Source: Guillardia theta CCMP2712 (taxonomy: Eukaryota; Protista; Cryptophyta). From it: 64,000 nucleotides of DNA. The position numbers and the translations under genes are program-made. The notes under the pieces are model-generated. The model did no database searches. It saw only the letters and a program-made list of their open reading frames with translations, and had not been told where the DNA came from. The stretch spans positions 188,494 through 252,493 of the forward strand of contig NW_005434607.1 of the NCBI RefSeq assembly GCF_000315625.1, given 5' to 3'. Below are positions 1-64,000 of the stretch, in pieces; positions within the stretch are counted from its first letter, which is position 1; every line of letters begins with the position of its first letter.

Positions 1-11541: not shown

Positions 11542-11660
11542 GGATATAGAATGCGCATTATGCTGTGAAGGCTTGTGATTGATCGGCCCAGTAAAGTTCT
11601 AACGCACCTTAGTCGTCTCAAACCAGAGTCGTTCTCAAACAATCTGTGACTGACTAAAGT

Positions 11661-11877
11661 CCCCAGCTGCTCTGTTAGATAGCATCCCAGCTGCTAGCCA
11701 GCATCCCAGCTGCTCTGTTAGATAGCATCCCAGCTGCTAGCCAGCATCCCAGCTGCTCTGTTAGATAGCATCCCAGCTGCTCTGTTAGATAGCACCCCAG
11801 CTGCTAGCCAGCATCCCAGCTGCTCTGTTAGATAGCATCCCAGCTGCTAGCCAGCATCCCAGCTGCTCTGTTAGATA
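11661..11877. repeat. Minisatellite of alternating 24/19-bp units (CCCAGCTGCTCTGTTAGATAGCAT / CCCAGCTGCTAGCCAGCAT)
   Basis: Direct reading. Runs into the gap. Confidence 0.95.
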
Positions 11878-12014
11878 NNNNNNNNNNNNNNNNNNNNNNN
11901 NNNNNNNNNNNNNNNNNNNNNNNNNNNNNNNNNNNNNNNNNNNNNNNNNNNNNNNNNNNNNNNNNNNNNNNNNNNNNNNNNNNNNNNNNNNNNNNNNNNN
12001 NNNNNNNNNNNNNN

Positions 12015-12233
<219 letters not shown>

Positions 12234-12318
12234 CAAGTGCAGGAGGAGGAGGAGGAGGAGAAGCAAGTGCAGGAGGAGGAGGAAGCATGCTGTAGCTCAC
12301 TGCTGAGTCTGTGCTCCT

Positions 12319-12726
12319 CTAGCTTCCCGAATCTCGCTCCACGTGCAATGATGTCGTTTCGCGTTCCAGCACTGAAGGAGAGGGAGGAGGGGCGGACCAC
12401 GTGATGTCACCAGGATGAGGGTCGACGTGAGGAAGAACGTGCGAAGTCAGAGACAGGAAAAGCAGAGGCAAGCGGAGAAGCAGAAGGAGGAAGACGAAGC
12501 GGAGGAGCAGGAGCAGCAGGAGGACTAGGCAGGAGAAGGAGCAGGGGAGGAGTAGCAGCAACAGGACTAGGGAGGAAGAGGACGGAGGGAGGGGGAGGAG
12601 TAGCAGCAAGAGGACTAGGGAGGAGGAGGACGGAGGGAGGGAGGGGGAGGAGCAGCACCTGTATCTCAGAGCCTCTTTGGCTTTGATGAGCTCGGGGGTG
12701 AGCTGCAGTGCTCTCATCAGCCATAA

Positions 12727-12782
<56 letters not shown>

Positions 12783-12894
12783 TCCTCCTCCTCCTCCTCC
12801 TCCTCCTCCTCCTGCTGGGCCTGCTGCTGCTCTTCTCACGTATCGCAGTTGTTTGGTCTGTAGTTTCTAGTGCTCCTGGAGATCCCTTACACAC
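12319..12894 (-). CDS. Possible low-complexity hypothetical protein (spliced)
   Basis: Exon-like pieces (ETTDQTTAIREKSS; MADESTAAHPRAHQSQRGSEIQ|gtgctg; HVLPHVDPHPGDITW...*). No recognisable domain. Confidence 0.25.
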
Positions 12895-13399
12895 TAGCGT
12901 GAAGCACCACAGCGGTGAGAGGAGGAGGAGGAGGAGGAGGATGGGGAGGGGGACGCGTGGAGAGAGAGGAAGCGGAGGAGATATGGTGGGACTGGAGGAA
13001 GGGACGTTGCTGTTGACAAGTTCGCTTCAGGGCAACTGGCTCCTTCCGCCAAGTCAGCGACGAACAGCACAGGTTGCGTTTGTTTTCTTGCGGTCAGAAA
13101 GACTGATGGAGGGGTCCAGGCTCGAGCCCCTTCGACTGGATCATGGGGGTCGTCAAGAGCCGACCCAATGACTCTTGACCTGCTCGACGAGCGGGAAAGA
13201 CTGAGGGGAGGAAGGGAGGGAGGCGGAGCAGTAGAAGCACGAAGCTGGAATGAAGCGCAATGGGAAGGAGGAGGAGGAGGGAGGGAGGGAGGGAGGAGAG
13301 GGAGGGAGGAGAGGGAGGGAGGGAGGGAGGAGAGGTCGGGAAGGAGGAGGGGGCAGGAGGGAGACGCTGGTCTTTAACTGGACGTAAACGGGATGCGAC

Positions 13400-14674
13400 T
13401 TAGAACAAGCCTGCTTTCTTCTTCAGCTCGTCCTGCTTCCACTTCTTCATGTTGATGTACTCCACCCTCGTGCACCCCATCACCTTTCCTCGCAGGTCAG
13501 CTTACGATGATGGCGGTGGTGATGATTGATTGATTGATTGATGGATGGATGGATGGATTGATTGATTGATGGATGGATGGATGGATGATATATGTGGCGA
13601 TGACAATGGTGGTGGTGGTGGTGGTGATGATGGAATGGAGATGACGATTATGAATGAGACGATGATGATGGAATGGAGATGACGATTATGAATGAGACGA
13701 TGATGATGCAATGGAGATGACGATTATGAATGAGACGATGATGATGCAATGGAGATGACGATTATGAATGAGACGATGATGATGGAATGGAGATGACGAT
13801 TATGAATGAGACGATGATGATGGAATGGAGATGATGCAAGCAGGATGATTGGATGTACAAAACTCTCACCGTCTTGAACTCATCGTCCGAGAGGTACAGA
13901 GGCTTGCATGTAGGATCGACCGCTGACTCCACCTGGCTCACTTGTGAGCTCCCCCTGATCCAGCTCCTTCTCCCCCTCCTGCTCCTGCTCCCCCTCCTGC
14001 TCCTGCTCCCCCTCCTGCTCCCCCTCCTGCTCCCCCTCCTGCTCCTGCTAATGCTCGTGCCCGCCCTCCCCCTCCTGNNNNNNNNNNNNNNNNNNNNNNN
14101 NNNNNNNNNNNNNNNNNNNNNNNNNNNNNNNNNNNNNNNNNNNNNNNNNNNNNNNNNNNNNNNNNNNNNNNNNNNNNNNNNNNNNNNNNNNNNNNNNNNN
14201 NNNNNNNNNNNNNNNNNNNNNNNNNNNNNNNNNNNNNNNNNNNNNNNNNNNNNNNNNNNNNNNNNNNNNNNNNNNNNNNNNNNNNNNNNNNNNNNNNNNN
14301 NNNNNNNNNNNNNNNNNNNNNNNNNNNNNNNNNNNNNNNNNNNNNNNNNNNNNNNNNNNNNNNNNNNNNNNNNNAGGAGGAGGGAGAAAGAGGAGGAGGA
14401 GGAGGAGGAGAAGAGGACGGAGCAAGGATCGCCTACCCTTGCTGACGTACTCCATACCAGCCGTCATTGCCATCTTGCGGCACTCCTGAGGAGCGCTCTT
14501 GCCCACCCACACGAAGACGGAAGTTCCTGATGCCCAAGTTGTCATTCTCCACCTCCTCCACGTCCTCTCCTGCTCTCGGGGGGAGGGGTCTCTCACCCTC
14601 CTCACCTCGTCCCCGCCTCCTCCCACAGTGTCTTCCCCACTTCTGCTCCCTGTCCCCGTCCTCGTCCTCGTCCC

Positions 14675-14705
<31 letters not shown>

Positions 14706-16807
14706 TTCCCCGTCCTCTCCCTCTGTCTCATCCTAGCGCTTCACCTGAGTCGACAAGAAAGCACGAGTCTTCCATGAGGGTGGCGTGCGAGATCGGTTTG
14801 TGAATGTCTCCCCATCGGATTTTTCCACCTTCCACTCCAACCTGCTCAGTGGATCAGCCATGAGCTTTCCCCCCTCCCCTCCCTTCTCATCTGCTTCCTC
14901 CTCCTCTCAATCCTTTTCTCCAGCTCTCTCCCTCTTCTTCTGTTTCCTCCTTCTCCCGCACCTTTCTCCCTCTTCCCTCTTCCCTCTTCCCTCTCCTCCT
15001 CTTCTCCTTCCCCCGTCACTCCTCCTCCTCCTCCTCCTCCTCCTCAACCTTCTGCATGAGCTGCTCTGCCATGGCCTTCTTTTCAGAGGTCTCATCATCT
15101 CCTGCGGCACCTTCAGTCTCCTCCCTCACCTCCCTCCCATCACCTGCTTCCTCAGCTGACTTGATCTTCCCCTGCCCCCCGAGAGCCTTCCTGGTTGTCG
15201 AGGGCTAAGCAACAACAACAGGAGGAGGAGGAGGAGGAGGAGGAGGAGGAGGTGGTGGTGGTGGTGGTGGAGGAGGAGGAGAATTACCAAAAATCTTCGG
15301 TTTCGCTTCCCTCGTCTAGAGGAACAATCTGTCCATCACTGTCAGCAACAGCACCGACTGTAGGATTCCTGGAACGAGAAGAGGAGCGAACAATGTTCAA
15401 AGCCCTGCAGAGAGGCTGCTGCTGCTGCTGCTGCTGCTGCAAGAGGAGGACGAGGAGGAGGAGTGGGAGGAGTAGAGGAGTGGGAGGAGTGGGAAGAGGA
15501 GGAGGAGGAGGAGGAGGAGGAGGAGGAGAAACAAGAGTTATTTCAACCTTGGCCCTTCCTCCCCTCTCATCATCCTTGATCTTCAGCACGACGTCCAACC
15601 CTTTGGCCTTCTCGTACCTGGCCGCGCACTGTCACCATGCTGGGGGACGNNNNNNNNNNNNNNNNNNNNNNNNNNNNNNNNNNNNNNNNNNNNNNNNNNN
15701 NNNNNNNNNNNNNNNNNNNNNNNNNNNNNNNNNNNNNNNNNNNNNNNNNNNNNNNNNNNNNNNNNNNNNNNNNNNNNNNNNNNNNNNNNNNNNNNNNNNN
15801 NNNNNNNNNNNNNNNNNNNNNNNNNNNNNNNNNNNNNNNNNNNNNNNNNNNNNNNNNNNNNNNNNNNNNNNNNAGGAGGAGGAGGAGGAGCAGGAGGAGC
15901 AGGAGGAGCAGGAGGAGCAGGAGGAGCAGGAGGAGCAGGAGGAGCAGGAAGCGGAGATCACGGGGAGGATGTGATGCTGCTGTAAATGAAGACGGGGATA
16001 GTGATAGGGTGTGGTAACGATGATAACGAGGAGGAAGAGGAGGAGGACGAAGGAAGGAAGAAGGAGGAGGAAGGAAGAGGAGGAGGAGGTGAAGGAGGAG
16101 GAGGAGGAGTACCAGCCAGAAGTAGATGACCCATGCGTCTCTTCCTCTCTCGTCAAGGTACGAGTAGAGGATGATGTAAGAGTCGCCGCTGTAGAACTGA
16201 CCGTAGGAAGCCTCCGGCACCGGGGTCATGTCGAAGTTGTCGATCCTCCAGACCTCCACCTTGCCTGCTCTGAGAGGTCAGAGAGTCGTGACGAGGAGGG
16301 GGAGGCGGCGGCGAGCCACAACGTGGGGAGAAGGAGGGAGGAGAGGAGAGAAGGAGGAAGAAGGGAGGAGGGAGGAGGGAGGAGGGAGGAGGGAGGAGGG
16401 AGGAGGAGAACGAGGGTGAAACAGGGTTGCGAGGCAAGGCAGTTTCACGCCAATTCAATGGTAGGATGAGAGAGAGGATAAGAAGGGATATAGGAGGCAG
16501 TGGAGGCGGTTCAGTAAGGGATGAGGAGAAGATAGGGGAGGAGGAAGAGAGAAGGAGGACGGAGGAAGGGACAGGCGAGGAGAAGGAGAAGACAGGAAAG
16601 GAGGAGGAGAGAAAGGGAGGAATTGACTGGAAGGGAGGACGCGGTTCCTCGTCAACCTGAGCCATCCCCGAAGGCAAGCATCTCCTGCTGCATCAGCATC
16701 TGCCGCTCCTTTACAGAGTCCTCTCGTCTCAGTGCGAGTCCTGCCGGCCAAATGAGCCTCTTCCTCTCAATCCTCCTCTCTCCCTCCCCCCCCCCTCCCC
16801 CCTCTCG

Positions 16808-16860
<53 letters not shown>

Positions 16861-17847
16861 NNNNNNNNNNNNNNNNNNNNNNNNNNNNNNNNNNNNNNNN
16901 NNNNNNNNNNNNNNNNNNNNNNNNNNNNNNNNNNNNNNNNNNNNNNNNNNNNNNNNNNNNTGGGATCAGCTGCTGCGTTAAGTTCGCAAGGGGTAAGCAA
17001 ACCTTGCTTGAACAGCGCGAGGAACTTGGCGGACTCGTGGTCCTGCCAAGAGACAGTAAATGCTTCTGTCTCCTCCTCCTCCTCCTCCTCCTCCTCCAAG
17101 TCGCCAGCCCTGCTCCTCTCGCCCGTTCGCTGCCTCACCCGCCTCCCTTCCCCTCTTCTCACCCCCTCGCTCTCTCCTCTTGCACACCAACAGCCAGCAC
17201 GCTCCTCACCTGAGTCTCTCGGTACTGCACCGGAGCTCCTCCTAGCGAGTCGTCCAGCTCGACTGTCTTGTAAGCTGCAATACCCTGAACGAGTTCCCCC
17301 AGTCAGCTCCGGTCGAGGCGAGGCAGACGGTCCAGGGGATCAGGGACGCCTCTCAGCCCCACGCGCATCTCACCATCTCGTCGACGGAAGACTCCTTCCC
17401 TAGCCAGAAGTGAAGGTCCCACTGCAGCACAGTTCCCCGTCAGCCGCACTGTCGCTGTCATGGCAGGGAGCTACCTCGTAGGACCCGCCCTTCGTCTCAA
17501 TGGTCTTGAGACAGATGTAGCTGTTCGGAGGAGGAGAAGTTAAACTAAAGCCGCCGACGCGTGCAGGAGGTTACCTGTCTCCAGTGTAGAAGGTGCCGAA
17601 CTTCTCCTTTGGCCATGGCTGGTAGCCGACAAGGCATGTTCAGCATGTTCCCTTCAGCATGCCTCGCAAGTTCGAACCTTGGGGACCTTGTTCTCGATCC
17701 TCCAGATCTCCAGTCCAGGAGCGGATCCTGCTCCACTGCAAGGCGCTCAGGATCAGGAGAGCAGAAGCAAAAGAGGGCACGGAAAGATCCTCACAGAAAC
17801 TCCGGATGTTTGCTCATTGTTCAGCAATAAGCCTGGAAGGACACCAT
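13400..17847 (-). CDS. Villin (gelsolin repeats + headpiece)
   Basis: Gelsolin motifs PGLEIWRIENK, KFGTFYTGDS, VEVWRIDNFD...YGQFYSGDSYIILYSY, SVFVWVGK and DEGSETEDFW. Headpiece VDPTCKPLYLSDDEF...KKWKQDELKKKAGLF*. Contains three gaps. Confidence 0.92.
13634..13833. repeat. 39-bp minisatellite (about 5 copies) in a villin intron
   Basis: Unit ATGGAGATGACGATTATGAATGAGACGATGATGATG(G/C)A. Confidence 0.9.
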
Positions 17848-17906
17848 TTGGAGTCAGCCAGGCCATCGTAAGTACCCGAGTGAAAGCAGATGGTGAAGAA
17901 TAACTT

Positions 17907-17991
17907 GTTGAAGATTCGGCAAGGGTTTTCTACTATAATACCATGCATGTTGGAGATTCGGCAAGGGTTTTCTACTATAATCCCATGCATA
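17907..17991. repeat. ~42-bp tandem duplication upstream of villin
   Basis: TGTTG(A/G)AGATTCGGCAAGGGTTTTCTACTATAAT(A/C)CCATGCA occurs twice. Confidence 0.9.
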
Positions 17992-19207
17992 TCTACTGAG
18001 AGGTCCTTATCATCCGCTACCCAAATCCCGAGATTGCAATTGTGCCAGCTTTGGTACGTCACCGATGGACTCCCTTCTCTCACTCAGTTCTCAGTGGTTA
18101 TGACCTCAGAGTCAATATATTCCCGGCTGAGAGCTCGGAGCCACCCTCCTTCAAACAGGGGTCTGCTCGCTTGCACTTTGCTACATCTGTTCCTACTTGT
18201 ACACCTGTCGGTGATCCTCCTCTTCCCCTCATCCTGCCTTTGCCTCGCATCACAGTCTCACTCTTGACTATCCTGCATAGATGTCTCTATCCTCTGTCCC
18301 GTATCCTCCCTTCCTCCTGCTCGTCCTGCTCGTCCTATGGATCTCCCTGGTCTTGCTCGGTAACATTTACTTCGCCATCCCGTCGCATCATCACTCAAGT
18401 CTGTACCCCCTTCACAAAGTACCCCATCCTTTTTCAGTACCCACCCTCGACATGATACAACATTTGTCTGCTCAGTGGAGGTACTAGGTCATCGGATTCA
18501 TACCCTACCCCCTGTGATCCTCGGGCCCCGAAACTGATTACCATTTTTTTTAAAAGGACAAATCTGTGTCATTCATAGAGATTAAATATTCTTTTTAATT
18601 ATATGTACAGGTCTTTGTACCAAGGAAATATATATATATTTCTATATACATCATAATACAAGTAAAAACATTTTAAAATCATATATATCGTCCAAATCAT
18701 GCACAATGGTACAATCAGTCTAATAATATATAACTTTTAGCCCCGTACAAAATCATAAAAACATTGTTGGTTTTAGCTAGCTGCCCCCGGCATGCCAACT
18801 GACCGAGATACCTCGGGCCCGGACAGTAGCCCTCATCCCCACCCTCAGCCGACATATGCCGGCCGATCATGCCGGAATTAGTGCAATGTTGAAGGGAAAC
18901 GAGGGAAGAAGAGGATGAACGACAGAGAGGATGAGGTTGCGAGGAGCGATGGTTGTGGGGGGATTCTAGGTAGTCAGGTAGGAGGAGACTTGAGGGAGAG
19001 GCAGAGAGGACGACATCTGTTTGCTCAAAGGCGCTACTGACTGACTTTGCAGATTTTAGACGAATCCTCTTGAAGGAGAAAGAGCTTTCCCTCAGAGCGA
19101 AGGTCTTGTCTGACATGCTACCTTCCATTGAGGTTACGTCCCCCCTGGTCTGATACTCTCATCTGATCCTGCTTGCTTGATAGGAAAATGCTCTCAAGCC
19201 TGGAGGG

Positions 19208-20323
19208 ATGGTTCGGTGCATGGAGAAGAAGGTTATCCTTGCATGATGTCTTCCTGTCTGGGGCAGTGTTTCTTTGTCGACATGCTCTGTTCTACTCCTG
19301 CATGTTTCTGAAATTGGAGTGTGTAGGGCGATGAATACCTTTTGAGCCTCCTTTACCTCATAGCTGGCATACTTTGTTTGGTGGCGGCGTTCGGACACGG
19401 CGATCAGGTGGCTGCCTCTGTTTGACTCTCAGTTTTCTGACCTTTGATCGTCCTAACTTGATGAGGGCAGTTCTGTGCTCAACCTGTAAGTGCTTCTGAC
19501 TATTTGCACAACATCGCGTAATTCCCTTGTGTGCTGCAGAGCCCGTCAATGCACCACCCTTCAGGAGGTCGCCGTCTGCTACAGCATGTAACATTCAACA
19601 GCGTCTTGCACGCCATCTCTCCTATCTCACTTTCTGTACAGCCAACTGTCTCTCTCCTCCAGAACTCTTCAAGCTCTGACACTACGGCTGCTCCTGCGGA
19701 CACCAACAACGCTTTCATCGGTCCTAATGGACTGGTGGTTGCCTGGCTCAAGGTTGAAGGCTTCACTGGTGACATAAACTTTCCTTCTCTGTACTTGTGC
19801 ATTCAATGCCATGTTTTGACAAAGCTTCCTTCTTCGGCAGCCTTGGGATTGCCTTTCTTGTATGTTCTCATATTCTCCAACCAACTCCAAAACAGTATTC
19901 CGGCAAGGTGATGGAAATGGCAAGAAAGTTATGAAGTGGAAGAAGCTGATGATATTTGCTCTTCTCAGCATCCTCTTGTACTTGGTTGCTGCATTTCAGG
20001 CTGTTTGGTTGATCATCGGCTGTGTGTGGTCCTTTGGCACGTCAATCCCAGCAGAATGTCAAAAGGTTTGTCTTCTCACCGACACGTTTTAAATTTTTCA
20101 TCCATCGTGCTTCAATAGTAATTGTCCGTTTTTTGCTGAATGTCGGCTGGAAACCAGGGCTCCATGGGCGATAATTTTGCATTTCAAACCATGTGGTGAA
20201 CTAGAACAAGATCGTGTAAGTAGATCCGATTGACTTTTTTTTTTTTCCAACCTCAGGTGGGTTTGTGCCTTCTGGCTGGGCTGCATGGTCGTGATATGTG
20301 GGATACTTGGAAGCATAGTGTGA
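19208..20323 (+). CDS. Multi-pass (about 4 TM) membrane protein, TMEM272-like pattern
   Basis: Exons include VVAWLKVEGFTG, ALGLPFLYVLIFS, LLYLVAAFQAVWLIIGCVWSFG...ECQK and WVCAFWLGCMVVICGILGSIV*. Start uncertain. Confidence 0.55.
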
Positions 20324-20384
20324 GCATCAATTCCATCAATTTCCTCATAAATCTCTGCCATGACTGACTCCGTCTACCAGCTGC

Positions 20385-21375
20385 TGTTTCCTCGGCGCGG
20401 CCGCGTCTGCCAAGTTACAGTCGTCAGAAGCTGATTCTACAAGGTACGATTGACCGTTCCAGCCGTTGAAGTGCAGCGGTCTCTCCATCCCCAATCTTGA
20501 CATCTCTTCCAACAGATACACTCAGATAGCTCCGGGGCAGTGATGTCAGTGCCACTGCGGCCCCGGAAGACGCGGCCTCCGAGGCAGGCTGCGGCCGGCG
20601 CGGCCAACCTCGGATGCTCAGTATCGGTTCAAACTGGCAGGACACTGGACATTTTTTCGACCCGTTCCCTCCGCAACCCTTGCTAAGTTGAGCTCTCCGA
20701 GCCCACTCCGAGCTCAACTGAGGTCTCACTGGCCAGCCATTGGCACTTTGGCAATTCAGTGGCAACCACGGCGCCTGTGATCCGATGTCGCCGGGCCTCC
20801 TCGGCCGCCGCGAGTGATCGGACTGAGCCTACTGTGACAGCCGGCGGCGGCTCAGTCTCTGAGGCTCCGGCCCGCCACCGACCGTACCGTACGGGCCAGC
20901 CTGGCGGCTAAACCGCCGGAACGCCGGCAAGTTGTTTGATAGAATCACGTTATACGAATGTACACCGCCGCCGGCGGCGCCGGGTCAACGGTTGTGTTAT
21001 TTCGGTTTCCCAACTGACGGCCGCGTCAGCCTAAGTTTGCCGACACCGTACCGTACCGTACCGTAGTAACGGCGTGCAGCCGCCGCGTGCCGCGCCCCGG
21101 GCGCACTGCGTCATCCGCGGGGGCCATCGGACCGTGAGTTGAAAGTGAGTCTTCTTCAGTTAAAAATCAGTACGAGGACAATCAGGAGACTCGGTAGAGG
21201 AGGCTTGAACGGTGAGACGGTCCGCCAGCGGATCCAGAATCATTGGAGTCTTTTCAACTACTCTGTCAAGTTTACCGGCGGCCCGGCCCCCGGCGGCCCG
21301 GGCGGCAGGCCGCCGGGCCGGGGCCGCCGGGTGGGTGTCGAACTTTAATCACTGAGTGAAGGGCCGGGCCTGGGT
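20385..21375. other. GC-rich scrambled intergenic island with the conserved core at 21158-21208
   Basis: Built from CCGG/CGGC/CCGTAC/TCAGT/AAGTT words. Core AGTTAAAAATCAGTACGAGGACAATCAGGAGA..GAGGAGGCTTGA. Confidence 0.75.
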
Positions 21376-21847
21376 ACTGAAATGGTTGAGGCGGATCAAG
21401 TTGCTCTCGGGGGTGCTCACCACCTACCACCACCTACCACCACCTACCACCACCACCTACTACCACCTACTACCACCTACCCCTACCTACTTCCACACAC
21501 AACCACCTACCACGACCATATTCACTCTCTGAGTACCCCACCCATTTCTTATGTACCCCCACCCCATTTGACAAGGACCATCAACCGGTTGTTATGACCG
21601 AGGAGAGGCTCATAACATACTATATCACATATCGTCAGTGCTCTTCACCCCCTCTGACACCCTATCACCCCCATGTTTTCCTCCGATTACCTACCCCACC
21701 GTTGTTATTATTAGTCAAAAGAGCATACAAGGAGGGGTATAAAATACCACCCTACCCTCTGGCAAAATCAGTCCCTGAGTACCCTACCCCCTACTGCCCC
21801 GCATCTGCCTCTTCAGAGGAGCAGCGCTCAGTGACCCTTCAGTCGCC

Positions 21848-23130
21848 ATGTCCGCCGAGGTGAGTGGAACGTAGATGAACATGCAAGGACGAAGCGCCGA
21901 TGGTGCAGCGAGATGCTTCAAAGCAGCAGCAGACATGGTTAGAGCTCCGTGTGACGAGAGCATAGTAGCTTCTGCTGGATTGAAGGAGGGAGGGGAAGCG
22001 AGACGAGGTTGGACAATGAGCTAGAAGGCAGTGGTTGAGGAGTTGTTATGTGAGAAAGGGCGGACGGGGTCAGAGGAATTAGGTCAGGATCAGAAGCATG
22101 TCGATGATGTTGATGAATCCTTAATGTTTTCCATTGCGATGGGAGATCTTTCTCCCCGTGATCTGCTGGTGTTGTCCTATCTGTCGAAGAGTCTCTTTCC
22201 TGCATCTCCATAGGGTTGGATTTCTATGGGCATAGCATACCATTGAAACATGCTACGTCGATGAGTTCATGTTGTCTGATGCATTTCTTGTCGGATTTCA
22301 GGAAGCGAAGGAGCCGAAACTTGAAGATCTCAAGGATCTCAACATGGACAACGTCTCTGCTCTCATCGTCAAGTGGGTCAGCCCAGTCGAGCAGGTTTCT
22401 CCTTTCAAGCTCGGCGACGTGCAGAAGACCATCGCACAGATGTAAGGCTTTCTTAACCGGATCATTTCTCCGCTGACGCGCTCGTTAGCCACCAGGAGAC
22501 CGGAAACGCTGTTGCTCCCTTCTTCGTGGCTGGACAGATTGTTTTCCTCCTCCTCTTCCTTGCCTACTTTGTCATGGGAATCATCGCTCTCTGCCTTGAC
22601 TTCCCTGCCATGGATGCTCCCTGTGCCAAGGACTCGTGGGTCTGGCTGTACGTTCTCCTCGTCGTTGTCATCCCGACCTCGGTTGGTTTTGTCATTGGAA
22701 TGGTCCAGACTGTTATCCAGTGGATCTCTTCCAGCAGCCCTGTGAAGTTCGAGGTGCCTGACATCTACTTCTCTCTGCCTGCTCCCATCATCTACATCAC
22801 CCTCGGAGTCCTCGGCATCGTCCTGTGGGCCAACATGTCCGAGCAGTGCGACACCTTCTACGCACAGAACCACGGCATGCTCCTCGTTATCTTCCACATC
22901 CAGGTCAGGCTTGCTCACTGCGTCGTCTCCTGTCTCACTGCCCTGCAGGTCATCATCATGTCCGTGGCTGCATTCCTCGGCCTCGTCACTGTGTGGGTAC
23001 AGCTCATGGTTCTCATCCGAGGCTGGACCAACCAGGTGGGACCGAGCGGGAGGGCAGCGATGGCGACTGACGTTGTTTGGCAGAGTCTGATCCCCTTCTC
23101 CCCAAGGAGGGCGGAGACAAGAAGAACTAA
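21848..23130 (+). CDS. 4-TM membrane protein of unknown function
   Basis: MSAE|gtgagt, then EAKEPKLEDLKDL...QIVFLLLFLAYFVMGIIALC...CAKDSWVWLYVLLVVVIP...LGVLGIVLW...C...|VIIMSVAAFLGLVTVW...*. Strong C-ending codon bias. Confidence 0.8.
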
Positions 23131-23347
23131 ACTCAATAGTGCTTGGATTCGCATGCGTTGCTGTGGCCCTTCCTCCGAAGTTCTCGTCGAGGAGGGGACG
23201 GGGGTCTCTCGTCCAACAGCCACTGTATCATTTGCCGTGCTGGTTTATTCAATTAAACACATGTCTGTTGAACAAACTCAGATTCGTTTGATCTCCTTCT
23301 CAGCCCTTCTCTCCTCCCTCCTCTCAGCTGCTCTCGGCCTCCTCCCA

Positions 23348-25846
23348 CTAGTTCTTGATCCCCATCGCGCTCTTGAGCTTCGACCGGATCCGGCTGAGCA
23401 AGGTCAGATCTTCTCTTCCCTCTCCTCACATGGTCACCTGAAGACGTTGAGAACATGCTGCGAGCTGTGCTCCCGCGAGCCCTCTGTGCCCAGTCACATT
23501 TTGACCGAAGAGGACGACACTTACCTCTTGCCCAGTCAAGGGCGACCCTTCCTTGCTTGTCAGCAGCACCTGGGGGTCCGTAAGACGAGCGGGTCGAGGA
23601 GGAGAGCACAAGTCACTTGGATCAGCTCCTGCCGCCAGGAGGGCATCGACGACGAGCTCATGCCCCTTGAAGGCTGGAGAGAACAGTGAGAGGGAGGAGG
23701 GAGGGATGGCGAGTGAGTGAAGGAGGGAGGGAGGGAGGGAGGGAGGGAGGGAGGGAGGGAGGGAGGGAGGGAGGGTCAGAGAGAGGAAGTGCATGGGGAG
23801 AAGGAGGTGGTCTGGTGGGGCTGGGGGGGGGGTTTGGAAGAGAGAACGACTGGGGAGGAAGGAGGAGGGTATCATGAGCGAGAGGGCAGGAGAAGGAGTC
23901 GATGCAGTCACATGCTGTCATCAAGGCAGTGTTCCCGTCTGAGTCCCTGGCGTTGACTTTGGCTCCTCCTGAAATCAGAGCCCTGACGACCTGAAGCAAG
24001 GAGGGTGAGGAAAGCAGGGGAGGACGCGGAGGAGGACGAGCACGTGGAGATGTCCTTCGAGGGAAGCAGCAGTGAGAGTCGTCCAGCCGTCGGAGTCTTG
24101 GATATCAGGAGACGCTCCTCTGAGAAAATGTGAGGAAGGGTCGAGGAAGAGGGGAGGAGATGAAGGCGAAGAACAAGGAAAGGAAGGTTGAGGTCGAGGT
24201 GTGGGGTACGAGGATCGAGGGGGATGGAAGAGGAGGGGGACAGTTTGTCGCAGTAGCGGAACCTGTTGAGCAGCGCTTGGATCACACGAGGTTTGTTGCC
24301 TTTCGATGCCCATCTTAGCGCCTGCGCTGCTGTCAACCTCCATCCTTCGCTCTTTCTCCTCCTCTTCCTCCTCCATCCCCCGCTTCCTCCTCCATCCCCC
24401 GCTTCCTCCTCCTCTTCCTCCTCCTCCTCCTCCTTCCCCCGCTTCCTCCTCCTCTTCCTCCTCCTCCTCCTCCTCCTCCTCCTTCCCCCCTGCCTCCCTC
24501 ACCGTCCACCCGTCCTTGTCCCTCAGGTCCGGATTGGCCCCGCTGTCCATCAGCAGCTTAACAGCTGAAACGTAACTGCAAAAACGATAAGCAAGACCAG
24601 CTCCCCTGCATGCAGAAGACGAAGAGAAGGAGGGAGGAAGAGAGGTAATCAACCGAACTCACCCCCCAAACGAGGCTCCCATCAGTGCCGTCCGCCCGCT
24701 CCTGTTCTTGGCGTTGACCGAAGCACCTGCGAGTCAACTTGTGAGGAGGGGCGAAGGAGGGAAGCAAGAAGTAGGATGACGCATGGAAGGGGTGAGAAGC
24801 GAGAGAACTGCTAAGTGAGAGTGCTGATCTGTCAGGAGATACAACAGTGTGGGAGGAGGGAGAGGTCGTTGAGGACGGGAAGGTAGAAGGCGAAGGGAAG
24901 GGGAGGAGGAGGCAGGGGGAGGAAGAGGACGGGCATGCGAAGAGGGATCGAGATCTGTCACACCTGCTCCTATCAACAAACGGAGGCATCCCACACGTCC
25001 TGATCCCGCAGCACCCATGACAGCATTCCACCCCGACGAGTCTTGAATGTCTGCATCCGCTCCCTTGCCCAGCAGCTCTGCCACCTGCACTCCCAGCTCA
25101 AGAGAGGGTTGAGCCGCAGATGGGAGGAGAGGGACAGAAGAACAAACGCAACATCGAGAGGCAAAGAGCAAGATTAAGAAGGTGGCGCCAGGGCTGGATG
25201 GAGGGTGTGGGCCAGCAGGAGGGGAGGACGAGAACGAGAGGAGGTGGAGGAGGAAGAGGAGGAAGAGCCAGGTCAGCTCGGCTCGCAGCGGGCCATCACC
25301 ACAGCATCTTGTCCGGCCTCTGCAGCTGACATCAACGCCGTCCTCCCCAGCCTGTCTCTGCAGGAAAACAACGAGAAGCAGAGAGTCTCAGAGAAAAACG
25401 AGGCCTCCTCCTTCGCTCCTTCCACTCTCGCTCCCTCCGCCTCCTCCCTCCGCGTCCTCTCGCGCTCCCCTGCTCACCGATAGTTGACGGAAACTCCACC
25501 CTTCAAGATCTTTCGAAGTGTAGCCACGTCACCATACGAAGCAGCATCTGCGCCAAACCAACATGAGTACACTTGGATGGTGAGTAAGAGGGAGAGGGTG
25601 TGGGAGAGGTGGGAGAAGGAGAGAGGAGGATGGCAGAGAGGAAGTCGAGTTCTCGGGGAAGAGTAGGAGAACGAGCACCGATGAGCTTCTGCGTTGGCTT
25701 CAGGATCTGGGTTCTACGAGTCCTTGTGCTCATGCTGGTAGAGGAGGGTCAGTCGGAGACTCTCCTGCACTGCACTCGCACCTGCTCCATGCCAGCCAGA
25801 TTGACAGCAGCCCAAACACAGCCAGAGCAGCGATCGATGCCACCAT
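23348..25846 (-). CDS. Ankyrin-repeat protein with an N-terminal signal/anchor
   Basis: MVASIAALAVFGLLSIWLAWS, then repeats GADADIQDSSGWNAVMGAAGSG, GANPDLRDKDGWTALRWA, GASPDIQDSDGWTTLTAASLEGH and GAKVNARDSDGNTALMTA. End approximate. Confidence 0.85.
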
Positions 25847-26540
25847 CGACCTTGATGGGCGAAATCAAGGAGAGGAGGGAGCAATGAGTCGATTGTAAAG
25901 ATTGAGTGCAAATGAGGTCGGGGAGAACGGATAGAGATCGAGGGGGAGGAGAGGAGAGGAGAGGAGAGGAGAGGAGAGGAGAGGAGAGGCGAGGCGAGGC
26001 GAGGCGAGGCGAGGCGAGGCGAGGAGAGGAGAGGAGAGGAGAGGAGCGGAGAGGAGAGGAGCGGAGAGGAGAGGAGAGGAGAGGAGAGGAAAGAGTGTAT
26101 GAGAGCAGATGGACAAGGAGGAGTGGAGGGTAGTGAGTGCGCTTGTTTGTGGACGGCAGGAGTAGCAGTACCGGTTATTGAAAGACCCCCGGAAAAAATT
26201 CTCGACCTGAGAGAATGTCTTTGTGTTCCTGGGCGACAACAGTTACCTCCTGCTCTACCATCCTGCCAGCTGGAAGCACCTGATGTGATAAAGCACGCCA
26301 TCCACTCTGTGTCTCCACCTCATGTTTGACAAGGAGAGTAGGGAGTACGGGTCAGCACGACGAGCAGGGGCCTTCTCTTCCAGCGCTCCGCTTCTAGCTC
26401 CTCACTGCCTTGCCCCGTTGAGGTCAAGCCATCCCTTCAGCGCACCCACGTCTCCTGGCTCACACGCCTGTGAAGGACTAGAAGTCAGGCGCAACCCCAA
26501 CCCTGCTGCTTTCTCCCCCTTCCTCCCCTTGCTCTCTCCT

Positions 26541-26665
26541 TCTCTTCTCTTCTCTTCTCTTCTCTTCTCTTCTCTTCTCTTCTCTTCTCTTCTCTTCTCT
26601 TCTCTTCTCTTCTCTTCCCTCCCTTAGCTTCCCTTCCCTCCCCTTCCCTTCCCTTCCCTTCCCTT
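26541..26665. repeat. (TCTCT)n/(TTCCC)n microsatellites
   Basis: Direct reading. Confidence 0.9.
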
Positions 26666-27018
26666 CCTCATTGTTCGTAATGGCTTTTCTCCCACGCCAT
26701 TGTGACTCAGCAACTGACATCATCCCCCTCTTCCTCATGAGAGCTCACCCGAGTCCGCCTCCTCTGATTTTAACTACAAATTCAAAAGTTATCATTCAAG
26801 AACTACCTTACTTAGCTAACTGAAAAGGGTAGAATGTTTAGATCTGAGGCGGGGTACAAGTAGGGTGCATGCCCCAATTTTTACTCCTGAGAAGTTATAA
26901 AAGCCTCTTTTGGGGTGGTAGGGTACTGACCCCACCGTACTAATGAAATCACTTTTTACCTATGAAGTACGGGTAATCTAAGGGTCTCACGAAACAAGGT
27001 AGGGTGAGAGTGTGTGGC

Positions 27019-28184
27019 ATGGCGGAGGCGGCGGGTGTAGCTTCGTTGCGAAGCATGCTGGACCAGAAGGTGAGCGAAACATGTCGATCTTTCATGGGTG
27101 AAGCCTTGATATGATCAGTGAGAGAAGAGGAGCAGAGGAGCAGAGAGACACGAGAAGAGATCAAGGGGTGAGTGGGGTGAGGGCGGAATGAAGGAGAGGG
27201 CGAGGAAGGGGAGGGGAACCGAAGGGCTTGTATGGATGATGATGTGATCTTGCCATGTCGTGGAACCCACAATATGATCATGTTCCTTGAAGCTTTGTGT
27301 GCTTTGTTTTACACTCATGAAATGCTTTTCTTCTTTCAAAGGCACCCCACTACAACAGCAACCAACGGAGCTACTGTACAGACTATACTTTGAAACGATA
27401 CCTGCATGCTCGAAAGTTTGATGTTGCTAAGGCGTTCAACATGCTTACGGCCACGCTGGCATGGAGGAAGGATTTTGATGTCGAATCGATTAGCATGCTG
27501 AAAGTTCGAGGCAATGGCGAAACAGGGAAGGTGGTGGTGAGGGGGGCAGATAGAGAAGGGAGGCCGATTTTGTTCTTGAGGCCGGGTCAAGAAAACTCCA
27601 AGGACGATCACGATGGCAACCTGAAGCACCTGGTGTACGAGCTTGAGCGAGCTGTGGCATGCATGGACGAGCTGCGTGGAGTGGGGAAAATGTTGGTGAT
27701 ACTGGACCTGCAGCATTACAGCATGTCGAATGCCCCCCCCATGAAGACAAGCAGAGCCACTCTGCATATCCTGCAGGATCACTATCCGGAGCGGCTGGCA
27801 AAGTTCTTGATAATCGATGCTCCGTGGCTGTTCCAAGGCTTCTTCAAGATCATCTCTCCCTTCATCGACAAGGTTTTGTTGGCTCAGTCCAGACCAGTAA
27901 CACGGCACTGAAAGTCGCATGGTTCAGGAGACTGCTGCAAAGCTCGTCTTCGTGAATGGCAAGACAGCAGAAGCAAAGAGGGAGGTTCTCTCCAAGTTCG
28001 TCGAACTCAATCGGTCAGTTTGCGAGAGGAACTGCAAGACTCTCTCCTTGACAGTTTCCTCAGCCTCCCCAAGTCTATCTACGGAGACTTAGGCGATGAG
28101 GTGAGGAAGAGTGCAAAATCGCCTTTGTTGTCTCACTTTGTCATTCAGGAATTTTTTACAGCCGACGAGTACTTCAGGTTCTGA
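27019..28184 (+). CDS. CRAL-TRIO (Sec14-like) lipid-binding protein
   Basis: TDYTLKRYLHARKFDVAKAFNMLTATLAWR, GADREGRPIL and LQDHYPERLAKFLIIDAPWLFQGFFKIISPFIDK|ETAAKLVFV. Confidence 0.92.
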
Positions 28185-28474
28185 CCCCCTTACAGATCCG
28201 ATTTTACTGACATGATTCTCCGGCAGCGATGAAGGGGTAGAGAAATTTCGCAAGGAAATCATACGGCAGAGAGCTGCATTTCAGTAAAGATGCACTTGCT
28301 GTCCGTCGCAGTTCTGCCTCCTGTTCGTTTGCTTCGTTTGTTTTCCTTTGATGTAAATGCGTTTTTGACTTGTTGCCTAATAGTATACATTGAAACACCT
28401 TGATATACGAGTTGAACATCAAGTACATCTCAACAGATGCCAAAATTCTCGAGCCTGCAATGAAAGAAGATAAT

Positions 28475-29521
28475 TCACTCCACACGTGCACTAACAGGTG
28501 TTTTTGCGGGTGAAGAAGGTCCCATGCCCTCGTCGCTTGACGGCCTCACGTCGCATGTTTGTACACCAACGATCTTGTCTTTGTAGACCCATCGCAGAAG
28601 ATGGCGCAGAAAGTCGTACTGCTTCCATGGCCAATGCTTCAATCCTACACACTGTGTAAGAGCAGCAAGTTTAACGAAGAGCTTACCAGTGCTAGGGATG
28701 TCGATGTGCGGGAGGTTCACGTACAGAGCAGACCCGCACCATCTCCCTTGCTTGGTCTGTTGCTCCACACAGAGCTTGAATCGATGCCAATCGAGACGAA
28801 CGATTTGAACCTTCTCCTTGGACAGCCCCGGAGCTTTTGTCATCCTTTCAATGAGGACTCCTGCTCCATATGCTGCTGGGTAGTAGTAGTACAAGGCCGC
28901 AAACCCAAACAGATCAAGGGTGCACTGTAACGGGATGTAGACCAGGAGGAATACAAGCCAGCCCATGAAAGCCAGCGGGAAGCAAGGATGCCAAGGCTCT
29001 TCGCATTGGTTGACAAAATGGCGTCTGAGAAGCTCTCTCTTCGGAAGAGTATGAAGCCTCGAGCGCCGGAAGATATAGTACGCAAGGCTGCAGGTTGTCC
29101 ACATCAACGCTAGTCCGACCTGCGCCTTCGGGGTGAAGTGCAGGCTCAACATGCTCAGACCACTGCTGTTGACACGTCTGGTGTTCCCGTATCTGAATGG
29201 TCGAGGGTGGAGGTGCGCTGTGGTCCCTTTCTGACCGAGCCTTCCAGGGGACAAACTTGAGCTCCCTATGAAGCAACTATGCAGGAGGCTGCTAGCATGT
29301 CTGTCGCAGGGGACTGAAGACAGAGGTATCAGAGGGCTCCGTTGGCTGAGAGTTCGAGGCAGCCTGTCAGGCAGCTGGATCATTCTGGTGTGCTTCTACG
29401 TCGGCCATGATACCTCGTGTTGCACAGCAGGATCAGAATTCTCTTGCTCCTGCTTCCAGGTTTGATTGAGAGCTGTCGTCTCGAGCTGCAACTTCTCTGA
29501 CCATCCCTGGCCTTCCTCCAT
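28475..29521 (-). CDS. Hypothetical membrane protein
   Basis: Exon 1 MEEGQGWSEKLQLE...|gtatca. A long ORF with 2-3 hydrophobic segments. No family recognised. Confidence 0.55.
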
Positions 29522-29688
29522 GGCTTGCTGGTGATGTCGAACCACGGCTAGCTCCTTTATATCTGTCAGATCCCTGCTCCAATCGGGCCGGCGGGCCGGT
29601 CACCCGAGGCCGACCTCCGGCTGCTGGAACACTGAGAATTGACAGGTTTATCTCAACTCGGAAGTGCCGAACCGGAGTGAAGCGTGAT

Positions 29689-29767
29689 ATCGTGACTAGC
29701 AAGCTGCGGAATCGTGACTAGCTAGCTGAGGTATCGTGACTAGCTAGCTGCGGAATCGTGACTAGCT
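29689..29767. repeat. 22-bp tandem repeat x4 (ATCGTGACTAGCTAGCTG...)
   Basis: Direct reading. Confidence 0.9.
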
Positions 29768-29931
29768 GACAGATTGAAAATGAAAGGGTGCAGTGTGAAC
29801 GAAGTGGCGGAAGGCATCGAGACATTCGCAGCCTTTCGGGCTCGGGGATGACTGACGTTATTTACTACAGGACGCCGCCTCCAAATAAAAATAAGGTCAA
29901 CCCTCTCCCCCGCCATCTCCGTCTTGACGCC

Positions 29932-30510
29932 ATGTCGCCATGCCCGACTCTCTCCCCTGCCTGCTCCCCCTGCTCTGTCGACGAGGCCGTCGACGCCCTG
30001 TGCAGCCGCCCATGGCGCTCTCCGTGCGACGACCTCGACATGTCCTCCTTCCTCTCCTCCTACCTCCACGACACTCCCCTCGTCGCCGAGGAGGCTGCGG
30101 TTCAAGCCTACGCGTCAGCGTGCCACGCAGGCTGGGCAGGGGCGGCGGCGGCTGGCAGGCCTGAGGCCCCGAGCGAGCCGTCAGAGGCGTCGTCTGCGAG
30201 CGACAGCGACAGCCCGGCGAGCATCCCGGCGTCCCCGAAGGAGGCGGAGAAGTCAAGGACGCAGTACAACCAGAGCCAGTGGACGCAGGAGGAGCACAAG
30301 CGGTTTGTGGAGGCGCTGGCAAGGTACCAGCAGCTGGGGAGCCGACGGGACCCGGTCACGGGCAAGGTGTCGGTAGGGCTTGGAGCCGGAGTGGCGAAGC
30401 AGGTAGCGGCGCTTGTGGGAACGAGGACTCCTCTGCAAGTGAGGACGCATGCACAGAAGTACTTCATGAAGCTGAGCACGGGGAGCAAGCGAGGGGGGAG
30501 GATGCAGTAG
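29932..30510 (+). CDS. Single-repeat Myb (SHAQKYF class) transcription factor, copy 1
   Basis: WTQEEHKRFVEAL...VGTRTPLQVRTHAQKYF. Intronless. An alternative ATG lies at 29848. Confidence 0.9.
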   Translation: MSPCPTLSPACSPCSVDEAVDALCSRPWRSPCDDLDMSSFLSSYLHDTPLVAEEAAVQAYASACHAGWAGAAAAGRPEAPSEPSEASSASDSDSPASIPASPKEAEKSRTQYNQSQWTQEEHKRFVEALARYQQLGSRRDPVTGKVSVGLGAGVAKQVAALVGTRTPLQVRTHAQKYFMKLSTGSKRGGRMQ

Positions 30511-31272
30511 GGTAGGGAGGGAGAGGGCGCTGATGTAAATAAAGGAAGTGACGCTTGCCCGAGAGAGTGCGCCGCACATCCCGCTGACGGAGCAGCGCCG
30601 AGAGGGACATTGGTACAGGCAGGTTGGCTGACGAGACCGCTGGGATGGAGGGGAGAGAGACTGGGGCTGAGCTGAGGGCGAGGGCATGACGAGGGGGGGA
30701 GAGGGGGAAGCTGCAGGCGCAGTGGCTGATCAGATCGGGTCGTGTTGACTAGGCAAGTCTCCGTGAAGTGTTGACTGTAAGCACATCCCTTCGTGGCTCG
30801 AGTCTCAGGCTTGGCCTCGAACAGTGGTCTCAATAATGTGAGGAAAGACCTGATCTTGTTATGTACTTTTGCATTTCCACACAGAGCAGCTGTCAATGAT
30901 CTGCAGTTTGAACGCGCAGCAAAGCAGTGAAGCTCCTAGAGAGAAACATCTATGTGAAACGGAAATATCCGATTGGACGGAAATATCCGAATCGAAACAT
31001 CTCTGTGGAAGCGAGGATTTGAATTTTCAAAACCAAGGATTTGAATTTTCACAGTAGAACAACGAAAAGTACAATTCTTGGGACGTCAGGAACGGAAACA
31101 TCCGATTTGACTTTCGGAAAGGAATATCAAGGATTCGCAGCGTTTCAGAATAGCTTTACAACTGCCAATCGAAGCCTTTCGGGCTCGGGGATGACTGATG
31201 TTATTTACTACAGGACGCTGCCTCAATAAAAATAAGGGTGAACCTCTTCCCTGCCATCACCATCTTGACGCC

Positions 31273-31833
31273 ATGCCCCCTGCCTGCTCCCCCTGCTCTG
31301 TCGACGAGGCCGTCGACGCCCTGTGCAGCCGCCCATGGCGCTCTCCGTGCGACGACCTCGACATGGCATCCTTCCTCTCCTCCTACCTCCACGACACTCC
31401 CCTCGTCGCCGAGGAGGCTGCGGTTCAAGCCGACGCGTCAGCGTGCCACGCAGGCTGGGCAGGGGCGGCGGCGGCTGGCAGGCCTGAGGCCCCGAGCGAG
31501 CCGTCAGAGGCGTCGTCTGCGAGCGACAGCGACAGCCCGGCGAGCATCCCGGCGTCCCCGAAGGAGGCGGAGAAGTCAAGGACGCAGTACAACCAGAGCC
31601 AGTGGACGCAGGAGGAGCACAAGCGGTTTGTGGAGGCGCTGGCAAGGTACCAGCAGCTGGGGAGCCGACGGGACCCGGTCACGGGCAAGGTGTCGGTAGG
31701 GCTTGGAGCCGGAGTGGCGAAGCAGGTAGCGGCGCTTGTGGGAACGAGGACTCCTCTGCAAGTGAGGACGCATGCACAGAAGTACTTCATGAAGCTGAGC
31801 ACGGGGAGCAAGCGAGGGGGGAGGATGCAGTAG
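31273..31833 (+). CDS. Single-repeat Myb (SHAQKYF class) transcription factor, copy 2
   Basis: Near-identical to copy 1, with a short N-terminal deletion. Confidence 0.88.
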   Translation: MPPACSPCSVDEAVDALCSRPWRSPCDDLDMASFLSSYLHDTPLVAEEAAVQADASACHAGWAGAAAAGRPEAPSEPSEASSASDSDSPASIPASPKEAEKSRTQYNQSQWTQEEHKRFVEALARYQQLGSRRDPVTGKVSVGLGAGVAKQVAALVGTRTPLQVRTHAQKYFMKLSTGSKRGGRMQ

Positions 31834-32679
31834 GGTAGGGAGGGAGAGGGCGCTGATGTAAATAAAGGAAGTGACGCTTGCCCGAGAGAGTGCGCCGCAC
31901 ATCCCACTGACGGAGCAGCGCCGGGAGGGACATTGGTACAGGCAGGTTGGCTGACGAGACCGCTGGGATGGAGGGGAGAGAGACTGGGGCTGAGCTGACG
32001 GCGAGGGCATGACGATGGGGGGAGGGGGGATGCTGCAGGCGCGGTGGCTGATCAGATCAGGTCGTGTAGACTGTGCTAGTTTCTGTCGTTGCTTGAGAGA
32101 GAGGGAGAGAGCAGTCAGAAGCGCAGGAAGACCAGATCAATGATAAAAATATGTATAGAAAGAATAGCACGGATTCTATATGGAGCCCTTTCTTTTACTT
32201 AAATTTGAGTAAACTTTCTTAGTTAAGTCACTAACGTTCACAATGCAGGAAGCACAATGAAGAGCATCGACGCCGCCCTACAGCAAGGATGATGGTGTTG
32301 TACATCCGATCACGTCTTAGGATCATTCTAGGAATAGTTGTGCATTACTTCTACACATCTTTCAATCATGATAACGATAGAAAACCTTTCACTATTTCCC
32401 TGACTTGCGATGCGGCCACTGAGCAGTGCGAATGGAAGGGCAGATGAAAAAGTCTTGGTACGTGACCTGCTGACTCAAGGACTGAAAGGTCCGACACTCC
32501 GAACGCATATCAAGGCTTCGCAGCGCTTCAGAATATCTTATAGCAACGTGATATTGTCATTGCAACTCACAACATTCGCAGCCTTTCGGGCTCGGGTATC
32601 ACTGTTTCTTTACTACAGGACGCTGCCTCCATATAAAAACAAGGTCAACCCTCTCCCCCGCCATCACCGTCTTGACGCC

Positions 32680-33255
32680 ATGTCGCCATGCCCGACTCTC
32701 TCCCTTTCCTGCTCCCCCTGCTCTGTCGACGAGGCCGTCGACGCCCTGTGCAGCCGCCCATGGCGCTCTCCATGCGACGACCTCGACATGGCATCCTTCC
32801 TCTCCTCCTACCTCCACGATACTCCCCTCGTCGCCAAGGAGGCTGCGGTCCAAGCCGACGCGTCAGCGTGCCACGCAGGCTGGGCGGCGGCAGCGGCTGG
32901 CAGGCCTGAGGCCCCGAGCGAGCCGTCAGAGGCGTCGTCTGCGAGCGACAGCGACAGCCCGGCGAGCATCCCGGCGTCCCCCAAGGAGGCGGAGAAGACA
33001 AGGACGCAGTACAACCAGAGCCAGTGGACGCAGGAGGAGCACAAGCGGTTTGTGGAGGCGCTGGCAAGGTACCAGCAGCTGGGGAGCCGACGGGACCCGG
33101 TCACGGGCAAGGTGTCGGTAGGGCTTGGAGCCGGAGTGGCGAAGCAGGTAGCGGCGCTTGTGGGAACGAGGACTCCTCTGCAAGTGAGGACGCATGCACA
33201 GAAGTACTTCATGAAGCTGAGCACGGGGAGCAAGCGAGGGGGGAGGATGCAGTAG
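32680..33255 (+). CDS. Single-repeat Myb (SHAQKYF class) transcription factor, copy 3
   Basis: Near-identical to copy 1, with a few substitutions and a one-codon deletion. Confidence 0.88.
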   Translation: MSPCPTLSLSCSPCSVDEAVDALCSRPWRSPCDDLDMASFLSSYLHDTPLVAKEAAVQADASACHAGWAAAAAGRPEAPSEPSEASSASDSDSPASIPASPKEAEKTRTQYNQSQWTQEEHKRFVEALARYQQLGSRRDPVTGKVSVGLGAGVAKQVAALVGTRTPLQVRTHAQKYFMKLSTGSKRGGRMQ

Positions 33256-34373
33256 GGTAGGGAGGGAGAGGGCGCTGATGTAAATAAAGGAAGTGACGCT
33301 TGCCCGAGAGAGTGCGCCGCACATCCCGCTGACGCAGCAGCGCCGGGAGGGACATTGGTACAGGCAGGTTGGCTGACGAGACCGCTGGGATGGAGGGGAG
33401 AGAGGCTGGGGCTGAGCTGAGGGCGAGGGCATGACGATGGGGAGAGGGAGGATGCTGCAGGCGCAGTGGCTGATCAGATCGGGTCGTGTTGACTAGGCTA
33501 GTCCAGGTGAAATCAAATCTTTGTTATTTTGGTGACATATTGTGTTGTCCAAGAGATGTTGTATCGATCAGCATCAAGTCAGTAGGGAAGGGATCATTGA
33601 CGTCCTGTGGTATCGCATCCTTCTTGCTCGTTGGGACCCTGCATGGCCGAGCGCCGCTCTGCGGCGGCTGTGCATCCTTGTTCGCAAGTTTCTAATGACT
33701 AAAGAGACTTGCAGGCCCGCCTCGGACTGTTCTAGATAGAAGTCGATGAGTAATAATTTTCTGTGATGCTCAGGTCCAGAAAAGCCGTTGAGAAGTCCAG
33801 TGCTAGATCGAAAAAAAACACTCACAACACCCCTCATGGCCTTACAGCCTCAAACTCAGATAATTGAGGGGGTAGTGTTCATGGGTATTTTCGTATGTTG
33901 AGCTCGTGTTCCCCTTGTCCCCTCTGACATGCGAGAGTCAGTGAGCCCTTGGGCCATCCAACACTGATGAATGCGCAACATGAAGGCGGGAGAGCGATTG
34001 AGGAGGGGGGAGGAGACTTACCTCGAGTAAGGAGGAGCTGAAGGAACTAGGCGAGGACGGGAAAGGCTTCGAAAGGCACGCTGAGGAGAAAGAGGACAAG
34101 TGAGGGGTCGATAGAGGTGGAGAAAGAGGAGGAGGAGGAGGAGGAGGAGGAGGATGACGAGGATAAAGACGAAGAGGATGCATGTATATGCAGATACGTC
34201 GGGCAAGACCCCGCGGACTCTGCCAGGAGTTAGAGAAGAACAAGACGATATGACAAAGCTGGACATCGTTTGAGCTGGCAGATGTAAAAATGTTTCCGAT
34301 GATGGCACCAAGATGAAGATGAATATAGAATGCAAGCGTCTAGTTGACAGATGCCTGCAGGCGAATCTCAGCC

Positions 34374-37095
34374 ATGGCAACGAGGTACAACCAGCACGGG
34401 ATCCGAGGAGGGCAGTTCACAAGAGCAAAGATTCAGCACAGCAGGGATCTGTTCAAGGAGCACGAGGCGCGCGGGAGTGTGGGGCCCGGGCTCTTGTATG
34501 CGAGCTCGACGGTAACGGAGAAGACAACCAAGTGAGTCCGACGCTTTCAGCTGCTCATGGCTGATCCGCCAGCTGCAGGACTGGCGCTCCCATCGGAACG
34601 GCAGAGAAAGTGCACCAGAGGCCCCTGTGGAAGCGGGAAGAGGAGGTAGCGGAGGACTTGGTGTTGGTGGAGGATGTTGATGAGCTCTGGATCGCAGTGC
34701 GCTGCCCAGGTGCCAGGAGCGGGCTCGTACTCACCAGGGACGAACTTGACGAGGTTGGGGAGTGAAGGAGGAGGAGACAGGGCGGCTGACTGGACTGCAG
34801 CAACGGCTTCGCTCCTAGGAGCCCCATGGCAACCATCGGTTCGGGAGCGAGAGAGTTGCGGGCCGCGGTTGACAGGAAGCAGGGAACGCGAGGAAGGGAC
34901 ACTCGAGGAATCTGTGGATCGAGCATGAGAAGAACGCGAGCGAGGTGACTGAACTAGCTGACCTTGGAGAGGCTTGCTGAGTATTTCAAGGTCCCTGCAC
35001 CCGGGGAGTACGACAGTATGTGCTTGAGTAGTATCGCATTCAGATCCAAGACAGGTCAGTCTTTTTTCCTCCCCCCCTCCTCATAGTTGTTGGGATCTTG
35101 ACCTTGATGACTTGCGGCGACAGACCTTGGCTCGTCAGTCTGCAGCCCCAACTCTTCCTCCTCCCAGCTCTTCTCCTCCAGAGGTCCAAACTTCCTTGCT
35201 CTCAGCTTGCAGGAGCTGACGGGCTGCACGAGAAGGGAGCACGCCTCGGTCAAGGAGCAGCGTCCGACATTCTCTTGCCTCCCTCCACGAGGCAGGTCGA
35301 GGCGAGCACTTGCTGATGAGCCCCAGAGTGCAGAGCATCCTCTCCTCCCCTCGCAACATCGAGAGCAAGCGGAAGAGCGTCGGGGATCGGCGGTGGACGA
35401 GCGTGAAAGAGCGGTCGGATTCCGAAGACATCCCGTCTCCTCGACACAAGGCAAGTTGCAGTGGGCGCAACAGGGTGAATGGGATGGAGGAGCTGGGAAG
35501 GTGACGAAAGATGAGAGACGGAGGGAGGTAGAGGACAGTGATGGTGTGGGAATGAGAGTCAGAAGAAGGAGAAAGAGATGCAGGAAAAGAAGGAGTGGGA
35601 GGAGGAGGAGCATAAGCATCAACAGCAGCAGCTGCAGCAGCAGGAGGCATTTATTAGGATGGATCCTCCCGCTGACAAGACATGCAGGAGTTGAATGCTG
35701 AGAACGTTCATGTCAATCGTAATCGGTCAAGGTGACTCACAACTTTGATCTTCTCGCCTGACGTCCAGCAGCCAAGTGAAGTCAAGCCCCTCCCTCTCCA
35801 GCAGGTTACCACCAGAAGCATCCAAGGAGTATCGCCAGGAGCTTGTGGAAGTCGGCAGGATTGTCCCGCAAACTTCTTCTCAGCTCAAGAAGCTCGACGT
35901 GTCATCGTCGTCCGACAGTGAGTCACCCATCCACCAGGTCTCAGAGCACGGGCTCAGTGCGTCGAAGCAGCCGAGCAGAGGTGAGAGGCGGGGAAGGGAA
36001 GGGACGGGGCGGGATGGCAAGTGTAGGATGACAGAGGGAGGGAGGGGCCTGTGCTTCATCTTTCAGCTGAGCCTTGAGACCAGGTGAGGCGAGGGAGGTC
36101 AATGCGGACAAGAGGAGGAAGTCTTGTGCGAGACAAGACGGAGGGTCGGATGCTCATTACCGTGAGGCCATGCGGCTCTTGACCCTGCATGGGTGAACAG
36201 CCGATGCCTCCCGCTGCTCCGCACGTTGACGGTCGAGGCAGGAGGAAGGAGGAGGCAGAAGAGAAGTTCAAGCAGGCGCTCGCTGCCAACCCAAGGGACA
36301 CGAGTGAGTCCCATCTCACCGCCTGCTCGTTGCCGTGAGAGCTGCCGCAGGAGCCCTCAGGCAGTATGCCAGCATGCTCATCCAGTCGGAGAGGCGGGAG
36401 GAGGCGGTCGTTCACATCCGCTCCCTCCTCCAGCTTGCCTACAACCACAAGAGGTGACGTCTGCTCCTGTCCAGCTGCCGCTGACGTGGTGCCCCAGCGA
36501 TGGAGGGAGCGTGAACAACACGTGGGGCACGCGGATGGTGGAGGACCTGACGGCCTGCGGCTCCCTCCTCACTTGTGAGTCACTTTGACGCTCATGTTGC
36601 CTCCTCACGCTCCTCTGCAGTGATAGGACGCGATGATTTCTCAGCTCGGGTCTACGATGCTGTGCTGGACATCAGGCCAAGTTTGCGACCACTTGCCTGC
36701 TGACTTTCTCACTCACACTGGCGCTAAGATCACACGCCTGCTCTCACCGCCTATGCTGATCTCCTCGTCATGAAGTCACTCAAGGTGAGGACGACGAGGT
36801 CCCAGAGCCGATGGCTCCCATCCTGCGCCACCACTCCCTCCTCCGCATCCTCCCGACGCTCTTCTCTTTCTACCTCTTCTCGACATGTCTTCCTTTCTCC
36901 TTGTTTGCTTTCTCATCTTTCGTGCTTTTCCGTTGCTTCTTCTCACAAAAGTTTGAAGACTCAGGGAGCGGAAGCAAAAAGTCTCAACGAGCAGGCTGTC
37001 CAGCTGTACAACAGAGCCTCGGAGATTCTCAAGGTCAGTCCTGCCTTTGTCTCCTCATCACCGTCATCTTCAAGCTGCAGGCCAAGGGCTCATGA
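34374..37095 (+). CDS. Protein with SHIPPO/PG-rich-like repeats and a C-terminal TPR-like region (possibly axonemal)
   Basis: N-terminal VGPGLLY, VPGAGSYSP and VPAPGEYD motifs. C-terminal EEAEEKFKQALAANP, ALRQYASML, RVYDAVLDIRP and ALTAYADLL. Confidence 0.6.
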
Positions 37096-37246
37096 GACAA
37101 GGGGGTATCCTCCTCCCTCCCTCCCTCCCTCCCTCCCTCCCTCCCTCCCTAAATTTCACAACGGCTTGCAACTCCCTCCTTCTCGCCATCTCGTTGGTTT
37201 TTCGACTTTTCCTCATGAGTAAATAAACAGAAAGCACGACAACAAC

Positions 37247-39281
37247 GCTTATGCTGTCATGGTGTAGAAGGGCTTCAGCACGTATCCCCGCATGTTCGGC
37301 GAGCGCTACAGCAACATTAGCTTCCATCGCCCCTTCTACTCGCCGAATACCTTCATGACTGCCCTTCTCATCCTCAGTGGTACCTCGCTCCCCTCCATCG
37401 CCCCTCCTTCATCGTATACTTCCTGCTCATGGTCATCAGAGCTCTCAGCGCGAAAGCAGGAGGCAAGAAGCTACGTCTGGATCGACTTGCTCGTCATCTT
37501 CACTTGGCTGGAGGTACTTGACAGAGCTCTCTTTGTCTTCGCTCCTGTCGATCACCGGAGAAACATCCTACAAGCTGGTCAGCATCGATCCAACACCTCT
37601 AGCGCAAGTCGCAGGACCTCAACGATCTCGATGCCTCGCTTCTCGGGTCTTCTCTCCTCGAACGAGTCCTCCAAGTCTCCCCGACTTGGCTGGTGACAAA
37701 CCGACGGTCAAACGAGGCGAACGGGGCGGAGGACGAGCACAAACCTCCTCCACTCTCTCTTCATCACTCGATGCGTCAGGAGGACCTTTGTAGTGCCTTC
37801 CTGTCTCCCGACCTGATGTCCAGCATGTGTCAACCAGCACACGACCCAACGAGAACCTGAAACCCTACCTTCTATCTTGATTACATAGTGCTTCAAGTAC
37901 CGCTCCTCTTGCTGCTCCTTCTCCCTCACCGCCTTTTCTGCCTTGACCTTTGAGAACAAATGGACCAGGAACTTCGCAGCCTGCTCCTCCTCTTTCTTGG
38001 TTTTCTGTTTCATCCCAGGTCAGTCGCTGGAGACTTGCAGTATACAACCCTCACGTAATGATTCTTCTTCCTCTTCAGAGAATCCTCCATTTCCGCTTTC
38101 GCTACGGCCTTCCAGGAGCATGTCAACCTCACCCACCCTTCAACCAGAGCAAGTTCATCACCGCATCAAAGATCGCTTCCTTGGCTTCTTGCGTTGCCCT
38201 CTTCTTCGACTCTCCGCTCTCCTCTCCTTCGTCCGCCAACACCCTCTCCGCGTCATGCTCAGCTACTTTGCTCGGGACTCCGTCCTTCTCTTCGCGCCTT
38301 TCAATGTCTTCACCCGCCAGCACCTTGGGAGCCTCCAATCCAAACTTCGCAAGGGGAACACCGTATCTGTCGATCTTCCTGTGCCCGAGGACCACGGCTC
38401 CGGAATCATACCCACGAATCTTCCACTGCTTGCACTCCATGTCGTCAGCCTTGCAGGGGCCTTTCCAGTCGTACACGATGTCGCCATTGGGCCAGTAGGT
38501 CACGTTGGGGATGAACTGAGCAAGTGGGTTGTTGTAGAGAGGCTTCTTGGGCGCATACTCTCCTAACGGCGACACGGCTCCTGGGACTGCCCTGTCGTTC
38601 TTCTGAAGCGGGACCTTGAACGGCTGACGGAGGGCGTTTGCTGCTGCCTCACGGCCGCTCCGGGATGCCCACTGGGGCTCCATGAGCATCTTGGGAATGC
38701 CTACCTTCCAGTTCTTGCCATCCAAGGCCTTGGCTGATCCTGAATCGCAGCAGCCCATCAGTGTCCGTGACTCAGATGTTACCAGGGACATACCGGCAAA
38801 ATCAGTGAAGGGTGAGACTTGAACGACAGTTTGCACTGCGGACTGCGAGCAGGGATCAAGGAGGAGGAGGACTAGAACGGGGTGTCGAGTTACGTTCACA
38901 GCGTCTCGAGGATCCGGCATGAATTTCATCTGATGAGATTCGAGCGTCGAGACATCTCCTGTTTTCCAAGAGCAGTCAGCAAAGTGAATCAGGAGTCAGG
39001 AATGCCGAACCTCTCTGCGTGGTCGACAGGAACACGAGGAGGGAGGCAAACAGAAGCGAGACTGTGACGAGGGTTGCGTGTCTCCACATGGTCTTCTTGG
39101 ATGGCTGCGTCCACTGCAAGCACTATCAGCGGCTGATGAAGGCGTCATGGTCTAGGAGAGCTTCTAACTTACCATAGGAGGCGTCACGAGCTCAACGGAG
39201 AGGTCTGGTGCCCCTGGAGCTGAGAGAGCAAGGATCGTCAGATGTCAGGAAAGAGTATCTCCTTGAGCTCAGTGCAACCAT
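37247..39281 (-). CDS. Hypothetical protein with an N-terminal TM anchor and a charged C-terminus
   Basis: WRHATLVTVSLLFASLLVFLSTT, a long exon at 38129-38740 and charged downstream exons. Ends approximate. Confidence 0.55.
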
Positions 39282-39807
39282 GCTGCCGAATCCTCACTGT
39301 CACGCGACTCACCGCCAATCGCCATTGCGCTCTCCCCGTCTCTCTGCGTCTATTTCGGGCAACCCAGGCCCTATCACTGACGGACCCGCCTCGGAGAGAT
39401 CACGGTCGGCAACACTTGGCTCCCGGGGTCACCCGGTGCTGCCTCAGGGCCGAGCCCGGCCTCACTCAGTGAAGTGCCCGGGCCCGGCCCGGAAATAGTT
39501 TTAAGGGCCCGGCGCCAGTGCTCACCGCCTCTTTCACTATCGCGATGGGGGAGAGATGAGGTAGGGCGGCGGGGAGGCATGGTGGATCAACAGCTGTCTC
39601 TGCCTCCTTCAAACCCAAGCCTGTGACTTGAAGACACGTTTGCGGGTGACAACTGAGGTGATTCAAGTTTTGCATCCCCTCCTGCCCCATTCAAGTTCTA
39701 TCTCAGTCCAACCTGCTGTTGCCTGGAGTCAGGCTGGTCTTGAAAGGGTCTTACATTTCACTTGCACCTTCTTCAGGTTTTGAGAATCATTGCAGCGAGA
39801 GAGCAAC

Positions 39808-41221
39808 ATGATGGCGTCAAGATCTCATACCGATCGTCCTAATCGCTCTGTTGTCACTCATCCACCATCATGGGCGCCTCACATGGCCGTCGAGCTAGAG
39901 TTGCAAGGGAAAGTGAGTGCGATGCGCAAGATTGGATTGGTTTTTGAACATTGCAGAAGAAATTTGCTATGATTCGCCTAGAAGACATGTTGTTGCTTAT
40001 GGTAACGAGGTGTTCTGTTGCAGGATGACGACGCTGATGTTGTAGACATGACATGCGCTGTAAAATCGATATCCTGCAATGCTTATGGAACATGCGTTGC
40101 TTGTGGATGCCAGGATGGCAAGGTATGGTCTTCTCTTGCATCCTCATTAACCTCCATCCTTTCAATCCCTACATCTGATCGTTTGAACTTCTTACCCTGA
40201 ATTATCTTCAAAGGTGAGAACTATCAAGATGAATGCGATGGACTGGCAAATCGCGCTTTGCATGGCGCATCATCCTCGTCTTGCGAAGCAAGGTGAGTAA
40301 AACGAGATTATCTTTGAAAATAAGAGAGTCGTCTTGACTGCTTGTTTTTGTCAAGGTTGCTGGCTTTCCTTGCTCGAATCGGAGATTCTAATGCACATAT
40401 GGAAGTTTGTTGCTTCTGATTACTTGATCATTGGTGGAAAGGCTGAATTTGAAGAGCTTTCCGGGCATTCATCGCTCGTATCTTCGGTTTCTTTCAGTCC
40501 CCTGGGCGATATGTTGGCCTCCAGTGCGATCAACAATGAGATCCGGTTGTGGAACTACACCTCAGATGAGAAGAGAAGTGAAGTCATCAAAACATCCGCT
40601 GCCCACAGTGCCATGGTCCTGGCGTTTAATAAGGATGGGAGCCTTGTTGCCTCTGGTGGGCGAGACAGGCGAATCAAATTGTGGTGCACCACAGGGAAGA
40701 ATGAGATCTATGACGCTTTCGAAGGCCATGCCGGTATGATACAGGCTCTTGCGTTTTCTCCAGATGGGAGTTTGCTTGCATCAGGAAGCAGTGATTGTAC
40801 AGTACGGCTGTGGAACATGCAGTCGCTAACATCTTACAGAGATCCTCTCCGTGGCCATTACAGAGGTATCCATGCAGTCGCGTTCTCTCCCGATGGTGTC
40901 CATCTTGCGGCTGGCTCTGGTGACTGCCTCATCTCTGTTTGGCAAGTGGCAACAGGAGAGCCCAAGGCTGAAGCACTGAAGGGACATCTCTCCAGTGTCT
41001 TCTGCCTTGCCTTCTCGCCTGATGGAAGATATCTGGCCAGTGGGGGTAACGATAGAATGGTGAGACTGTGGTGTTGCAGAACATGGCAGCAGGTTCAGAC
41101 CTTCAGAGGTCACAGTTCAGGAGTCTCGTCCGTGGCTTTCTGCAAGGGTGGACTGATCCTGGTTTCAGGAAGTGGAGATGGAACTGTCAGGCTCTGGGAT
41201 TTGAGGCAAAGGATGGGATGA
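39808..41221 (+). CDS. WD40-repeat protein with an inserted F-box-like helical motif
   Basis: Six clear WD repeats (e.g. GHAGMIQALAFSPDGSLLASGSSDCTVRLWN) plus one upstream degenerate blade. Exons splice in phase. Confidence 0.9.
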
Positions 41222-42305
41222 AACTCCTGCAAGATGTCATTCTTCTTCGCTGTTGATCAAACCCCATCAAATCCGTGCTCAACGAGCTACTGCTTTCAAC
41301 GAGTTGTTGTGTTTGGCTGTCGTTCTCTTTCAGGGAGGATTTTGCTTATTCGGACCACCCACTGCCGATATCTAGTTGCAAAGACGCCGTCGTGCTGTGA
41401 CTCTACGTTTCTTACCGTCTTTGCAAAACCATGTAGAGGATAAATACATTAACTGCACAACCATGTAGAGGATAAATCTTTCCCTTTTTTTGACTGAAAA
41501 AGAAGGACAAAACGGAGAAATACATTAACAAGTAAGATGATTTCATCTCTTTGCTTGTGTCCTGCTATCAAATAACCATGTATGACGCACTATCAAATCC
41601 CTCATCATTCCTGTACCATAACTAAACTCCAGCACGAGCAAGTGCTCTGGGAAAGCGCGCAGTGGGAACACTCACGAATACATCTCATCGTAACATCGCA
41701 GTCCATTCGTCGACTTCAGCTGACCCCGCAAGACACCCTGCAATCCTTCAATTGCCGTTTTCAGTCTCCCCACCTCCTGGGCGGCATGGCGGGGAGGAGC
41801 TCTGGATACACTATGAGGTGTTAGTTCGGTTTCAAGTCGACAAGACAGGGGACATGCCCATCCTGCAAACAATTTCCGAAGGCTCGGAAAAGAGCAACGC
41901 AACAATGTGAAACGATGCGTATTGGAGGAGACGGCACTGAAAAGCCTGCCTCAGAGTTATCCAATAAGACGAGCTGCGGCATCAGCACGTGTCAATACCT
42001 GACCAGAGGACAGCAAAATTTTCGAATCCATGAAGAAACATGGGTTCTTTGAATTGAATATTCAAGTCTTAGGTTAAAGAAATATATTCAGTTTTCAAGT
42101 ATCCAATTATACCTCGGAATTTCAACAATTCATACTCCTCTGTCAAAATAGAAATATGGTTGAAATCAAAACCGCTGTCTTTGCAATAGTTCCCTTATTG
42201 CGAGGGAGTCCTGATGCCCAAATCTATCTCTATCTGTAGCTTCTGAGGCCAGCGCTGAACTCACTATTGCCCTCTCAGTTAGCTCCTCGAAAGGAAGGGC
42301 GGGAA

Positions 42306-43495
42306 GGTGCAAAGGAGACAAAGTTTGGAGGGCAACAATACCAAACGATCCATTATTGAAGGTCAAAAAGATGAAAACACAACGATTACGATTGTTGCCC
42401 CCGAACCTTTGCCTCCTTAGCTCCTGCGATTCTTCTGTCATGGCACCCTGTATTTCCTAAAGAAGCAACGATTGGCATTGTTGTGCACTCACCTGTGCCT
42501 CCTTAGCTCCTTACAACGTCATGTTCCTCCGTTGCTGACTGAATCTATTGAAGATATCTGTCAGCAGGTCAGCGTGCTGACACTCGGCTGATGCAAGAAG
42601 GAGCAAAGAAGGCGAACATTCGGGGGCAACAATGAGAATCGTTAGGGTTTCATCTCTGTGCTGACCTAACAAGATTTCACTGGAGCAAAGAAGACAAAGG
42701 TTCGGGGGCAACAATCCCAACCGTCAAGATAAAACAAAACCTTTGGGATTGTTGCCCGTCTACCTTTGTCTTCTTAACTCCTGGTGTCCTCTGGCCGATA
42801 ATTAACTGACGTCAGCAGATAGTCTCGTGTAAGCCTAGCAAAAATGCAACATGAAGTGTTTGGGATTGTTGCCCGTCTACCTTTGTCTTCTTAGCTCCTG
42901 CTCCCTTCCCTGTACCTTTGACGGTTTGGTCAGCGAAAATGGAGCATGACATTCTAAAACCCAATAACAAACGACGTTTGGGATTGTTGCGCGTCTACCT
43001 TTGTCTTCTTAGCTCCTTAAAATGTCATGTTCCTCATTGCAATATGCAGAAATAGAACCGTTGGGATTGTTGCGCGTCTACCTCTGCCTTCTTAGCTCCT
43101 TACTATGTCATGTTCCCTCGCTGCTGACAAACCGATTCTCGATATCTTTGAGGAGATAGGGTTCTGTAAGCCTAGTTTCATATTTTCAAACAACGCTTGA
43201 GATTGTTGCCCATCTACCTCTGCCTTCTTAACTCCTTGTAATGTCATGTTCCACACAAGTTGAAGAAGGATACGCAACGGTTGGGATTGTTGCGCGTCTA
43301 CCTCTGCCTCCTTAGCTCCTTGTGATGTCATGGTCCCGATTCCTGTATGGCAGGCCCTGGAAAAACTCGAAACGGTTGGGATTGTTGCGCGACTACTTCT
43401 GACTTCTTAGCTCCTTGCGTTGTCATGGTCCTCTTCCCCTATGTCATCATCGCAGGAGCAAGAGGCAAGTTTCGGGGGCAACAATTTGAAACGTT
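42306..43495. repeat. Interspaced array of 13 degenerate 44-bp repeats in mixed orientation
   Basis: Consensus AACGNTTGGGATTGTTGCSCGTCTACCTYTGYCTYCTTAGCTCC. Forward copies start at 42381, 42467, 42738, 42855, 42973, 43056, 43192, 43276 and 43371. Inverted copies are at 42306, 42600, 42682 and 43455. Confidence 0.92.
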
Positions 43496-43499
43496 GCAT

Positions 43500-44430
43500 G
43501 CACGGTATGGACCGGGCCTCAGTAGCACGCCGGGCCCGGTCAGTCCAATCGGAATAAACATAACCTTACTAGTTATGGCTTTACTCAAAGTTAAGCCTAG
43601 TACGCCAAAACCCCGGTGACCTTCTTTACTCAAAGTTAAGTTAAAAAGCAGTACGAGGACAATCAGGAGAGTCGAGGAGGCTTGACCCTGACACTGTCGC
43701 ACAGGCCAAACGGCGAGAAGAGAAAAGACAGCGAGAACCAAACCCAATCCTGCCGAACTTCCGAATGCTGTCCCCCAAACTTAACTGACCACTCGTGACT
43801 TCCCCTTTACTCGTGACTACTGATTGTGATCCGCCGCATCTGGCTTATCCTTAGCTCAAAGGATCAGTCATAGAATCACTGGCAGTCATACTAGAATCTG
43901 CCGCGCCAGCCAGTGCCGCAGTCCGTCCGATCATGCTGCGGCACTCCAAGTTCCATCACGGGAAGTTCCGATCACCGATCATATAGCCGCTATGCCGGGT
44001 CCCCGGTCTGATCGGATCAAGACGTGGGAGAGTTGCAAGTCTCTCACAGCCTACATTCGTCAGGACTGAGACAGAGTCACTGGCAAGCCGGAAAGTGAAG
44101 GGAACTTACTCATGATGGAGGGGTCGGAGATTCCATTATCCCAGTCGGAGCCAGAGGCCGATTGACGATGACCGTAACGAGGGCAAAGAGGGCATAGAGG
44201 AGGATTGACATGGTGGGTGGCCTGCGCCGCCCAAAATGCCGCAGACTGGAGGTACGAAGCAGGCCGCGCCGGACCGAGCTCCCTCGTCCGCCCATTAGAC
44301 CGTGTTTTTTTACTGTAAGGTAGTGAATGATTGTTCTCAATCACTGTAGCATCACGGCTTCCTTCCCGAAAGTGCTGATTCCGGAGCAGGGAGCTGAGCA
44401 GCAACTGCCGCCCTCAGGCCTGCCATAATG
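43500..44430. other. GC-rich scrambled intergenic island with the conserved core at 43625-43685
   Basis: TTTACTCAAAGTTAAGTTAAAAAGCAGTACGAGGACAATCAGGAGAGTCGAGGAGGCTTGA. Confidence 0.75.
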
Positions 44431-45192
44431 CTCCTCCAAAACAAGAAGCGGTCTCTCTTAAACGGCTTTCTTCTCATCAGCAAATAACCACATTGATGCA
44501 TTGAGCGGGGGGAGCAGAGTACATTTTAGCATGGGATCCAAACAACTGAGATCTCACATTCGGAAGATCCTTTTTGATTCATGTCAACCCAAGGCTGATC
44601 AAGGTCAGTGTGTCTCTCGGCCTCTCGAGATGCCTCACTGGATCATCCGACTTGTGACCGCATCCAATCCTGAATCTCCTACTGTCTCAAGCTTCCTCGT
44701 CCCCAGTGAAGTTCGCCATGTTCGCAGATGCCGTTCGCTATGCCCGGCTGCCTGCGGGCATGGTGCTTGAAGAGTCTCATCAGATCTTTTACTCAACCAG
44801 ACAGCTGTAAAGAGAGGACGGTTCGGATTGTTGCTGTCTCAACGAAGTAACCTATTGTCCTACTCCCACCGGTGGATACATAGAGTCCTATCTCTAGTAC
44901 CGCTGCCACTGGTAATATATTTTAAACTTTACTTAATGCAATTCTGTACCCTATTTTCGCTGATTCTAGTACTTCCTCTACTTTTAGGGCCGAGACTAAC
45001 GTCCGTTAGCGTATCGCGAAAATATTGCGAACGCAACGAAACGTTTTAGAAATATTGTAAAACGTTTATAACTATTATACAATTTCCAAACGGTGTGTAA
45101 ATTTGAAATAAGTGGGTTTATATATCTACAATGTCATTTATTAAATGTAAGCAGGCCTTGATCATCGTGTGGTAAAGCTGTGTTGTAATAAA

Positions 45193-45221
45193 GAGAATCG
45201 CGAACGACGTTCGCGATTCTC
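45193..45221. other. Perfect 14-bp-arm inverted repeat
   Basis: GAGAATCGCGAACG-A-CGTTCGCGATTCTC. Confidence 0.9.
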
Positions 45222-46288
45222 CGTATCCATGAGATTAAAACTGCTTTTTAATGTATTTGAATTTGTACCAAAAAAATATAGGTCAAAACAGGATGACGAA
45301 ATGGTTTGAAACGTTGTTGAAGGAAAATGTTTCCAAAATGGAATTGTTCGTGTCAGGTTGATATATATCGAAGCAATGCTTGTTTGACAGGGAAAGGGAT
45401 ATCTATTAATTACCCGCCCCCTTTGGAAAGAAAAGCAACGGTTCGCATTGTTGTGGGTGATGCTTTTGTAATTAATTTTCTAAAGATGTTTGCACTGGAA
45501 ATTTTTTGGTTCACGACGATCAAGGAAGGGCGAAAAATTCCACTCAAATTTGAAATTTTTCGGAACAATGCTTTGCATCTCCAAAGTGTTGGTCCCTAAA
45601 CGCGTTCTATTTTGATACAGAAATCGTCCAAATGTTTCAAATCGCGCAAGCACACCCGAGAAAACTTTGAGGTTCGACAAATGAAGAATCAAACGTTCAG
45701 GTTGAAATTTCAAATACAAATGTATATTTTCCTGGATTTCACAGATATTTTCGGAGAGAAAAACAAAAACTGCAAGGGTGCATTCCCATGTTTTTTGTAA
45801 AGTTAATTTCCACAGCAGCAACAATGCTGAACGTCGCGAGATTGAAGCTGAGGCGGGCATGAAAACAAATGCAATCCAAGTAGGGGGTCATCCGACTAAG
45901 TTTTAAGGTGACATATTGAGGGTAGGGGTAGTGAACGGGCCCGTCAAGAGAGAACGCTTCGAATTGTTGCGGGTGTTCGAGCGGGCAACTCCTTGCAAGG
46001 GGAGTGAGAGTGCATCGTTTCGGATTGTTGCTCCTGATGAAATCAACTTCAGTGAAATCACTTTCTTCTCTACTTCGATCCTCCTATCTTGTACCACTCC
46101 TGCGTTCCTCCTTCACTCCTCCTCCGCTTCTTCTTTCTCCTCCTTCTTTCCTTCTTCACTCCTCCTGCGTTCCTTGTCCGCCCCTTCTTATTCCCTCGTT
46201 CGTTTCTCTTTCGCTCCCATTGAAATCTTTACTTTTCTCTGCTGTTTGTACACGTTCCTACCACTTAATCTTTCATCCTAGCTCGACC

Positions 46289-49200
46289 CTCAGTGCAGCA
46301 GATCTGAAATCTCCTGCTCTCAAGGTCAGCAATGACATGAGCTTGTCCTACCCCCCCATCACCTCCTGCAGGTTGTGCCTGCGCATGAAGGGCGTGGTCA
46401 ACAAGCTTCCTAGCTGTGACAAGTTCGCAGTGATCTGTCAGGGATCAATTGCGTCAGGAGGAGGAGCTTGCTGAGAGCAAGGAGTTTACCTGATCTAGCT
46501 GGGTCAAGCTCCCAAACAACCCCCACACCTGCGCACTGTCATCTTCAACCGCTACATAGCATCGATCCCACGTTGGTTGCGACTGCCTCCTTGCCCCCGC
46601 GTCCTGTCCGTTGGTCTTCCTGCGATGTTTCCACCGCTTCGCTGGACAGGGAAGTCAGACAGTGAGATGAAGGTACATGATAGCAAGTGATGGTGGTAAT
46701 GATGGTAGCCAAAAACGAGGTGGATGAGGATGAGGATGAGGAGGAGAAGGAGAAGGAGGAGGAGGAGGGTAGAGGAGGAGGAGGAGGAGGAGGAGGAGGA
46801 GATCAGCTGATGAGCTTCAGGAGGGCGACGAGATGGAGGGGTTAGGGAAGAGAGGTCATTACCTTGCCTTCCGCTTCATCCCCGCAGTTTGATAGCGATT
46901 GGCGTCCAGATTCTCTTCCACGTGATCCTCCTCCGACATGTACCGAGCGGTCGCATGCCGCACAGACCGCGCGACATTCTCCATGCCCTCCCGCTCGCTC
47001 AGGATCATCCGTGACAGCTCATGGAACATCTCCATCTTCTCCGTTCCTGCGGGGCATACGCGTCAAGGGATTGCCATGGCTGACCCGATCCAGCGCACCG
47101 AGAATGTCGATGCTTCCTTGAGCCTCGTCGTCCTCCTCGTCGAAGGATAGAGACTTGATCACCCCCTCCTCCCCCTCCTCCTCCAAGTTGCTATCTATCC
47201 TGAAGTTTGCAGGGGAAGCACTTCGAACGAGAGAATTCCGTCCCTGCGACCGTGACGCCCTCCTGCTCATCCTCTCTTCCTCCACGTCCGTGTCAAGAGT
47301 CCATGCCTGCGACAAGCGAGGGAAGCGCGCTCCAGCAAACTGCAAAGCTGCACAGCATCATCAGTTCAGGAAGGGAGGAGGAGGAGGAGGGAGAAGACGA
47401 GCATAGTATAGGAGGAAGGACGACAGCAGCCTTACTGTGATGAGAGACAACAGGGATCATCAGCTCGCATTCTCGAAGTTCTGCGATCCTTGCAAGCAGG
47501 ACATCCTGGTCGCCGTCAGCGTCTCTTTCTCCTCCTCCTCCTCCTCCTCCTCCTCCTCCTCTGTTACCTGCAGCGCTTGCCATGCTGTTCGACGCCAGCA
47601 CCGCATGTCGGCGCCCTTGGCTGCGTTGAAGGAGGCGTTCAAGTTGACCAGCAGCGGAGGAGCAGGCCCCCCCTTGCGCTTTGCCTCGATTTTACTCTCA
47701 GTGTGCATTTTCAGGAGCTTGATGCAGGAATCCTTGACTAGCTGGAGCTGGAGGATAGAGAAGGAGAGGTCAACGACTTGTCCTCAGAACTTCTGTCACT
47801 CACTGTGCTAGAGTCGTCCTTCCCGTCCTCTCCCCCTGGGAGGAGCTGCTCTAGCAGATCTCTTGCAGGCTTGCCGGTGAATTTGATCCTCTCCTTGACC
47901 CCCTGCCACCTGACATGCGATCGATCCGAGACAGCTGGAGGAGGGTCAGCAAGACACCAGCGAGACTCTGAGAGCAAGGGGGACGGTCGAACTTTGCCCA
48001 TGTGAGGAACAGAGCAGAAATTGAAACAGTCTGCAAGCAAGCAGGACAGAGAGAGGGAAGGAAGGCGGGGGAAGGGACTAAGTACGGATGGATGGAGGGA
48101 TGGAGGGATGGAGGGATGGAGGGCAATTGGCGATCAAAAGCAAACGAACCTCTCTCAACCTCCTCAACGATCGCCAGGGTCCGATCGCAAGCAGCGACAA
48201 AAACTTGGAGGAGGCCGACTCGTATGCTGGGGAGGAGGATGAGTTTGAGCTTGTCGCACGGGGATTCACCTTCTCATCCTCATGCTCTCCACTTGTATGT
48301 TGCTTGTTGCAGACAACCAGAGAGAAAGGAGAACGTCCGCCACCTCCTGGCGGCAGAGGAGGAGAGGACGAGGAAGGGATCCGAGTAGCCAGCCCTTGGC
48401 GGTGGGCAACGCAGGGGAGCAGCTGCTCCCGTCCTCGTCGAAGTGCCGGCAGAGGCCGAGTAGGAAGTCGTGAGATACGGTGACGGAGACGTTGCGGAGG
48501 GAGAGGAGAAGAGCACATCCAGCCTCGCACACTTCTGCAGAGCTCATGCAGAAGAAACGGACCAGGAGCCGGTGCTCCACGGAAGACAACACGCGACTGA
48601 GGAGCGAGCGGAGGCGGCGGTGAAGCTCCTCCTCGCCTCCGGCAAGCCGAATCAGCTGCGAGAAAGTCAGCAGAGGGCGAGAAGGCTGAGGAGGAGAAGG
48701 AAGAAAGGAAGAAGGAGAAGGGGACGAGCATGTAGGGGAAGGGGGGCAGAGATTGAGTACAGGAGGAAATGGGGTAAGACGGAACCTGTGCTGAGGCAGG
48801 AACCAACACCGCAAGAGGTACCAGCATGCGTTCAGCAGTATCTGCAAAGCGCGTGAGATGAAATGAGATCAGACAGCGGGAGGCGGGGAGGTAGAGGAAG
48901 ACAAGATAGAAGAGGACCAGTAATGTGCTTCTCGATGGTGCTCCTCGCCGCCTCCATCTCCTCTCCTGCCTCCTTGCAAGCCTGAAAACGAGCAAGTAAC
49001 TTCAGGAAGCAAAGGAAGCAGCTACATGCCTTCTCCACAGACTCTCCGAGCATTGGGCCCAGCAAGAGCGTCGCAGCTGCGGGAGCTTCTCTCCTCCCTC
49101 CTCCTGCCTTCCCCATCTTGTCCTTCCCTGGCGGCTTGTGCGCGAGGGAGAAGGAATGCAGACTCGAGATGTGAACTTGATGAAGCGCATGAGCATGAGA

Positions 49201-52050
49201 TCTCGATTGCACTCCCTGCTTCCAATCCTCCTCTCCCTCCTCCTCTTGCTCTTCCTCGCCCCCTCTCTCCTCCGCAATCCACTCAGGCCCGTCTTCATCC
49301 TCTGCGGCCCCGTGGCGACGATGATCGTGTAGCTGAAGGCACGGCAGTTATGCAGGGCAGAGGAGGCGAGGAGTCGAGACAAGGGAGAAGTCAGGCAGCA
49401 CAAGCTTACCTTGAGCACTAGGTCTCCTCTGATCCAAACCCGCTCCTCCTGCTTCTCCTCCTCAACATTGGGGGGTTGAAACAGGGAGGAGGCAGACGCC
49501 TCGTTGATCTCGTGCTCCCTGCTCCTGTTCTTCCTCCATAGCCACTCGTCCATTGCCCGACACAGCAAAGCGCGGAATTCACGAGGGTCCCTCCTCCGTG
49601 AGGAGGGGGGGGAGACGAAGAGGAGAGAGGATCGGAGGCTCGTGGGCAGCACGACCTGAGCCCCCTTGACTAGTACCTTCCTCCTCCTCCCTTCGTTCAG
49701 CGACATCGCTTCGTCCATATGTACTTGCAGCTGAATTTCCCCCTCGCTGCCTCCTCCTGCCCCTGCCCCTGGTACGAGGACGCTGCCGGCAAGGTGTACT
49801 TGCGGGAACTTCGATAGAAGGAGATGCCCGACATGAGCATTGCTAGCTGAAACATGGAACGTGCAGTTGATGAGGGAGGAGGAGGAGGAGGAGGAGGAGG
49901 AGGAGGAGGAGGAGGAGGAGGAGGTCCTGATAATGACCAAACTATCCTCCTCCTGTTTGAGCATCTTCGACAAGCCCCCCCTCGTGACGTGGCAGAGCAT
50001 CTCCGCCGTTTTCTCCTCCTGCCCAGCTGGGATCGAGCTGGGATCAAACAGCTCCAGCAGCACATCTAGCTGGACGTAGGCTGCCCTCTGAAACGTCTCC
50101 GAAGTGAAGGAAGTTGAAGTCAACCTGAGCATGAGGGATGAGTGTGAAAAGGAGAGAGAGAGAGGGAGAGAGAGGAGAGGAGAGGAAGGGGTTGATGTGA
50201 GAGGGAGGAGGGAGGGAGGAAGGGAGGAAAGGGGGGAGAGAGGGAAGGAGCGAGGAGGGGAGGGAGCGAGGGAGGGAGGAGCAGAGAAAGAGAGCAACAC
50301 GAAGCAGGGGAGAGGATCGACGGGAGGAACAGCAGGGACAGTCGTAGCAGGAGTGAAGGGAGGAGCAAGGGAGGGAAGGAGGACGAGGCTGATCACATGC
50401 TTCTCTTGGCCGCGAGCTCCATCCTTGAGATCGCCTGCTCTTTGACATTCCGCGACTGCAGGAACCTGATGGTGTCTTCGGAGAGGGAAGGGAAGGAGGC
50501 GTTGTAGGATCCAACGCCCCAGTCCTGCAGCTCCTTCTCGTCTCCCCCCAGCAGCGGGTTCATCTTCCTCCTCTTCAGCCTCTCTGCCTTGAACGCAAAC
50601 TCGTCGTTGACCTCCTTCACTCTGCAGCAGCAGTCACTCGGAGTCGCTCTCCTCCTCGTGCTCTTCTTGTTCCTCCCCTTCTCCTCAATCTTCGTCCTCG
50701 TCCTCGTCCTCTCCCTTGTCCTCTCCCTCCTTCGTCGTCGTACCTCTGTGAGATCTGAGCAAACAAAGCTCTGCATGACTCAAGGTGGGCGGTCAACGCC
50801 GCCTTCATCTGCTCCGCCTTCTTCTTCCCCTCCTCCCCGTCTCGTGCACGGGGCTCGTAGAGATCTCCCCTCCTCTCCTCCTTAAGACGCTGCAGAGATC
50901 GCAGGGACTCCGCGGAGAGGCCGAGGAGCTCCTCGACCCTCCTGATCTCCATCTCCACCTCCGCCATTACCGACGAGCATTTCTCTCTTACCTGCCCCCG
51001 CAAGCTTCTTGTCAGCACTTGCTTGCACAACAAGTGTACGAGCTGTCTTCGAGCTCCTCTCCTCTCTGCTTCCCTCTTGCTTCTCTCTCCTCCGTACCTC
51101 CCCTCCCCTCCTCTCTCTCTGCATTCCTCTTGTTCCCCTCTCCTCTTTCTCACCACATAGAGCGAAGGGAGTTGTAGTGAATGCAAGTCACTTGTTGTCT
51201 TCTCAACTTCCTTGAGAGTCCTTGCCGTCTTCTCCTCAACCTCCTGCCTTGCTGTTACCCTCTTGCCACCACCACCACCTCCTCCTCCTCCTCTCTTTCC
51301 TCCCCCCCCCAACCCCTTTCCCCCTCCTACCTTGACAGCAGACAGGCCCTTCTTCACCGATTCATTCAGCTGCTGGAAACGGGAGAGGATCGCGTTCAAG
51401 TGCTCCTCCTCCATCTTCTTCAACGTGGCCTCGAACATGGTCACCTGGACTCATCGCTCAGGGGTGAACGACTCGAAGTCTCGACTTACCTCCCTCCTCC
51501 TGCCCGTAACGATGTCCTCTATCCTCGCTATGCTGTTCTTCATCCAGCTTCTGATGCTCTCGAGCAGGTCCACGTTGGTCGAGATCCCCGACATGTCAAG
51601 TTTCTGAAGGACAGTTAGGCTACGATATGAGAGCAGGAGGACGGGGCTACACCAAGAGGAGGGAGGGGAAGAGGAGGAAAGAGGAAGGAGGAAGGAGGAT
51701 AGGGAAAGAGAGAGAGATGAGGATAAGGCGAGGCTGGGGGGACGGAGGAGTGGGGGTCAAGGAGGATGGAAAGGAGTTGGAGGCGTGAAGAAAGAAGGGA
51801 GGGGCATGGACTTGGAGGTGGGCAGGGAGGTGGGCAGGGAGGTCTGGTGAGGAGCACAGAGAAAAGGGAACAGGAGGTCTACAAGAGGCGGAGCAGGGCA
51901 AGGAGGAGCGAGAGCAGGAGCAAGAGCAAGAGGGCTGAGAGCGGGACCAACCTGGGCCTCGTCGAGGAGGTTGGTGGTGTTGGAGATGCAGTGCAGCCTC
52001 TCGCTCGTCATCTTGTGATATTCCTTCTCGCTCAGCTGCTGCTTCCCCTC
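46289..52050 (-). CDS. Multi-exon coding region, probably the C-terminal continuation of the Sac3/GANP gene (could be a separate gene)
   Basis: A continuous series of splice-bounded exons with coiled-coil and helical segments. The terminal exon is EISDLLH*. No obvious intergenic break was seen. Confidence 0.55.
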
Positions 52051-52254
52051 TATCACTGTGCACTTTGAGTTCTCCTGCCATCCAGCAGGTCCAAATCAGT
52101 TCTAAGCTCCAATATTCCCTCTTTGTTACACCCCCCCAACTCGCTACCCCCCCCCCCCCCCCCCCCCACCTCCTCCTTTCCGCCTTCTCCCTTCTGCTCC
52201 TAACCCTCCCCAACCATTCCCACCATATCCTTGCTTCCCTCCCCTTCATACAAG

Positions 52255-52972
52255 TACTTGCATACCAGCTCAACTTTTTGCAGGATGCCTTTCATAGTCG
52301 ACTCGATGCTCCGCAGTTTCGCTTCATCCTGCTTCTCTTGCGCCTTTCTCCTCGCCTCCTCCTCTTGCCTCTGCCTCTCCAACAACTCGGCCTTGCGCTT
52401 CTCCTCTTCCTCTCTCTTCCTCGCTTCCTCCGCCCTCCTCTTCTCCTCCTCCGACGGTACAACCTGCCCAGGGTCAAACACCTCCTTTCAACCTCCGACG
52501 CCTCTGCCATCACCTGAGGCGGCGGAGCCGGAGCAGGACGAGGGGACTGAGCAACGGGCTCGACAGGTCGGGGACTAAAGGATGAAAGTAAGGAGGACAA
52601 GCCAGCCTTCTCCAGCTGACGAGCAGAAGCAAAGGATGTGCCCGTGTCCTTGCCGATGGATACAGGGGGCTCTAGAGCAGCCTTCGTGGGCAGTTGAGCA
52701 GGAGATGGCTTCAACACTTGGGGAGGAGGAGCGACTTTCTGCTGCTGCTGGCTGCTCAACGGAGCGAAGTCGGAGGGGGATGCGATCGCATCCCCCACCA
52801 CCTCGCCAGGCACGGCAGGCATCTTCTTGGTGATGAAGGAAACCTGAGCAGATGCGCATCAGGGAATGAGCCGTTGGAGGAGAGACGATGGCGAGGCCAA
52901 GGGATAGGACATGGATGACGAAGGGAAGAGGTAGTAATGAGCTGGAGGAGGAAGGAGCAGAAGGATCAGGGA

Positions 52973-53026
<54 letters not shown>

Positions 53027-56000
53027 AACAGGGATGCTAAGAAACGAAAGATGGGCGGGGGGAGGGGGTAGAGAACAGGGGAATGGAACTATAGAGGCAG
53101 ACCTTCTGGACGTCACAGAAATCGAGATCGGAGCTGAGCTTTGCCCGGTGGAACTGCACTGCCCCATCCTTCACCTCCATCCCCTTGCTCGTCAGGAAGG
53201 CCTCGGCAGCAGCGTCGTCCTCGAAGCCAAGCCTCCCCTTCAGCCCCTCCACCCTCTCAGCCGCCTCGTTCCTCGCCGCCCTGCTGCAGATGATGGCGTC
53301 CAGCGCTCGGATCCTCATGGTGGGGAAGTACTGGTGGAGGAGGGCGAGGAGGAGGTAGGGAACCCGATCCCCTCTCGCCAAGCGGAAGAAGCGAACGTAG
53401 TTGCCGTCCTCGATGCAGGCAGCGAGGTCGACGGCAAGGCAGACGAGAGGATGGGAGCGGAGGGGCCGGTCGAGGGAGTGGTACATCTCCTGGATGGACG
53501 ACTGGTAGTTCTCCCGCATGGCGAGGACGAGAATGTAGTAGGAGGTAAACTCGGCCTCCGCAGGCGGCCGCATGTTCCTGCTGCGCATCTCCGGGTAGAC
53601 GTCCTTGACGAGCTTGCATAGGTTCTTGTAGATGTAGTCCTCGTGCGAGCCCATGCTCGTTCCTCCTTGGGAGCAGCGGGAGAATCCGATGCTCTCCTTC
53701 TTGCCCATCTGATCCACGAGTGAGGGAGGGAGCGAAGAGGAAGCGAAGGGGGGGGGAGGGTGAAGGAGGAGGAATTGGTAATCGAAAAAAGGAGGAAAGA
53801 GAAGTAGAGGAGGAAGCAAAATATGAGGAACAAGTGGAGCAGAGAAATAAGAGGAGGAGCAGGAAGAAGCGTTCAAACATCCACCTGGTTTGTTATTCCG
53901 TGGGTCTTGAGTCTCTCTGCTGCCCAATCTTTCCCCCTCGCCATCTCCACGCACATGTCTTCGGCAAGCCGGTAGTGTGCATCTAGCGCTATGCGCAGGA
54001 CTCGCTCGAAGACGCTGGCGATGGCGGGGGAGGGAGGGTAGTGGTCATGCAGGAAAGCCATATCGGAGCTGATGGCCTTGATGACGTCATGGAGGACCTT
54101 GTAGACACCGACGTATCCCCCGGGACATCGCTCCATCATCTCTCGCTTCATCCACAGCCTCCTGCAGTGATCAATGGTGTCGTGCATGGCCTGAAGCGTC
54201 CTCATGTCGCTTCCAGCGTGCGCAGCTCCCGCTCCTCCTCGGTGAAACTCGTAGCGGCAGACGACGAGGGCAGGCCAGGAGGGCTCGAGAGTTTCGCTGT
54301 CTCGCTCCATCACCGAGAAGGCAAAGTTCCCACGAGAACGCCGATCGTCGAACTCCTTCTTGGAGCACATGTAGGGGCACGTGGGAGCCTTGCTCTCGCT
54401 GGCTCCTCCTCCTCCTCCTCCTCCTCCTCCTCCTCCTCCTCCTCCTCCTCCCTCTGGCTCCCCCGCCGCCCAGGATGGGTCGACCATCTCGTCTTGCGCT
54501 ACTGCAACAACTTGCTTCTGTACCGTAGGAGGGGGGAGAATGGAGGGAGACGTGATGTCGACTTTTGAGTGAGCCATGTCTTCTTCATACGCCTTCGCTT
54601 CAGCCGCCATTCTCTCCTCCAGCTCCTTGGCTGCTTGCTGCTGCTCAGCACGTCTGCATGCTCTGCACTTGAAGGGACCGTCCTGATGGCCAAAGTCGCT
54701 CGCCTCTACCCGCTTGCACCTGGAGCATGTCTTCATGTAGTCTTCCTCTTTCTCCTCTCCCCCTCCCTCGAGGATCTCAATCTTCTCTTGCGATCCCCTT
54801 CCCTTCTTCATGGGAACTTCGGGGGCTGCTGCGGGCTGCTCTTTTGCAACCGTCATCTTTGCCCTCGTCGATCTTGACTGCAGCCCTTGTGACATCAACG
54901 TCTCCTTGACTGTCATCTCAAATGTCACGCGTCGAGCAAGAAGCTGCGTTGATCGCATACCAGGATCATTGCCTTCTTGCTTTGCCTTATTCTGTAAGAA
55001 AAAATACAGATGGAAGGAAGAAACAGCGGGGGAGACGGGAGAAGTAAGGAAGGGAAAACACAAGAGAAAGGGAAAACTGCAGATTCAGGGTCGAACAACT
55101 CGCTAGACACAAAATCTCACAGGTTGCTTTGTCACTTGCTGACTCTTCTTTGCTTCCAACTTCGCTCTCCCGCAAGCTGTACGGGCATACTCGTCTGCCA
55201 AAGATTTCTTGTCCTCACCCTTGGCCGTGATCCCGTACATCTCCTCCAACGTGTAGTAGATGTCATCCTTGAACACAATCGTCATCTCTTTCCACGAGTC
55301 CCTTCAACATGCTACCTCAGATATGTTCTGATCTCGCATGATCGCTTTCGCCAGCCCTCCCACATTTGTCATCAGCAGGTCGTACTGCATCAAACGAGCA
55401 TCAGACCATATCCTCCTCCTCGCCCTCCCACTCACTTGAGTCAGGGGGCAGAAACGAAATTGACACTCCTCCTGCTCCTCCTCCTGCGGTGGGTTGCCGC
55501 CTGACTCCAGCGGGTCTTCGTATCCTTGCGCTGCTACGAATTTGGTCGTGGGGGGGAGGCGAGGAGGAGCAGCCTTCACTTCCCTGCTGAGCGATCAAAA
55601 ACAAAATTCTGTTACAAGACAGCAGCACATGCGGGATTCTTGGATCGGCTGCTCCTTCGGCCCTTGCTCCACCCTTGCAGCATCGTTGGGCTTTACGGCA
55701 GCCTTCCTAAATGTCTTGTCTGCCATGGCCAACAATCAGCGGGTCCTAGCGGCATGTCCACCACTCACTCTTGAACTTGGTAGCCCCTGCGCTTGCAGTG
55801 CCAAGTCCATTCCCAGCATTGCTAGAGTCATCTGTGCAGTACTCACACACCAGCTCATCTGGCTCAAACAAAGAAATACCACTGCCAGAGTGTGCAGATC
55901 TCTTGGTAACCAACCCACTTCCTGTATTCCCAAACGCGCTTCCTGTATTCCCAAACGCGCTACTAGCGTTCCCGAAAGCGCTTCCTGTGTTGCCAAACGC

Positions 56001-56384
56001 GCTTCCTGTATTCCCAAACGCGCTTCCTGTGTTGCCAAACGCGCTTCCTGTATTCCCAAACGCGCTACTAGCGTTGCCGAAAGCGCTTCCTGTGTTGCCA
56101 AACGCGCTTCCTGTATTCCCAAACGCGCTTCCTGTGTTGCCAAACGCGCTTCCTGTATTCCCAAACGCGCTTCCTGTGTTGCCAAACGCGCTTCCTGTGT
56201 TCCCAAACGCGCTTCCTGTGTTGCCAAACGCGCTTCCTGTATTCCCAAACGCGCTTCCTGTGTTCCCGAAAGCGCTTCCTGTGTTGCCAAACGCGCTTCC
56301 TGTGCTGCCAAACGCACTTCCTGTGTTGCCAAACGCGCTACTAGCGTTCCCGAAAGCGCTTCCTGTGTTGCCGAACATGGACAT
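52255..56384 (-). CDS. Sac3/GANP-family mRNA export factor (TREX-2 scaffold) with N-terminal FG repeats
   Basis: (GSAFGNT)n N-terminus. SAC3_GANP motifs TCPYMCSKKE, VFERVLR, EAEFTSYYIL, GNYVRFFRL, YLLLALLHQYFPTMRIRAL and LGFEDDAAAEAFL. A coiled coil follows. Confidence 0.85.
55917..56378 (-). repeat. 21-bp coding tandem repeat (about 22 copies) encoding GSAFGNT
   Basis: Direct reading. Confidence 0.95.
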
Positions 56385-56943
56385 CGCTTGATTGTGCTTT
56401 GACTCGAATCTAGTCTCTCTGGCAGAGTTTCAATGGTCCTCAACCTCTCCTTGCATTGCCTCTTTCCTCCCCTCCCCTCCCCTCCCCTCCCCTCCTACTC
56501 CACTTCATCTGCCTGCCCATCGACCATCGCCTCGCTCGAACCCCTCATCCCCGCTCAGATCCATCGCTCGGATTGAGTGGTCTGCCTGAAATGGCGGACT
56601 CCGTACTGAACTGGAACGCACACTGCCCGGGGCCCAAGTGAACAGGGTTCCGAAGTTCCGAAGTTCGACGCCGGTCACCGGCGGAGCCTCCCAGGGCCTG
56701 GGAGGTTCAGCTGGGAGGCTCAGCGGCTACCGTCAGCGTACCCCCAGGCGGCCCTGAGGCTCCCGGCACTGAGAGTCGACTCGGTTTTGAATGGACGTAC
56801 GGCGTTTCAAAGTGTATTCTTGTGTGACGCAGCAATTTTTCGAGGCAAAAAGAATAGGCAAACAAGGAAACTTAATGATACAGACTCTCCAGTTCGACGT
56901 AGAGAGAACTTTGTCAATCAGCGGGTGTCGGAGCGGCCGCCCC

Positions 56944-58714
56944 TTACATGATGTTGTCGGCATTGTCTTCAAAGGTTTTCTCAATGGCGGCCCATGCGGC
57001 TGCACCTCCCTGCGAGCGAGGTCAGAACGCTATCATACAAGGGTCGAGCCACAGAGAGACATACCGGCAGCGCGCACATCGACCCAGCAATGATCTGAAT
57101 CAGACGTTCATTCAGCCCCTTGGTTTTCTGATTCGGTTTGAGTAAGAACCAGGAAACACTTCATAGGGCGTTACCTCTTGCAGACCAGTCGTGTCCACAC
57201 TGCTGCACAAGCACGCAGCAATGATCAAGGAGCCTCCCACCTACGTCAAGTCAGAGCCATCCTAGTCCTTGCCGAGCACGTACCCATGTATTCATTCCTA
57301 TGGCTTCACCCAGAACCGCATGCGCAAATGCAGCTCCCCAGATCGGTTCTGTTGAGTAGAGGACTGTAGTTTCCGTGGAGGAGAGCACTCCAAGAGAAGT
57401 TGTTTGAAGGAGGACTGTGAGGGCAGTGGTGATCAACCCGGTCCACACCACTGATACCGCCACCGGCATTTGCGACAGAGACTCAGTCACAGTCGCGACG
57501 TCCGGTAGTCCACCATTGTCCACCAACGCCCAGATGAGCCCTGTCAGCCACACGACAACCAGCTGAATCGCCGTGAGCTGCGGCCCCTTGCCGGGAAAGT
57601 TTCGCATCACTTTTTCAATCTTCCAGAATCCCATACCAAAGCCAATGGGTTGAGCAAGAGCCCACAGATCACCGATGCTCGGCTGCGATGTCCCTCCAAT
57701 CTCGAGAACTCCAACACCGAAAACTGCCAAAGCCGCTGCAATCCACGACTTCGCCTTCACGGTTTCCCCCGCAAACAGGTCAAGGAGAGGACAGATCACA
57801 ACTGCAAGTGAGCACAGAAATGCAGCAGTGGATGCGTCTGCTCCTGTGTTCAGTCCAATGCCCTGAACTACATATCCCATTGCAACCCACAAACCAATCT
57901 CCACACCAGGCTTGATCATGTCTCTGGGTACTGTCTTGAGGAAGGGACTGAGTGCTGCAAGGGCAAGGGTGAAACGAAGGATGGCAGCTACTGAAGGGTC
58001 CAAGGCCTCTTGCATTATCTTGATACTCCCGAAATTCGTTCCATAGAGTGCTGCAACCATGAGCAAGATCAACCTGGTTCTCTGTAACGTCCCCTCGTCA
58101 ACTTTAACCCCGTTTTCTGACGATCCTGCGACCTACAAACGTAGTCAGGCTGCAGTGACCAGGAGTTGAATGTCCTGCAGAGCTTACATTGTCTCCCATT
58201 TCGCTCTTCTCCAACACAGGTGCCTCTGTAGATGTCTGTTGCTGCATACGCACTGCACTGACCCTTGAGACCCTTGCGGGGGATCCGATCGAACGGGCAA
58301 CCTTGGAACAATGATCAGCAAAGCACAAACACAAGGCAAGGCATTTTCGGTGCAGGAACAGAGCTCAAACATGGTTTGCTGGAACAAGAGAGACACGTGG
58401 GAACCAGAGAGAGAGATGGTGCGTCTCGTATATTCTGTACCTTGCTCGGACGCAGAGTCGCTGCTGGTCGCAATTGCATGGCAGATTTCGCCCATGGCAT
58501 TTGGGGAGCCGAAGTAAGAAGTATATTCATGGCGCTTGTCAAGGTTTCAACAGTTGGAAGACGCAACATAGAGAATAAACGCAAACAACATCTGACAGCA
58601 GTGAAACACATGGGGAAATCGAACTGACCTGAGGCCAATGCCGCTGCCTGGGTTGAATGCCATCGCCATGCCCACACAGGAGATGGTTATAGCAATACTT
58701 CCTGAGGATCGCAT
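56944..58714 (-). CDS. Plastid-targeted EamA/DMT-family transporter
   Basis: Presequence MRSSGSIAITISCVGMAMAFNPG. Two EamA halves (LYGTNFGSIK..ILRFTLA..GYVVQGIGL..TAAFL; GDLWAL..VWTGLITTAL..LYSTEPIWGAAFA..LGE). Last exon ...DNADNIM*. Confidence 0.88.
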
Positions 58715-60772
58715 CTCTATTGAACGAATGCCCAGACTAGTTGCGCAAAATCTGTAAACCACACGGAAGAAAAGGTCACTAATCTGTCAAACAGCGGAAG
58801 CCTCTACAAAACATCAGTGCCTGCCTGCTCTTTGAGCCTTTTAACTATCTCAAGATTTCTTCCTGCAAGTCTTCATTCCGCAGCCATGGAGCATTCCACT
58901 ATCATTCGAACAAGTCGTAGCCAATACCCTACGTCCCTCTGCTCCTCCAGTTCCCTCTCTGCGAGTTGTCATGACAGCCTCATCCTCATGGCCTAAGCGC
59001 CCGATGGCGGAGTAGCTGCAGCTGTTTCCCGGTAGGGGTCACTGCCAGCCTGTGAATGTGAAATATTGGCGAAAGGATACAAGATTGAGACCTAAATCAA
59101 ATATTTTCATTAAGGGGTCTCTCATGCACAACTTATTCAAATTGATACTATAAAATCGTAATTAGACAATACAATTTCCTGATTTTCAGATAATTGCATG
59201 ACAAAGGTACCCTTGAAATCAATACGTAAAAACAAGAAATATATTTAAGAAATGTTTTTGGTATCAAGATATTATTACAAATTTCAGTCAAATACATTCA
59301 GTCACTAAAATATTGCAGATGCGAGTCTTCTTTAGGAAAAAAAAGTCCATTGCGAGGACCACCACTTCCACCCCCCAAATCCATTCCCAATCATGATACC
59401 CTACCCGATTGAGTCGTTCCCAAGTACCCTACCCTCCCATGCCCATGTAAACTTGCTTACACTGGTACATATAGCTATCACCCCCTCTGGGGTTTCTGTG
59501 GATATTTTGCAATGGGAACTAGTACCCCACCCCCTTCCAGTCACACTTATTATTATCGCTTCCACAGATTCCTACCCTTCTACGTCTTGCAGGTGCTCCA
59601 TGCCACCTCCCCCTTTACTGCCCCACCCCTCTGATTCATTTTCTTACTCCACCCACTCATTCTCTTGACTACCCCCAATATGTCTTCATACTACCCTGAT
59701 AGAATCCTCTATACCCTACCCCATACAGCAAAACGACCACCTCTCATCACCACCCCGATTGTTTCCTTATATGGGTGGTGGTGGGGAGGGAGGGGAGGGC
59801 GGGGGGGGGGGGGGGGGGGGGGTTTAACATTACCCTCTCCCAAAAACAAAACCTACCTACCCTCGTGCTATGAGACCCATAACATGACCCCTCCCCGATA
59901 AAAACCCGACCCGCCTCACTGTCAATCACTACCCCTACTGCAATGCTTGAATTTTTGGGTGCTCTGCTACTTGCAGCTTTCAGCAGAGAGGAGGCCATAC
60001 GATTGACACAAGTACCGGTACTTTTCCCATAGATATCACCCCGTGATGACTCCAAACGTACCATGGTTGGGGCCTCTTGAAACTACCAGCGGAAACCGCT
60101 ATGCAATGGTAGGGTAGTCCGAATACAATTTTGCATCGTTTGGCATTGTTGCGGGGTAGAGCGTTGTCTTTTGCAAGTCTACTGCGCACCGCTTCGATTG
60201 TTAAGATCATTATTAAACACGATGAATCACAGGAGGTAACACAAAATAAAAACATATGATTTGGTCGAGCCTGCCTCATCAGTACTGATGGACCAGTCGG
60301 TTACCATTGTTTTGACGGTTATCAGGAGATCCGTTACCTGTGAAGTGATGTGACGGTTACAGTCAGAATTCCTGAAGGGGTGGGGTATTTTTGAGGTCCG
60401 AAAGGGGGTGATAACTGATGAGGGTAGGGTATGGAGGGTTGGGTAGTGGGAAATATAGCTGTCATACAAAACTGTGGGAGGTAGTGAATTGAAGGGGGTG
60501 TGAAGTCAACAGGGTGGGTAAGAGAAAAGAATGAGGCCTCAAGGCCTAAGGATAGTCATGTTTCCATAGCGATATATGGAGAAAATCTCGGAATAGTCTA
60601 GGCCATAGCAAGTGATGGGGGTCATGGGGCACAGGGGTACTTGAATATTCGGTAATGAGTAACGGGGGTAGGGTACTGGATGGTAAATTTAGAAGGGGTT
60701 CGCGGACTGTGGGGGGTGGGGTATATTTCTTACAAGATTAGACAGGTAGGGAGGAAAGAGAACCGACCAGCC

Positions 60773-61608
60773 ATGTCCGCCAAGGTGAGGGAAACATTGG
60801 CAAGACGAAGCGAATAATGGGGAAGGAGGATGGAGAAGGGGAGCATGATAGTGTTGAGGTGTGAGAAGGTCTCTATGCATGTGAAGAGTTGGGAGATCTT
60901 GTGGGGCTGGTAAGCTGAAGGATCCCAGTCGACACCTCGTGGATGTGTCTGGAGAATCCGACGGGAATGAAGCAGGGTGTAGCAGTGGTTGTGCGGTGAA
61001 TGAGAGCCCAACATGATAGGCATTGTCTCGGAGACTTCATTTTGCTATGCTGTTTCTTCGTGATGTGTAGTAGCATGAGGAGAAAGTGCAGCAGTCGTAA
61101 CGTTACAGTGAGTCACTGAGTTGGTTGAAAGCGAGGAGCAGTTGTTTCTTCCTGTTTCCTTGACGTTGGTGAAGCCTCGTTGACTCTTATTGTGCAGGTT
61201 GTTGCTTTTGCCGCTGTTATTGCCCAGGCCGCCGCTTTTGCGCCAACCCTCTCCACCTTCAAGGTACTGAAAGCAAGAGATACGGCTGACACCATGCTGA
61301 CATCAACAAACACCAGCCGGCTGCCCGCCAGGCATCCACCGGCTTGTCCATGGCCATGGACAGGTCCAACACTGCTCCCATCGTCCAGATCTTCGACCAC
61401 CGTGGATGCAGCCGTGTTGCCAAGGAGTACACTGGCAAGAAGTGCAACGGGGTAAGGCGTTATGACCTCTGATTTGCCATGTTTGACCTGCTCATGATAG
61501 GCTGAGGACGAGATGCTCGTCAAGGTCCAGTCCAAGGTGATCCCTGCCCCTGAGGCCCTCGCCGCCTCTGTCCTCCAGGTCACCGTCGGAAACCTCAAGC
61601 GCAAGTAA
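60773..61608 (+). CDS. cpeA: Cryptophyte phycoerythrin alpha subunit, 4 exons (60773-60784, 61198-61263, 61317-61451, 61501-61608)
   Basis: Spliced product MSAKVVAFAAVIAQAAAFAPTLSTFKPAARQASTGLSMAMDRSNTAPIVQIFDHRGCSRVAKEYTGKKCNGAEDEMLVKVQSKVIPAPEALAASVLQVTVGNLKRK*. It has the FDHRGC bilin site and the EYTG and DEMxVK motifs. Absent from the ORF track. Confidence 0.96.
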
Positions 61609-61733
61609 GCGAGTCGGGTCTTAGCACTTTGATCTGAGCAGTGAAGTTTGAAACTCCACAAGAAGTCAGTGGTACATCCAGACCGCGCATCTTGTCTCTT
61701 TATGATTTCATGGCTACATGTCGACAGCCCCAA

Positions 61734-63194
61734 TCACTTGACTGCCTTCACTTTCTTGAGAAGCTTTGTGTGCATCGGGCACGGATCAGGAAGGCCCTTG
61801 GCAAGCCGCTCCTGCGAGATCTTGTAGAAATAGCCATTGCGGAACTCAAGGTCCTTGACGACGGTGTTGAAGTGTCCGATGGATAGCGTGTACTCCTTCA
61901 TGCGCTCGTAGAACTGCGAGGCTTCTAACTGGACGCTCCCTGAGACGGCTTGCTCGTTGAGGACACGGACCAGCTCATGCATGACCTCTTCCACTTCACT
62001 CCAGTGGCTCTCCACCACCTGACCGACCTTGGTAAACTTGTTCGCCTTGGCCACGAGATGGGTCGCGCACGTCCAGACGAGCCTCTCAAGCCTTGAGATC
62101 TCAAACTTGTTCGAGTCCATAATCCTGCAAGAGAGGTTGACCATCTTGAGGCGTTTGGCCAGGTCGCCCGACCACTTCCCAGTGACTGCAGTCAAGCCAT
62201 CGGGGTCCAAGGAGGTCTTTCCATCAACGGGATCGTGGCCCAGCTTATCGATGACGAAGTAGATCAGAGCCTGAGTGTTGCCCTCCAGCCCAAACTGCTT
62301 CAGGAAGGGCCCCAAGTTGCCGGATCCCATGAAGACAAGATCCTGTCTCCGTTCAGGGGGGCATGCTTCCACAAGCTCCTTCAGCGCAGAATTGGGGACG
62401 CACAGATAGATTGGGCCGCTCTTGGGTCCGCCCCCGGGGGCCTCTTTCAGCTGGAATCTCAGCTCGGAGGTGCTTCTGACCATAGCATCGCCCGGGTCTC
62501 CTCTGTTCTTCATCATATGACCAACCCTTCCGTCTCCCACGATGACAGCAGGCGAGAGCTCCATGTCCCTTGTCGACTCCTCGTTCTGCCGCCAGGCACG
62601 TCAGCTCGTTCCCACTGACTTCCACAGCACTCACCCTCGCAAGCTCCAGCGCGTTGGAAACTTTCTCAATCTTCTCCTCAAGTACTGCCTGCCCAGCTGC
62701 TCAAGAGTCGTTCAAGTGATGTGTGGTTGTCAAGACCTTAGAGTCCTTGAGCTTCTTCAGCTCAGACTCCTTCAACTCAATTTCACTGGAGATACTGAGA
62801 ATGTTCATTGTCAGCCCCTATCAACCTCACTCGACCCTCATCCCACCTCGCATACAGGGTGTTCAACTCGTCAAGCGAGCTCTCGAGCTTGCTGGTCATT
62901 GATTCGTCTTTCTTTGTGCTCGTCTGAACATCATCAGCACATGATCAAGAACGGCAAGAGTCACCTCCGAGCCGATGCATCTCAATGCAGTGAAGGCCTT
63001 CGGGGTCACAGGCCGCTGCCCCTTCACGAAGCTCCTGCTTCCTCCACTCCTCTGGCAGCACCAGACCATCAAAAAGGGAGAAGCAGACGGGAGAAAACAA
63101 CCAGGAGGATGCTTGACGGTGTAGGGAGAAAGGCCTGAGTGCCAGATGACAACAGGAGCGCCACTGTCGCTCTGGAAGACAGGCACATTGTCAT
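61734..63194 (-). CDS. Plastid-targeted At1g16080-like protein (ketopantoate-reductase-like fold)
   Basis: PAVIVGDGRVG, GPIYLC, DLVF, PVDGKT..PDGLTAVTGKW, FRNGYFY and PDPCPMHT match the plant/algal family as I recall it. Presequence MTMCLSSRATVALLLSSGTQAFLP. Confidence 0.8.
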
Positions 63195-63619
63195 ATGAGG
63201 TGAAAGCTGCAATAGGATGGATCTCACAGTCTGATCATCAGCATACTCTCAATGCCGACGACAACCTGCTCATTCATCCACATTCAGTCATGCTGGCGGC
63301 AAAGGGAGGGCTCTTGAAGCCCATGGCGCGATGGGACGTTAGTAAAGGGCTGTCCAGGTCCTAGTGGATCTACTTCCTCCTGCAAGATCCCACACAACGA
63401 TGCGAATCATTTTGACATTCAAAAATGATCCTTTGCACTTCCCTCTCTGCCTCTGCCCCCTGCCACTTCTTGTCCCCTCCCCCTCCCCCTCTCTTTTCGC
63501 CTCGCATGACCGCGGCCTCCAGTCTCATCGCCATCATACAACACTTGTAAAATATTGGAGTACTAAATACTTTACTCAACTTCCCTACCAGAACCATCCT
63601 TTAAAACTTATTTTAAATA

Positions 63620-63935
63620 CGGTGCCGCCGCAGTACAGTGATCGGACCGTGCTCAGTCACGGCACCCGGCGGCGGGCCGGCGGTGACCGCGGGGCCCCGG
63701 CCGGCCGGGCCAACCGTTGAACCGTTCGCAAACCCAGTTCCGAAGTCACCGTAGGCCGGCGCCTGTGTCACTGCCAACTCCCAGCCTGATTGTCCTCGTA
63801 CTAAGTTTGCCTTTACTCCTCGTACTGATCAGCGGGCGCCGGGGCCGGCGGTGACCCGAGAACAGTGCCAATAGTTCTGAACGAGGCTCCGTCTTTCCGT
63901 AAGTTCCGATCAGTTAGACACTTGCCCGGTAATGA
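63620..63935. other. GC-rich scrambled island with an inverted partial core at 63785-63802
   Basis: CCTGATTGTCCTCGTACT followed by AAGTTTGCC. Confidence 0.7.
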
Positions 63936-64000
63936 TCATCTTCAACTAAGGAAGCGGTCAGGCGAGGTTGAAGAAGATTTGCTAGGAGAGGAGAGAGGAA

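What the first reader, a model, noticed from the sequence alone, without database searches (positions are those of the whole stretch)
42306..43495. Interspaced 44-bp repeat array in both orientations within a gene-free interval
Seen: 13 copies of a 44-bp unit (9 forward, 4 inverted) separated by mostly unique spacers of about 13-92 bp. There are two subtypes: ...TTGCSCGTCTACC (forward only) and ...TTGCCCCCGAACC (mostly inverted). Many forward copies carry an extension TTNNNNTGTCATGKTCC. The interval lies between two convergent genes, with no nuclease, recombinase or transposase recognisable in the window. The repeat-spacer layout is unlike a simple satellite, and mixed orientation is unlike CRISPR. 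Inference: a cluster of sites for one sequence-specific protein (centromere/origin-like locus, transposon sub-terminal repeats or recombination sites), or a processed non-coding RNA array.
Basis: partly seen in the sequence, partly recalled or inferred. Interest (0 to 1): 0.85.

Follow-up and report, generated by a model that had tools for sequence, protein, structure and literature searches.

The report
Cryptophyte interspersed palindromic-motif repeat array
A 1.2-kb stretch of non-coding DNA in the alga Guillardia theta holds 13 copies of a discrete 47-64-bp module built around a 20-bp near-palindrome and separated by unrelated spacers; it is most likely a cluster of protein-binding sites of unknown role, and not a CRISPR-like, transposon, satellite or RNA-gene array.

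Summary
There are thirteen units (9 forward, 4 inverted) at 42306-43495, none elsewhere in the window and none expected by chance. The window is Guillardia theta CCMP2712 nuclear DNA (JH993031.1:230,799-231,988 for the array). The array lies between convergent genes.

New findings:
- Each unit has three blocks: a 20-bp near-palindrome M (GCAACGnTTnnnATTGTTGC), a 17-bp block 2, and an ATGTCATGKTCC block 3.
- Identity drops from about 85% inside units to random (26-34%) within a few bases of their edges. Spacers cannot be aligned.
- M also occurs alone at six sites across 41.9-46.0 kb and once at 60.1 kb.
- Forward units are in phase with the DNA helix (10.55 bp, P about 0.02).
- Single units have no RNA structure, and the palindrome arms show no covariation.
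- There are no Rfam, protein, viral or transposase matches.
- No copy was found in 72 kb of other G. theta DNA.

Best reading (confidence 0.4): a DNA-level array of sites for sequence-specific factors, made by local duplication and inversion. Its function is unknown. Rival readings are a neutral complex repeat (0.3), a hairpin or small-RNA locus (0.13) and a transposon remnant (0.1). Whether it is a centromere or origin could not be tested here. Interest is moderate.

The parts
42306..42352 (-). Unit R1 (inverted, divergent type II); M motif at 42333-42352
42378..42445 (+). Unit F1 (type II middle CCCCCGAACC, degenerate block 3). Forms a hairpin-capable inverted pair with R1.
   Evidence: (z -4.8)
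42464..42527 (+). Unit F2 (divergent middle TGCACTCACC) with block 3 GTCATGTTCC
42600..42646 (-). Unit R2 (type II)
42682..42728 (-). Unit R3 (type II). With F3 it forms a near-perfect inverted repeat of about 45 bp, 42677-42790.
   Evidence: (dG -62 kcal/mol, z -8.8)
42735..42781 (+). Unit F3 (type I)
42852..42898 (+). Unit F4 (type I; 33/34 identical to F3 in the 34-nt core, spacers unrelated)
42970..43033 (+). Unit F5 (type I) with block 3
43053..43116 (+). Unit F6 (type I) with block 3
43189..43252 (+). Unit F7 (type I) with block 3
43273..43336 (+). Unit F8 (type I) with block 3; best match to the unit profile
43368..43431 (+). Unit F9 (type I) with block 3
43453..43498 (-). Unit R4 (type II, 3-nt deletion in block 2)
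42262..42286 (+). Probable truncated extra copy (ATTG..CCCTCT..CAGTTAGCTCC), tail to tail with R1
   Evidence: TTAGCTCC at 42279; read directly
41900..41919 (-). Isolated M motif
44814..44833 (+). Isolated M motif; inverted partner of the 45819 site, 979 bp away, flanking the AT-richest kilobase
   Evidence: (I13)
45434..45453 (+). Isolated M motif
45819..45838 (-). Isolated M motif (1 mismatch)
45950..45969 (+). Isolated M motif
46011..46030 (+). Isolated M motif
60132..60166 (+). Only M site outside the domain. By eye the similarity extends into block 2 (TTGTCTTTTGC); this is not a scored match. It lies 636 bp upstream of a phycoerythrin-alpha gene, in a divergent promoter region.
42533..43129 (.). 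Secondary spacer motif TGCTGAC/GTCAGCA (6 copies, 0.32 expected), including a perfect CRE-type palindrome CTGACGTCAG at 42806
39567..41540 (+). Left neighbour: 5-exon WD40-repeat gene, 3' end 766 bp before the array
47112..47708 (-). Right neighbour: start of an NCBI-called gene (265 aa) that runs leftwards past 47112

Best explanation
The array is a DNA-level cluster of binding sites for one or a few sequence-specific proteins.

Each unit is a composite module with three parts:
- a 20-bp near-palindrome M (GCAACGnTTnnnATTGTTGC), the kind of site a dimeric DNA-binding protein recognises;
- after a subtype-specific stretch of about 10 bp, a 17-bp block (CTYTGYCTYCTTAGCTCC);
- in the younger copies, a third block (ATGTCATGKTCC).

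How it arose and is kept (inferred): the module was multiplied locally by duplication. Segment inversions produced the orientation blocks R|FF|RR|FFFFFFF|R. The blocks have been kept while everything between them has randomised. This implies selection on the blocks, possibly helped by short-tract gene conversion.

Forward modules sit on the same face of the helix, which would favour cooperative loading. The array is the densest part of a 4.2-kb gene-free domain (41.9-46.0 kb) peppered with M sites.

Shown: the anatomy, the sharp conservation boundaries, the phasing, the absence of RNA structure and of coding potential, and the restriction to this locus in what could be searched.

Inferred: that proteins bind here and that the binding matters. 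What the array is for (regulation or chromatin organisation, origin, segregation) is not established.
For: - The motif is enriched about 40-fold: 23 hits against 0.58 expected, 19 of them within 41.9-46.03 kb. The 8-mer ATTGTTGC occurs 18 times in the window, 17 of them in the domain.
- Units occur in both orientations, and M also occurs without the rest of the unit. Orientation independence is typical of DNA sites, not of RNA elements.
- Mean pairwise identity among F3-F9 is 79% in M, 84% in the linker and 88% in block 2. Block 3 is 87% in F5-F9. The adjoining 25 nt on either side are at 26-34%, which is random. Spacer alignments are no better than shuffles, z -1.5 to +1.9. F3 and F4 are 33/34 identical in the core yet have unalignable spacers.
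- The GCAAC/GTTGC arms are 80% complementary, but with 0 compensatory changes and no excess over shuffles. Sequence is conserved, not a hairpin.
- Forward units are phased at 10.55 bp (R 0.77). This is the best period anywhere between 9 and 13 bp, P about 0.02.
- Single units fold worse than or equal to shuffles on both strands, z +0.4 to +2.4. There is no Rfam family.
- Spacers are enriched for a second palindromic, bZIP-like motif, TGCTGAC / TGACGTCA.
- The one outlying copy sits in a divergent promoter region.
Against: - There is no direct evidence of binding and no candidate protein.
- The phasing statistic is marginal. It holds only for forward copies (all 13 units: P 0.15).
- The whole case for constraint rests on one locus in one genome. 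No orthologous locus could be compared.
- Short-tract gene conversion confined to the homologous cores could mimic selection.
- A position between the 3' ends of convergent genes is not where promoters or enhancers of a compact genome are usually expected.
- Transcription could not be assessed properly.
Confidence: 0.4

Rival explanations
1. Neutral complex repeat. A short segment was copied repeatedly nearby, in both orientations, by replication slippage, template switching and unequal exchange. The cores are kept similar only by short-tract gene conversion. The array has no function.
For: - Spacers of F2, F3 and F6 keep traces of a longer ancestral period of about 135 nt (GCTGAC..GATATCT..AGATAG..TGTAAGCCTAG).
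- Neighbouring units are the most alike.
- This genome window is full of other local tandem repeats.
- The family is locus-restricted in the 130 kb examined.
- There is no sign of transcription or of homologues.
Against: - Identity falls from about 85% to random within a few bases at both unit edges.
- No pair of spacers is alignable, even between units that are 97% identical.
- M recurs on its own up to 2.5 kb away from the array within the domain, and once 17 kb away.
- Forward copies are helically phased.
- Neutral duplication should copy the spacers too.
Confidence: 0.3
2. Non-coding RNA locus. The region is transcribed. The long inverted pairs (R1/F1, F2/R2, R3/F3) give hairpin RNAs that are diced into small RNAs. 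The remaining units act as complementary targets or as linear protein-binding motifs in a long non-coding RNA.
For: - R3/F3 folds into a stem of about 45 bp (-62 kcal/mol, z -8.8). R1/F1 gives z -4.8.
- That hairpin gives a sub-threshold hit to a microRNA precursor model (E 0.08, 23.6 bits against a gathering score of 64).
- Units are unusually unstructured, as accessible target sites would be.
Against: - Mixed orientation means only some units would be in the sense orientation on any one transcript.
- No unit pattern was found in the JGI collection. That collection holds at least part of this organism's transcriptome under another tool, but whether the DNA scan covers it is unknown.
- No ORF from the region is on record in transcript-derived protein sets.
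- Any inverted DNA repeat folds as a hairpin, so the fold is not independent evidence.
Confidence: 0.13
3. Transposon remnant. The units are sub-terminal transposase-binding repeats, or clustered MITE or foldback copies, of a DNA transposon whose coding part is lost or lies elsewhere.
For: - Repeats in direct and inverted orientation with a palindromic core resemble the sub-terminal repeats of CACTA, hAT and Harbinger elements (established knowledge).
- R1/F1 and R3/F3 look like 100-120-bp foldback elements.
- M sites at 44819 and 45819 are inverted around an AT-rich kilobase.
Against: - No transposase, integrase or reverse-transcriptase domain was found in 50 ORFs.
- No target-site duplications flank the inverted pairs or the units (read directly from the sequence).
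- There is no matching array in the opposite orientation elsewhere in the window.
- No copies were found in 72 kb of other G. theta DNA.
- There are no arrays in 2.9 million viral contigs.
Confidence: 0.1
4. Small coding units. Each unit would encode a conserved signal-like peptide (+ strand frame LGLLRVYLCLLSS) followed by a variable peptide. Alternatively each unit would be an alternative 5' exon on the - strand ending at the conserved AG|GT.
For: - Three variable positions in block 2 fall at third codon positions of the + strand frame and are synonymous.
- F4 gives a 32-aa ORF with a signal-like start.
- AG|GT is kept in 10 of 13 units, and F2 reads CAG|GTGAGT.
Against: - Start codons, frames and stops are inconsistent between copies. 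F7, F8 and F9 are stopped within or right after the unit. Three of six - strand ATG ORFs stop after 3-4 codons.
- The - strand has stops in all three frames of the conserved part in most copies.
- The 79-aa ORF has no real homologue among 1.84 billion representatives.
- No ORF from the region is on record.
Confidence: 0.03

Closest known systems
Arrays of binding sites that act in plasmid or episome maintenance and replication: EBV oriP family of repeats, yeast 2-micron STB repeats, bacterial iterons and parC (from established knowledge)
   Same: About 5-20 copies of a 20-60-bp unit carry a dyad-symmetric site for a dimeric protein. They are packed into 0.3-1.2 kb, and copies tend to be phased on one face of the helix.
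   Different: - Those arrays are head to tail with little or no unique spacer.
- They sit on extrachromosomal elements next to the gene for the binding protein.
- Here the spacers are unique and of variable length, orientation is mixed, the locus is chromosomal, and no partner protein is known.
Sub-terminal repeats of DNA transposons (En/Spm-CACTA TNPA sites, Ac AAACGG motifs, Harbinger Myb-protein sites)
   Same: Short motifs are repeated in direct and inverted orientation over a few hundred bp, with unique sequence between them.
   Different: - Those motifs are 6-20 bp long, not 47-64 bp.
- They come as two arrays at the element's ends, with terminal inverted repeats and target-site duplications.
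- They belong to dispersed families. None of this was found here.
CRISPR arrays
   Same: The layout is repeat-spacer, with conserved repeats of about 45 bp and unique spacers.
   Different: - This is a eukaryotic nuclear locus.
- 4 of 13 repeats are inverted.
- Spacers range from 9 to 89 nt.
- Repeats are only 60-90% alike.
- There are no cas genes.
- Spacers match nothing else in the window. They were not searched against viral sequence.
MITE-derived hairpin and microRNA-like loci
   Same: Two or three inverted unit pairs fold into long, near-perfect hairpins of pre-miRNA size.
   Different: There are no target-site duplications and no dispersed family. Most units (F4-F9) have no inverted partner nearby.
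Minisatellites and decayed tandem repeats
   Same: The origin is local, neighbouring units are the most similar, and some spacers keep traces of a longer ancestral period.
   Different: Homology is confined to sharply bounded modules. TRF detects no tandem array. Orientation is mixed.

Membership tests
CRISPR array | All repeats in one orientation, nearly identical, with spacers of uniform length | tested here: not met
   4 of 13 units are inverted; unit identity is 46-90%; spacers are 9-89 nt
CRISPR array | Prokaryotic or viral genome with cas genes or a leader nearby | tested here: not met
   The window is Guillardia theta nuclear DNA with spliced genes; no nuclease domains were found in 50 ORFs
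Satellite / minisatellite | Head-to-tail copies homologous over the whole period | tested here: not met
   TRF finds nothing in 42306-43495; spacers are not alignable; only partial traces remain in F2/F3/F6
DNA-transposon sub-terminal repeats | Transposase gene, or a second array in the opposite orientation marking the other end | tested here: not met
   No such Pfam domain; the unit profile finds no other array in the 64 kb
DNA-transposon sub-terminal repeats | Dispersed copies of the element in the genome | tested here: inconclusive
   0 units and 0 M sites in 72 kb from three other scaffolds. That is only about 0.1% of the genome; the whole assembly could not be searched.
MITE / foldback element | Terminal inverted repeats flanked by target-site duplications | tested here: not met
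   Inverted pairs exist, but the flanks of 42299-42431 and 42677-42790 share no duplication (read directly)
Known structured RNA family (Rfam) | Match to a covariance model at the gathering score | tested here: not met
   0 hits at gathering; only mir-335 at 23.6 bits against a gathering score of 64, on the R3/F3 hairpin
Structured RNA gene array (any) | Units fold better than shuffled sequence, or show compensatory changes | tested here: not met
   z +0.4 to +2.4 for four units on both strands; 0 compensatory changes in the M arms
Homotypic cluster of protein-binding sites | Short motif strongly over-represented locally, in both orientations, also occurring without the surrounding repeat | tested here: met
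   23 hits against 0.58 expected; 14 on the + strand and 6 on the - strand among the 20 sites taken as genuine; 7 isolated sites
Homotypic cluster of protein-binding sites | Dyad symmetry of the site, and phasing of sites | tested here: inconclusive
   The GCAAC..N10..GTTGC arms are 80% complementary. Forward units are phased at 10.55 bp with P about 0.02, but all 13 units give P 0.15.
Homotypic cluster of protein-binding sites | A protein that binds the motif | not testable with these tools
   Needs EMSA, DAP-seq or pull-down
Centromere | One locus per chromosome, occupied by CenH3 and the kinetochore | not testable with these tools
   No whole-genome DNA search or ChIP data were available. 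The literature search found nothing on cryptophyte nuclear centromeres.
Centromere | Exceptional base composition relative to the rest of the genome (as in diatoms and Plasmodium) | tested here: not met
   The array itself is 42-51% GC. The nearby 36% GC kilobase is matched or exceeded by other loci (33% in L006).

The most novel reading that the evidence does not exclude
The 4.2-kb M-motif domain, with the 13-unit array as its core, is a chromosome-maintenance element of the cryptophyte host nucleus. It would be a short sequence-defined centromere or a replication origin, specified by phased, cooperative binding of a dedicated dimeric DNA-binding protein, and present about once per chromosome. 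It would be the first sequence-defined element of this kind outside fungi.
Probability: 0.07. Interest if true: 0.85.

Novelty: new variant of a known kind. Interest (0 to 1): 0.4.

Why it matters
Nothing is known about cis-acting chromosomal elements (promoters, origins, centromeres, boundaries) in cryptophyte nuclei. Guillardia theta is the reference genome for this lineage.

A module with a clear 20-bp near-palindrome, sharp conservation boundaries and helical phasing is a ready-made bait for finding a sequence-specific DNA-binding protein.

If similar domains turn out to occur once per chromosome, the finding would point to a sequence-defined centromere or origin. If the locus is unique and unbound, it is an example of how gene conversion can imitate constraint in a complex local repeat.

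Tried and rejected
- **CRISPR-like array:** rejected on orientation, spacer sizes, organism and absence of cas genes.
- **C/D and H/ACA snoRNA, spliced-leader, tRNA-like and Pol III readings:**
  - No C/D boxes and no conserved Sm site.
  - ARAGORN and Rfam were negative.
  - Only 5 of 13 units are followed by a T-run.
  - A- and B-box resemblance is weak.
- **Coding readings (signal-like peptide on +, MTxQGAKKAEV on -, alternative 5' exons ending AG|GT):** frames and stops are inconsistent, and there are no homologues.
- **Searches for more copies:**
  - Two degenerate unit patterns in JGI metagenome/transcriptome contigs gave 0 hits.
  - The unit pattern in IMG/VR gave 0 hits.
  - The M pattern in IMG/VR gave 88 single, chance-level hits and no arrays.
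  - Sequence strings searched in the literature returned only unrelated primers.
- **Exact look-up of 20 ORFs from 42.1-47.7 kb in the 15-billion-protein collection:** none is on record.
- **Rebuilding the right-hand gene model to fetch the annotation around the array:** no solution with up to two introns, so this was dropped.
- **Spacers against the rest of the window:** only chance matches of 11-18 nt.
- **RFX X-box, Myb and HMG/Sox resemblances of M:** these are leads from memory only. The half-site order and spacing do not fit an X-box.
Full report
**Where the window comes from**

The window is eukaryotic.
- The ORF at 40334-41221 is the last exon of a five-exon WD40 gene. Its exons are 39567-39659, 39775-39916, 40024-40124, 40211-40294 and 40352-41540, joined by GT-AG introns of 57-115 nt.
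- I mapped it with a 100%-identical MMETSP/JGI transcript.
- An EamA transporter ORF is 100% identical to GUITHDRAFT_88716 of Guillardia theta CCMP2712.
- Its NCBI scaffold JH993031.1 (464 kb) aligns to the window at 100% identity. Scaffold coordinate = window coordinate + 188,493, so the array is JH993031.1:230,799-231,988.
- The DNA is not human.

**Check of the observation**

All thirteen copies exist at the stated places.
- F1-F9 lie on the + strand. R1-R4 are inverted.
- Degenerate 34-nt patterns give 11 hits where none is expected in 100 shuffles, and none elsewhere in 64 kb.
- A profile HMM of the 13 units recovers exactly these 13 at E 2e-19 to 2e-10.
- The subtypes are as described: type I TTGCSCRTCTACC in F3-F9, type II CCCCCGAA in F1, R2, R3 and R4, with R1 and F2 aberrant.
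- The extension is as described. GTCATGKTCC occurs six times in the window, all in the array.
- Tandem Repeats Finder sees no tandem array here.
- The neighbours are convergent. The WD40 gene ends at 41540 (+). An NCBI gene call (265 aa) starts at 47708 on the - strand.
- Fifty ORFs from across the window gave WD40, kinase, Myb-like, ankyrin, EamA and SAC3/GANP domains, but no transposase, recombinase or nuclease.

**Anatomy of the unit**

Read on the + strand, a full unit has five parts:
- M: (GC)AACGnTTnnnATTGTTGC
- a subtype-specific stretch of about 10 nt
- block 2: CTYTGYCTYCTTAGCTCC
- about 7 variable bases
- block 3: ATGTCATGKTCC

Mean pairwise identity among F3-F9:

| Segment | Identity |
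|---|---|
| M | 79% |
| Linker | 84% |
| Block 2 | 88% |
| Block 3 | 60% (87% among F5-F9) |
| Next 25 nt | 26% |
| Preceding 25 nt | 34% |

The last two values are what unrelated sequence gives.

- Global alignments of the unique parts are no better than shuffles, z -1.5 to +1.9.
- Short-word BLAST between spacers finds only block 3 and a 9-mer, TAAGCCTAG.
- F3 and F4 are identical at 33 of 34 core positions, yet their spacers cannot be aligned.
- Traces of a longer ancestral period of about 135 nt survive in the spacers after F2, F3 and F6 (GCTGAC..GATATCT..AGATAG..TGTAAGCCTAG).

The array therefore began as a tandem duplication. Since then only the modules have stayed alike.

The orientation pattern is R | F F | R R | F F F F F F F | R. 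All type II units sit in the mixed-orientation left part or at the right edge. Type I units form the uniform right part and are most similar to their neighbours. This fits an older, repeatedly inverted set plus a younger forward expansion.

**The motif reaches beyond the reported interval**

- The 15-nt core CGNTTNNNATTGTTG, allowing up to 1 mismatch, has 23 hits in the window against 0.58 expected.
- Besides the 13 units there are isolated copies at 41900(-), 44819(+), 45439(+), 45819(-), 45955(+) and 46016(+), and one at 60137(+).
- ATTGTTGC occurs 18 times in the window. Seventeen of these lie between 41899 and 46031.
- AAACGTT is also enriched in the flanks of the array.
- The array is therefore the dense core of a 4.2-kb domain inside the gap of about 5.6 kb between the two called genes. 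That gap gave no Pfam hit and no ORF on record.
- The 60137 site lies in a divergent promoter region, 636 bp upstream of a phycoerythrin-alpha gene. By eye it also shares part of block 2.
- Spacers in the array are enriched for a second, bZIP-like motif: TGCTGAC occurs 6 times against 0.32 expected, and there is one perfect CTGACGTCAG.

**DNA element or RNA?**

- Four single units, folded on both strands, are no more stable than shuffles, z +0.4 to +2.4.
- Only the inverted pairs fold well. R1/F1 gives z -4.8. R3/F3 gives a 45-bp stem, -62 kcal/mol, z -8.8. Any inverted DNA repeat would do the same.
- Rfam gives nothing at gathering. It gives one sub-threshold microRNA-precursor hit on R3/F3.
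- No tRNA or tmRNA was found.
- The arms of M (GCAAC / GTTGC) are complementary in 80% of cells over 20 sites. There is no compensatory change and no excess over shuffled partners. The sequence is conserved, not a stem.
- The centres of the nine forward M sites are in phase with a period of 10.55 bp (resultant 0.77). This is the strongest period anywhere between 9 and 13 bp, with P about 0.02 after scanning 10-11 bp. Adding the inverted copies removes the signal, P 0.15.

Mixed orientation, occurrence of M on its own, dyad symmetry and phasing all point to recognition of double-stranded DNA by protein.

**Coding readings**

- On the + strand one frame reads LGLLRVYLCLLSS. The three variable positions of block 2 are synonymous third positions in it.
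- On the - strand, six units begin ATG ACA. Ten of the 13 units keep AG|GT.
- Against coding: starts, frames and stops differ from copy to copy, and several of the best-conserved units are stopped at once.
- The 79-aa ORF that spans F8 and F7 has only two marginal hits among 1.84 billion representatives. The better of the two was rechecked by pairwise alignment and did not hold up.
- None of 20 ORFs from 42.1-47.7 kb is in the 15-billion-protein collection.

I reject the coding readings.

**Is it part of a dispersed family?**

- Unit patterns are absent from the JGI contig collection. Whether that scan covers this organism's transcriptome is unknown.
- They are also absent from IMG/VR.
- M gives 88 single, chance-level hits in IMG/VR and no arrays.
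- I fetched 72 kb of other G. theta DNA from three scaffolds through exact protein look-ups. It holds no unit and no M site.
- This rules out a very abundant family only. The full genome could not be searched.
- No terminal inverted repeats or duplications bound the domain.
- The AT-richest kilobase of the window (45.0-45.8 kb, 36% GC) lies in the domain, but other G. theta loci reach 33%.
- The literature held nothing on cryptophyte nuclear centromeres or on this repeat.
- A small-RNA data set for G. theta exists and could be mapped (PMC6461891).

**Verdict**

The feature is real, non-coding and, in what could be searched, nearly confined to this locus. It is unlike a satellite, a CRISPR array, a recognisable transposon or any Rfam family.

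The explanation that fits most observations is a DNA-level array of composite binding sites that has been kept while its spacers randomised (confidence 0.4). A neutral complex repeat homogenised by gene conversion remains a serious rival (0.3). A hairpin or small-RNA locus (0.13) and a transposon remnant (0.1) are less likely.

Whether it serves regulation, replication or segregation cannot be decided from sequence. The centromere or origin reading is kept as the novel case, at low probability.

Noticed in passing
window 29788-33511: Three tandem copies of a 1.32-1.43-kb unit, 99-100% identical over at least 300 nt. Each carries an ORF with the start of a Myb-like DNA-binding domain, so this is a very recent triplication of a small Myb-like gene. 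Any link to the AACGG-containing M motif is pure speculation.
   Followed up: partly
window 60773-61608 (+): Phycoerythrin-alpha gene with three introns. Its first exon has only 12 nt (MSAK). The signal peptide ends in the cryptophyte AFAP motif. Upstream lie a unit-like M site (60132-60166) and four CGGTTAC/CCGTTAC motifs (60298-60360).
   Followed up: partly
window 39567-41540 (+): The WD40 gene is supported by a full-length MMETSP transcript (382 aa). However, no NCBI G. theta protein appeared among the listed homologues, so the reference annotation seems to lack it or to model it differently.
   Followed up: no
window 53037-53954 (-) and 47708-55980: An ORF with a clear SAC3/GANP domain (E 4e-25) lies in an 8-kb stretch where the fetched annotation lists no gene. 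The long low-complexity ORFs at 48-51.5 kb may belong to the same unannotated gene.
   Followed up: no
window 55807-56457: About 30 copies of a 21-nt tandem repeat overlap a called 108-aa gene on the + strand, so it is probably a repetitive coding region.
   Followed up: no
window 8460-11394: Duplicated kinase-gene segments (98-99% identical blocks at 8460/11056 and 9109/9880). Two kinase fragments encoded by the window are in the protein collection (P0216, P0217).
   Followed up: no
window 11999-12230, 13587-13872, 14078, 15865: A long (GA)n tract, a 38-nt tandem repeat (6 copies) and runs of N (assembly gaps). This part of the scaffold is repeat-rich and incompletely assembled.
   Followed up: no
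window 45188-45226: A near-perfect 19-bp-arm palindrome (ATAAAGAGAATCGCGAACG / CGTTCGCGATTCTCCGTAT) in the AT-richest part of the domain, among several AAACGTT motifs.
   Followed up: no
window 43579-43640: Two exact copies of CTTTACTCAAAGTTAAG, 45 bp apart, just right of the array. The first is followed by TAAGCCTAG, the 9-mer shared by the spacers after F3 and F6.
   Followed up: no
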